A program made the translations under genes and the position numbers. The notes below the pieces were generated by a model, which saw nothing but the letters and a program-made list of their open reading frames with translations, did not search any database and was not told the origin of the DNA. From the NCBI GenBank assembly GCA_001244265.2, contig LN717261.1, positions 868,001-932,000 on the forward strand: DNA of 64,000 nt, in the 5' to 3' direction. This stretch comes from Microbotryum violaceum. Its lineage: Eukaryota. Below, piece by piece: positions 1 through 64,000 of the stretch (position 1 is the stretch's first letter; each line of letters starts with the position of its first letter).

Positions 1-644
1 GCCGTGTGTTGGACTCCGTTGAATGGTTCGTTCGTTCGCGTTGGTCAAGATCTACGGCATGGCTCGGGAAGGAAGGTCGCTCGTTTCTGGTCAATATCCT
101 CGCGTCAAGGCGAGGCTCGTTTCGTTGTACTGGATCGCTTTTCTCTCGGCCCCGACGGCTCAACAGCCAGCACTCGAGATTCAGCCAAGGGAGGACATCA
201 GGCGCTGTCGGGGTGACGAGTAGCTGGGGCTTGGCTGCGGCCTGTTAGTCCCTGGGGACCTCTACCTCCGGCTTCGACCCCCTCCCTGGGCCCCTCGGGT
301 GTGTTCCCCTCCTTTCTGCCTTAGTATTCCTGGTTCTCCGTGTTTCCAGTCGTGACTTTCTGTATATTCTCCCCCTTCTTTCTCTAGGCGCTCTTGCCTG
401 GTTTTCGAGTATCTTCGCTCCCGCTTTTGGGACGTGAAGCGGCGGCAGTATTCACCGCCCGTTGGAGTCCGCGTTAGGTGCTCGGCGGGTTTTGATCTGC
501 GCAGCGCTCTTTGCGCGCAGGGGTTTGACTTTCACCCAACTGCTTGCCGTCGTTGCTTTATAATCCCTTTTAGCTCTTTTGTAGCGGTCCCAGCCAACCC
601 GAAGGATTGCAATTTATGAGCCCCAGTCAAAAAAAAAAAAAAAA
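1..644 (+). mobile_element. 3' end (3'UTR and poly(A)) of a probable non-LTR retrotransposon, truncated by the window edge
   Basis: No credible ORF. A pyrimidine-rich tract (~305-430) and a GC-rich self-complementary segment precede A16 at 629-644, which abuts LINE A. The layout matches the 3'UTRs of LINE A and B but the sequence differs. Confidence 0.5.
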
Positions 645-683
645 CTTTACTTCACTTCACTTCACTTCACTTCACTTCACTTC
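645..683 (+). repeat. (TTCAC)6 microsatellite at the 5' end of LINE A
   Basis: Read directly: ctttac followed by ttcac x6. Confidence 0.95.
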
Positions 684-739
684 GAAATCGCCCTACCGCA
701 GTCTTCGATACTCGAGTTAACAAGTGATACACCGACAAG

Positions 740-2972
740 ATGTCTACAGGAGACCCTGGGTCCCCACCGCCGGCACCGCGACCCCCGGTGTCCGCCACCG
801 GCGACCAGATCCCGATAAGCTCGAAGAAGACCCAAGTCACGGGCCCCGCCACCGCCGCACCCAACTATGCCGCCGCTGCGAGTCAGGCGACTCAGTCACC
901 TGAACAACAGCAACAACAACAACAGCGTGCCAAGGCTCTGGGCAGCCTCCTAAAAGCCATGGGTGCTGTACCCGGAAACCGCATGGATCGTTGGGTCCAG
1001 GCCATCTACTTCGCCGAACTCTACCCCGTCGCCACCGCCACATCGCTGAAATTCTCGGCCTTGAACGCGAACCGGTCTGTTGAGAACATCTTTGATTACG
1101 CCCTTGAAGTGACTCTGTCTCACCAGAGCGCCTCGCGAGCGTCTCATGCCGACAAGACCGATCTCGTGGCCTGCGTCACGAGGCTGTTATCGCCGATCTC
1201 TCCTATCTGCTTTGAGCCTGGAGTTCCTCTGCCGGACCACCTTGCAGCCTATCGACCACAGATCCTAGGCGTACAACATTCATCAATCCTGCGTAATGGG
1301 GCGGCTCACCATCGCGTTACGGTTGGGTTCGTCACCGGCGAGGCACGTGACGCTGCGCTTACGACGCCCCCTGCTCTCACTTGGCGATCGGCGAAGGCCC
1401 GCTTCGCGAAATCTCACAGGTTCCACCATAACATCGTCGAGCTTCGAATCAACGTCGGTGTTCAAGGAGTGCCTTCCATGGATGCCATCATCAAATCGTT
1501 CCAATTACTAGTACAGGACTTGTCAGGCAAGGGACATTCGTGCCAACTTGTGCAGGTTCTGCGCATTATCAGCGTGGACAACGCCTCGGCCTTTGCCCAC
1601 GTTGCCGGAGACTACTCAGCTTTCCTACACTTCGATGACGACTCCCTGTTCAAACGCCCTAACACGACCTTGAAAGAGATCCTACCTTCGAGAATCGGCC
1701 TTCCCACTCGAGGCATCCCCGTCACCGCCCTTCGCCATGACTATGAGAAGGAGGCGGCTTGCGGTAGGTGCCACTTCGTTGGTCACGTGGGAACCTGCGG
1801 ACTGGATCAGGAGAGCAAGCGAAAGGAGGCTCACAACGGCAACGGCAACGGCAACACTAACGCCAACAAGAACACCATCACCAACGACACCAACATTGTG
1901 GAGGCCGAGGCCCCCATTCCTGTGCCGGTTGTTAACAGCATCGCATCACAGAATCGCTTCGCCGGGCTCGAGGTTGAGGAGGGACAGGAGGAAGCGGTAA
2001 CTGGCCAGAGCGGACAGGGGCCAGAGGAATCGGGGGAGGAGGACGCTGGTGATAAGGCGGATGACGAGGACTCGGAGGACTCGGAGATGGAATCAGAGGC
2101 GACCGCGAAAACGGAGGTCATCAAACTTAAGAGCGAGGACGAGTCGGTTTTAGAGGACTGCGGAGGATCCGATGGAGAGGTGATTGATGAGGATGAGGTG
2201 ATGGCGGATGGAAGGGGCGAAACAGAAGGCAAGGTGGCGACGGAGATGGAGGAAGAGGAGGTGGCGACGGAGGTGGACGATGTGGACGAGGCAGGGGGAG
2301 CGACGAAAGCGGAGAACGCGGAAGCGACGGACTTAGGGGAGACGAACAGGCTGGACAATGACGACGACAGCGACGCAACAGCAACCGCCGCCACCGCTTC
2401 CCGCGAATCGACACCCCACGAACCAACCCCACCTTTGTCACCCGAAACTCTTGCCAAGTCGCTTCGCGAGGGGGAGGAGTGGGACAGGATCAGAGCTAAC
2501 TGGGTTGAGCAGGCACGACTCGAGCGGGACCAAAGCATCGAGAGAAGGCTCAACGCTGAAACCCCTTTGGTGCGTCACAACTTTGCCACGTGGGATGAGG
2601 ACGGTGAGATACGTTCCATCAATATCAGGGGACCGCTTCGAAGTTCAAAAAGCCGGTAATGAAGAGGTCGCAGACTGCGGCGGACCTCAGTGACCCGAGT
2701 GACGAACCGACCGACGCCAAGCGAGTGATCATCAAAGGGAAGAGCCGCGTCGTTGTCAAGGATGGAACAGAGGGGCGGAGGGTGACGAGGTCGATGTCAG
2801 CGGCGGCGGCGATGCCGGTTGGCGTGACGAAAGTGGACCGAGGGAAAGCAAAGGGGGTAGCCGAGGAGAAAAGATGGTCCGACCACGAGCCCGAGGACGA
2901 TGTCCTGCCCGCCCTCCCCTCTTTGAGGACGTCACCACCGCCAAGAGCGCTTCGACCTCAACTACCCATTAA
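740..2972 (+). CDS. LINE A ORF1 (gag-like, zinc knuckle [13 protein letters not shown], acidic tract); two -1 frameshifts in homopolymers
   Basis: ORFs 740-2659 and 2659-2979 align to the single ORF1 of copy B if one G is restored at ~2628-2631 and one C at ~2916-2919. The stop is then TAA at 2970-2972. Confidence 0.85.
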
Positions 2973-5900
2973 TGATTAAGCACACCATCATCACCTGGAA
3001 CGTGAGGAGGGGCATGGGGGTCCCGGAGAAACGACGTGACATTTACAACTACCTATCCCTTTTCAAAGCATCGGCCATTCTCATACAAGAGCACTTCATC
3101 AGACCGCACCTCTGGCAACTCATCAAGGACGAGTACAAGGGCAAGCTCTTCATCAACCAACATTGTCTGACTCTAATTTCGGCTGACTCCCCCTGATCGA
3201 CGCCGAGCTCTTGCGCACCCACTCGGCACTCGACGGCCGGCTCCTCGTCACGTCCTTTCGTCTGCGGGGCGACATCAAAATTCTAGAAATCAACAACGTT
3301 TACGCGCCCGTTGACCCAAAGCAACGAGCGAAATTCTTTGAAAAACTCTTATTTCACAAAACACAGAAATCCCACCTCCGACTCCTTGGCGGTGATCTCA
3401 ACGACTGCCCGCGCCCAGAAGTCGATCGGCGGAACCAAAGTCGGCGCGGCCACCACTGGCCAATCCTGATCGGCAAGCTCGACTCGGCCTACACGGACTG
3501 CATCCGCTACAAACACCCCATCACCCCATCCTTCACTCGACCTAATCCCAATCGCAAGCGACCCAACTCCTTCTCCCGGCTTGACTACTTTCTCCTGCAA
3601 CGGACACACCAAAAAAGACTCGATCAGGCCTCGACGATCTACGACTATTCCAAGGAGCTTTCCGATCACCGACCGGTCTTGATTGTGCTGGCTCTCTCAG
3701 ACGATCCTGATGCGACCCTCCCACAGCTCAGCCTACCTACCACATCAAACCAACTACATCGAATCAACACCACAACCTTTAAGACGGTGGAATTCCAGCG
3801 GATGATGGAAGGATGGTTGGAAGGGGCAAGCGGGGAGGAACCGGTGGGGGAGCTCGAGGTCATTCTGAAGGCGTGCAGGGATAGGGGTGGGGAGATGGCG
3901 AGGAGGCTGCATCGGGAGCGGACGGAACGGATGGAGTATTTGGTGGGGAGGGTTCAGGATCTGGAGGCGATACCGGAATGGGGGGAGGCGGAAACAGCAG
4001 AATGGACAAGGTCATCCGAGGAACTCAAGCGGGCGGGCGAGGAGCGCGCGCGCCAACTTCGGATCCGAGCCCACGTCCCCGAGATCGCCTCCGAGGAACG
4101 ACTGTCGCGGCCGGTTCACGCCAAGCTCGCGGCGCGGAACTCGGACTCCAAGATCACAGCACTGCGCTTGAGCAACGGAGAGCTAACGCATGACATTGAT
4201 GTCGCTCTTGACCACACGCAGGCGCATTTCCAGCGCCTCTACCACATCGAGCCTCGTGACCCGGACCGCGTCGACCGACTTCGGGACGAATTCCTCGCGC
4301 CGATCAGGGCGGCGCGGACTTGCGACGACCCGCGCTCGGATCCTCTCTTTCTGCGCCGACTCTCAGAATCGCAGATCGACTTACTCCAGCGACCAATCAC
4401 CGAGGACAAGGTCGTGGCCGCGATCGGGACGACGCACCCGGGGCGATCGCCGGGACCGTCGGGCGTGCCCTACGAACTCTACCAGACCGCACCCAAGGCG
4501 TGGGCCAAGGTGCTGACCAAGGCCTACCACGCGATGATAGAGCGAGGCTCACTCTCTCCCAAGCAGGGCCAAGGACTCGTGCGCCTCATCTTCAAGCGAC
4601 ACAAGAAGAATGCCGATCGCGCCGAACTTTCGTCGTACCGGCCGATCACCCTGCGCGAGTGCGATTACAAGATCTTTACCAAGGTCTATGTCGCCCGTTT
4701 GAACCAAATTCTACCCGATCTCCTCCCGCCGCAGCAGCACGGATTCGTCAGGGACCGCCGATCGGCTGACGCTGCACTACACCTTCGTCTCCTGATCGAG
4801 GAAGTTGGCGCGCGCAGGACCGAGTTCCCCGCGGCCGCACTCTTATCTCTTGACCAATCGTCCGCCTACGACCTCGTCGAGCATGCCTGGATCTTTGCCA
4901 TCTTTGACGCTCTGGGCGCTCCTGCCACCTTTCTTCGCGTGCTGAGGATGCTCTACTCGGGTGACTCGACCTCGGCCCGCTACATCATCAATGGGTTCTT
5001 GACGGCGCCGGTACGACTGACGTGTGGGCTCGGCCAAGGGGACCCGGCGTCGTCGTCGGTCTGGGACATCGTGTTCCAGCCGTTTCTGGATGCTCTACAC
5101 CGTCGAAACATCGCGCTGAATCTCTCCATACCTGCACTTCATCCGTACCCACAGAGCCGCGCCATTACATCGCTTGCTTTTGCCGATGACGTTGTCGTCG
5201 CCGTCGCGGGCTTGGGGTCACTCAACTTGCTCGATGACCTGGCGCTCGACTGGAGGCATGCAACGAATGGCCGGCTCAACACGGACAAGACGGTCGTCCT
5301 ACCGATCGGACGCCGCTGGGACCCGGGGCAACGCCCGCTCGTCGTCAAGGCCGCAGGCGAGTCGCTCGAGTGGATCGGCCTCCCATTCGACCCGAGCGGC
5401 GACACCGAACTCGCCTACGCGAATCTCATCGAACGCCTCGAGGCGACGCTGGAAGGGGTTCAGCATCGCTGGCTCACACACCACACCCGTGCCTTTTACG
5501 TCAATCGGTACGCCATCCCCAAGATCCTGCACTTCCTTGCAGCCGACATCCCGCCGCCCGAAGTTGTCAAGAAGCTCAATGACATGCTCGTCGATTTCGT
5601 CCGTGGGGGCAAGGGCAGGACCAGCTACGGCAGAGATATCGTGTTCACAGCCAAGCTCAAGGGGGGACTCGGGGTGATCAGGATGCAGGACGTCGTGGAC
5701 GCGGTTGCGGCACGGATCTGGGACGTTCTTCTCGGCGGTTCGGGCGCGATCTGGCAAGGACTTGCGCGCGCGGCACTCCAGCGAGCTCAGTCCGACCTCG
5801 ACCTGGCCACCAATCTCTGGCCACATCCATCCACTCCCATCCCCAGCGACCTCCTTCCCCGATGGCGAGCAGCATTGGGGGTTCCGAAACAGCAAGACGC

Positions 5901-6989
5901 GCAGGTCAACCCGAGGACCTTGACCACCGCGAACCTGCTCGCGCTTCCCACCTTGCTCGGCAGCCTCCACACGCCCATCAGAGGGAGACAGACCATCGAC
6001 GCGGTTCATATACCTGACTACCTTCGTCTCCAGGGCTACCCGAAGGTGGCGGATCTCTACCGGCGCGAGTTGTATGCGGGTGGGGGGTTTCACCTTTGGA
6101 CGCCGCCGGCGGATGTGCTCGGCGACAACAGCGAGTACGATCGACGCGGGCTCCCGCATCGACTGGCAATCGCGGCCTGGTACCGGTTCACTGTCGATCG
6201 ACACAAGAACACGCCCTTGGCGGTGGCGGTGGCGGCGGGACGGCTCAACGTGCCCCCCGGATCGGCACCAGCGCACCGCTCGAGGCGATTCTCCCCAAGC
6301 CCGTGGCCCGCTTCGCAATGGAGCAGCGCCTTCCGGACCCGGTGCTTCCACAGCAGGCGAGCCAGTACAATCTGCTGAACATGGCTCGACCGTACACCAT
6401 CCGTCGCATCCGCCGGGTCCTGAACGCGAAGGCCTTTACCAACACGCTCGGGCTCAAGGGACCACCGCAGCCGGACGACCTCAGGAGCTTTTGGAAGGCG
6501 GTCAACTCGAAGGCACTGACGGCGAGGGAGAGGGAAGTTTGGTTCAAGCTGATTCTCCGCTTCACCCCGACGCGCAAGCTGCAACACCAACAGAATCACG
6601 ACACTTCTCCCGCGTGCCTCGTCTGCGAAGCGCCGGTGGACGACACCGACCACTACTTTTTCGGCTGCGTTGACTCGCGGAATGTCTGGATCGCGGCAAG
6701 GGGCGTGCTCTGCGACGCACTCGGGTGCGACACGATTGAGGACGCCCAGTACACGACACTGCAACGGCTCTTTGGCCTCCCCAAGCTCAAGGCCAAGCTC
6801 AGCGAACAGGAAGGGGCGGGCAGGACGATCGAGATCTTCACGGGGATGGTTTTGGAGATGATCAGCAGTGGGAGATGGAGGATGCAGAAGCACGGGACGA
6901 GGATGGAAAGCGTGGAGAGGAGGAGAATGATACTGGAGGAGAGGATGAAGTTGAGGACGGGAGGAGCAAGGGGCGGGCGAGGGCAGTAG
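2972..6989 (+). CDS. LINE A ORF2: AP endonuclease, reverse transcriptase and C-terminal CCHC; two -1 frameshifts
   Basis: APE motifs TWNVR, QEH, GDLN, SRLDYF, SDHRP. RT motifs YRPITL, GQGDP, FADD. C-terminal CLVC...HYFFGC. Frame breaks fall in C runs at ~3189-3193 and ~6253-6258. Confidence 0.93.
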
Positions 6990-7653
6990 AGGCTGGGTTC
7001 GATTTCCCCCCCACCACACCCCACACACACACACCATCACGCTTCATCTTCCAACAAAACACTGTATACTAAATATCGTGCTTTCATCTTTCATCTATTA
7101 CAGGTCTGCCTTCGTTGCTCATGGACCGGCTCGCGATTTGAGATTGACTCGACGGTGACTCGCGCTCTTTGGCTTCGGGGTTCTGAGTCAAGGGAGGGAT
7201 CAGCAGACACAGGCGGAAAGTCGGCTTTGAGGGGCCAGGGACTGCTGAGGTGGAGGTTTTGAGGGGCCTCCACCGCGTCTTGTTGTGACCGAGCATAGAC
7301 TTGGGACTTCGCGGGTCAGGGTAGCTGCGCAGTCGCTCTCTTGTCTTTGTCTCGACCGAGTTGGGAAGTGACGGCGGGGTGGGTCTCTTGTCGTTAGTCA
7401 ATTGTTTTTGTACTCTTTCTCTTTCTCTCTCTCATTCGTCTCCTGGGGGGAGCAACCGCTTGGCTCGGGCACTTGAATCCCAAGTATCGGATTGGTGGAC
7501 ACCGGCCCGTTTCTCGCATCTTGCGGGCGGTTTGTGTTATCATCGTCGACTTCCATCTAGTTTTTTCCGTAGGCCAAATAGGGGGAACATGAATTGGGGG
7601 CAATATGATGAACAGTTTCTACAAAAATAAAAATAAAAAATGGGACTAACTTT

Positions 7654-7687
<34 letters not shown>

Positions 7688-7726
7688 TTCACTTTCGAAG
7701 CCGAAATTGCCCCACGCCACACCTTC

Positions 7727-8070
7727 GTATTTTCTAAAATACCAGTTACAGGCACTAAAATTAAAAATCAAGCAAAATAGAAATATGTAGATAAGGCTCC
7801 AATAGTAATAAAAGGCTCTTCAACGTGTTGACTACCAATATACATTAATACAAAGAAGTTGGCCACAAAAAGTCAGAACATGAATCGACTTAGCGGTCTG
7901 AATTGGTTTCCACGAACTCTACTTACATCTAATACTGGCATTAGAAGAAGAATTAATAATGAGAAGAACATACATAGTACTCCAATAATTTTTGAAGGAA
8001 TAGATCGTAAAATAGCATAGAAAGGTAATAAATATCATTCCGGTACACCTTTTATTATCATAATGGGTTA
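7727..8070 (-). pseudogene. cob: NUMT: mitochondrial cytochrome b C-terminal exon fragment plus a short probable intron end
   Basis: With TGA=Trp the minus strand reads [107 protein letters not shown] (PEWY motif). The segment is AT-rich. Confidence 0.97.
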
Positions 8071-8098
8071 CGCCAACAAGTGATACACAGAGAGATCC

Positions 8099-10383
8099 AT
8101 GCAGACCGGCGATCCCGGCTCGGCCCCTGGGGCCAGAGCCCCACCACCGCCGGCGTCCGCGCCGACGAGCCTCCCGATTGCGGGGACGAAGGAGACGCAA
8201 GCCACCCAGGTCGCTGGCCGAACCGCGACCTACGCCGCCGCTACCAACTCTTCAGTGGTCTCGAATGAGACTCCTGCTCAGCAACAAGATCGACTTGCAC
8301 GTCTACAGGCTTTGCCCGGCATTCTGGCGGCAATTCAGGCCGTCCCCGGAAACCGAGCGGACCGTTTCGTTCAGGCCATCTTTGCGACCCCTGATTTCCC
8401 GTCCACGGTTGCTACTGCGCTCAAGTTCTCAGCTCTCAACGCCACAAGGAACATAATCAACCCGTTCGCCAACGCGCTCGAGGTGAGCCTGTCTCACCAA
8501 AGCACGGGGAGGGCATCTGCGACCGACAAAGGGGAGCTCGTTGCGTGCGTACGCACCCTGCTCTCGCCCAACACGCCGATCTGCTTTGACACCGGAGTCC
8601 CGCTTTCTGGTGATCTCGAAGCTTTCATGCCTCGGATCACCGGTCTCCAACACTCATCGACTTTCCGCACCGGGGTCCTGCACCATCGCATCACGGTCGG
8701 ATTCGTCTCGGCCGAGGCCCGTGACACGGCCCTTGCGTCCGCCCCCATGCTCGTCTGGAACTCGGCCAACGCGCGCTTTGCCAAGGCCCACCCCTTCCAC
8801 CGCAACATGCTCGAGATGCGCATCAATGTTGGTGTGGTCAGACCCCCTTCCAAGGAACAGATCGTCGCGGCGTTCCAGTCCATCGTTCAACAGCTCTCCA
8901 CCAAAGGTCACTCGTGCCACCTTGTGCAGGTTTTGCGCGTCATTCACGTCGACACCGCCAAGGCTTACGCCCACACCGTCGGTGACTTCTCGGCGTTCAT
9001 CCACTTCGATGACGCCTCTTTGTTCCAGCACCCGACTACTACGCTCAAGGAGATTCTCCCTTCGAGGATGGACTTGCCCACCCGCGGCCTTGACGTGACC
9101 GTCGTCCGACACGACTACGAAAAGGAGGCACCGTGCGCGCGCTGCCACTTTGCAGGTCACGTGGAGAGGTGCCCCCTGATGCAGGCCGCGAATAGAAAGG
9201 AGGCTGAGGACCTGGCCAGGCACGCGGTGATGAGAGGCGCCGGAATGGTGGGGGGAGGAGAGCAGACAGGAGTGGGTCGAGCGGCCACCACCACCACCAA
9301 CAACATCCGCCCCACTGCCAACAACAACAACACCTCCGAGGTGGTGGCCCCTAGCCGCGCCCTCGGAACCGACCAACTCGAATCGCGGAACCGATTTGCG
9401 GGGCTCGAGGTCGAAGGAGGACAGGAGGATGACATCGAGGAGGAGGTTGCAGGAAAGGAGGGCGAGGAAAAGGAGCAGGTCGAAGAAGGAGACGAGGATA
9501 CGGGCGCCAAGGCGGACGACGAGGATTCGGACTCGGATGGGAACGCCGGAGCGGGCATCGACAAGGCGGGAGGCGACGGCAAGGACGACGACAAGGACAA
9601 CGACGAGCACGACGACAAGGACGAACAGGACGACAGCTCGGAGGGAAGCGAACGAAGGGGGGATGACGTGATGAAAGATGGAGCAGAGGAGGAGGACGAA
9701 GGGATGGAGACGGAGGTGGAAGAAGAGGTCGAACAGGAACAGGGAGTACAGGACGACAGCATCATGATCATCGACGACGGCCAAACGACGATCACCACGG
9801 TTTCCCGCGAGTCGACTCCTCGGAGTCCCTCGTGGCCTCCACTATCTCCGGAGACGTTGGCAAAGTCGCTGCGCGAGGGTGCGGCGTGGGACCGAGCTAA
9901 CGCCGAAGCTGCTGCACGTTTCCAAGCAGAAAAGGAGGCGATCATCAGCGCCCAACTCGACGCGGAGGAACCGCTCGTTCGCCACCAATTTGCAGAATGG
10001 GGTCAGGAAGATGGACAACTGCGATTCATCAACATTCGTGGCACCGGCTCCCGGTCGAACAAGAAGATGAAGAGGTCGCAAACGGTGGCCGATCTCAGCG
10101 ATCCGAGCGACGACCCGGTCGATGTCAAGCGCGTTCTGAACAGGGTCAAAGGTCGAGCAGGAAAGGAGGTAGCGGGTCAGGGGAAGAGGGTGACGAGGTC
10201 GATGTCGGCGGCGGCGGCGGCGATGCAGGTCGAGGGGGCCAAGGCGAAAGCGGAGAAGGGTAAAGGGGTGGAGGAGGAGAAGCGCTGGTCCGACCACGAG
10301 CCCGAGGATGACATTCTCCCCGAATTCCCACTCTTTGAGGACGACACTACCGCCAAGAGCACGTCTACATCGTCTACCCAATA

Positions 10384-10384
<1 letters not shown>
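8099..10384 (+). CDS. LINE B ORF1, intact 761 aa (zinc knuckle [13 protein letters not shown])
   Basis: Uninterrupted ORF homologous to A ORF1. Confidence 0.9.
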
Positions 10385-14419
<4,035 letters not shown>

Positions 14420-16662
14420 AGGCTGGGTTCGACTTTCCCCCCACCACCACCACACACACGCACCAAATTCTCGTGACATCATTTTCTCCTACTGTACACT
14501 AAATAGATCGCTTTCATCTTTCATTTGTTACAGGTTCACCGTTGCGGATCATGGACCATCTCGCGATTTGGCGTCGACTCGGTGTGGCTCGCGCTCTTCG
14601 GCTTCGGGGTTCTGAGTCAAGGGAGGGATCAGCGGACACAGGCAGAAAGTCGGCTTTGAGGGGCCAGGGACTGCCGAGGGGGAGGTTTTGAGGGACCTTC
14701 ACCGCGTCTTGTTGTGACTGAGCAGAGACTTGGAGCGTCGAGGGTCGTGGTGGTTGCGCAGTCGTGGTCTTGTCTTCGTCTCGACCGAGTGGGAAGTGGC
14801 TGTGGGGTGGGCCTTCTGTCGTTAGTACATTTCTTTTCTTTCTTTTTTCTCTTCATCTCTCTTTCTCTCTCTCATTAGTCTCTTGGGGGGAGCAACCGCT
14901 TGGCTAGGGCATTTGAATCCGAATCTCGGATTGGTGGACTTGGCTCGTTTCTCGCACTTTTGCGGGCGGTTTGTGTTATCATCGTAGTCTTCCATCTAGT
15001 TTTTCCGTAGGCCAAAACAGGGGGAACAGGAACTGGGGGCAATATGATGAACGTTTTCTACAAAAAAAAAAAAAAAAAAGCCATGGCGGGCGGACTGGTG
15101 CACGGTCACATTGACTTCTACTACAACATCATCCCATGCAGGCCTTGATCGATGCCTTCGATTGATTATTGCCGCTCACCAACATGAACATGACGATCGC
15201 CGAGCTCCTCGCCTTCGATGTCGCTCCCGCCGACGTGTCTCTTCACATCGAGTTGTCCAAAGACGAGCTCACCCACTACTCGACCTTATCATCTACTCGA
15301 GGCCATTGAGAAGGCAAACAGCTTCTCACGAACAATCGTCTACCAAGCTCAACTATCGAAATTTTGGTCTAAGCTCATGCGTGTTTGGTTCTACACAGCC
15401 CACACACTTGAAACTTCCGCCTCAAGTTGTCGATGCTCGCGATACCAATTTCTCACTGAACTGGCCAACCTGATTGCTCATCAAGCTGCTCATAAGTGTA
15501 GCCACCTCGAGCTGTTCTACTCAAGGGAGGCCGATGGACTCGAGCGACTCAACTCGCGGAGAGGCAGGCGTAGGGGTTAGCAATACAGAGAAAGGACGCA
15601 GTACAACACATTCAAGCGTCTTGAAAGGGTTGGTACAGTCCATGGGACCATCTCGCTGCGAAGACACGGCGGGCACGACGAGGAGCTTGAACGAGATTCA
15701 GAAGAATGCCTATATTGAGGATGGCCGCATTCAAGTGAGTTGTTGCTGGATTTAGGAACGAAGGCAACTGGATCTAATGTTTTGCCGGTCCTAACGTTTA
15801 GGAAAAGCTCCCTGAGAGAGACAAGCAGTATGGAGCGCTAGCACAACGCTATCCTCATTTGGATCGCTTGACGGAGCTGTAACCGCTGCCACACCATTGG
15901 AGATTGGATCTCTGATCTGCTTTGGCCTCAAGTGTGGCATGCATTCACTCAGCTGCGAGCAAACTGTTTATGGAGAAGAAGCGCTGTCTATCGGAATTGG
16001 TACGCGCGTTGTTTTGAGTGGCAGTTGAGAAAGTTCTCGTTTGACACAAGTATTGTGTCCTACAGTGCGACACATCTACAGCAGAGTGACACCAAACCAC
16101 TGCAACCAAGACACGCTCGCCTCGTTGGTTCTACTCTCAAATGTCGTCGTACAGGAGCTTCGCCTCATCAAGAAAACATGCTATTCCACACACCTCATTG
16201 ATGGCACTATGCCGTTCCGCATGATTGATGGTCGACAGGTCATCGAGTCATTAGGCCCGTCAACGACTACATATCGTTCAACCACGGACCTTACCTCGTG
16301 TTACCCGGACGAGCGCCTAATCAGCACGAGCGCACATGCCGAGCAAAGATTTGCCGCCCTTCGGAGCGTGCCCTGCCTGCGAGATGCCGCCGGCAGAACC
16401 TCTACAAGCCGCACAAATGCCACCGCGGAAACAAGGAGCTCAACTTCAGCAAAAAGGAAGTCTGACAACGAAGCAGCGAGCCAGCCAGCAAAGCAAGGAA
16501 GGCTTGTTTGAAGCGTGGAGCCACGCGCAACACCAGCCGAAGCGACGCGCGCCGCGAGCCACTTTCGATAGGCCGCCGCGCGCCCGCAAACGCTCGGAAC
16601 GCGTTTTCGAGGACTTTTAAGCAATGTTTGTAGCATGTAGAACACATTTTGATAATATCTCC

Positions 16663-16755
16663 GAGGCGCATGCGAAATTTTGACATTTTGGGGCCAAAAT
16701 AGGGTAAATACCTTTGACAAAAGGCCAAAAAAGGGCGTTTTTCCGCATGCGCCTC
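16663..16755. repeat. Small inverted-repeat unit (GAGGCGCATGCG...CGCATGCGCCTC); possible MITE or transposon end
   Basis: 12-bp perfect inverted repeat with internal TTTGACA and GGCCAAAA repeats. Confidence 0.5.
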
Positions 16756-18312
16756 TGGCTGGGCTTTCGGAGGTTCCTGCTGCGTGGCGTTCTCCACACG
16801 CCTGGCCTCCACGTCAACCTCTCCGTCTCTCGCCTCTGCGACACCGACCGCGTTCGACTCGCCTTCACGAGCGACGGCATCGACATCGCCAAGGACGACC
16901 AGGCCATCGCTCACGGTACCAGGGTCAACGACGGTCTCTACCTTTTGGACGCGGATCACACCAAGTGTCAGCATCTTGCCTTTCTCTCATGTTCTGAGTC
17001 TCCCGTGCCCCTGCTTACCCTTCACCGCTGCCTCGGCCATCTAACCCCATCCTCTATACAGAAGATGATTGCTGCAGGTTTGCTGGACGGGTTTGGGGCT
17101 GGGTACTGTGACAAAGACGTAGAGGAGTTTGTTTGCAATGCTTGCCTTGGTTCCAAAGGCCACCGTCTTCCTTTTCCCGACTCCGAGTCGCATTCCCCCG
17201 AGAGACTTGGCCTCGTGCACAGCGACGTTTTGTCGTTCCCCACTCCGTCCTTGACCGGGAAGCGCTACCTTGTCACGTTTCTTGACGACCACTCTCGCAA
17301 ACTCTGGGCATACGCGATCGATCACAAAAGCGACGTCTTCCCGACCTTCCAGACTTGGCTCGCCGAAGTGGAGTTAGAGACGAACGCGCGTTTGAGGATC
17401 CTTCGAACCGACAATGGTGGGGAGTACCGATCAAACGCATTCACGGAGTTCTGCAAGTCCAAGGGCATTCGTCGTCAATACTCTATCCCTTACACACCTC
17501 AGCAAAACGGTCGTGCCGAACGTGTCAACCTCTCCATCGTCGAGGGCGTCCTCGCTCTCCTTGCTGACTCCCGTCTGCCGGCCACCTTTTGGGATGAAGC
17601 GGCCGCGTACTTCATTTATTGCAAAAACAGGTGCTCACCCTCCGCTTTGGCCAAACAGACTCCAGAATCCGTTTGGAACGGCCAACGCACCACCGCCACC
17701 GCCCTCCACCCGTTCGGCTGCGCGGCCTGGCTCACGGTCGCGCCGGACCTTCGCAGCAAGCTCGACCCCAAGCTACCCCAAGGCCGCGCGCGTGATCTTC
17801 ACCGGTTACGACCTCGCCTCCAAGGCTTTCCGTTTCTTCGACCATTCCATCAACAAGATTGTGCTTGGCCGAAATACCACCTTCCTCGACGACGACTTCC
17901 CCGGCCTGCCGATCAACACGCCCGTCGATGCGGACGACGCCGAACGTCAGTTCGTCATTCCCGCTGACACGCCCGCCCCCGCCGTCAAGACGAGGACCCC
18001 GCTAGTAAGGTCGGCGCACATGGATGTCTCATCCTCCCTTGATGATTTTGCCATGAGCGCCGTTGACGTGGCCCCAGGGTACACTGGCGGATCCTTACTT
18101 AATTCTACAGATACTAGCCCCTCGCCGTCTCCGTCGCTTGCCCCGTTCTTGTCGCCCGCCACGTCCTCGACCGGGGGACCGTCCCTCGACGACTCGGATG
18201 ACCCGCTTGACCTCCTCAGCTCAGACACCGCGGTTCGCCTCAACCTGATGGATGTGCATCGATCCGACAACGACAACTGGGCGCCACAATCGTCACCTCC
18301 AAATTCGTCTGG

Positions 18313-18651
18313 CAATTCAGACAAAATCCTATTCTTGCCTGTAAACAAATTCACCATTGATTGTCATTTCAACTCCAAGATGCCAGTCCATGTTATTCCG
18401 AATCGTCACATTACTTAACCCTACGAATTTGCCAAGAGAGTTGAAAGAGTTGGATTTAGATAACACAGTAGTCATATCACTACCTAACGCCTGAGATTTA
18501 CTCTGTAACTCTACATTAGTGTCAAAATCATTTTCAGGCTTTTACCTTCGAATAAAAGTTAAACGCTTTTTTTTGCATTTTTTGATTAATCAAGCGCCCA
18601 GCTCCTTTTTTTATTCTATTTTTTGCGAGCAAAAAATAGAATAAAAAGGGG
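18313..18651. other. 339-bp AT-rich foreign insert in the Copia RT (possible mitochondrial DNA)
   Basis: Removing it rejoins [17 protein letters not shown] in frame. It ends in a long A/T hairpin at 18604-18650. Confidence 0.75.
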
Positions 18652-20085
18652 AAGACCAAGCGCGACGCACACGGTGATGTCACAGGGCGGAAGGCACGTC
18701 TCGTAGCGCAAGGTAACCGCCAGCGCGACGGCATCGACTTCTCGGAGACTTTCGCACCCGTCGCCCGTTTCTCCTCCATTCGCTGCCTCCTTGCTCTTGC
18801 CGCTACCAATGGTTATCACGTTCATCAGGCCGACATCGACAAGGCTTACCTGCACGGCGAGCTCGATCATGACATCTGGATGACGACGCCACGAGGTTTC
18901 GACTTCCCGAGCGATAAGGTTCTCCGGCTGCGGCGCTCAATCTACGGCCTCAAGCAGGCCGGTCGCATCTGGAATCGCCACATTGACACATCACTCAGGA
19001 GTCTAGGGTACAAGTCAATGGGCACTGATCACTGCGTTTACTCTCGCATTGATGATCAGCAGCGGCCCCACTACATTGCCTTGTATGTCGACGATCTCCT
19101 CATTGTCAGCCCCGCCCTCGACGAGATCGAACGTATCATCTCCGGCCTTGAACAGCGATACGGCGTTAAACGACTCGGCCCCGCGGAGTACATCCTCGGC
19201 ATCCAAATTCGCCGCCTGGACGACGGCTCCATTGCCCTATCCCAGGAGCGGTACATCATGGACGTGCTTGCCCGCTTTCACTTCGACACCACAACACGCG
19301 GCGCTACGGTGCCAATGACGCCCGGCCTCTCGCTCACGGCAGTTCCGGGTCAGGGAACGGAGCGCATTCGGTCGTGGTACCTACAGGCCATCGGCTCCCT
19401 CCTTTACATCTCCCTGGGCACTCGACCCGACATTGCTTTCGCCGTCTCGTACTTGTCCCGTTTCGCCAACAACCCCGGCCGCCGCCATTGGATTGCCGTC
19501 AAACACGTCTTTCGTTACCTTCGCGCCACGTACCGCGACGAGCTTCTCTACGCCCGCGGTCCAGCCAAAGTCACGGGTGTGGTCGGTTATTCCGACGCGA
19601 ACTGGGGCGCCTGCGTCGACACATCCATCTCGACAATGGGTTACGTCTTTTACTTGGCTGGCTCCGCCGTCTCTTGGTCGTCGAAGCGTCAGACTCGGGT
19701 AGCGGATTCCACCACCGATGCCGAGTACCTGGCCTTGTCGCACGCTGGTAAGGAAGCGATCTACCTTACCCAACTCCTCTCCGAGCTCCACGTTCGCCCT
19801 ATCGATGCAGCTCATATCTTCACCGACAACGAGGCCGCGACCGCCGTCACTCACGACCCCGTTCGCACCTCCGGCACCCGGCACATCCGCCTCCGCGAGC
19901 ATTTCGTCCGCGACATGGTCAATCGAGGCGATGTCTCCCTCTCACACGTTGGCACAGCAAACATGGTTGCGGGCCTATTCACCAAAGCGCTAGGTCCCAA
20001 GATTTTTGGTACACATTGCTATGCTCTAGGCCTCCGGACGCGGCACCCACGGCTCAAGTCTACCTCGCGTTCGCGTGGGGGGGGG

Positions 20086-20430
20086 TGTGAGGAATCCACT
20101 CTCCGCTCGGCTCAGGACTTAGGCGCGCGGAATGAGCCGGGCGCATCGGCCCAGGACTTAGGCGCGCGGAGCGAGCCTGGCGCCTCGGCTCACGACTTAG
20201 GCCCGCGGAGCGAGCCTGGCCCATTGGCTCAGCCCCGAGGTTCGCTGGCTGAGGACTTGGGGCGCGCGGCTCTTTTACTGTTAGCTTCCTATTCATCACT
20301 CTTGGCTATAACTACATCGCTGACGTAGTAGAGTTGATCGAATAGGTATGTTGAAATGTATTCATCACTCTTGGCTATAACCACATCGCTGACGTAGTAG
20401 ACTTGATCGAATAGATACTTGGGCTGTTAC
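20086..20430 (+). repeat. Copia 3' LTR with 39-bp tandem repeats and a ~59-bp internal duplication
   Basis: GACTTAGG at 20116, 20155 and 20194. 20290-20348 is repeated at 20359-20417. Confidence 0.75.
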
Positions 20431-20434
20431 GGAT

Positions 20435-21073
20435 GTGCCCCGGGCCGATGCTTTTGCCGATAGTCGTCGCCTTCGTCTCCTCGACGCCACCGACGTCATC
20501 CTTGGCGCGCGACTGGACCAATCGATCCAGGCAAACAAGAATCGTCGACCGGATTCCGCTGAGTTTCGAGTGGGCAATCAAGTTTACCTGTCCACTAAAA
20601 ACTTGGCTTTTCCTCCAGGTCAGAGCCGGAAGTTCTTGGCACGCTACATTGGGTCCTTCACCATTGTAGCAGCCCATCCGGCGACGTCAAACTACGACCC
20701 GGACCTGCCACCCGAGATGTCCCGCGTTCTGCCTCGTTTCCATGTCTCGCTGTTGCGCCCGCACTTTCCGAACGACGACAAGCGCTTCCCCGGTCGTTCG
20801 TTCCAGCAGTGCGTGATCGAAGACGCGGCCGACCCTGCGTCGGACTTTGCAGCAATCGATGTTGTGTTGAACAATCGCTTCCGGAACAATCGTCGCTCGT
20901 TCTTGGTGCGCTTCGTGGGCCGCCCGGACGCCGACGACGTGTGGATCGACGAGGCGGTGTTGCGGCTGCAAGCGCCTTCGAGACTCGACGAGTACATCAG
21001 GAGGCTGGATCGCCAAGGGCGCCAATTGGCCGGCCCAACACCTCGCCGTAGGGTCAATTCTGGGGGTGGATAG
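20435..21073 (+). pseudogene. Ty3/Gypsy (chromovirus) integrase C-terminus: SH3-like region and chromodomain
   Basis: VGNQVYL..RKFLARYIGSF..FHVSLLRP; FLVRFVGRPDADDVW. A purine-rich PPT precedes TGTAAGG at 21074. Confidence 0.85.
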
Positions 21074-21937
21074 TGTAAGGATTTGGGCGATTCAATACCC
21101 AGGTGAGCTGTATCTACCATTCCTCATATCCTTTCCACGCGCCTCGCTTAGTTCAGCATTGTTTGTGTTCAACGCTGACTCCTTGTGTTTGCTCGTCTTC
21201 CCTTTTCTCCTTTCGAATTGACCTCCGTGTGACGACTCCGCCTTCGGCTCGACAGGGGCTCCCCTACCTCGGCGCGCCCGGGCGCGCGCGGACTTAGGCG
21301 CCGCACGCGCGCGCGCTTCTCTCGGCTGGGGACTTAGGCGCCGCGCGCGCGCGCTCCCTCGTTTGGGACTTAGGTGCGCGCGCGCGACTGGCACGGCGTG
21401 GGACTTGGCCGCGCGCACTCCCGCAGCGCCGCGGCGCCGACGTCACCCCAAGCGGGACCGGCGCTTCCCCTGGGGACCGAGTCCGTGGTGCAGCGCTCGA
21501 GCAAGGCAGCTGGGAACCTTACCAGAAGGTCCGGGTTCGGAGTCATGTCTTCCTTCACTTGGTCTAGTATCGGATGAGTGGAGCGAGCCGTGCGGCTTGT
21601 CGTGCTGCAGCGCCTGGGTCTTTCTTGTGTCTTAGGCGGGTGTTGAGCTAGCGGGTTTTTTTCCGGTGTTGACTTCCGTGAGCCACCTTTTTCCCAAGTA
21701 GTGTAACTCACCCCTCGTGTGTAGACTGGCCTTGGCTTCTGACCTTACCCTTCCTTGAATCCGTTTTCCTTGGCATCACGGCCGACTCGCCTTCTCTACC
21801 TTTTCGCAATCCTATCCTCGAGTCACTGTTTGCCTGTTGCCTCGCCGTCGTGAGCCCCTGGGCCGTTCACGATCGCTCGCCTCCTCCGCCTCCTCGTCCC
21901 GCCGCCGCTCGGGCCGCCGCCTTCGCGTCACTCAACA
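21074..21937 (+). repeat. Gypsy LTR (3' boundary uncertain)
   Basis: Begins TG directly after the PPT and chromodomain stop. Candidate CAACA end at 21937. Confidence 0.55.
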
Positions 21938-22180
21938 TAGTGGCTGATCTCCCCCCCCCCCCCCCCCCTTGCGCCTCCCTCCTTGCTCGGTCTCAATTGT
22001 TGACGCTCTTGTAGAAAAATCGTGAGGGTCCCCTACTTCATTGAGGTAGTGCCCTTTCAGGCGCGCTGAGGCAGTCGCGCGCGTCTACGTCCTTACCGCA
22101 GGGGGGCGGGCTAGCGGGCGCGCGCAACAACCGAGACGCCCCTGTCGAGCTGAGAGTGGACTCTTCACACAGGGTACCAT

Positions 22181-22711
22181 TTGCATCCTCCGCCTCCGGT
22201 GTCGCGTCCGTCCCCGCAACATCTGGAAGAGCTGCGACAATTGCGTAAAGCCGCTCCACAAGCATTGGCCGCCGAGCTGCGCATGGGACAAATGACCGCA
22301 TTTCCGCAGGACCCAAGCGCTCGTCGCTGGTTTCCGATCCTGTGCTCCGTCGGCAACCACGAGCGATCGGGCTTCTACCGCCAACATTTTGCGCACGTAT
22401 TCCAGATTCTTGACAATGCCAATTATAGCGTGGAGGACATTGTCAACGGAGTCACATTTGTTGTCAATTATTCAAGCGCGCAGATTTCGGGTCTTTGCCA
22501 AGCCATTTCGGATTGGTACGTGGCACGCAAGACCGCAGATGTGGGATGCTTGAACATCACACCCAATCAGGTGTCACAGTGGACTGCAGAGGCTCTTCAG
22601 ATTGGCGAGAAGGCGGCAAGCGGGTGCGCCTTTCACTTCATTGAGCAGGTCAGGAGGTTCGGGGTCCGACATCTCAGTACGCAAACGGAGCGCGAACAAT
22701 TTGCAATGCTG
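22181..22711 (+). pseudogene. MULE-like DDE transposase fragment, cut by a solo LTR
   Basis: VVNYSSAQISGL (V-D-x-x-x-A with D>N) and GCAFHF (CxxH), in the order expected for a Mutator-type core. Confidence 0.6.
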
Positions 22712-22934
22712 TGTAATACACCCCGTTGGAGTGTACACCTGAGCGGCAACGACAAGGATCACAGGACCAAAGTATGTAGAATTGACACTGGACACTCGTA
22801 TCAGTCGCTCGTATGACAATGCCTTCTGATCCACCTTGTGCTCACCTGGACACTCGTATCAGTCGCCGGAGAGAGACTAAGAGTGCCCAGGCGCGCGTCC
22901 CCTCCTCCTAAGGCCCAGGCGCACGGGCCTTACA
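22712..22934. repeat. Solo LTR family X, 223 bp (TGTAATAC...GGCCTTACA), no matching TSD
   Basis: Reverse complement of the split LTR at 47704-47750 plus 49682-49857. Confidence 0.9.
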
Positions 22935-24078
22935 TGAGCCTCCTACGCCTCCGCCAGGCTGTTGACGGCTCAAGGCCATACACTGACCATCAACTAGTTT
23001 CGTAAAGAACACCAGTCATACAATTGCATTTCATAGCCCAATGTCACCGCCGGTTCATCTTCGAGCCGCTCGGTTGCTTTTCGGCATCAGAGCCCTGGAG
23101 TCAGGGGCTCAGCTGACTCGCTCGCGGTTTACTGACAATGGCCCCAACAGCTTACCATAGTAGCAGGTCTGGGTCAATCACTCTCTCTCTGCTGCTTGCT
23201 AGCTATTAGCCCTAAAGTCTCGAACATAGAGCAGGCCGTTGACACACTCTATTGGCCCCGACAGAATGAAGCGTTGGCCGTCATCGGGCGCAGCCACGAC
23301 GTCCGGTAGGTGCCTTGTATGCGTGTCTAGAGCAGTTTTGAGTAGCAGATGTCATATTACGTTTTTTTTTTAGCCTTGTACTGTATTGCATGTGAAAACC
23401 GCACCTGATTACAGCGAGAGAACAACCGCAAAAGTGATTACAAATGAATCAAGCATTACGAGTATGCATAAGTAAAAATCAAATTGTTTACTAATTGATC
23501 CCACATCTATCCTGGCACCATCTCGGGCCAGGACTATCCCGGCGGCGTCCGAGCACCGTGCCCAGACGGCCGTCAATTCCTGGACCATCCCAGGATCGGC
23601 GCGGGTCCCGGGCTGGTCCCCGGACGGTCCCAGCATTGGTGCGCCTGTCGCGGGGACCGACGGTCCCGGGATGGTCGCAGAGTTGGGGTGCCCAACTCTG
23701 GTAGTGCGCCGTGATTGTCCACGGTCATCCCAGGATGGCAACCATCCCTCGCGCATCCCACGGCCGTCCCGACTCCGTCCGAAAGCCATCCTCAAAATAT
23801 CCGCCTTTTTTGCTATGTAGAGCTAAGGTACATTGCCCTTCCTCTCCCGGGCTCTGCCCCAGGGTACTCCTACTCACAGCTGTCCTTGTTGGGCATGCTG
23901 ACTTACTTGGCTACCTCGCTACGCAGACGATCGTCATCACCCAACGTGCCAGCATTCCGGGTCGATCATCTCTGTTTGTACGCACGCGATGCGCTTTCCA
24001 AGCAAAGGTATGCAAAGCCTTCCCAGTCATTTGCAGTAATCCTAGATACTGAGAGTCACCGCACTTTCTAAGCAAAGG

Positions 24079-24541
24079 TGTTACATTTTCTGAGCTCCTC
24101 CTGTGGGAGCTCAGGGGAGTTGCAATATGAACGCACAAAGAAAGATACGTGAGCAAGCAGGATCCGAGGAAGGAGAGAAGAGCGGAACGGCAGTAGAGGG
24201 GGGAAGGGGTGATTCGGAGTCTTCGGCTGAGGGAGGTGATAGAAGGGTTTCAGGAGTGCGACTGCGGGGCACTACTTCTTTCGAGTCAAAGTGAGAACTC
24301 TCAAGGGCAATTAGCTAGTAGATCCTTGTAATTACAGTAGCTTTCTACAAGAGTACGGTGAAGAAGAAGAGAGAGAGAGATAACACAACCGACTCGCTAT
24401 TTAACAAAACTGTTGCACTGCCCCTTGTTGCCAACCTCGCAATTGACCCAGGAAGCAGCACCGCACTATAAAAATAGTCACATACTAAGAGAGTGGGACG
24501 CACCACATTGATACTGATACTGATACTAGAATAGACACACA
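24079..24541. repeat. Possible solo LTR
   Basis: TG...CA bounded non-coding segment with lower GC; no TSD found. Confidence 0.3.
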
Positions 24542-25199
24542 TCCGAGAGTTCCGCGCCTTCCATCCAGTTTATCCATCCTTGTCCAATCATCATCCTCTG
24601 ACATTTCCACCTTTGCACCGCTTCCGCACCGCATTGGCACCGCATCTCACCGCTTGAGCACCGCGTCCATGCCCGTTGATCTTGTCAAACAGCCTCTAGT
24701 CGTCATCGACGTAGTCCTCTTGGTCATACACAAAACCAGCGCATGCCTCCATGTGAGCGAGACAAGGGGAAAGCAAGCGCATGATTGTCGCAGCAATGGT
24801 GGGAGCCATCAGCCCGGCGAGTCTGGCGATCGAAACCTCCGAAAGGCCGGCAACGTTGTTCGAACTTGTTAGGCTTGCCATGTCGGATACATCGATATCG
24901 ATGACCATTTGCCGAGTTGGGGACGGTACCGTGCAGAGACCAGGAGGACCGGGAGAGACGAGCGAGAGGCGCAAACCCGAACGCGCAAGGTCCGAGTCGT
25001 AGTCATCGGAGTTGTAACCGGTCGAGGCGTCTGAAGGCGAACGCGAGCACAAGTAGAGGTCCGAGCGCAGGTTAGGATCCGAGCTCGGTTCCGGGCCAAG
25101 TAAATGGAGCGGAACTCACAGTCATCGTCGTTGTTCGTGATGGTCTAAAGGACTTCCTTGTCGGTTTCCCTTCTATTTTATTTTTTATTTTTTTATAGA

Positions 25200-27605
25200 C
25201 TAGGTTCGGCGGCCCGCTCACATTGAAAATCAGCAGTTCTGTTACATTATTGCAGATGGCTACGGTTCTACGCTGCTTTCATCTATGTTTTTGGGAGTTC
25301 TTGCAGGACTGGACAGAAGTTCCGAGCTTTGATCATCGGCAGCTCCACCTTGCCGTCGTTGCAACATACCCTGAATACTGGAGTGTCCCGTCCTCCCAAG
25401 CGTTCACAGTCCCAGTGGAAGGCGCTACACTCCCGACACAGAAGATCCATTGCACTGTGGTACTCCGGATCGTGCACCCAATTTACTGCCAAACTCCGCC
25501 GCGCTAAACGGGTGTAAACGGGTGTTCGATGGTTCGGCGTGCTCCCTCCACAGCGCCAACTGCAACCAGTGTGACTTTATCGATCCAAGCTTTTGATGGC
25601 CGGATCTCCTTTGTGCACGACCGACGACTCACCGACGACAACTGTAACTCGATTGACCCGGCGCCGGATGAGGCAATCCTACCCGCGCGCGCAACGACCT
25701 CCGATCCTGTCCCCGAGCGCTAGTCGACTCCTGGCTCTGGCTACCCTAGTCCATTTCGCGAACGCCCCTCGGAAGGCTTGCAAATTGTAGGAGGTAGCAG
25801 AGCAGAGGGGGCGGCGGGCCGCTTCGGGACAGCGCAACGGACAAGGGGGACTTGGGGACTTTTGTGGCTCAACGGGACTCGGTTTGCTCTCTTTCTTATG
25901 TAGATCACTTCAGGAGGAATCAGGCCATACGGTTGGTACTGGTCAGATCTCACGGTTTCATTTGTTGGAGTGTGTGTGTGTTTTCAAGTGTTCAAGTGTT
26001 CAAGCGTCCAAGTCTCCGAGACTTTTGTCCCCGTCCCCATTCAAACTCTCTCTCCTCCCCTTTCTCCCATCTTGGCGCTGGCAGTTCCCCCGCGCGCGCT
26101 TTGCCCCTCTCACGTACGGCCCGTCCCCGTCATCGCTCTCTCTCCTCTCCTGTCGCGTTCGGCGCACAAGTTCCAATCGCACCCGTTTAGCACTACCACA
26201 GCACCTAAGTCGTGTCGAGGGTAGGCTCCTGGCAGTGGACGCAGTGCAATTGGTGACCGTGCGTCGACACCCACAGGGACAGAGTGGACTTCGGGCGTTG
26301 GCTGGGGTGGAGGTGATCGATTGATAGACTCATTTTGCTGCCTTTCCGCGAGTCTCCGCAATTGTTGTGCCCCAGTTCTTCTGGAAGTAGAATGGTCGTC
26401 GATGTTGATGCGGTAGAGGCAGGGTTCGGCAAAGAACTGTGTGGGACCGGACCGGAACGCTCGAGCTCAAGCTTTTCCCGTTGACGATGTCGTTGCTGAC
26501 CTTCAGACCTCCGAGACGTGGTGGAACTATCGGTATAGTTGCTGTTGTCCATCTCTAGCATTGGCAGTAAAGACTCACATTTAGTGTGCCAATGACCCGG
26601 ACTCTCAACCGTACAAAGTCAATCTTTTGACACGCTGGCGGTGAGAATGCCTGCTGCCGGTGCAGATTGACTTGACGAACCAGTTTGCGCGACATCGTTG
26701 ATCTATTTCGCGCTGGTGCTTGTCGCGAAGGCGTCCGAATCCGCGCTGTAGAAGGTTTGAGCGTCACCCGGCAGCAGGTCGAGCACCATGTCGTTGATGT
26801 GATCCACCTGCGAATTTTTGGGCGTCAGTTTTGCTCGATCTCGGAAGTATTCGACTTTTTTGCCTATTGACATATTGTCCAGTTCGAGCGCGGGGACGGG
26901 ATGAACGTGTCTGATTACCCGGATCTGTTCCTCGTGGTCGCCGACAGGAGAAGCTCATGTGGGAGCGCAATGAAGTCTTCTGTTTTGCTTGCCAAGCCGT
27001 CTCCAACTCCCAAGAGCCAATTTGCAAAGTCCTGTGCCTTTGCCCGTTCCGTTTCGGTCATGCGGTCTGCAGCGGCCAGAAGCCAGAAGACGCATTGTTG
27101 GTCTGCGCTCGCACCGTGCCGTTGTTAGTATAGGGTCTAAAGGTCAGGCGAGGACTACTACTTACAGAGAGCTCCCCGCAGAAGTCAGCATTCATGATGC
27201 AAGCATCGACGATTTGTGCAGGCAATGACTTGGAATAACGGGAAGGCATTGCTTCGGATCCCCTGTGATGTCACAGTCCAACCGGCCAGTCAGTCATGCT
27301 GCCCTGCTGCGCCTTGCTTTTGAAAGATTGGCACATACCTGCCAACACGACGGTCACTCCGCCAAACCGAGCCGTTGAGGATCTGCCACGGGATGGTGAG
27401 CCGCAATTCACGCAATCAGAGCCCGTTTTCTTGCGTGGTTCGACTATCAGCATTCTTGCTGTTGTCCATCTGTAGCAATGGCAGTGAAGACTCACATTTC
27501 GTGTCCCAATGACCCGGATTCTCAGCCGTACGAAGTCAATCCTTCCGCTGTTTCACTGACTTTCAATGTCTGTTTTTCGTATCAGTTTTTCCGTCATATC
27601 TAAGA
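25200..27605 (-). mobile_element. Rearranged Helitron remnants (N-terminal zinc finger; PIF1 helicase fragment)
   Basis: CRECSAFHWDCE...FRVCCNDGKVELP (25283-25492). [22 protein letters not shown] and FANWLLGVGDG (~27000-27370). CTAG at 25200-25203. A ~90-bp direct repeat at 26538-26628 and 27455-27543. Confidence 0.8.
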
Positions 27606-27700
27606 CTGCACAGTCATGTCAAGGGATAACTCACGCATGCCGTGTCACCAGCTGACGGTGAAGAAACAACTCGAGCGTTGACATTCAAAGAGGACGTGTT

Positions 27701-27990
27701 TCGACTCTCCTGACCACTCGCGCGAGTTGTAGCGGAATAGTGGTTCGAGTTGCAGCAAGACGAAGGACAACATTGGTGTAGGAGTTGTTAAACAAATACC
27801 TCAAGCGGTGAAAACCCAGCCTTCTGGGGAAAACCGCAAGAAATTGATCTAAACGGAGGAGAGTCCGAACTTCTTGGTGATACACAGGGATGGTGGGCGG
27901 GATGACAATTGGGAGCTTTGCGACCCAAGCTTCTGGATGTCAGTCGGCTACAACTGATGATGGAGCAAGTCCACTGATCGTCTCAGCATA
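27701..27990 (-). repeat. ~290-bp repeat, inverted copy of 40828-41128
   Basis: Reverse-complement alignment by eye along its whole length. Confidence 0.92.
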
Positions 27991-27992
27991 CC

Positions 27993-28508
27993 TTTATATA
28001 TTAATATATATAATATATATAATTATATATATATATATAATTATATATATTATATATATTAATATATATATATATAATTATATATATTATATATATAATT
28101 ATATATATATATATAATTATATATATTATATATATATTAATAATATATATATATAATTATATATATATTAATATATATATAATATATATAATTATATATA
28201 TTATATATATATTAATAATATATATATATAATTATATATATATTAATATATATATAATATATATAATTATATATATTATATATATATATAATTATATATA
28301 TATATATATATTAATAATATATATAATTATATATATATATTATTAATATATATATAATATATATAATTATATATTATATATATATATTAATAATATTATT
28401 AATATATATATAATATATATAATTATATATTATATATATATATTAATAATATATATATATAATATATAATTATATATATATATATTTGTATAAATATATA
28501 AATATATA
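27993..28508. repeat. ~515-bp almost pure A/T minisatellite built from (TA)n with AAT/TT interruptions
   Basis: Read directly; one G (near 28488) in the run. Confidence 0.97.
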
Positions 28509-28659
28509 GAAGACAGTTTCAAGGATAGTTTTAAGGATTCTCATTCTGCCGCCGCCTCCCCTCGGCCCCACACACTCGCGCCTCGCGCTCTTTCTCGCCG
28601 TCACACCGACTCGCGTTCGTCTCAAGCACGCGGTGTGCAAGATAAAGGGGGTGCCGAAC

Positions 28660-30910
28660 ATGTTCTTGCGCAAGAACAAAGCCCAAAAGCACAAACAGCT
28701 CCCTTCCGAAGCGTCCCTCGCGAGTTCGGTCGAAGCAGGCGGCGCACACGCTGCGGGGCAACATCCTCCTCATCAACCCGGAGCAGCAACAACAGCTGCA
28801 GCAGCAGCAGAGGGTACACCTGCCCAATCCCATCTGCAGCAGCAGCCTTCACAAGGTTCGACAACCGTTGGAAAGACCAAGTTTCAGCAGTATGTGCCGC
28901 AGACGAATTATGGTGGACAAGCTGGAGGAGCGCTCAATGGCCACGGACGAGCTTATTCGAACGGCAGTGGTGGCAGTGGTTCCGTAGGACCGAACGACAC
29001 AGGAGGAAACGGTACAGGCACAGGATCGGGTTCGGGTTCGGGTTCGGGTTCGATTTCGGGCAATAATCATGCGATGCAGGCCATCTTGGCCTATTCGGGC
29101 ACACCTTCCCCAGCTCCCGTCGCCGTGGGGCAAGGTCCAGTCTCGCCGCCGATTTCCCAGCACCCACAGGGGCAGTATTTGGTTGGCGATGAGGAATACA
29201 AGTCAGTGCTTACCAGTCTGGTGGCTGGGCGGATCGGGTTGATGACTGATTATGGGTGTGATTGCACAGCCGGCTGTTGAAGAACTATCGCCTCGCGCAT
29301 GAAAGGATCGAGGACCAGAGACAACAGCTATTGATGCAAGAACGATTAGTCAGTCTCGTCTGGAACTACAAAATCACCTTGTGCTGAGATAGGCGACTTG
29401 GACACTCAGAACGCGTCGTTGCGCAAACATGTCTCGTTGCTCGAAGGTGGGGAAGTCGCTGACGTCGCGGCTTCCGTCGTCGGGACCTCGACCGTCGATG
29501 ATTTCACCATCAAAAATAGCTCGTCAGGTGCGTTAACGCTTACTACAATCGGTCACATTCATTGGGAACTTGTTCTGACGACTCTCCTGTCATAGGCCTC
29601 GAGCGCCGCATCAACCGTTTCGCCGCCGACACGCTCAACTCGCGCGACTACTCTCGCAACCAACTCGCCTCGGCGATCTATGCCGACCTCCCCACCATCA
29701 CCCAATCCCCCTTCCTCAACTCGATACAGGGATTCGAAGATCCCGAATCGGGGATCATCTTACAGAGTTTGATTCGACATGCGCTATCGACTCTGTTGGC
29801 GGATGGGATTGTGAATTCATTGTTGGTCACCGATTCAGAGGAGGCGAATGAGGAATTGACAAGGTTGCATGCGACCTTGTTTGATCGTAAGCTCATGCAG
29901 TGGACGCGAACGAGGTACACGTGAAAGTGAATGATGCTGATTCTGGACGCGAATATCATTATTGCCCCCACCTCACGTTAGGTGAACCCCTCGTCGCTTC
30001 CGTTTGGCGAAGGCAAACCTTTTCAGCTTCCCTCACCCACCTCTCCGAACGAACATGTTTCTCCCTCCTCTCACGCCATATTCCTGCCATATCTTACCTC
30101 TTGAATCCATCCCCAACCCATCTATCCCCCTCTCTATTGACCATGTTGGAAGCCTTCCATCTCTATGCGAGGACGTTGCATTCTTCGGCGACGGCGATGG
30201 GAGGTGGAGGTGGAGTGGAGGGGTCGGGGTTTTATAGGGCTTATGTACCGCAGATTGGGACCTTATTGGATCCGGGGAGGTTGGAGTTGATTAAAAGGTG
30301 CTATAGAACCGAGAGAGGTACGTTCGGGCGAACCGAAAGCGGGTGGATGTTGCGAAGAACGAGAACGAGAACGAGACGAGCAGAGCTGACTTGGGGGATA
30401 GTTTTTATCGTTACCCTTCCTTTTCTTGCAGGTGAACCCGAACGCGTTGGAGCCTGCTTATTCCCAGGACTTGTTAAAGAATCGGCTATTGAGAACTCAC
30501 CCTTCACTTCTCCCGAACCTGGTCTAACTGCATCACCGAACTTGAACGACCGTTTGGGAAATGGAATCCCTCTCATTTCCGGAATGAGTCTGAGTCTGGG
30601 TTTGGGAACGGCCGTTTCGAGTCCTATGACTTCGAAGATGAATGGGGGTAGCTCGGTTCACATGAGTGTAGCGGGGAGTAGAGGGTTGGGAACTAGATCG
30701 AGGCGGGAGACGAGGATCGTGGTCGTGAGGAGGGCGCAGGTGATTTGCGAGTGAGTTTCGGCGTATTCATTGGGGTGCGGGGGGGGGGGGGGGCATTGGG
30801 CTATAGACTAGAACCCCGATTTTGAAAACTGATGAACTTGTTCTTTCCCTCCTCCCGTTAGGTGCGCACTCGCTGCCGCCCATACCGTCTCCATGTCAAC
30901 TCAGAACTGA
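28660..30910 (+). CDS. Multi-exon hypothetical protein (low-complexity N-terminus, coiled-coil, helical C-terminal region)
   Basis: ATG at 28660. GT-AG introns (e.g. 29202-29269, 30751-30861) link the ORF pieces: RLLKNYRLAHERIEDQRQQL, LERRINRFAAD, ASVWRRQTF, VGACLFPGLVK, VRRAQVICECAL. Stop at 30908-30910. Confidence 0.75.
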
Positions 30911-31466
30911 AAAGAGTGCTCTTTCTCTCTCCCTCTCTCGAATGCGGTCAGTGGATAGGGTTCGCGCAGGGATTGGTATAATTATTTTTTGAGGTTACTG
31001 AGTCTATTTATCCCACCTAATCTTCCTCGTTGAACATTAGTTAACCTTTTCGTATGGCGAGTCGTGTGTTGTGGAGGGTTAATGCGGGGTTTTGTTGTAA
31101 TTCAATCGATTTGGCGAGATGTTTTTTAGCCCGCGTTCCAGTGTCGGTGTCATTGATGACGAATACAGTTGAGGGTCAGAACTATTTCAGTTGCACAGTG
31201 TACGAATACAAGGTGATTCACTAGATGAGAAACTAAGGACATCCAAGATGATTAGATTAAAATGAATGTGGGGGTTGGGGGGTGTGACAACTCCAAAGGG
31301 ATCCTGATCCAAGTGCGAGGAAAAAAGGTGTAAGAGGGATGCGGGGTAGAGAATGTACGAATATTTCTCTTCAGTATGTGCAGGTGGGATGATGCGGCGT
31401 AAGTGGGAATAGAGCAAAGTGATTTCGCTGCGAGGCGACGGTTTTGCAATGAGTCACACAGAGGGC

Positions 31467-32600
31467 CTAAGGATGCGCGGCCCTGCGTTCCCTCCTCATC
31501 CTCTTCCCCCTCGCAGACGAAGTTGTCGTCGTACTCGAAGCCCTTTCGGCTCGAATGGAAGGTGCACTTGTCGTCGTTGGGCTGGCGTTCGCCGCTGCTG
31601 AGCTTGGAGCAGTCAGGAGCGCGGTCGCGGCTTCGACGTTGGAGGTACTCGAGGAGAGAAAAATCGCGGAAGCGCTGAGCGTGTTAAAAGCTTGGTTCGA
31701 GGATGGTGTTGGGTAAGAGGAAGAGGCGGATACGGGTGGTGGGGAGTAGCTGACTCCACTACCGATGGACCCGATGGCGTTTTCAGAGTTTGTTCGTCGT
31801 AATGAACGGAGGGAGAGCGTGACGGTGACGGAGACGACGACGGCGACCAAAGCGACGATCAGGAACCAAGCAATGTATTTGCCTAGAGGGCGGTCACGAA
31901 GACTGTTGGACGCTGTTGATGTATCAGGAATCTGAGGGTAACGAGCTCGGCGCGAGCGGTGTGGTCGAGAGGTCTTCTCGTCGGTCGGATATCGAGGTGC
32001 TCGGTCGGCGAGGGTTTGAAAGGTCGGGGACGACGAACGGAACGGATTGATAGCAAAACGGAAGGCTGACGATGTGTCCTCGTGCGGCTCTTGATCGTCA
32101 ATTGAGCCTTGTGATTGGGGGCAAAAGTCGAGGTGCGAGTGATCGCGACGCGGAGAATCGTCGAGCGAAGCAGGGGAGTCACGCTGGTAGTGTTGTGACC
32201 AACGGAAAATGGATCGTTGAAAAGGATCATTATTGTTTGATTGCGTTGATGGTCGACGGAAGGATGATGGCTGATTCAGGATTGGCGAGTCCGATTCGGC
32301 CGAGACCGAGGATGGCCGACGGGACGAACTGATCGACGCAAAGGGGTCTTGTTCCCATGCTTCGGCAATGGGTACTCGAACGTGATCGCGTTGCGACATC
32401 GAGCGAAGCAGAGCGGCAGAAGGTTCCTGCAGACGCGTGGGGAGGTGGTGGGAGCGAGGACTCGAATTCGGGCTTGTGTCGGGGCTTGCGGCGGCGACGA
32501 CTGCTCGCCGCGATGAGAAGGCAATTAGGGGTTCGCGTGTCGCCGGGGTCGACGAGGGGACTTGTTGCATCGAAGCAATCTGATGAGGTGGAGGGTACAC
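31467..32600 (-). CDS. Hypothetical single-pass membrane protein, Ser/Pro-rich (ends uncertain)
   Basis: 377-aa ORF with one hydrophobic helix, IAWFLIVALVAVVVSVTVTL. Confidence 0.6.
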   Translation of the reverse strand: MYPPPHQIASMQQVPSSTPATREPLIAFSSRRAVVAAASPDTSPNSSPRSHHLPTRLQEPSAALLRSMSQRDHVRVPIAEAWEQDPFASISSSRRPSSVSAESDSPILNQPSSFRRPSTQSNNNDPFQRSIFRWSQHYQRDSPASLDDSPRRDHSHLDFCPQSQGSIDDQEPHEDTSSAFRFAINPFRSSSPTFQTLADRAPRYPTDEKTSRPHRSRRARYPQIPDTSTASNSLRDRPLGKYIAWFLIVALVAVVVSVTVTLSLRSLRRTNSENAIGSIGSGVSYSPPPVSASSSYPTPSSNQAFNTLSASAIFLSSSTSNVEAATALLTAPSSAAANASPTTTSAPSIRAERASSTTTTSSARGKRMRRERRAAHP

Positions 32601-33969
32601 AGTGAGTTTTGAAGATGTTTTTGTAGCATGGTGTGGTGGTAAACCATGTCAAGACTCGAAAGTTCGAAAGGGTGTGATACGCGACCTTGCAAAGACGGAC
32701 ACGCCGCTGCCGACGCCGCCAAGCCGAGACATCGACACCGACCGAGCGCGGGACGGATCCCTATCGCCGAAGGCGTTCGGAGGCGGACAAGCAAGTGCAA
32801 ATTTTGACAAAAAGGCCATGGCGTTATCTCCAGAAGTTCCGCATGTTTGCTGAAACACAACGAGTCGCCGGCCGAAACGGACCGAAATGGAAATCGGGAA
32901 CTCCCGGAGGGACTAGTGGGACGGCCGACCGTTTGGTAGCGTCGAGCAGCGTGGGAGCCGTTGGCGCGCGGACCGGACCCCGCAGCGGCCAGCAAGGCGC
33001 CACACTAGTCCGACTCGCGCGTAGCGTCGGAGAGCGGCTCAAGAGGGAGGTCGAACGACGGATGAGGACGGGCAAACATTCGATGCAGTGCTCGTGAAGG
33101 GATGAAGAAGGGATGAGGTGAAGGTCGGTACATTAGTAACTTACTGTTGTAGCTGAAGGCGCGGCTGGGTTGGAAAAGGATGGTCAGAGCAAGGCCGACG
33201 CGAACAAAGGAAGGACAGGCAGATTCTTTCGCGACGCGAAAGTGGGAGGAGGCTCGAGCGTCGGCAGACTATCTCGGTGGAGTTAACGAGCAGTGTGGAA
33301 TGAGAAAGATGGGGAGGAAGCTATTATAAGTTTAAGGTACTAGGTCAGGCGGGTCCCATATGCTGTTGAGGGGTTAGTGGGACTTACAGCGGCAGCGCTG
33401 CGGGAAGAAGCAACTGATCGAGGACGCCGGTGAACGTGAAGTCAAGTCGAGAGAGATGCTGAAACGGTTGTTCAGAAAACTGCGCCGAGCGACTTGTAGA
33501 CGTTTGTAAGCTGGTAAGTGTTGCGACAATGTTGGAAAGAGGCAGCTCGTGGTGATCAACACTTGAGAGCGCAATGAGGCGTAATGTTAAGGCCGGAAGC
33601 GAAGCAGGAGAGCGAGGCGGGTGTGCACGTCGAAGGTTCGAACAACCAACACCGCAGCAGCCGACGTCGACATCGAGCGCGGTAGGGCACACTTGCGAGC
33701 ACGCAGTGAAACACTGAGTCACTCCTTACGAGTCGATGGCTTGCAAAATGAAATAGATACCCCATCTTCGATCTCTCTTCGATAAATTGGAGCTTGACAC
33801 TACAGATATCTTTTGCAATTTATTTTGCTGTTGAAGACCCCGATGGGATCCCGTTGGTCCATCTCATCGGGAGAACGGCGAGCCAGAAAGTCGACGTTCT
33901 AAGCTTCGTTAGCGCGCGCGAGTTTCAGTGACCGACTGGCCGACGCGAGCCGACCCAAAATGAAAAACA

Positions 33970-34075
33970 CGTGACCGTGACCGTGACCGATGCCGTCATG
34001 GAAGCCCGCATGAGCGGATGGATGCCGCGCGTGATGCGCGTGATGCGTGATGCGCGTGATGCGCGTGATGCCGCG
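33970..34075. repeat. Short tandem repeats (CGTGAC)3 and ~(GCGCGTGAT)5 in a divergent intergenic region
   Basis: Read directly; 150-250 bp upstream of the otubain ATG. Confidence 0.8.
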
Positions 34076-34226
34076 CTGCTGTGAGCGGCTGTGGCTGGCT
34101 GTGGGCGGCAGCCCGGCGCCAACTCGGTCGAGGCGCGTCGCGTTACACTTTGCACTCCAACCACACTTGGTGTACGCACAACTTACTCAATCTTTCACCA
34201 AAACATAACCGAATCCTAGTCTGCAC

Positions 34227-35441
34227 ATGTCTCCGGATCCTCCAGCAGCAGGTAGTGGCGTGTCCGTCGCTGATCAACCCGTCGCGTCGACCTCCACATC
34301 GTCGTCATCGTCATCCGCCCCGGTTGCACCACCCCCCGCACCTCAACCAACCGAGGACTCGCACCCTATTCCTCTCTCTAAATGTCAGCTCTCCGACCTG
34401 ACCGACCTCGAGATCGCCTCCCTGACGCAACAGATCAAAGCCGAGTCGGCGAACGTGCGACCTCTGATCGGCGCGCTCGAGCCTCTCGAACGGTTCAAGG
34501 ACGAGTACGACTCGGAGAAGGTCAGGGGCAAGATCGAGTGGTTGAGTAAGAGTGGATGGACGGGGTTGAGGAGATCGAGAGGCGATGGAGACTGTTTCTA
34601 TCGATGTACGTGTTGAAGGGGGTGGAGGGCGTGTCTCAGGGCTGAGATAGGGACAAGCAGACACGTTTGACATCTCCTGGTGTCTCGTACAGCATTCGCT
34701 TTCAGCTTCCTCGAACGCCTCGTACCTCTACCTCCTTCCTTTACTCAACTGTCGCTTTCCAAGATCGAGTCACTACTGCCGCTGCTGGATCAAGCGTGGG
34801 TCCGGCCGAGCGCTTCAGCGCGCACGACCAGGCGATCCGAGCTGACTCTGATGCAGAACCTTGTCGTTGCCCACAGTGGCTTCGCAAAGGGCATTTACGA
34901 AGTTTTTTACGAACCTATGAGAGGCTTGCTGGTCGCGTTGGGATCCAACGATCCGTCAAAGAGGTGGGTGCGGCGTCGAATACCTCCGGCAAGCCGAAAG
35001 ACTGACGTGGACCTAAATTCGAGGACCGCGACCACAGGCCTGCGTCAGCAACACTCGAAGCGTCCTTCAACGACCCCGAAGTATCCAACTTGGTCGTCGT
35101 CTTCCTCCGCCTCTTGACATCGGCCTACCTCCGCGCCAACGCCGACGACTTCCTCCCTTTCCTCTTCGCTCTCGACGATGACCCCCACCATGGAGCAATT
35201 CTGTGGGTTTCATGTCGAAGCCGTCAACAAGGAGGCGGATCATGTACAACTTACGGCGTTGAGTAGGGCGTTGAGGATAGGGCTCAGGATCGCATACCTG
35301 GATCAGAGTACGGGCACAGAGGGGGAGGTCAGCGAGGTGGATTTTGTCGAGTTCGAGGTGGATGGAGAGAAGACAGAGGTTGAGAGATTGGATGGCGCGT
35401 TGCTGTATACGGTCAATCATTACGATGTGATGTGCAGGTAG
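34227..35441 (+). CDS. OTUB1: Otubain-family deubiquitinase (peptidase C65), multi-exon
   Basis: LRRSRGDGDCFYR (catalytic Cys), EADHVQLTALSRAL..AYLD, LLYTVNHYDVM (catalytic His); GT-AG introns. Confidence 0.92.
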
Positions 35442-35629
35442 AGGGATGCGATCCGAAACACTTGTAATGGTGTAAGGGGTATGTTAAGACTATGACGTGA
35501 TGTACAGGTATAATTGTAAGAGAGATGCAATCCGAGACGCTTATGATGGTTTAAGCATCTGATGAGTTTGTCCTTTGTGCGTAGAAGCAGCATAACAGTG
35601 CCTTCATTCTTCAACAGAACTACTCACAC

Positions 35630-37788
35630 GAGCGGCTGCCACCGGGACGTGTCGTCTGGCATCGTAATGGTCGACCGACACGGCGATGGAATCTTAATCG
35701 ATTACAATCTGGCGGTGAAGAAGGCTCGAACGGTCGAAGAAGAGTGTCGCCTCAGCCGCTCGGTACATTCTCACACTCTCGGTTTTGGGGGATGAGCAGC
35801 AGTCGAGAGGAAAATGATAGCGTACCGTGTCATTGATTATGATGCGGGGGAATGGTGGGAAGGATTCAGGGTTAGCCCAACAACATGTTCAGCTATTGCG
35901 GACGCGGGAACGCACCGAACGGCTGAAGCGACACTCCTTTTCAGCCGCTCGAGCCTTCTTCGCCGCCAAAATGTAGTCGATCCGGATCCCCTCGCCGTAT
36001 CAATCGCCACTATGTTGCCATACGACCCGTCCCGGTCGCGGAAGCCGTAGTTTCAGAGCTGGCGATGCCCTGTCGCGCACCGCAAAGGGTCGTCGGTGAA
36101 GGTGCACCCCTCAGCGCCGTGTCCCGCGCCGCTCTGAGCGCCCATCCTCAATCGCACCCTCGAGACTGCGCGGGAGCTGCTTGGTGATCTCGAGCGTGCC
36201 GAGTGAGCCGTAGCATTCTTCGTGAACGACGACCTCCTTGGCCCGCGGGGTGAGACCTTGAAGGGATCCGTCGGCGGGTAGGAACATGGGAAGGGTCCTG
36301 TACTCGGTGCGAAAGACGCCGACCAGCGGAGCGAGCCCTCGAGGTCTCTTCTCTTGGGTCAAGTTGCCGCACTTGGCCAAATCCGAGTTGCGTGACTCCT
36401 CGACCCAGGTGATCGTCATTGCGCGGGTCCTGACCTTGGCGCCCTCACCAACGGTAATCTCGTATGTCGACGTCGCGCGGCCGCACTCTCTTCGTCGACG
36501 GAACAAAAGCTTCTCAATCTTGACGCTGGACATCGTCGTTGCTCCCCCGCTGAACTCCGCGGCCGCCGGCGGGAAGAAGTCGGGGCAGAGCGTGAACGGG
36601 CCGTGGTGATCGTCGAGCGAGGTTGTGCAGTGGTGGTGAGGCCGCCCTTAAGACGATCACTGTGCTTGATACGACGGCACAAAAAGTTCGACAACTCTCC
36701 GGATTTTCGGTGACCGTCTTGAAGTTGGTGAAGAACAGGCCGCAAGCAGTCATGATGTAGAGTTTGAGACGGTAGCCGCGCAGGGTGAACCCGATCGCAT
36801 ATTCTCGAATCGGCGTCACGAGGAGTGCCGACAACCGTCTGAACAACTGGCCCTCGGCCGCGGAGTTGCCCGCTTTGGTCTCGCCGACGGCGGCCACGTG
36901 CGTAAAGGAGTGTTTGGCCCGGTTCAGGTCCACCTTGGCCTTGGCATCGTCCTCATCGTTCTGATGCTGGCCCCTGCCGTTTACGTTCGCGTTGAAGTTC
37001 ACGTTGGTGTCGGGATGCGCATCGGCGTCGGGTTTCTTGGCTTGCGGATCGGCGTGACGGGGAAGGGCCCATACATTCGGGAGGGTTGGATTGTGCGCGC
37101 CCGCAGCGTGGGTCAAGAGCACAACGTCGGCCGTCTTGTCGGTCGTCTCCACGCGGTCAGGTGCGACGCCGATGTATTGGGGCGAGTTCCTGCAGGCGAC
37201 CAATTGCCGGTCTCCAGCTTAGAGGTCCAACAGTAAGACAAACGGCAATGGGAAGGCGAGTCAGCTCTCGAAGGAATACACTACGCACACCCACGATGTC
37301 AGGCGATCCAGGCGTCGACTCACCGTGTTGATGACACCTGCTATGACCTCGCCCAGCGCTTCTTCGGTGCCAATCTCGTGCTCCTTGGGCCAGATCTTGT
37401 TTGCGAGCTCCTCAGGGGTCGGCGGGCTGAAGAAGTAGGCCTCGAGGGCCGGACTGGATTTTCGCTTCATCTGGACCGCCTCGGAGATCCTCTCGGCTCT
37501 GGCGTAGGCTCGCTCTCCCGAGGCTGTCTCCCGGTGCGCTCGTACCGGAGTCGAGTAATTCGACGAGTGCAATACCGAGGTAGAGGGCCCGACGGCGGGT
37601 TCACGGTCGCGTTCCTGGGCGTGCTTGCGGTCGCTGTAGTCGCTGTCGTGGCCAGCAGGGAGCACGCCCCTCAAGGCCGCAAAGTCGTACGTGTCAGACG
37701 TCGAAGGCAACTGGAGACCCGCAGATGCAGACGCTGCGACAAGACTACTTGCGCTTGTGCTCGATGTCGCGGCCGATTTCGTTGCCAC
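35630..37788 (-). pseudogene. Degenerate FunK1-type fungal protein kinase; catalytic segment lies on the opposite strand
   Basis: Minus strand: AAVGETK..QL..REYAIGFTL, LFRRRRECGRAT, LEGAIE. Plus strand 35630-35760: HRDVSSG..GILIDYNLA. Confidence 0.7.
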
Positions 37789-38020
37789 TGAGGTCGAGGT
37801 CGAGGTTGAAGATGAGGCGGAGGCTTGGGCCTTAGCGTGTTAGACGAACTTCGCGTCAGGCGCGCGCTCCTGCGAAGTGATTCTGTCCTATTCTGTCCAG
37901 GCGACGAGCCGGCGTTCGGGCGCTCGAGGTTCAGTAGGATGCCGATCAATATGAGTCGCCGGGAGGGCCACGATGTTGGAATCAACGATGATCCCGAAAT
38001 GATCAACAAAAGAAGAAGAA

Positions 38021-38093
38021 CGGCTGGACCAGGAGTCGAACCTGGCTCGTTTCCATTAATCGGAAAAGCTTTGACCCACTAAGCTATCCGGCC
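38021..38093 (-). tRNA. tRNA-like gene with anticodon loop GA-TTA-AT (TTA in the anticodon position, non-canonical loop)
   Basis: Folds as GGCCGGA TA GCTT AGTGGGTCA AAGC T TTTCC GATTAAT GGAAA CGAG CCAGG TTCGACT CCTGG TCCAGCC G. It has A and B boxes and a T4 run 9 nt downstream. Confidence 0.8.
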
Positions 38094-38166
38094 CCTGATA
38101 TCAGTGCAAGGTCTACTAACACCTTCAACACACGAGACTCCCGCGGGAAAAAAAAGGCAAAGAGTA

Positions 38167-40700
38167 TATGAGGCGCCGTTGCTGTCACGAGCGCCGCAGA
38201 AAAAAGAAAAAAGAAATGCGCGCCGCGCAAGAAAAAAGAAAAAAAAAGTCCTCGACTCGGACGTTGCCCCTCGGGAGCAGGAGGATTTTTTTTTCTTTCT
38301 CGCGGGCAGTGTAGTGTGATTTTTTTTTTTTCCTGCGCGCGCGCGATTCTCGTGTCCCCAAAGGCGCCTCATACCGGCGCCTCATAAAAAGAGAGACAAG
38401 AGACAGAAAAAAAAAAAAAAAAAAAAAGGCCGCCTGCATAAGGTCTCGGTCATGACTCATGACTCATGGCATGGCATGACTTGCCTCCAACCCAGTGGAC
38501 AGAGAGAGGTCTCTTGAATCTCATTCGTAGCCATCAGCTCTTCTGCGCCCACCTAGCTGAACCTGCTGCTGTTACTGCTGCAGCGCTGCTTATTGTGCTT
38601 AACCCTGAGGCCGGCGGCCCGACACAGAGGCAACCGCCTCGAGTTCCGCCTGGATTTGGCTCTTTTCCTCCTGCCACTGTCTTCCCCTCGCCTCTCCTAA
38701 TGAACATGAACGGATCAACTTCTGGCTCGACCGACGATTTGTTCAGCTCGGCCTTGAATTCCGATACGCCTTCTTCTTTTGGCGCTTCAACCGCTGGCGA
38801 TGCACCTCTTCCAGTACAACAACATATCGAGCGCGTGGTGGGGCGAGCGCCCGACTCTTCTTAGAAACCTCAACCTCAAGCTCCACTCACTCCAGCTCAA
38901 CAGCTCGAAATGATGAACATGATGGTAACGCTCCAGAAAATGAACAACAATTCGCTGCCATGGCTGCCAAAATCGAAGCTCGCCGAGCCGATCTACGCTC
39001 AATTGAACAACGCGCGATGGCTTTCGGCAAGACAAGCTAGGGTCGCGACTGACAAACGAGGTCTAGCAGCATATCTGGAGCTGATCAATTCTCACAACCT
39101 GGGTCTAGAGGAAACAGGTCAGTCTCGTCGATTCACGTTGGCCGTTTGCCGTTTGCCATCCCTTGTTCCGTGTCCCATTGCTGATCTCTCGGCTCTCGCT
39201 TTCGTAGACTAGATCCGGGACAATGTGCCTTGGGCTTACGTTAACGACTGGTCAAATCCCTCCAAATCCGCTCGGCTCTTTCCACATCCTCAAGTTGTCC
39301 CTCGCTCTTTTGCAGTCGTCGAGTCGCGCCTCGACCACCCGTCATCCAGCTCCCGCCGCGCCATTGCCCGACCCGGCTTTTAGCCGATCGACCTCGAGCG
39401 ATGCAAGGACGTCGCGATCATCTCCGGTACATGCGAATGATCGCAATGGGGGTGGGCTCTTGACACCAGCGGCACGCTCGGCGCGTGGCCGGCTGAGTGG
39501 CGCTCAGCTAGGGCTCCAGAAATCCGCTTCGCACGCCCCCTCCCCCTCCCCCGCCGAAGCGATGCAATTGATGCCCACTAGTAAGGAGAAAAGCAGTAAG
39601 GGCAAGGGCGTGCAAAGATTCGAAAGTGGGGAGCAAGCAGAAGAGGAAGACTGGGGAAAGAGCGCAAGTGTTGATCTGCCGGGACGACGACGACGACGAC
39701 AAAGCGAGCGAGGATGATTCACCTTCGTCGGGACTTTCGGAATCAAGTGCGGAGAGGCGTCAAGTTCAGGACATCCTTGCGGGGAAGCAAAGGATTCAGG
39801 AGATGATTCTAGGGATCAGAGGAGAAAACGTTACCTCCGCCACCGAACTTTGGTCCGAAGCGACAGCCAAGGCAAGTGATTGAGCAACAGATGCAATCAC
39901 TTGCCGACTCAAGGGAACCTGCTACCGCTAGCTCTTCGACCGAACCTCCAGAAGATCTCACTCGCCTTGCTACCCCGCCTTGTCGAACGCGCCTTCGGAG
40001 ATTTTACCCCCTCAACGCTCGGAACGAACCTCTCGTGCCCCGCGGCCACGAGACTAACCATGCGTTGTAGACTAGCGACTTCGGATTGAAACTATAGACA
40101 ATAATTCGTAACATGTACCAAATCTTGACTCTTGTGCGAGACAGAGACGATCGGCGCATCGGCGACACTACGCGGCTATCACTTTGTCACTCGGACGAGG
40201 CCCAGCTTGGACCATCAATTCCAGCTAGCGAGCGATAGAGTATGATTTGAAAAGCTGTCACATTGCAAGGTTCTCTTCCGACCATCGAACAGCCACCAAA
40301 CACTTCCGCCGCGCCTCCTCAGTCTCAAGAGCATTACAGTGGAAATCTTGAACTCGGATATCTTCGAATAGCGCTGTATTGGCTTCTTCGTCCAGCAGTT
40401 CGTCGCCGACTGCCGTTCCTAGGGCATGCTGATCGCCGTCTTGAAGGTGGGTGAGAACAGGCGGCAGCGTAGCCATCTCGGGCGATGGGAACTGAAAGGG
40501 AACCGAAGCAGACGTGAAGCGCCGTCGTCAACTCTCAGCGCTCACTGCAGCGCTCAGCGCTCAGCCACTCGACGCCTCCCGAGGGTTGAACCACCCCAGA
40601 GTTGGAGATTTTTTTCTTTCTCGCGGGCAGTGTTGTGTGATTTTTTATTTTTTTCCCTGCGCGCGCACACGATTCTCGTGTCCCCAAAGGCGCTTCATTA
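38167..40700. mobile_element. MITE-like unit 38167-38373 (TATGAGGCGCC...GGCGCCTCATA) whose right half recurs at 40604-40700, enclosing a decayed intron-containing ORF
   Basis: Imperfect 25-bp terminal inverted repeat; ~95-bp direct repeat; interrupted ORFs at 38700-40070. Confidence 0.55.
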
Positions 40701-40827
40701 TTTTGTGCACTTTAGCGGTTTAGCGGCTCGAGATTTATTTAGTGCCATTTAGCAAAGTGGCAAAGTTGCTGATGGCACCAACCGCGCCCCAACTGTCTTA
40801 TACAGTGTCTTGCCTTTGCCGCAAAGT

Positions 40828-41128
40828 TATGCTGAGACGATCAGTGGACTTGCTCCATCATCAGTTGCAGCCGACTGACATTCAGAAGCTTGGGTCGCAA
40901 AGCTCCCAATTGTCATCCCGCCCACCATCCCTGTGTATCACCAACTTGGAAGAAGTTCGGACTCTCTTCCGTTTAGATCAATCTCTTGCGGTTTTCCCCA
41001 GAGGGCTAGGTTTTCACCGCTTGAGGTATTTGTTTAACAACTCCTACACCACCAGCGTTGTCCTTCGTCTTGCTGCAACTCGAACCACTATTCCACTACG
41101 ACTCGCGCGAAGTGGTCAGGGGAGTCGA
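40828..41128 (+). repeat. ~300-bp repeat, inverted copy of 27701-27990
   Basis: Reverse-complement alignment to 27701-27990. Confidence 0.92.
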
Positions 41129-41420
41129 CCTGAAGAAGCTAGGCGCGCGCAATCTCTATTTCTAATACATGTGGCCCGTCGTAAGGCCAGGTAAGGCCTT
41201 GCCTGACACCACGATCCGGGAGGTGCGGCCGGAGCCCGCAACGAGCCTTCATCTCGCAGGGAGGTGGATGTATAGCGCGCCCGAGCCGTAGTAGTAACTG
41301 AGTGTGTCTGTAGACTCATCATGGACCTGTTCTGTGCAACATTGGGGCGGCCATCTAGCATAGCTCTCGAAGCGGAACTCATCGTGATCTTGCACCACTC
41401 CTTGTGAGACAGACTTTGCA

Positions 41421-43817
41421 TCAACAAATCAAGTCTCTGAAAACGACCAACGACTGCTCACAAAGAGCCACCACGGAAACGGCAGATCCATTGGGCCGAC
41501 GAATCCCAATCACCCCCAGCAACGCACCATCAGAGGCCTCCCCTATCCTAAGTACCATCTGCTGACTCGTTCTGTCCTTCATATTCGCGGGCGCCCGATA
41601 TGCAAAGAGGTTGCGAGTCGATACTGTTGCACTGGGATCAACAGCTGAAGGTGAGGGGCTGTCGAAGGCGAGAACGGCTTGGTCGCTCACGTGTGTAACA
41701 AAACTCGCATTCGTCTTGGTCGCAAGCACGAACGCCAGAGCGGGGAACGTCGAGTGGTGCGTCCAGGTCGTCGACTTTGCATCTTTACTACTCGGACTCG
41801 GAGGTACGAATAAGGCTCCATCGACATCGTGCTTGATGACAAGCCCTGTCCGACTAAGCAATTCGGTGCGACTGTCGACAGTCGGAGACGATACAGCGAT
41901 GGGCAAGCCGGTGGAGAGGAGGCTGAAGTTGACCGTAGGATGCGGATGGTCGATCTGAGGCGTTGTAGACCACGCAGAGTCAATCCAGCTCACCACAAGA
42001 GGCTTTCCTACTTCACCGTCGACTTCGACGTCCATTTCGTCACCGTTCAGAGTCACTGGGGCGCCGTCTCCGAAGCCTTGGTCTTGGATAATGCCTTTGC
42101 CTCCATGTAATTCAGCAAAATCGCGGTGCCATTGCTCCATTCCATCCACGATGCCTGCAAGTTCCGATGCGTCCAGCGTTTCAGGCACATTCTCGAGCCA
42201 CAGTTGGTACCTGGCTTCGCGGGTGCCGTCATCTCCGCAATTGTCGTCATCCTGCATCTCGACAATGCGGGTTTCAGCGGCGTCAGAAAAAGTCTCTCGG
42301 GGCCGCGCCCCCTGCGCGGCCGGAAGAGTGGGTGCAAAGACATCGGACCATCGTGTTCCGGGATGAGCCTTCTCGAGATGCATACTCAAGATGCCGTACG
42401 TCGAATCTCGGCCCTCGGCTTCGCGATCAAAGGTCCAAACGCTGGTATGAGGATCGATCAGATCCCATAGCTTTTTGTGAGAGATGCGTAGGAGTGTGCC
42501 ATCGGGAGCGTTGAGCGGCCAGCGTAGGGATGCTCGGGCACTTGTTATGAAGAGGGTGATGTACTGCCTGGAGAACGTTATCTTTATACTCGAAGTCAGG
42601 ACGTCCGACGGAATCGCAAAAGCGACGGTGACGGAATCCGAATCTTGTGTCCACGAAAACGGCTGGGGCAAAACGTGGCACGCGTCCTTGTTCCTCGAAA
42701 TTTCACTACTTCGGTGCGGACCCTCCCTCTGGTCGTTTTCGGCGACGTTCATTTCCGTAGAGCCCCGTTCAGTTCCTGTTTGCTCTGACACCAAAGGGGA
42801 TGGCTGGATCGGCGCGGTGGAGCCGATGCAATATCGCTGGAGGGCCGGTTCGAAATGCACGAAGTGCGGCAGGTCATCCCCAGTGGCTCGCCAAAGCACC
42901 GTGAGAGGCACTGGATCGCTTATTCCGGTCGTCTCGGTGCTGTCCAGGCGCACACAAATGTATTTGAAGATCGTAGTGGAAGCCAGTCGAACTCGGGTCC
43001 CTGGCGCCGGCGCAAACCCGGTGTTGGGGTTGTGGCTTGCACCGGCCGAGCTTGGAGGCCCAGTAGTCCTCGTAGACTTGATGGCCACAGATAGCAATGC
43101 AAAGATTGAGCTCGAGGATGTATCCTCGTTTGCAGCGTGCAATTGGAACGGCGTAGCACGATCGACATCGAGTTGCTCCTCGAGCCGCAACTCATAGGTC
43201 GCCTCGATCGTGCCTTTCCAGTTGAGGGCGTTCTTCTCGACCGCAATTGAGGACAAGCGACCATCCCCGCTCGATACGACCCAACGACGAGGTGCTATTG
43301 CCACGCCTGCGGCATATTCCAACTCATCCCGAGTGTAGGTCAAGCTTGCTGTGGGTGAGGCGAGCGTGAGCAGGTGATGGAACTTGGGCCCGTGTTCTAC
43401 AGCCTGCATCCGGCATCGGCAAGCGAAACAAGAACCTAATCAGATCAAGGGTATTATGAAGTAACAACAGCATTCAGGGGGCGATACAGCATGAGAGTGG
43501 CGAGCTCCCCCCGTTTGAGGACAACTCACCTGACCGAACTCGATCGCTAGCACACGGCCCGCAGCGTCGATATAGACTGCATCGCCGTCCAGTCCAGGGT
43601 AGAGGTGACTGTGTCGTGCCCGATACTGAACTTGGTGGTACGATAGTCGAGTGTGGTCCGCAAGGGTCCGAACCCCAAGGCCCGGTTCTGGCAATGCGAA
43701 GGACAAAGAGCTCGAGCCGGCAGGCGGTGACGTCAACTTGTACGACTCGAATTTGGGGTTTAACAGTTCCCTTCGCGTCGAGAACGAGAGCGAGTCATTC
43801 TCGTATGTCGAGCGCAT
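41421..43817 (-). CDS. NUDCD1: NudC domain-containing protein 1 homolog, two exons (43817-43530, 43403-41421)
   Basis: LLNPKFESYKL at the N-terminus, CS/p23 domain PFSWTQDSDSVTVAF, HHSTFPALAFVLATK; GTGAGT...CAG intron at 43529-43404. Confidence 0.85.
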
Positions 43818-46800
43818 ACGCGTAGACTATGCTGCAGATGCACAAGGTCGAGTGAGGCAAGAGCGGAAGAGCGCAGGAGGGCACGAGGCGCGCGGGCAAC
43901 TTGAGGGCAGCCGGCATAGGAATTTACTGGAACTCACAGATCGGCAGGTCCATTAAGCCAGCCAAAAAAACTCGTGCGCGCACGCGCGATAAGGCAGCTT
44001 TTCTGTTTTTTGGCCCGGGTAGAGCTTGGTAGAGGGATGGTGTACCATTGCTCCCCCCTCCTCGCACACTCTTGCGCGGTGCACCTCTCTGGGCGTCCCA
44101 CGAGCCGTGAAGCGAAGCTTATTAGCTAATTGGTATTAGAGTTATCCCTATAGATAATACCAATCTTCTCATACCAATGTTCCCAAGAGTCGAATTCGGA
44201 ACCGAAATGCGATATAGCTGTTGTACCCGCGCCTGCTGACGAGATGGATACAACTAATGCACAGGTAAGACAGCTGCTGTATTGACCTTCTGCCCCCGGG
44301 TCTTAAGGGTAATAATGGTGGGACCAAAAAGCTGACTGGTCAATTGCTGTGAAGTGTATTAGATATATATAAAATGTGGCTCACGGTTTCCCTCCCGCAC
44401 TTTGAAGCTTTGATCTTGGCCCAAGCACGTGCACATCGACGCGTCGACGCACACTGGGTGACTAAATGCTCCTCAAATTGAGTCGGACCAGGTTCATGAG
44501 TGGTCCCACTTCTTGTTTCATGTTCCTGTTCTTGTTCTTTTGCAATGATCGACTGGGAGCGATCTTACACCTTGTCCAAACACGACCTCATCGCTGTCTC
44601 TCGCGCCTCGCATCTTAACCAATGATCATTTTGTGATTGTTCCGCATCTCGATAGTTGACACAAAGCACACAAGGGGACCACACCGGTGAAATTTCCGGT
44701 AGGAAGTCTCAGAATTTGGGTGTGTAGCTCATCATTCTCTCATCACCTGATTGTGTCCTACTCTCTGGAGTGCGACTTGACTTCTGACAAATCGCACTTT
44801 TCACAATGCATGCATGACCAGGGACTTCTCGCTTGACCCTCAGCTAGCTCAGCTGCGCACCCAACGCAGCATCGGACAGTGCAGTAGAAGGCTGTGGGCA
44901 AATTGATGGGAAGTGCAATACAGAGGGCGACTGGTAAATCTCAGGTTCTATCTGCCATGTGGAAACCCGATTATTCAAGACGATTTCGATCGCAATGTTG
45001 ACCACCGGTGGATTTTCCCCGCGCCGGGTACCCTGACTCAAAAACCTAGCCACTTTCAGTGCCACTACAGTACGATCTGGTGATGACCCTCGTTCTTACA
45101 AAGATGATTTCAAGCAAAAAAGCCCGAGGAGACCGATTGAGATATCACCAGAACTGTCATCTGCAAAGGCTGCGTTGGTCGACAGTAGAAACAGTCTGAG
45201 GTCAGCAATAGCTCGCAGGCCACTCGTGCACTCTGATGCGAGGAGGAATGGTGGAGTACGAAGAACAACATCGTGATCCTGACTCAATGATGTTCGGTCA
45301 GGTGTATGCACCCCACTTTTCCGTCCATAGCTAACTCCGAGCTTCCGCCTTTACGATGTAACAGTAGTACATGTACCGGTGAGAGCACGCAACGGATCGG
45401 GTCACACCGCAGAGAGCACATGAAAGGCGCAGGTGTGATTGGCATCAAAGTCACCTTTTTCTCAGCACCGGGACAGATATCATTGGTATATTGTCAAACT
45501 CATTCCTCGTTATCACACTAGAATGAGTCCAGTCATACACGAACATCCTGTCAGGGGTATTAAGTGCGTTGTCATGTATCTGAAATGTCGAGAATCCGAT
45601 AATGTCGACGCAAACGTACAACTGTCTAAGTGGCTGCGTGGCGTAAAGTGGCCAAGACAACACCATTGAAAAGCACCGAAAAACAGATCGAGTATGGGAC
45701 CAGATTAGCCTTCGTTCGAGTACACAGTAGAGTGTGGGGGTAAATGAAGTCTGATAATTAGCAATGTGATCTCTGCTGAGATCTCAGGAAGTATCAACAA
45801 AGACCTGGCACGGACTTCGGGCAGCTGACTGGCCTGACTGCGCACGCTATAAACACCAAACGCAATGGCGGAAATTTGAAAGCGCACTAACTAAGCGCAG
45901 CCAAGAAGAGTGCCCGCTTATCTTATCGCCAGCAGCAGAGAGCTTTCCTTCTGGATCTCTAGCTGACCTGTTAGACCTCCCGCTGTTGGCACTACTGCTG
46001 GGCAGTAACCTTTTCAAGCGGGCTAGAGCGCATTTAAGCGGTAGCCAATCCCTGTCAGCGTTGGTTGCCTCTCGGTCATATGGCTGCTACTTTGCATTCC
46101 GTGCACTTCCGGGAGAAGGGCAATATTGTATGACATGAAGAGACACTAGTCAATGAAAAGGCAAAAGCACGCAAGCGCTCGCATCATCTGTTTGGATTGA
46201 GGCTTTTGGAACAAGAGCCTTCGATTCCAGACAGCCATTAAAAATTTCCCAAGTTTCGTCATCACTGCCATCATCTTCCGCATTGAACTCCCACTCCTCA
46301 AGCACAAATGCACCGTTGTCTGTGGCGTCGATAGAGTAATGACTCAAATCGTCGCTCAAATGATCACTCATGTCAAAGTCAACTCCTTTGTTCGTGTTGT
46401 CGTCCGTCTCATCAATTGTGTCACCAGGGCTGTGTAAGGCTCGGTTGCCTTACGCTATTTAACTACCCTTCTGATTTCAATATGCATCTATTGAAATCGT
46501 CAGTCTTTTGGACCGTGTAACCTAGTCGTGAAGGGCCTGGGGTATTACAGGCTGCGGGCAAACGAAGTCAAATCCGGCAGGCCATCCGCTGTCGTTTGCT
46601 CAGCGTCGTCGGTACCCCAAAGCCCAAGCGCCACGCACCCCTCCACCTGTTGTTCGCCCGTGTCATGGGTGCACTGCCACAGGTAGTAACCAAGCCCGGG
46701 ATCGATGGCTCCAATGGAAGGGGCTCCGAGTCGGTCGACGTGTTGGACGCGGCCTCGTTGGGTTGCCGTAAATACTGTGGTACTCGGGATCCGGTTGCAT

Positions 46801-47994
46801 CCGCTATTTCAGTCTCTCAGCTAATAGAAGTCATAGCGGCAGTAAGTTCTGGACTCGGGCGTCTCGACGTCGAGTCATTCCTGGCGGCCACGAGAGGAGG
46901 GAGGCTAAAGCTGGCTTACGGGAGGGAGAGGAAGAGGATGTGATTTCGAGGGGCCTTCACTTTTGCGCCGCAAAGACTCGGAAAATGACGAGCATTGGTG
47001 GGATCGGTAAGGCAGCATTTGGAAGGAAGACCGAGCCCGATATGCGGAGGAAGCGGTGAAGGGGAATGAACAGAAAGCAGCGGTTTGAACTGCCGGGACT
47101 TTTGAGGGGAGTTTTCTTCTTGTTTTCAGAAAAACTTCCAGGATCCAATACAAATTTTTATTGTCTCTCACTTTTTGCGTGTTTCAAGTCTCGTTTGGCA
47201 TTGTCTCCAGCCTCCGACCTCAGCGTTTTGTTCTCGAACTCGGTCTCGCTTCTCGATTCAACCCCCACTGCAGTCTCTCGTGTCTCTCGCCTTGGCGTCT
47301 TAAAAGCTATTAGTCATACCTTAGCCTTTTATTGTCATATCATATTTGATCGCTATACCATAATGCGAGCAGCGTAGCTGGAGGATTTTACAGATGCCTC
47401 GCTCTTTGGGGACAAGACTGGCTCCTTTTTTCGTTCTCGCACGGGCCATGACCTCATGGCATCTTGTTCTTTTTCTTTTTCTTCTTCGCCCCATCCTCTG
47501 GCCCCGTGGTCGCCCCGCTCTCGATGATCGCGTAAGCCGCCTTCTTCTTCCTCCGCCTCGTGAATTTCTTACGCTTGGTCTTGGTGTCTTTTTCCTTGTC
47601 TTTCTCTACTAGGGACGCTGGATTTGCTTGTGGTAGTGGCGATGTGTGTCACAGGGAGCCCATGCTTGAAGCGATGCCGATGAGTGCAAGGCGGTGGGGG
47701 AGGTGTAAGGCCCGTGCGCCTGGGCCTTAGGAAGAGGGGACGCGCGCCTGTGTAATACTCTGTAGTTACTCAAAGGCCCGATGCGCGTCTGGCCTTAGGC
47801 ATTGCCGGAAAGTAGGGCCTCTCTTCCTTTCCGACCAGTTTATTCTTTGGAATACATACTTGTATCCTGTCACCTGCAAGGCCCGACGCTGGGGCCTTAC
47901 ATTTTGTTTTTGACATCCGATATAAGAATTCGCCAAGAACACTCCGTCACCGCTTCAAACCGGCTCGACGTACACACAACGCAGGTCGTTTGCC

Positions 47995-48243
47995 GCACAC
48001 CCCGCACGACACTTGTCGTTTGTCATACAGAGCCGTCTCTGTTCGCCGTCCACATCACACGTCGCAAGACGTTCGCCACACCCCCGCACGACTCGCGTCG
48101 TTTGTCATACAGAGCCGTCTCTGTTCGCCGTCCACATCACACGTCGCAAGACGTTCGCCACACCCCCGCACGACTCGCGTCGTTTGTCATACAGAGCCGT
48201 CTCTGTTCGCCGTCCACATCATACGTCGCAAGACGTTCGCCGC
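47995..48243 (+). repeat. Three 82-bp tandem repeats in the leader of the gag-only element
   Basis: TGTCATACAG recurs at 48021, 48103 and 48185. Confidence 0.92.
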
Positions 48244-48562
48244 ATTGCTTACACGACTTGGTCGTTCGCCGTCACACACAACTGCTGAGGTTGTTCGCCG
48301 TTTACGCGACCGTCGTCGCTCGTCCGGCCTTTTTCTTTTCACTTCGCACGCGACCGCCACCGTTGCTCGCCGAACGCGCCCCTCCGTCGCTCGCCCGCAC
48401 GGTTTCGTTTCTTTTTTTGCTTCGCACGCAATCGCCGCCACCCGCCCGCGCCCATCCGTCGCCGACGCCCCGCTTTCCAATCTGGCCCCACAAACCAGAA
48501 ACAGCAAGGATCAGGGACCCCCACCGAACAAGGACGCTCCGCCGCATCTCGTACCAAAGTCG

Positions 48563-49489
48563 ATGCCGAAGATGTCGGACCGAGCGCCTACACGACTCCA
48601 CATGCCAGAGCTCAAGGCACCGTTTACGGCGGAGGACGTCATCCTCTGGCTAGGCGACTGCGAGGACGCAATCGAGGCATTTGGGGATCTCAAGCGTTCC
48701 GATGAGACGTTGACGGTCGTTCGACAAATCAGGGAAGCTGGCATGAAAATGCAGGGCGAAGGGAAAATTTGGTGGAATCAGCACAGGGATGAACTGAAGG
48801 CATTGACGACATGGGATGCCTTTGCGGCTGAGGTGAGGGAACGGTTCCTGGACTCGGGCTTTGTGCTCACCGCCGAGCACGACTTCTACCGTACGCGACA
48901 AGGGTCGGATTCTTTCACTACGTACGCTGCGAAGCTAGCGAGTCGGCGCGCAACCTTGGGTATTGGCAAGGACGGGGGAAAGTTCATCAATGACGACCAA
49001 TTCAAACGACACTTGCTACATCACGCCAACGACCTACTGTATGCGCGTACCACCTCAACTGCCGGCTTTACACTCTCAACATTCACAGTGAACTCGCTCA
49101 TTGGACACATGACGGCGGTCGCTTCCTCGCTGGGACTCGAGTGGAAAGGTCAAGTGTCCGTCACCAACTCCCGTATCACTCGCTCGCCACGGGATCTCAA
49201 ATCAAACATGGCAAGGCACACACCATTGACAGCTGAGGTCCGACAACAGTGCATTGATGAGGGTCGCGGCTTCAACTGCCGGGAAATGGGGCATAATATT
49301 TGCAAGTGCCCAAAGACGACAGGCGGGACAATTGGGGACCACCCGGATCAACTCAACTTCATGGGCAACCAGGCATACCGTCAACCATGGGGTTCCGACT
49401 CAAGTGACTCGGAATTGGACAAGGCGTTTGAGAATGAATGGCTGGGAGGATCTGAGAAAGAAGAGGAGGATGAAGAAGAGAAGAAGTAG
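48563..49489 (+). CDS. Retrotransposon Gag (capsid-like region, degenerate zinc knuckle, acidic tail)
   Basis: GKIWW..LTTWDAFAAEVRERF..RQGSDSFTTYAAKL; GFNCREMGHNICKC. Confidence 0.85.
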   Translation: MPKMSDRAPTRLHMPELKAPFTAEDVILWLGDCEDAIEAFGDLKRSDETLTVVRQIREAGMKMQGEGKIWWNQHRDELKALTTWDAFAAEVRERFLDSGFVLTAEHDFYRTRQGSDSFTTYAAKLASRRATLGIGKDGGKFINDDQFKRHLLHHANDLLYARTTSTAGFTLSTFTVNSLIGHMTAVASSLGLEWKGQVSVTNSRITRSPRDLKSNMARHTPLTAEVRQQCIDEGRGFNCREMGHNICKCPKTTGGTIGDHPDQLNFMGNQAYRQPWGSDSSDSELDKAFENEWLGGSEKEEEDEEEKK

Positions 49490-50671
49490 ATAAGGGAGGC
49501 AGGGTTTGGTTCAGGTGGTGGAGAGTGTAATACTCTGTAGTTACTCAAAGGCCCGATGCGCGTCTGGCCTTAGGCATTGCCGGAAAGTAGGGCCTCTCTT
49601 CCTTTCCGACCAGTTTATTCTTTGGAATACATACTCGTATCCTGTCACCTGCAAGGCCCGACGCTGGGGCCTTACAGCCTGGGCACTCTTAGTCTCTCTC
49701 CAGCGACTGATACGAGTGTCCAGGTGAGCACAAGGTGGATCAGAAGGCATTGTCATACCAGCGACTGATACGAGTGTCCAGTGTCAATTCTACATACTTT
49801 GGTCCTGTGATCCTTGTCGTCGTCGCTCAGGTGTACACTCCAACGGGGTGTATTACAGGAGGGTTGAAGCTTGAAGGTGGGGGTGCCAGTGCCATGTGTT
49901 GAGGCAAAGGGCTGAGTAGTGTAGGCAAGTTAGCAACACTACTTAGCCGCTATTCTGCCTCCGGGCGCGGGCCGTGAGAGGGGGGGATGGTATACCATGC
50001 CTGTACCAACGTTTTCCTGGGCCAAATTTCAAAAAAGCTGCCTTAACGCGTTGCGCGCGACCTAGTTTTTTTGGCAAAATTAATTTGACCCGCATAGGTG
50101 GGAACTCATAGGAAAGTCATGTGAACTATGTAATAGGAACTCGAGAGGGCAACCAATGCCGACAGCGGTTCCGACTCGAAGAACTACCAAATCAGGGTTC
50201 CCATCAGGACAACTTCGACTTGCAAGTAGTTTTGACGTTCGAATTATACACCTGGGATCTAGTCTGTCCTGTAGCCAAAAAGAAGTCGAGTAGCAGAAAA
50301 CATAACGGGTACTATGTAGGTCGGGGAGTTGGCCCGGAAGTGGTTGGCAGGCTGATGCACCAGCAAATGGCCACGCGCGCAAACCCGCTTAAGGATCCGC
50401 CCAAGATTACATGCGCTTAACAGCGCTTAACGGTGCATAAGATGTGAATAAGGACGCATACACGCATAAGAGGGCTTACGGACCGCTTTGCGTATGCAAA
50501 AAAAGCGCGCGAGGAGTCTTAAGCGCGCCGCAAGCGCGCCGTATGCGCGCGCCGTAAGTGCGCCGTACACATGCGCGCGCGAAAATTATGGAGGGCATAA
50601 GGCAGCTTTTGTCCTATGAGGCCCGTAGGGCAAGTTTTGGGATTCCATAAGGCATTTTGTAATGCCTCGAT

Positions 50672-51106
50672 TGTGAAATCAAATATCTCCTTCATGTCCT
50701 TCTTGTATCTTGTACCTACCTCAACATCCTCCTCTCTTTGTTTTGATCACTTTTGGCCTACTTTTCACCACCTTAGCTCTCCCACTCTGGGCCTGGTCTC
50801 TGCACCTGGGCCAGGTCCGTGCGCCTGACTTTGGCTGGGCTGACTTGGGCCCAGCCAAATGGCCCCACTCTGGTTTCTCTCCTGCTCAAGCAACTTCTTG
50901 GTCTGGTCTCCCTTGGTCCTTCGATCAGAGACTTACCACCGCTTGAGCAGGTGAGCACTACTCTTCCTATCATCTTTCACCCCTCTAGATGTGGTAACTT
51001 ACTGTAGTGCTTGAGCAGGTGTGTAACAAGCAACTTCTTGGTCTGGTCTCCCTTGGTCCTTCGATCAGAGACTTACCACCGCTTGAGCAGGCGTGACAAC
51101 ATCACA
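50672..51106. repeat. Solo LTR, 435 bp (TGTGA...TCACA), TCGAT TSD, 65-bp internal duplication
   Basis: TCGAT at 50667-50671 and 51107-51111; the empty site is visible in the inverted copy at ~58379. Confidence 0.92.
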
Positions 51107-53014
51107 TCGATAAGAATGAGATCCCTAAGGCCTCCGTAGGTCGGTAGGGACGAGGCCGCTTTTCGTCACGACCAACTGCAGGTGACGAAGCCTGTATGAG
51201 ACAATCGTGCTCTGGTACCGAAGTGAAGGTCACGTACTGCAAAAGACTCCACTGAGGCCAATTGCTTGTAAAAGAAGGGGGTAGCCACAAAGATGTTTAC
51301 CACGGGGGGAAGTCGGCTCTGCCAATGGTTGTGAAATACGTCTCGTCAGTTGAATCTATGCTTCGCGTCCTTGCGCGTGGAAATCACACGTACCTAGAGA
51401 TGGTCGATGCTTGGCGTGTTGATGAACATGATCATTGGCTCGAGCATGGCATGTAATGCCTGGAGGTCGCGTCGTATCTGGCCAAGCTGATCTTCACGGC
51501 TCTTGGCATCGGGTTCTTTGGTCGAGGACTGTAAGATTGGCAGGCCAACGACGGTCGATGCCAGAGAGCAGTGGGTCATGACTCTTGTCAGTGGCGCGAA
51601 GCGTGGCGGATGATCGCATCGGTCACAGCTCACCTTGCGAGAGTTATCGATATACGCTTGTGCGCCTTTCAACTGGCAAATACAGACCTGCAGGAGACGC
51701 AATGGCAATCAGCAAGGTGCGGATTCATCTCAAGGCACAAGCGCACCTTGAACGTGTCGTCGGGTTCTACGTCCAAGCAGACGACCTTCGTCTTAGTTTA
51801 GACCAATCTTCACCTAAGGCCGTCTCGGATGGTACGTTGCCATCCATATCACTGCCGTCCCCGTCACCAAAAGCTCCAGGGCTCTGTGCGGGTTTACACT
51901 TTGTCAGTGTCGTCTTACTGCTAGACTAGAGGAAAGCCAGGCCGGGCTCGGACGTACGTCGGATTCCGAGCTTAGATTCAAGCGAGAGGAAGATGAGTCG
52001 GGCTTGGTAACGACCTTCTGCACGTCCAGGCGTTCCCGATTGGCGGGAGATTTGGCGTGGGAGATTTGGCTTTTAGACGAGTATCTGCGATCGACCTTAC
52101 CTCTGGTTCTGTATTGACCTCATCGACCTCATCGGCAACTTCTCATGCACGTTTGCGCTTGGTTCCGGTTTCTGAGGAAGCCTGTTTGCGCTGCACCTTG
52201 AATAAACGACAGGACGTCAGCCGAGACTAAACCAGATCACAAAGTCGCATTCTCAGCTTGTGCGACATACCACCGAGTCCTCGAGGTTGAGGCCATGCGA
52301 TGCTTCGGGTTCGAGGTGCGTGGAGGCTGCGTGGCGAGCGGATGGGCCGACATCGGCGACATGGCTCTTTCCATCAGAAATCGGCTCAAACAGAAGTGAG
52401 GCACTGGTTTTCGCGGTAGTGGTGCCAACCGTCAAGGTCTTCGTGTGAGGGGTGGGGACGCCAAGTGGCGGCGTGATGATGGTGGGTCGACATAGTGGTA
52501 GTGTCGTCCGCAGGCTCATCTTGGGACTTCTTGGCTAGGTCTTCGTTGGTCACGTCTTTTAGTGAATTACGCGTGGTCTTGGGAGCTGCCACCTTCTGTT
52601 GCGTCGTTTGGGGTCGTCGAGCAGGCGCACGCTGGAGTGGACGTGTTGGTCAGCCGGTGTTGGCCCAAGCCGAGTGGAGGTCGCCAAAAAAGGTCGAATC
52701 GAGCACGTGGGGTATGATCTTGAAGCACAGGGGTGAAAAGGACCTACCATGATGTCGGAGGCAGCGCCTCTAGCGCGAAGACGCCTGTGGGTAATCAGAA
52801 GTGGGAGCTACGACATCAAAGGCGAATCAGCAGAAATCACGCGGTCACGCTCGTAGCCGCGTGTGCGACCCGGGCAAAAAATTTAGCGCAAGGCCTGATG
52901 TCATCCCGCCGGCCGCAGGATGCCGGGTTCAGCCAAAACCTGCAACTTGACTGGCTTCACCGGCTAACTTGACTCCGCTTGCGCGCTCTATGAAGGAGTC
53001 GACAGGCTCTAGTA

Positions 53015-53509
53015 CTACATGTCGATAGCGCGGCAAAATTGACGGATTCGCGATAGAGCGGCGTGCGTTGGATCAAACGCCTTCTCGTGTACGAGTTTGT
53101 GTTCGACGACATTCACAATGGCAGGACCGCACGAGAAGGTATCTTGTTGTTGAGGTGCCCTTGTCGTCGTACCGTGACTCACATCGATGATGAGATTAAG
53201 TACTTTGAAAAGTGCCTCCAGAGCGTTAAGAGCGGCGACCGTGAGCTTCCTTGAGGCAAGTGAATTGTGTATGGACCAGGCTCCATGTTTCACATTGATC
53301 CTTCCCAGGAACCAGTGATTCTCGTCACAGATGGGCAAAAACCAGACCGAGTTGGGGTGTGCCCTGATGAACTGGGCGGTGCTCGCAATCCCGACACAGT
53401 CGTGCCTTGCCCAGTCGGCTAAGCCACAATTCGAACTGATATTGTCCAAGCAAACCTTGAACATCAGATGAGTAAGAGTGGGCGTGAGAAGAGTGAACTT
53501 ACTGAGCAA
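53015..53509 (-). pseudogene. Ulp1/C48-like cysteine protease fragment
   Basis: FLPICDENHW..IHNSL (D>N)..PQQQDTFSCG. Confidence 0.8.
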
Positions 53510-53759
53510 TTTAGTTCACAAGTCACTTATGCCCCAGCTGAGCTCGTTGCCCACTGGCCCGCACGGTAACTCGTGCCACAGCAGGTTTAAAAGTGCTTCT
53601 TTAGCCTTGCTGATGTAAACTCGTCAACTACGCACTTCTTTTCGACCATATTCATCCACTCGAGCGCGTCTTTGATTCTCCTCGCTTCGCACGAGAGGGG
53701 TCAATGCAGGCGTTGCAAAATGCTGTGCAGATTTGTTCATTCCCGGAAACGATTCAGTC

Positions 53760-54800
53760 AAAGGCATTCGACCATTGACACGGAATCGCAGGGAACTACC
53801 GCAGCGATGTATTCGCGAGGCGACACCACGTGAAGGGAGCGTCCGTGAGTCGTCCTCGTATACTGGCGGGGCTTGAAGAGCGGAATCTCTTTTTCCAAGT
53901 TGGCCAGAATTTTTTTGACGGAAGACGCCGCAGGAGGACCCTGCACACCGAAGGCCTTGGCGAATGCAAGCATGTCGTCCAGCTCTTGCACGCCGACCCG
54001 GCGTTTGTGGGATCTGAAAAACACGACGATGATCATCAGCTATGTTCACAAGGGGGTCAGCTCCCGGCCAATCGCGTGATTCCGGAGCAACGAGAGTAGA
54101 TTGGCGCACATTCTGACTGGGGAAGGGATACCAAGGATGCGACGAATTGGGCGCGCTTGTGTAGTTGCGTCCGCATCGTGGGGGTGCTTGTCACCACAGC
54201 TACAGACAATGAGTTGGGAAAAGTTGGGAAGTACTTGCGTTAGTGGGAAATTCACGAGGGGCATTGCATCATTGCTCGTCCCCACTCACTGATGGAGCCC
54301 GCAGTGGCCCAAGTCTGCACCCAGTCATCCGACTCTTCTTCCTTTGCTCCGCCATCGATCTCGACCTCGCTGTCGGACTTGGAGCCAGTGCCCTGGGAAT
54401 AGAGCGAGAAATTGCCTTTTGGAAGGAAGAGGCGTGGTCGAGAACGGAATCCTCGTGATCACTTGGCGGGGACGGACTGGAAGCAGGCACGCTTTCAGAC
54501 GACTTGATGATTTCGCCATCGACAGCAAGCAGAGAGTGGCCTACTGTTCCGGTCTCTGCCAGATTTTGATTGAAACCGACCAAGTCCACCTCATCGCTGC
54601 TCGAGAGCGCCTGAGGCGTGGATTGCAGTAACCGGTTCGTCCAATTGACAGCGGGATCGGCTCGACTGTTGTACGCGTCGAGGTGCTTCTTGGTCGTGGC
54701 GTGTCGAACGGCGCGACAATACCACTGCACATGCGCTCGCCACCACAGTACCGGCACACATAGCCGGCAGAAGCTCGCTGAGAGGACCATTCCAAAACAA
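53760..54800 (-). pseudogene. Probable transposase N-terminus (zinc-finger-like plus EnSpm/Plavaka-like segment), frameshifted
   Basis: YVCRYC...HATTKKH; FFRSHKRRVG..MLAFAKAFGVQGPP. Confidence 0.4.
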
Positions 54801-55242
54801 AGTCTGTGGATTATGGCGATGAGGATGATGACATGATGAAAGTGTTTGTGTCAACGCGACTGCGAGCCGACGGCCGGGCGTGGGTCCGAGTGCCGCAAAG
54901 AGTCGCTACCACCCAGGTTGGCCGGGAACCATGACGTTGTTAGCACCCACCATTCTCCATGACTTGTTCCAAGTCCCTCGACTGCACGGACATGGTGTTC
55001 ACTGTCGAGGGGCGTGTTGTGCCCGGGATTGTCAAATGGGCAAACGAAAGAGAGGGTGGGGCTCCGCAAAGGCGCCAGGGCCGCTCCAGCTGGCTCCTCT
55101 TGCCTCCTCTCTCACAACCGGTCGGTCTCAGCCCCCGCCCCCGGGGCACGGCCGGAGCCACCCGCAAGGCGCAGACAAGCTCCGAGGCACCGAGTCGCCC
55201 CTCGGAGGCTAATCGGCCTCGTACGCGATGTTGAGCTTGAGA

Positions 55243-58002
55243 ATACAAGTAAACATTGACGCGCCCCCGGAGGGGGCGACGGGTCCCTGAATCTCTGACG
55301 AAATACATAACATCGACTGACAGCGTCAGCTAATATTACTAAGAACGTGCCATGGATTGGGTATGCAGCATGGCACCAACTCGGGGTTCCCAAGTCAGTT
55401 CGGTTCACATGAAGAGGCGTGTAAATGTGCCAAACATTAATGAACATTGCAGACAACGAGATAGAGCCAGAGCCGGGGTGTAAATGCATAAGTTGAGATC
55501 ACTCGACATCCCCCATGTCACAGTCCGCGTCTGGACGAGTTTGTGTTCGCATGTCAGCGCCGGGAACCCACATCGCGCGTTCACCGAAGTCAGCGGTAAG
55601 AAGTGCTTTCAGCTGACGTTGAGAGATCAGGACTTCCGGGAGCGACTTGGGCGCGAGACGGCCTGGCTACTGCAGTGGGCGTGGTGAATGTGCCACCGCT
55701 GAGAGACATGGGAATCAAGTGACATGGAGTGTCAGTATTCCCCCACAGATCTTTCACAGTGGGAAGAGCGTTACAACCCACAATTAGCTGACTTTTTGTC
55801 GTTAGCCCAAACGGTATATGCTTGGTCAAGAAACTTGTCCTTGATGCGCCCAAGGCTGAGATACCTTGTCATCGCAACGGTGGGTGTAAATTTGCCGGGT
55901 TGACGGTGACAAAAAGGGTGTACATACCGAACGCGTTGACGTATCCGTGGATCTCATTCCTCACGTCGAGCATCTGCCCAGTTGTGCCATGAATTTTATA
56001 TCCGGAAATTTGCAGTTCCGCCAGAATACGGTTGATATGCTTCTCTGCTTTTGTTGTTGCCTTGTACCTTTTCGTGTCCTTGGATTTTTTGATCATTTCG
56101 GACACAACATCCATGTCGATTTCGAGCAGTGCTGCTCCGATTCGAGCCACCTTCTCTTTGGGGACCCGAAAAGCGAGTTGGGGAAACACTTCTCGTCGGC
56201 GGAGCATGTTCGAGACGATGAATGGGAAAGACGGGTCGCATCGAAATCGCTGTCATTAGATCGCCATCAAAGGAGACGGCAGAGTGCGCCGAATTCTTGC
56301 TTTCGTTGGTCAACCACCTGAGCATCTTTTGGATCCGACTCTACTTCACGATCATGGGTCGACCCTTGTCCGGCTCCGTAAGGTTGGAGCTCCCTTCGCA
56401 GAATAAGTCGCAAACACTGTCAGCGAGTTCCTCGACTGGCATGGGCAGTACATCGGTGAACGAAGCGGTGTTCTGGCTGAAGATGAGGGTGTTTTCGCGC
56501 GTAGGTTATTTTTGAGTTTTGTTGGTTTCCGCAACGAGTTAGCTTGTACACGATCTCGTAGGCTCTAGAGTGACGAGGTGCTCAAGTTGACTCGGGTTGG
56601 AGACGCAATCTCGGACATCAGCGGAGGCATGATCCCTGAGTGCGGGATAGAATCCGTTGCTCAACGACCGAAGGGGATTAGTCGGTAGCCCTGTGGTAAG
56701 GAACAGCCGTTTGAAGCAGTCTGGACAGAGTGAGCACTGACGCGTGTTGTTCGTGGGCGAGTACGCGATCTGATCGATTAAAGAGTCGCTCGGTCGATGG
56801 AGACGGCAGGGATGGATGAGAGCGCCCCGTCAAGCTGAAAAATCGAAAGTCGAAGGTCCGTCCGTAGTGTAGAGTTGGTTATTCTCCAAATCCCTGATCC
56901 CTCTTGATGTCGTCTTCAAGCACCCATCGTACGTTATGCCCGAGGACTCTCTCGGAACACACCCGGCAGCAGAAGAGTCGGGAACGAGCGTCGGTGAAGT
57001 AATCATTTCATTCAGTACGGTGCTCGGTTTTGACCTGATCGGATGCTGTCACAAAATGCGATGTCACTATACCGGGATCTTCCGGTTCGGGTTCGAGATG
57101 CAGGGTGGACGTCTGTGCAGCGTTTCTTAAGAGTCAGTCGCGGAGACGTTCTCGCGATTCTTCTGGACTTCCTCGTTCGGTCAGGCTCGAAGCACGTCAA
57201 CAGGTTTGATGCGTATGACTATGCTCTGTGGTCGGAGAAGCAATGACGACGTGGCCGAGTCACGGGACTCGCCGCTTGTTGCCTTCTGAAAACATACCCA
57301 TTTGAACAAGCATTATAGTGGGGATCGCACGACCAAAGGAGCGCTTGCAGGGATAGCTCTTTCGCAAGCGGATTCCTCCTGGAGCATCCTTCCACTGCCG
57401 TGGTGCACCCGGCGAAAAAGCTCCTTCAGGAGATCCATGCTGAAGTTGATGCTGCTGCACACAAGCTGCCCAATACTGCATTTGAAACCCACATCATCGA
57501 GTGCTGACAGTGGACTGTTGCGTAAGAGCGGACCGGAATACACATACTGCGCTTGATCGGTGCAGCGGGAGGATTGGCTGTCACTGAGGTGGACGCGAGG
57601 GTTAACACGTTGGCGAAATTCGAGCGTTGTGCAGTGCAGTGGGCTGACCTCAATGGTGCGGAGGTGTACAAGATCAGAAAGCAGCGACATGACGGCGGTT
57701 GTGTGATAACCTAGAAATGCGAGGAAACTCGGTCCAAGTTAGAACAAGGCAGTACTACATAATGATCGGCGCGCTTAGCCGGGGTCCTCCTATCCGGGGG
57801 AGCATTGTTCAAACCGATCGGCGCTGAAATCGGCCTCTCCTATGGGACTTCAACAGCCACGCGCGTGCGGGGTATTTCGGCCATTTCGTCCAATAAAATC
57901 TCAAAATAGCATCATTTTCGAGGCTGGGACCCCCCCCATTTTTCGAAACGAAACCTTCAGCTCTAACAAGCTTCAGGGATAGTTGTGTGACAAGGGTGGA
58001 AA
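55243..58002 (-). mobile_element. Helitron/Helentron remnant
   Basis: Rep N-terminal motif GTTGQMLDVRNEIHG..LFVTVNPAN (55869-56207). GC hairpin at 55262-55278 near the 3' end. Subterminal IR TCCCTGAA (55284) and TTCAGGGA (57972). Confidence 0.6.
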
Positions 58003-58004
58003 CC

Positions 58005-58287
58005 CACTGTACAATGATCAGCCCTGTAGACCGAAGTACTATCTGCGACCGAACGCGACTCTTGGGCGGACAACCATGGCTTCCGTATGGCAGCAGATTT
58101 ATTCTACCGTAGTGCGACCTCATCGAGCCCGTACGGCATCCCTGCGTGTGCCATATGGCCCGTCCTTATAGAGCCATAGAACGATCCCTATCGCTCACAT
58201 ATGGCTGCACGCTGGCCGCCATAGGGCTCCCCAACCCCGATGCCTGAAGGATTTTCCCGATGGCCGCCGTATGAAAGCACTACAGTG
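58005..58287. mobile_element. CACTG-type MITE with 3-bp TSD ACC
   Basis: CACTGTA...TACAGTG flanked by ACC on both sides; internal CGTATGG/CATATGG repeats. Confidence 0.6.
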
Positions 58288-60045
58288 ACCATATGCGCGC
58301 GCTAGGGGGAAATCCTTATGGCCTCGCCGTAGGTAGGCGCTAGGGAAGCCCTACGGAGGCCTTAGGGATCTCATTCTTATCGAGGCATTACAAAATGCCT
58401 TATGGAATCCCGAAACTTGCCCTACGGGCCTCATAGGACAAAAGCTGCCTTATGCCCTCCATAATTTTCGCGCGCGCATGTGTACGGCGCACTTACGGCG
58501 CGCTTACGGCGCGCTTGCGGCGCGCTTAAGACTCCTCGCGCGCTTTGTTTGCATACGCAAAGCGGTCCGTAAGCCCTCTGTTGGTCTTGACAAAAAGCGG
58601 CCTCGTCCCTACCGAAGCGTACAACAAGAATCTCCCGTTCCGCCACAACCTGCTTTCAAACATTCCGGCTCTGTTGGTGCAGGGTCGTAGTGATCTCTTC
58701 CGACACGTGAGCAGATGCCTCGCGTCTTGTGGTCTCCGAGCAGTCCTGACAAAATTGTAACTCTTCCCAGATCCATAAAGCTCAAAAGGACAAAGCTAAT
58801 CTAGGCCGTACCATCAATCAATGGTACAAAGGCCAACAGGTTGCCGTCACGGAAGGGCACGTGACCTGGTGGAGTATACTGGTGCATATTTATGAAGAGC
58901 CCGCCTCCACCCTCGATCCTGACCTGCGCTTGTAATCACCATACCAGTGGCAGGCGATGAAGGCGCCGAACGTTTCGAACCCCAGCGATTCCAAGGCCAA
59001 CAGCTTCGCAAACAAGCTCAAGCGTTATGGTGACAGCCTCGCCGCAGACACGGCGACAACACACCTCACGGGAAGCTACAAGAGGAATGGAAGATTTGAC
59101 CATCAAGCGTGAGCTTTATGCTTCATATGCTGACACTTGGTGACTTTTTTGGCGCGTACAAGGTTTCTCTTCGACATGGTCACGGCAAAGATGAAGCAGC
59201 ATTCCGGCATCCGGACGGCTTCCCAAGACACACTCAGCGGTCACGCGCTACAAGCCGTCTGCTCTGAAGTCGCCGAGGATCCGGTGAACAACCTCAGCTT
59301 TGCCAGCTGAGTAGCCGTGAGTGGCGCCCTCACTCGACCACATGTCGAACTTGGACTGACAAACGATCCCCCGGATCGAACCCAGGACGCAGTCCAGGAG
59401 ATGGGTTCCAGTTTGGGAACAGCGAGGAAGAAGAAGAGGACGGAAGACCACCAAAGATGAGGAGCAGATCGAGGACGGGCAACCCTAAGCAACGCGCTAT
59501 CGAATAAGCTCTCTGGAGCATTCGACATGTGCAAGGGACTCGGGCGCGACTTGGGGTGGAGTTGGGGTGGACCATGGGTGGGGCTTTCTGAGACATGTAA
59601 CGGGGTTTTTTAGACTTGTATCAACATGTTTTTAGTGTTTGCAATGAGTGTTGCTTCGTGTGATAAGTCTACAGGAGCCAGAAGAGAGCAATATGTACCT
59701 ACAGCACCTGGTCCAGCATTTACTACAGCGTCCACCTGGTCTCCTTATTGATGCCCTACGTGTACCACATTGCGTCCATGCTTCTACATTAGCGCCACCC
59801 TATCGTCCCACTATGGCTTCCTTCGGGAGTCTATATCAAGCCGACCTATGGCTGCCGTATGGCTCGCACGTATTCATGCCTTATGGGCTGGCCATATATG
59901 GGCCTCGACTCTTTTGTAGAAGCGCGGCTAGGTAGCGGGGTATAAGTCGAGTTGCATTATCAGGCATGAAACCCGGCATCCCGTAATGTGTATTGTTGTT
60001 GATGATCGGGAGATGGAAGATACGGGGTTTATACCGAGCTCACAT

Positions 60046-60336
60046 CAGCAAAATGGCCACGCGCGCGAACCCGCTTAAGGATTCGCCCGAGATTACGCGC
60101 GCTTAACGGTGCATAAGATGTGCATAAGGACGCATACGCGCATAAGAGCGCTTACGGACCGCTTTGCGTATGCAAACAAAGCGCGCGAGGAGTCTTAAGC
60201 GCGCCGTAAGAGTCCTTTATCTAGGGTACACTTAAGCGACACTTAACGCGCGCGCAGCTTAACGAGTGGTTAAGGGCGCTTAAGAGCAGCTTTAGGCCGC
60301 TTAACAACTGCTTTACGAGGTTTGGCCATTTTGCTG
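60046..60336. mobile_element. MITE with 14-bp TIR CAGCAAAATGGCCA and 2-bp TSD AT
   Basis: Perfect TIR, many GCTTAA subterminal repeats; the left half matches 50361-50530. Confidence 0.85.
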
Positions 60337-60399
60337 ATGCAGGAGGGCTTGCTGCAGTTGAGGGGAGACCCGAACGTAATCCTCCCAAGCAGAGGAGCG

Positions 60400-61330
60400 C
60401 CAGCAACCAAGTCGTTTGATGAATCAATCCACTGCCGTAGTGCGCGAGCATAGTCTGAACGGGTTTTAGGTTTGAGTGCATCGAGGGCGGTTTCGTCGAG
60501 CAGGCAACAAAGTTCGCCAAGTGGAAGCATGGGCTGCGCTCAACGGCCATGCTCCAGGAGAGGACGGGGCACAAAAGTGAGAATCCGTCCATCCTCGCGT
60601 CTGATAGCGATCATAGCAACGTGCCCTCCAGTCCTGGAATGAAGGGGTCGAATTGCTTGAGGGGATGGAAGCGTTTGAGGAGCTTGTCTTTGTGCAGCCG
60701 AGAGAGGTCATCCGCCAGAGTGTTCTCTTTGCCATGGATGTGAATGACTTTGAGATCGAATTTGCAAAGACGTGCAAGGACGTAGGCCCGAAGGGTGAGA
60801 GTGCAAAGGGGCATGTACTCTCCGTCTCTGGCCAAGCCCGAGTTGATTGCGTAGACCGCCGGCGCCAAGTCCATTCGTATGAGCACTCGGGAAAGCGGCT
60901 TGAAAGGGCTATTGGGGTCCGTAACAATGGACAAGGCGAGCACTACCGTCAAGGTCTCGGCGAATTGTATTCGTTTGTAGGTTTGTTGCGGCCTGCAGTA
61001 GTAGTGATGCACGGTGCCCTTCCACCGAAGCCAGAAGCCCAAGCCCGCTCCCGAACCAGTATTGTTGCTGAGACATGCGTCGGTGTAAACAACGACATTG
61101 GCGTCCTTGAGACCCCACTGTGTCAGGCTAGGGGCGTCGAGGGGAAGTGAGAGCGATCCTACAAGCAGTGTAGCCATTGCTGCAAGCGCCGTTGCCACTG
61201 AGGTGTTGATGTGTACGCCCGCATCCGAGCAGTTCTTCCCAGCTATCTTGCCGTAGAGCGGAGTCAAGTACGGACGGGCCTGGGGTGCAACGTTGAGCGC
61301 TGAGCGCCCAGCTCAGCCAGCCCGTCATTT
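60400..61330 (-). pseudogene. DIRS-like (tyrosine-recombinase retrotransposon) RNase H plus the start of the recombinase
   Basis: YTDAC..GLG..IQFAETL..IHIHGKENTLADDLSR, followed by LKPKTRSDYARALRQW. Confidence 0.8.
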
Positions 61331-61689
61331 GGCGCCATTTACGAAGCGTTGGGTGATGTGTGAGGCCCGAGCGGCCTTGCAAGTCAGGAGGCGCCCCTCC
61401 GAAATGAATCGAAGCCGAGCCGCGGCAAGCAGGCGGCTCACCAAGACCCCAAGACCTTGAGCAATGATCGCAAAGCCAGACAAAAAGCCGCTTCTCAAGC
61501 TGCTTACACACCACGCAGAGGCGTGTTCATTGAACCCCCCTCAGATGACGACTCATCATCATTGTCCTCGGAAGAAAGCGAGTCGGACTACGACCATCAT
61601 GATGACAATTGCGAAGGAGCAAACAAAAGGCGCGCAAACCGCGCGACCCCAATTCATCAGACAGCGAGTCGTTGTCAGATGACAAACCC

Positions 61690-61926
61690 CGAAGATCCCG
61701 TCGGGAAGGAGCATTGAGATTGCGAAGGCATGCTCGTGACCATTACGAGTCATCTGATCGCTATGAGCAAGAAGAACGTGCCCCGCGTCCGAAAATCGAG
61801 ACTTCAATGAAGTACAGCGGATCAGACAATCACCCAATTACCTTGAGAAACTGGACACGCGATGTCAAATCATTTTTGTACACAATGCGGATTGATCCCG
61901 AGACGTACGCTGCCATTCCAAGTTAG
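61690..61926 (+). pseudogene. Gag-like fragment
   Basis: KYSGSDNHPITLRNWTRDVKSF resembles a capsid N-terminus. Confidence 0.4.
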
Positions 61927-62199
61927 ATATTGGGCTGATCCAATGCAGAGCCAAACGTCAGAGTTAATCATTAGACACAATGAGAGATGAATACGGTAGT
62001 ACACACCTGATCTGATGCAGAGCCAAACATGAGGAAAAGACCCAGTCTGGCGCCCGCGGGATCAGGCTGTAAGGCAAGTTTGCCTTACACACCTTATGTG
62101 GCACCCGATATTTGAATTACATCAATTCAAATTGCTTTACTTTTGGATCAGGCGTTAGGGTGCCACGCTTGCCTTTCACAGGCCTATCAAATTCCATTC

Positions 62200-64000
62200 A
62201 CTCACGCATACGCCACACAGACCTCCTCGACCTCTTGCCTCTCCTTCCAACTTGCCCCTTCACGCGATGCATCTGCCAAACCCATTGCGTGTACAAAATC
62301 CCAGTGTTTCCTCGACCCGAGCCCCTTTGTCAGGACGTCCGTGGCCATTGTGTTTAATGGGATCCAGACCATCTCAATTGTACCTTCGGCAATGTGGTCC
62401 TGGATGAAGTGGAAGTGAATCCCAATGTGTTTTGTGCGAGCATGGAAAGCAGGGTGTTTCACAAGCCAAATCGCCAATTGATTGTCACCATGGAGTCTTG
62501 TCGGCTCCGTCTGAGGGAAGCCCAGTTCGGATAGGAGGCGGCAAAGCAAGATCCCTTTGCGGGTGGCAAACGACATAGCGACATACTTGTCTTTGGTGCT
62601 GGAGACGGTGACAAGTGCCTGTCGCTTGGACATCCACGAGATCGCTCTCGAGCCTCACTGATTCCGAGTTCAAACAGAAAGGATCAAACGGTGTAATCGC
62701 AGGCGAAGATAAACTACTCAAAAGACTAAGGTCAAGAGGCGCCCATGGCGCCGCGCGCAGGGTGGCTTGAGGCGGTTGTGAGGCGCTAGTGGAGCCGCGC
62801 CTTACAAGGAATAGGAGCTTGCCAACAATCACGCGGTAAGGCTTTGTTGAGGCATCAAAAGTCGAGTCTTTACAAGAGTGAGACTTGTAGAGCATTATTG
62901 GGGTGAGCCTTGGATTGCAACCCACCATGTTGTGGTCCTTGAGGCTCAACGAGATGAAGTGAGGTTGATGAACAATGGCCACTCCCGTTTTGCCGTCCCT
63001 CATGATCCGTTGGCCAAGGAAGAAGGTTGCCTTGTCCAAGCTTTTTGCTTCGAATCGAGACTTGAGTTGTTGAATGAAACCATCGAGGTTGCCATCACCG
63101 GTGAGGAGGCTGTCGTTGACGTGGATTGAGAGGAAGAGCTTGCACACCCCTTCAGTTTTGACAAGCACAGTGTGGTCACTCTCGGTTTGGACAAATCCAA
63201 CCAATTTGATCCATCCCGCAAAGACTTTGTACCACTCTCGACCTGCTTGGCATGTCCGGCAGCCGCATGTGGACAACGACGTCACCCATCTCCCCATTGA
63301 GGTATGCTGAAGAGATGTTGAATTGGCGTGTTTCCCATTTGTTCTCGACAGCTAAACCGAGCAGAAGTCGGTGTGAAGCTGCGCGACCGGTAGGTGAGAA
63401 CAGTTCTTTGTAGTTGCGCCCGTCCTTTTGCATGTTGCCGCAAGCAACAAGACGAGCCTTGTACTTTTAAATACACCCTTCACTGTTGCGCTTGATAGCA
63501 AGAACCCACTTGCTGCTGATGATTGGTGTGCCCGGAGAGAGGTGGAAGAGCGGGGGAGAGAACGTCCCCTTCGCTGCGAGCGCAGCCTTTTTGGTCTTGG
63601 TTGCCAGCAACCACATCCCCTGTTCTTTGCTTGACATCGCCTCCCAATAGGTCGGAGCGTCAGGATTTGGCCGGGCAGTGAAGGCCCATTGGAAGTCAAT
63701 GATCTTGACCGCATGTGCTTTGTCGGCGCCAAATTTGGTGACAGCTGTCGCTGCCATTGCAAACTCGCCAAAACGTGCCGGGGGTCCGCGGTTACGAGTT
63801 GACCAATCACCAACTGGCTCTGACCAGGCCGGTCCCGGATTATTGAAGCCGAGCCCAGGTGGGGGCAGTGGAAAAGGAGGGGCGGGCGCGTAGGGAGGAG
63901 CCAACGCCAATGAATTCACCGGGGGAGCCAATTTGTTGTCGTCAATGTCGTCATCGAGATATGCAGAGGTGGTTGAAACCCCATCATGGATCATACTGTT
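62200..64000 (-). mobile_element. Degenerate Ty1/Copia RT-RNase H, continuing beyond the window
   Basis: PTYWEAM, ISSKWV, KARLV, FNISSAYLNG, HVND, SKRQ, HARTKHIGIHFHFI, DVLTKGL; multiple frameshifts. Confidence 0.9.

Follow-up and report, generated by a model that had tools for sequence, protein, structure and literature searches.

In yeast, Ricchetti and colleagues reportedly described in 1999 the repair of chromosome breaks with mitochondrial DNA (mtDNA). LINEs are known to pick up extra sequence at their 5' junctions, and chimeras or transductions are formed at LINE 5' ends by template switching, for example the U6/L1 chimeras. In fungal mitochondria, group I introns of the cytochrome b gene (cob) can lie directly before the Val codon of the motif VPEWY, a site which we take to be that of intron bI5 of S. 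cerevisiae and probably the locus cobP823. In passages of PMC12570222 and PMC13491011, cobP823 is the name of a group I intron locus in ascomycetes and in the basidiomycete Suillus. According to Hazkani-Covo and Covo (2008; PMC2567098), primate numts are put into natural breaks of the chromosomes by NHEJ; microhomology is involved, and often nothing is deleted.

The locus presented here is a short piece of cob in the leader of a LINE of an anther-smut fungus. Like the NUMTs made by NHEJ in primates and yeast, it is a short mtDNA piece in non-coding nuclear DNA, with no target-site duplication and no nuclear function. It differs from them in nothing of substance; the target is a LINE leader and the fragment spans an apparent intron-exon junction. 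With the template-switch chimeras of LINE 5' ends it shares foreign sequence near the LINE 5' end, but here the foreign piece lies inside the leader in antisense orientation, and it is of organelle DNA type, including non-exon sequence. It is of a known kind, an ordinary NUMT in the leader of a dead LINE, a further example which opens no new question.

Nuclear context and the host LINEs

A minus-strand ORF of the window (the whole stretch of DNA analysed, 64 kb), at 41424-43439, matches MVLG_06612 of Microbotryum lychnidis-dioicae p1A1 Lamole with 100% identity across 98% of its length; its identity to M. intermedium is 72%. Therefore the window is nuclear DNA of the anther-smut fungus M. lychnidis-dioicae. 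Transposon sequence is abundant in it, including copia-type and gypsy-type domains. Passages of the genome paper of Perlin et al. 2015 (PMC4469406) give a mitochondrial contig of 97 kb and a LINE share of 7% of the TE sequence, and these passages have no mention of NUMTs. The literature retrieved on Microbotryum and NUMTs was a coffee-rust study, which does not concern this locus.

Two LINEs, A and B, stand head to tail on the plus strand (Table 1). In their alignment, 5046 columns show 78.4% identity and a further 699 show 68%. LINE B extends from about 7641/7649 to 15079, and its ORF2 is read in at least two overlapping frames, 10447-13218 (endonuclease, RT) and 12839-14416 (zf-RVT), with at least one frameshift. 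Because ORF2 is split between frames in both copies, neither A nor B looks autonomous.

Table 1. Positions of the cob insert, its junctions and the parts of the two LINEs within the window.
Feature	Position	Strand	Remarks
LINE A	644..7640	+	ORF1 740-2659; ORF2 pieces 3187-6375 (endonuclease, RT) and 6018-6986 (zf-RVT); leader without insert
(ACTTC)8 microsatellite, LINE A 5' end	644-683	+	TRF; same place as in B
A-rich tail of LINE A	7623-7640	+	followed by 9 bases TGGGACTAA, then the B microsatellite
(ACTTTC)8 microsatellite, LINE B 5' end	7649..7696	+	TRF
LINE B leader upstream of insert	7697..7729	+	aligns with A 684-712
Left junction CGTA	7726..7729	.	fits both the LINE leader (A: CTTCGATAC) and the cob continuation (..AAT ACG = N T; relatives ENT)
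Cytochrome b last-exon fragment	7730..8047	-	106 codons (7729-8046) and T at 8047; Pfam, identity to relatives, TGA=Trp
Non-exon AT-rich bases, 23 nt ending in G	8048..8070	-	TAA and PIMIIKG upstream of V; the outer 4-11 bases (8060-8070) may be LINE leader
LINE B leader downstream of insert	8071..8098	+	holds AACAAGTGATACAC, common to A at 719-732
LINE B ORF1	8099..10384	+	761 aa, intact, no Pfam family; start MQTGDPGS, in A MSTGDPGS
LINE B ORF2 region	10447..14416	+	Exo_endo_phos, RVT_1, zf-RVT; at least 2 overlapping frames
LINE B poly(A) tail, 18 A	15062..15079	+	unrelated DNA follows

Apart from the insert the leaders are about 56-61 nt long, and the insert stands 33 nt past the B microsatellite and 28 nt before the ATG of B ORF1. 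Both leaders are closed by AACAAGTGATACAC, which occurs exactly twice in the window against 0.2 occurrences expected by chance. When the insert is skipped, the B leader ...CTTCG-TAC----GCCAACAAGTGATACAC aligns with ...CTTCGATACTCGAGTTAACAAGTGATACAC of A and at most a few bases are missing; this comparison uses pairwise alignments, and a MAFFT alignment of the three LINE junctions set the gap poorly. The restored match with the short 5'UTR of A had been proposed in an earlier reading made from the letters of the window (the sequence-only reading), and we find the same, with no more than a few bases lost.

This clean interruption also bears on a possible artefact of library making or assembly, in which a chimeric read of mitochondrial origin entered the nuclear contig. 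mtDNA is present in high copy in every library, so such a read could be suspected, but the block is situated between two adjacent leader bases with neither side disturbed. It is just 341 bp within 64 kb of contiguous, repeat-rich sequence, and a random chimera is not expected to restore a clean alignment. We regard an artefact of this sort as very unlikely.

Extent and junctions of the insert

The insert appears as an AT-rich block with sharp limits: the G+C content is 0.31 for 7727-8070 versus 0.57 for 1 kb on each side. A G+C scan of the whole window in 1-kb steps gave one other conspicuously AT-rich kilobase, 28001-29000. The left LINE flank ...CACCTTCGTA terminates at 7729 and the right flank opens with CGCCAACAAG at 8071, which leaves an insert of 341 bp at 7730-8070. 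The block that had first been delimited as 7727..8070 (about 342 bp) is thus real, but its left edge was set 3 bases too far to the left. Its placement within the LINE leader and antisense to the LINE was correctly read, with the cob frame on the minus strand and leader sequence on either side.

TA closes both the left flank and the insert, so the extent may as well be given as 7728-8068. The same TA had been pointed out before as common to the junctions and we also see it; yet a 2-nt match has a chance of about 1/16, so the sharing is no evidence in itself. The uncertainty is at most 4 nt on the left, where CGTA also fits a cob continuation ..AAT ACG, and at most 11 nt on the right. The best-scoring cut point of the leader gives 8060-8070 (ATAATGGGTTA, compare ATACTCGAGTTA of A) to the LINE, and nearby cut points score about equally; the junction positions are uncertain because several close cut points score alike. 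The possible microhomologies at the junctions, TA, GTA or GTTA, are too short for statistical meaning.

Cytochrome b content

With genetic code table 4, the minus strand has a frame of 176 codons free of stops at 7537..8067. The translation of 7729-8046 reads VPEWY...VPVTGILEN, with the end part FAWFLILVPVTGILEN, and matches Pfam PF00032 (Cytochrom_B_C) at E 1.9e-33 and 115 bits over residues 8-98 of a 113-residue translation. TGA is found at codons 4, 58 and 93 of the fragment, where the relatives have Trp, and GC3 is 0.21. The T at 8047 is taken as the third base of an Ile codon. Judged by the closest relative (P0200), which goes on ...ILENTLLDLAVSES..., the fragment stops about 20 codons before the end of cob. 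The unbroken cob frame with TGA=Trp, already seen from the letters, is therefore well borne out by 106 open codons under table 4, the Pfam match and three conserved Trp sites. Homology with a mitochondrial gene, a mitochondrial coding signature and nuclear DNA on both sides are found together, as expected of a NUMT.

An inference of selection or function from the open frame was considered and dropped, as the nuclear code puts three stops into the frame, and chance alone would leave a frame open at low divergence. With its three TGA stops under that code and its antisense placement in the LINE, the insert is functionless in the nucleus.

Relatives and source of the fragment

A search of longer proteins, of 187-2000 aa, scored 8000 candidates, of which 7800 matched at E<=0.001; the best identities, to cob of the Microbotryomycetes type, were 79-81%. 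Identity among the named relatives drops with taxonomic distance, from Sporidiobolaceae (79%) through Microbotryomycetes sp. JL221 (76%) and Dioszegia (73%) to Thamnidium (67%). The closest match came from a search among proteins of 62-198 aa: P0200, a protein of 101 aa, is identical to the fragment at 79 of 81 residues. At its two differences (M/I and Q/E) the window shares the residue with two other relatives, P0002 and P0003. No named Microbotryum cob was among the matches of these two protein searches. The top-scoring longer protein (P0001) was rejected as a distant match, a fused ORF that contains two pieces of cob with 59% identity.

A scan of genome contigs found no Microbotryum mtDNA. 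It kept 80 loci, 79 of them with bacterial or MAG labels (45-56% identity, judged by label), and one fungal mitochondrial contig with 66% amino acid identity. The latter (L001; BMQF01000050.1, 12948-19265, reversed) belongs to a 20.6-kb contig filed under Streptomyces fumigatiscleroticus. It carries an intron-split, fungal-type mitochondrial cob with TGA=Trp, and is presumably fungal contamination in a bacterial assembly.

The pattern of identities fits a source in the Microbotryales, and an origin from the fungus's own mitochondrion would fit these data as well.

Age and decay

Each of the 106 residues of the fragment also occurs in at least one of 223 relatives with full-length, ungapped alignments. 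At the columns conserved to at least 95%, the fragment agrees in 48 of 49, and the exception, I for L in SKIIG, is common to P0002. We compared this with a crude decay simulation (substitutions only, equal site rates, present sequence taken as ancestor), in which the proportion of copies with an open frame was still 0.63 at 5% divergence and 0.36 at 12%. Copies that combined an open frame with the absence of foreign residues were much rarer: 0.20 at 1%, 0.04 at 2% and 0.009 at 3%.

An open frame therefore says little about age, because 36% of the simulated copies are free of stops at 12% divergence. The lack of any residue foreign to the 223 relatives, taken with the simulation, means that change since the end of selection was about 2% or less. 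So the fragment has probably changed by no more than about 2% since its release from selection, under this simple model, and the NUMT is apparently young. The insertion had been called recent in the sequence-only reading; we agree on the ground that no decay is detectable (0 of 106 residues foreign), but the unbroken frame used there is a poor guide to age, with 36% of copies open at 12%.

An old or foreign fragment would be a NUMT from an ancestor of the Microbotryum complex, or a piece from the mitochondrion of another fungus. The best named relatives are just 76-79% identical and the searches retrieved no Microbotryum cob; in addition P0200 differs at 2 of 81 residues, and at both of them the window keeps the residue of P0002 and P0003. 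These observations would suit such an origin. They are opposed by the lack of residues foreign to functional cob, with the simulation limiting neutral decay to about 2%, and by the pattern of identities, which suits a Microbotryales source. We consider an old or foreign fragment quite unlikely.

The non-exon end and the cob intron site

Upstream of the first Val codon the minus strand reads TAA-CCC-ATT-ATG-ATA-ATA-AAA-GGT (*PIMIIKG). After the G at 8048 come a T and the codons GTA CCG GAA TGA. In 219 of 221 relatives the cob exon continues at this place (at least 8 residues upstream of PEWY). In 218 the residues there read P..I[V/I/A], mostly TPPSIV or TPASIV, and P0263 is also exon-like. In the two others (P0177 and P0192) the sequence up to V bears no relation to cob, with the break at the same residue as in the window. 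The break residue, or one next to it, is also the start of three short ORFs (P0184, P0232 and P0258). The earlier statement that the sequence upstream is not cob exon and ends in G is in full agreement with these results.

In L001 an intron of about 1.84 kb without a long ORF occupies the break site, between the exons ...TPASI and VPEWY. Its upstream exon ends ...ACA CCA GCT TCG AT, and the downstream exon, C GTA CCT GAG TGG, comes after ...AACATG. This junction fits the group I rule (exon end T, intron end G) in phase 2 of an Ile codon. The intron of L001 also ends in G, and one pyrimidine stands before GTA in the window and in L001 alike, so the layout of the window (...AAAAGG / T GTA CCG GAA TGA) is as in L001. 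The terminal G is weak evidence, with a chance of about 1/4.

By this analogy the 23 nt probably come from the 3' end of a group I intron in cob. The exon break falls exactly at a cob intron site of other fungal mitogenomes, which makes it plausible that an intron-exon junction was copied from mtDNA. Compared with the known fungal cob group I intron before the Val of VPEWY, the likeness is that exon similarity ends at the same residue in L001, P0177 and P0192, and the difference is that the window has 23 nt only, in which the core (P3-P8) is not recognisable. The intron reading draws on these 23 nt (perhaps just 12), on a G expected one time in four and on analogy, and we find it reasonable. 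The 3' end of an intron as first suggested is thus upheld as regards the site, which is a known intron site (L001, P0177, P0192), but the "intron" is 23 nt, of which up to 11 possibly belong to the LINE leader. The origin from unspliced mtDNA, which had been offered together with it, points to no special feature, since any transfer at the DNA level gives unspliced sequence.

Rfam gave no group I intron model in window 7500-8300, where 23 nt of the putative intron are present and just a chance CRISPR-DR match (E 0.24) appeared; it also gave none in L001 1-3400, despite the intron of about 1.84 kb there. No Rfam family reached its gathering score in the whole window. For the mitogenome of the species, NC_020353, the PMC7487136 supplement records only a free GIY-YIG gene and, in intron 4 of cox1, a LAGLIDADG gene, with no cob intron carrying an endonuclease gene. 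These entries neither show nor exclude an ORF-less cob intron in NC_020353. Exon-start strings for the break site (6 + 5) had no match at the site in the supplement, and their single match there was rejected, as it belongs to a basidiomycete cob intron at a different site, 10 nt further downstream.

Origin of the insert

The insertion shows little or no loss of target, no target duplication and 0-4 nt of possible microhomology. An organelle fragment dropped between adjacent nuclear bases with little or no loss is the ground on which we favour capture by end joining. The mtDNA piece would have run from the last 23 nt or so of a cob group I intron into 106 codons of the last exon. A double-strand break may have occurred in the leader (about 60 nt) of a LINE B that was already in place, 28 nt before ORF1, and end-joining repair would then have captured the piece. 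We give a probability of roughly 0.8 to this ordinary NUMT, in which a 341-bp piece of the fungus's own mitochondrion was captured by end joining at a chromosome break in the leader of the resident LINE B.

Both capture at a break and capture during retrotransposition had been put forward as routes. Capture at a break is the reading that we prefer on inference from the junctions. In the other route, the RT would have switched from LINE B RNA to a mitochondrial transcript and back, or mtDNA would have served as filler at the 5' joining, and the nearness of the insert to the LINE 5' end (about 80 nt from the unit start) speaks in its favour. The homologous leader, including the 5' microsatellite, flanks the insert, though, so two switches are needed, the second one back to the adjacent base of the same RNA. 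Sequence added by template switching would stand at the very 5' end of the LINE and share its sense; this insert is not at that position, and cob here is antisense. The fragment also has non-exon sequence, and therefore mature cob mRNA was not the template. We judge capture during retrotransposition to be highly improbable.

Consequences for LINE B and for cob-based work

The insert makes the leader of LINE B about sixfold longer and adds four ATGs to it, at 7785, 7880 (with an upstream ORF of 46 codons), 7959 and 8063, whereas the A leader has none. The sequence-only reading had also supposed that transcription of B could spread the insert. This does not hold up well: onward spread from copy B is unlikely, we infer, because its ORF2 is broken, by at least one frameshift, and because of the ATGs that the insert brings into the leader.

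The insert might instead have been gained by a LINE active at that time and copied along with it, so that several Microbotryum LINE copies would carry the same antisense cob piece. This is a far-fetched possibility. If it is true, it would be a case of NUMT amplification by LINEs, and the LINE promoter would drive synthesis of an RNA that is antisense to the pre-mRNA of mitochondrial cob. In a milder variant the 23 nt would be the fossil of a cob intron that is now lost from the mitogenome, or restricted to some strains; if the mitogenome lacks the intron, the insert would record intron turnover.

For the ordinary NUMT that we prefer, a nuclear look-alike of cob could mislead cob-based typing, or the calling of fungicide-resistance sites, from total DNA of this fungus. 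Its presence or absence, if scored across Microbotryum species and mating-type haplotypes, would give a clean dated marker in a repeat-rich region.

Other features of the window

In positions 1-15079 of the window, three elements ending in poly(A) follow one another head to tail on the plus strand: a 3' end with 16 A at 629-644 comes first, then LINEs A and B. Each new unit starts 0-9 bp from the previous tail with its own 5' microsatellite, (ACTTC)8 or (ACTTTC)8, and the 3' flank of LINE B is without such a repeat. The 3' end of the first element is unrelated to the 3' ends of A and B at E<1e-10. As A and B are just 78% identical and the first 3' end is unrelated, these are separate insertions and not a duplication. 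It suggests a preference for insertion just upstream of an existing copy. In the literature on template switching and head-to-tail LINE arrays, nothing specific was found.

An AT-rich block of about 220 bp (18420-18650, G+C 0.33) splits a copia-type polyprotein, with the integrase ORF ending at 18418 and the RT ORF starting at 18640. The block ends in a near-perfect hairpin of about 20 bp (18605-18652). It has no Pfam match at E<=5 (code 4), and its Rfam matches were weak, sub-threshold hairpin matches only. A second organelle fragment, non-coding in this case, is one possibility for it, and a small non-autonomous element is another.

An almost pure T/A tract of 514 bp is located at 27995-28508 (TRF period 2, 267 copies, 72% matches), and the G+C content is 0.085 over the 620 bases of 27941-28560. 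The segment of 295 bp directly left of the tract (27701-27995) has an inverted copy, 92% identical, at 40823-41128. At 38021-38093 on the minus strand ARAGORN reported a "tRNA-Stop" with anticodon TTA; no Rfam tRNA reached the gathering score in the window, and the call is probably spurious or a decayed tRNA-like relic. A unit of 82 bp is repeated 3.3 times with 94% identity at 47973-48241, in or beside a retrotransposon gag ORF (47816-49486).

What the first reader, a model, noticed from the sequence alone, without database searches (positions are those of the whole stretch)
47699..49862. Young gag-only LTR retroelement nested in a solo LTR that shares its termini
Seen: 1.9 kb, LTRs 150/151 identical, perfect GCCTG TSD, a leader with three 82-bp repeats, an intact Gag ORF ending ~35 nt before the 3' LTR, no protease/RT/integrase remnant and no obvious TGG-type tRNA PBS. 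Its ends (TGTAATAC...GGGCCTTACA) are the same as those of the otherwise different family-X LTR into which it inserted in the opposite orientation. Known: gag-only TR-GAG elements are described in plants. Inference: a fungal non-autonomous lineage that supplies its own capsid and borrows Pol from a helper with the same att ends.
Basis: partly seen in the sequence, partly recalled or inferred. Interest (0 to 1): 0.7.

Follow-up and report, generated by a model that had tools for sequence, protein, structure and literature searches.

The report
Gag-only LTR retrotransposon in anther-smut fungus
A small, recently inserted fungal retrotransposon that keeps only its capsid (Gag) gene and must borrow copying enzymes from another element; this layout is known from plants, and this copy is already decaying.

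Summary
At 47751-49676 lies a 1926-bp LTR element. Its two 151-bp LTRs are 150/151 identical and it has a GCCTG target duplication. It carries a 661-bp leader with a 3.3-copy 82-bp array and one 308-aa Gag ORF, and no Pol remnant. It sits, inverted, in a 223-bp solo LTR (family X). An uninterrupted X paralog at 22712-22934 proves the insertion.

The reading is partly supported. In contigs of four public runs the gag end joins straight to the LTR. LTR depth is about twice internal depth. Other flanks follow the LTR in three runs. So this is probably a low-copy gag-only family (roughly 1-3 copies) and not a one-off deletion.

The shared ends are real and extend to a third LTR family (46433-46549), so they mark a lineage and not one helper. 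No helper, primer-binding site or self-primer was found.

This copy's zinc knuckle has lost its first Cys. The listed recent changes look neutral (8 non-synonymous, 3 synonymous) and partly RIP-like.

It fits plant TR-GAG elements apart from the missing PBS and unproven copy number. Four full-text searches found no fungal case. Earlier scan notes (e1-7551515, e1-7271475) describe other Pol-less retroelement-like genes in other fungi.

The parts
47699..47703 (.). Left target-site duplication (GGAGG) of the host family-X solo LTR
   Evidence: Same pentamer at 49858-49862
47704..47750 (-). Host family-X solo LTR, its 3' (CCTTACA) end; the last 5 nt are the GCCTG copied on insertion
   Evidence: 97.8% match to 22934-22889
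47746..47750 (.). Left TSD (GCCTG) of the gag-only element
   Evidence: Repeated at 49677-49681; present once in the uninterrupted paralog
47751..47901 (+). 5' LTR, 151 bp, TGTAATAC...GGGCCTTACA, with a terminal hairpin AAGGCCC-loop-GGGCCTT
   Evidence: 150/151 identical to the 3' LTR; fold
47902..48562 (+). 661-nt leader with no ATG and no TGG-type PBS at its start
47973..48241 (+). Tandem array of an 82-bp unit, 3.3 copies
   Evidence: TRF; the repeat finder. Contigs of X1, X9 and X15 join 48014 to 48179, i.e. one unit
48563..49489 (+). Gag ORF, 308 aa: capsid domains, zinc knuckle, acidic tail
   Evidence: Pfam PF03732; AlphaFold2 model pLDDT 80.8; best fold matches dArc1, PNMA2, PEG10 and HIV capsids
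49268..49309 (+). Zinc knuckle reading G-x2-C-x4-H-x4-C; the first Cys codon is GGC in this copy
   Evidence: Runs X9 and X15 read T at 49268, giving TGC Cys; P0012 has Cys; column at least 90% Cys
49513..49525 (+). Polypurine-like tract AGGTGGTGGAGAG abutting the 3' LTR
   Evidence: Read
49526..49676 (+). 3' LTR
49677..49681 (.). Right TSD (GCCTG)
49677..49857 (-). Host family-X solo LTR, its 5' (TGTAATAC) part
   Evidence: 97.8% match to 22892-22712
49858..49862 (.). Right TSD (GGAGG) of the host LTR
22712..22934 (+). Uninterrupted family-X LTR (223 bp), the empty-site reference; no matching TSD
46433..46549 (-). Third LTR family (Z): 117-bp solo LTR, TGTAATAC...GCCTTACA, TSD GGCTG at 46428-46432 and 46550-46554

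Best explanation
This is a non-autonomous LTR retrotransposon that has kept only gag, laid out like the TR-GAG elements of plants, in an anther-smut fungus (Microbotryum).

Shown: a complete LTR-leader-gag-PPT-LTR unit with a 5-bp TSD, inserted recently into a solo LTR of another family. The gag-to-LTR junction is the only form seen in contigs of three DNA runs. It has a private LTR whose depth is about twice that of its inside.

Inferred: RNA made from the 5' LTR is translated into Gag. The RNA is packaged and then reverse-transcribed and integrated by protease, RT and integrase supplied in trans by a Pol-encoding element. That helper would belong to the LTR lineage that shares the terminal TGTAATAC...GCCTTACA sequences, the likely integrase recognition ends, and the 5-bp TSD.

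The family is low-copy. After insertion this copy took RIP-like TCG-to-TTG changes and lost the first Cys of its zinc knuckle, so its own Gag is probably no longer fully competent. The primer for minus-strand synthesis is unknown.
For: Structure and TSD. Gag only: Pfam hit, no Pol family.

Gag is a real capsid-type protein. 460 relatives reach E<=1e-3 among 1.84 billion representatives. The AF2 model has pLDDT 80.8. The top fold matches are dArc1, PNMA2, PEG10 and HIV capsids.

From. Contigs X1 record 4 (47872-49640), X4 record 21 (48192-49555) and X9 record 27 (48724-49637) run from gag into the LTR. LTR to internal depth is 154.1 to 71.7 in X4, 43.3 to 22.8 in X9 and 10.2 to about 4-5 in X15. 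X9 internal depth is 20-23 against flank contigs at 6.7-7.7. The LTR end is followed by other sequence in X1, X9 and X15.

Relatives exist in two named Microbotryum species. Of the 151 best relatives the median length is 283 aa. 0 of the 15 that are 540 aa or longer carries a protease-RT-integrase array; 5 of those 15 carry stray copia, gypsy or LINE pieces.

Three LTR families in the window share the ends, while their interiors are no more alike than shuffles.
Against: Only one copy lies in the window and no genome was available. Copy number therefore rests on contig depths, which the tool says are not copy numbers. In X1 the internal depth (67.7) is close to a flank contig (52.6), which suggests about one copy.

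No tRNA-type PBS and no self-primer were found, which is odd for a young copy. No helper was found. A loose-end consensus suggests family X carries TT+TGG... after its LTR, and the element does not.

Run X15 has a contig that shares the PPT and LTR from 49504 on but differs upstream. This could be a sibling with the same LTR and a different inside.

Of the 11 listed gag differences, 8 are non-synonymous and 3 synonymous, a ratio of about 0.8, so there is no sign of recent purifying selection. The zinc knuckle is broken in this copy.

Standalone gag-sized relatives are also what separate gag and pol ORFs of autonomous elements would give.
Confidence: 0.6

Rival explanations
1. It is a one-off internal deletion of an autonomous element. 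A full-length gag-pol element with the same LTR inserted here or elsewhere and lost pol by recombination. On this reading the gag-only form is a dead end that never transposed as such.
For: There is a single copy in the window. X1 internal depth is close to the flank depth. An X15 contig shares the PPT and LTR but has other sequence upstream of 49504. The gag substitutions look neutral.
Against: The LTR to internal depth ratio of about 2 in four runs leaves little room for a second element with the same LTR. Contigs pass from gag into the LTR without a listed branch in X1, X4 and X9. X9 depth is about three times its flank. Other flanks follow the LTR end in three runs. Contigs drop rare variants, so this is not proof.
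Confidence: 0.2
2. It is a single old insertion inherited vertically by closely related species. The several runs then hold orthologous copies, and the other flanks belong to solo LTRs or assembly artefacts.
For: Copies in the four runs are at most about 3% different by the mismatches listed: X4 0 of 1364, X1 2 of 1605, X9 7 of 914. No contig listed bridges the LTR and the host LTR, so occupancy of this site in the runs is unknown.
Against: The LTR pair differs at 1 of 151, and that change is at a RIP-like site, which points to a recent insertion. X9 depth is about three times its flank. X9 and X15 show different sequence directly after CCTTACA.
Confidence: 0.12
3. It is a host-retained Gag gene, kept for example as a restriction factor against related elements, and not a mobile parasite.
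For: The ORF is intact, and the gag family is widespread in Basidiomycota as proteins of about 300 aa.
Against: It has LTRs, a TSD and a PPT and lies inside other repeats. The zinc knuckle is broken here. 8 of the 11 listed changes are non-synonymous. The two M. silenes-dioicae relatives are visibly degenerate.
Confidence: 0.05

Closest known systems
TR-GAG elements of plants (Chaparro et al. 2015, PMC4350172; abstract and passages read)
   Same: Short (under 4 kb) LTR element with LTRs, a PPT and a single ORF with Gag similarity. It has no protease, RT, RNase H or integrase and is presumed to be mobilised in trans.
   Different: The host is a fungus. No PBS could be identified, whereas TR-GAG1 has a tRNA-Leu PBS. 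The LTRs are very short (151 bp against about 485 bp). Copy number is very low, whereas the TR-GAG definition asks for at least two copies. The leader is long and repeat-bearing.
TRIM and LARD non-autonomous LTR retrotransposons (as described in passages of PMC4350172)
   Same: LTR-bounded, Pol-less, dependent on a helper, and prone to nesting in other repeats.
   Different: My recollection, not from the passages read, is that TRIM and LARD lack coding capacity. This element keeps a full-length Gag ORF.
BARE-2 of barley (named in PMC4350172; the rest recalled)
   Same: A non-autonomous partner of an autonomous LTR element that shares recognition sequences with its helper.
   Different: As I recall it, BARE-2 keeps pol and has a defective gag, which is the reverse of this element.
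Tf1-type self-priming Ty3/gypsy elements of fungi (recalled)
   Same: A fungal Ty3/gypsy-type Gag and no tRNA-type PBS.
   Different: No complement of 7 nt or more exists between the 40 nt after the 5' LTR and any part of the element. The best duplex with the LTR is interrupted, at -16.2 kcal/mol, and 2.6% of shuffles do as well.

Membership tests
TR-GAG (criteria as given in PMC4350172) | Two LTRs and total length of at most 4 kb | tested here: met
   151-bp LTRs, 150/151 identical; 1926 bp in all
TR-GAG | Similarity to Gag but none to protease, integrase, RT or RNase H | tested here: met
   PF03732 at 27.4 bits; no Pol family in 5 other ORF translations
TR-GAG | PPT upstream of the 3' LTR | tested here: met
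   AGGTGGTGGAGAG at 49513-49525 abuts the LTR
TR-GAG | PBS downstream of the 5' LTR | tested here: not met
   No TGG within 85 nt of the LTR end. The only tRNA-like gene in the window does not fit. The genome's tRNA set could not be checked.
TR-GAG | At least two copies in the genome | tested here: inconclusive
   One copy in the window and no genome held. Contig depth suggests about 1x in X1 and about 3x in X9, with other flanks in X1, X9 and X15.
Ty3/gypsy (Metaviridae)-type Gag | Two-lobed capsid fold and the Retrotrans_gag profile | tested here: met
   The Pfam hit is above the gathering score. The best Foldseek rows are dArc1 (E 2.3e-3), PNMA2, PEG10 CA-CTD (TM 0.81 on the target) and HIV CA, with none at E<=1e-3. 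The profile against PDB gives dArc1 at E 0.0028.
Ty3/gypsy-type Gag | CCHC zinc knuckle | tested here: not met
   This copy reads GFNCREMGHNICKC. Relatives, runs X9 and X15, and P0012 have Cys at the first position.
Self-priming (Tf1-like) elements | The site after the 5' LTR is complementary to the start of the transcript | tested here: not met
Solo LTR (the host, family X) | A single LTR flanked by a TSD, with no internal region | tested here: met
   GGAGG on both sides. The two halves re-join into a 223-bp LTR, each half 97.8% identical to 22712-22934.

The most novel reading that the evidence does not exclude
The roughly 300-aa Gag family with an acidic tail marks an old, basidiomycete-wide lineage of Pol-less, capsid-only LTR elements. 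These would persist as parasites or competitors of Pol-encoding elements that share their LTR ends. They would use an unconventional primer, since no PBS is present, and a conserved terminal LTR hairpin.
Probability: 0.15. Interest if true: 0.65.

Novelty: new member of a known kind. Interest (0 to 1): 0.4.

Why it matters
Gag-only LTR elements are described for plants. The full-text searches run here found no fungal report.

A fungal case would show that keeping the capsid while losing Pol recurs across kingdoms. It would also offer a compact system, in a fungus with many sequenced sister species, for asking three questions. Does a parasite element gain from coding its own Gag? How is a helper chosen through shared LTR ends? 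What primes reverse transcription when no tRNA site is present?

As it stands, this is a low-copy, decaying example without an identified helper, so the value is modest.

Tried and rejected
- **Whole genome:** none is held, so copies could not be counted directly.
- **Fused gag-pol forms:** the 'longer' search found none among 3895 candidates. This is weak evidence.
- **Metagenome scans:** Scans with A1 and with P0149 found no relative, so no DNA context of any relative could be read.
- **RNA evidence:** no RNA holder is listed for the stretch, and X15 is only guessed to be RNA. Nothing can be said on expression.
- **Rfam:** a scan of 47600-49900 gave only a chance-level snoRNA row at E 0.38.
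- **Self-priming:** rejected.
- **RNA fold around the LTR/leader junction:** no better than shuffles, z -0.38.
- **Leader as coding or ATG-depleted:** it has no ATG and two stop-free frames, but dinucleotide shuffles give no ATG in 10% of trials. The stop-free result disappears once the array is collapsed.
- **Family-X copy at 22712 as the 3' LTR of the gypsy integrase fragment at 20393-21073:** rejected. 1.6 kb of non-coding-looking sequence lies between them, and there is no purine tract before the LTR.
- **Earlier scan notes:** look-ups by sequence with the element, the Gag and the X LTR found no look-alike in other windows.
Full report
**Observation**

A direct repeat at 47750-47901 / 49525-49676 has a single mismatch. 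Its first base is a shared G outside the TG...CA ends. The LTRs are therefore 47751-47901 and 49526-49676: 151 bp and 150/151 identical. GCCTG lies on both sides, at 47746-47750 and 49677-49681.

Between the LTRs lie three parts:
- a 661-nt leader with an 82-bp unit repeated 3.3 times at 94% matches;
- one ORF of 308 codons, 48563-49489;
- 36 nt that end in the purine-rich AGGTGGTGGAGAG directly before the 3' LTR.

The ORF hits Pfam Retrotrans_gag above its gathering score (27.4 against 24.1 bits). Five other ORF translations from the element gave no Pol family, only two chance-level rows.

The element interrupts a 223-bp LTR of another family (X) that lies on the minus strand at 47704-49857, with GGAGG on both sides. 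The two halves of that LTR match one uninterrupted copy at 22712-22934 at 97.8% each. They overlap there by a single copy of the duplicated pentamer. This works as an internal empty-site control and shows that the insertion and its TSD are real.

**What the ORF is**

A profile of the Gag and three relatives found 460 proteins at E<=1e-3 among 1.84 billion representatives. An AlphaFold2 model built on 26 sequences has mean pLDDT 80.8. Its best Foldseek rows are capsid proteins: dArc1 (E 2.3e-3), PNMA2, the PEG10 CA C-terminal domain and HIV-1 CA. No row reaches E<=1e-3. The profile against PDB sequences gives dArc1 at E 0.0028 and Ty3 Gag at 0.042. It is therefore a Ty3/gypsy-type capsid plus zinc-knuckle protein with an acidic tail.

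Named relatives come from three sources:
- two Microbotryum silenes-dioicae proteins, 66% and 73% identical and both visibly degenerate;
- a 126-aa M. lychnidis-dioicae gene model, 121/126 identical to the C-terminal part;
- three agaricomycete proteins at 26-29% identity.

Earlier notes of this scan also called this genome Microbotryum. The protein names agree with that.

**This copy's Gag is damaged**

The knuckle reads G-x2-C-x4-H-x4-C. The first position is Cys in at least 90% of 26 aligned relatives, in P0012, and in runs X9 and X15, which read T at 49268.

Of the 11 differences within gag that one search lists between the window and the runs, 3 are synonymous and 8 are not. With 209 synonymous and 715 non-synonymous sites, the ratio is about 0.8. 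One search did not show 30 further rows, so this count is partial.

Of the 17 listed differences in the internal region, 7 have TTG or CAA in the window where the runs have TCG or CGA. The one LTR difference is of the same kind. TCG is the target of the RIP-like process reported for Microbotryum (passage of the preprint 10.1101/2022.08.03.502670).

So the copy is young, already mutated, and shows no sign of recent purifying selection.

**One-off deletion or a family**

No genome is held and the window has no second gag. The evidence therefore comes from contigs of four public runs, from four coded organisms, laid on 47300-50300.

Single contigs run from gag or the leader into the 3' LTR in three runs:
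- X1: 47872-49640, with the array as one unit;
- X4: 48192-49555;
- X9: 48724-49637.

LTR depth is about twice the internal depth:

| Run | LTR depth | Internal depth |
|---|---|---|
| X4 | 154.1 | 71.7 |
| X9 | 43.3 | 22.8 |
| X15 | 10.2 | about 4-5 |

This is what two LTRs per gag-only copy would give. It leaves little room for a Pol-bearing element with the same LTR.

In X9 the internal contigs (20-23) are about three times the flank contigs (6.7-7.7). In X1 the figures are 67.7 against 52.6, about one copy.

The LTR end is followed by sequence unlike the window in X1 (two contigs), X9 and X15.

Against this, the tool warns that contig depth is not copy number and that contigs drop rare variants. 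The rows shown include no contig that bridges the LTR and its host LTR. One X15 contig shares the PPT and LTR from 49504 on but has unlike, purine-rich sequence before it, so a sibling with another inside may exist.

I put 0.6 on a low-copy gag-only family that has moved as such, 0.2 on a one-off deletion, and 0.12 on a single inherited insertion.

**Relatives at the protein level**

The 151 best relatives have a median length of 283 aa, and 15 are 540 aa or longer. All 15 were scanned against Pfam. None has a protease-RT-integrase array. Five carry stray pieces of three different kinds: gypsy integrase tail and chromodomain, copia integrase and RVT_2, and LINE RVT_1.

In one group of near-identical gags, the sequence after the acidic tail continues into different neighbours: LINE, gypsy or copia. 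This fits gag units that sit in many repeat contexts.

It is suggestive only. Autonomous elements with separate gag and pol ORFs would also yield gag-sized proteins, and no DNA context of any relative could be fetched.

**Shared ends and the helper**

The element's LTR and family X share TGTAATAC at the start and GGGCCTTACA at the end. A third, 117-bp solo LTR at 46433-46549 (minus strand, TSD GGCTG) begins TGTAATAC and ends GCCTTACA. The interiors of the three LTRs are no more alike than shuffled sequence.

All three end in a hairpin whose 3' arm is the LTR terminus. The ends thus mark a lineage of elements, plausibly served by related integrases, and do not single out family X.

Family X is abundant: its empty-site joint has depth 1651 in X1 against 52.6 for a flank contig. 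No Pol-encoding member of this lineage lies in the window. The copia and gypsy pieces at 16.7-21.1 kb and 62.5-63.9 kb are not bounded by these ends.

One loose-end consensus in X1 places TT+TGG... after a family-X LTR. The gag-only element has no such site.

**Priming**

No TGG lies within 85 nt of the 5' LTR. No complement of 7 nt or more exists between the 40 nt after the LTR and any part of the element. The best duplex with the LTR is interrupted and is matched by 2.6% of shuffles. The window's only tRNA-like gene does not fit. The primer remains unexplained, which is odd for a copy this young.

**Comparison and novelty**

By the criteria in Chaparro et al. 2015 (PMC4350172; abstract and passages read), the element meets four: LTRs, PPT, length under 4 kb, and Gag without Pol. 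It fails the PBS criterion, and the two-copy criterion is inconclusive.

It is not a TRIM or a LARD, because it codes for a protein; that TRIM and LARD are non-coding is my recollection, not taken from the passages read.

The literature searches gave the following:
- 'TR-GAG' with 'retrotransposon' held 19 papers; the 18 listed concern plants or plant tools.
- 'TR-GAG' with 'fung' listed 4 plant papers.
- 'gag-only' with 'LTR' and 'fungal' found none.
- A looser search turned up no fungal gag-only report in its listing.
- Passages from three fungal TE papers mention non-autonomous elements only in general terms: PMC3248453, PMC7175516 and PMC12210899.

Subscription papers and supplements were not seen.

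Earlier notes of this scan describe a Pol-less mini LTR element and a Pol-less, LTR-less Gag-protease gene in other fungi (e1-7271475, e1-7551515). I did not check them.

I file this as a new member of a known kind. It is moderately interesting. Its main open points are the missing PBS, the unidentified helper and the true copy number.

Noticed in passing
46428-46554: A third LTR family: a 117-bp solo LTR on the minus strand with TSD GGCTG. It has the same TGTAATAC...GCCTTACA ends as the gag-only element and family X.
   Followed up: partly
47875-47901; 22909-22934; 46433-46455: All three LTR families with these ends finish in a hairpin (AAGGC(CC)-loop-(GG)GCCTT-ACA) whose 3' arm is the LTR terminus. 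Stem length differs between families. The role is unknown.
   Followed up: partly
47973-48241: The 82-bp leader array may vary in unit number. Contigs of runs X1, X9 and X15 join 48014 to 48179 (one unit), while X4 agrees with the window's three units. Collapse during contig assembly cannot be excluded.
   Followed up: partly
47703-47704 and 49504 (runs X9, X15): X9 has two contigs in which a PPT-like stretch resembling 49505-49525 runs straight into TGTAAGG.... X15 has a contig that shares 49504 onward but differs upstream. These may be sibling elements and could not be followed.
   Followed up: no
47535-47698 and 49858-49937: The sequence around the family-X solo LTR is itself repeated. A joint 47698 to 49858 (no X LTR) has depth 274 in X1 against 52.6 for a flank contig. 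The nesting is therefore three deep.
   Followed up: no
49700-49781: Family X carries an internal 24-nt direct repeat 58 nt apart. Contigs in X1, X4 and X9 skip 63 nt here, with 6 other letters in between, which points to length variants of the family-X LTR.
   Followed up: no
38021-38093 (minus strand): ARAGORN calls a tRNA-like gene with anticodon TTA (labelled 'tRNA-Stop'). It may be a miscalled, intron-bearing or degenerate tRNA.
   Followed up: no
2659-7640 and 10067-15079: Two LINE copies (RVT_1 plus endonuclease) lie 7.4 kb apart in the same orientation and are about 72-92% identical block by block.
   Followed up: no
27718-27995 and 40823-41110: Inverted repeats of 72-122 nt, 88-98% complementary and about 13 kb apart, lie next to an AT-only low-complexity block at 27988-28520. 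They could be ends of a large DNA transposon.
   Followed up: no
50365-50671, 58379-58579, 60051-60210: A short repeat family is present in direct and inverted copies at 88-99% identity, just right of the finding.
   Followed up: no
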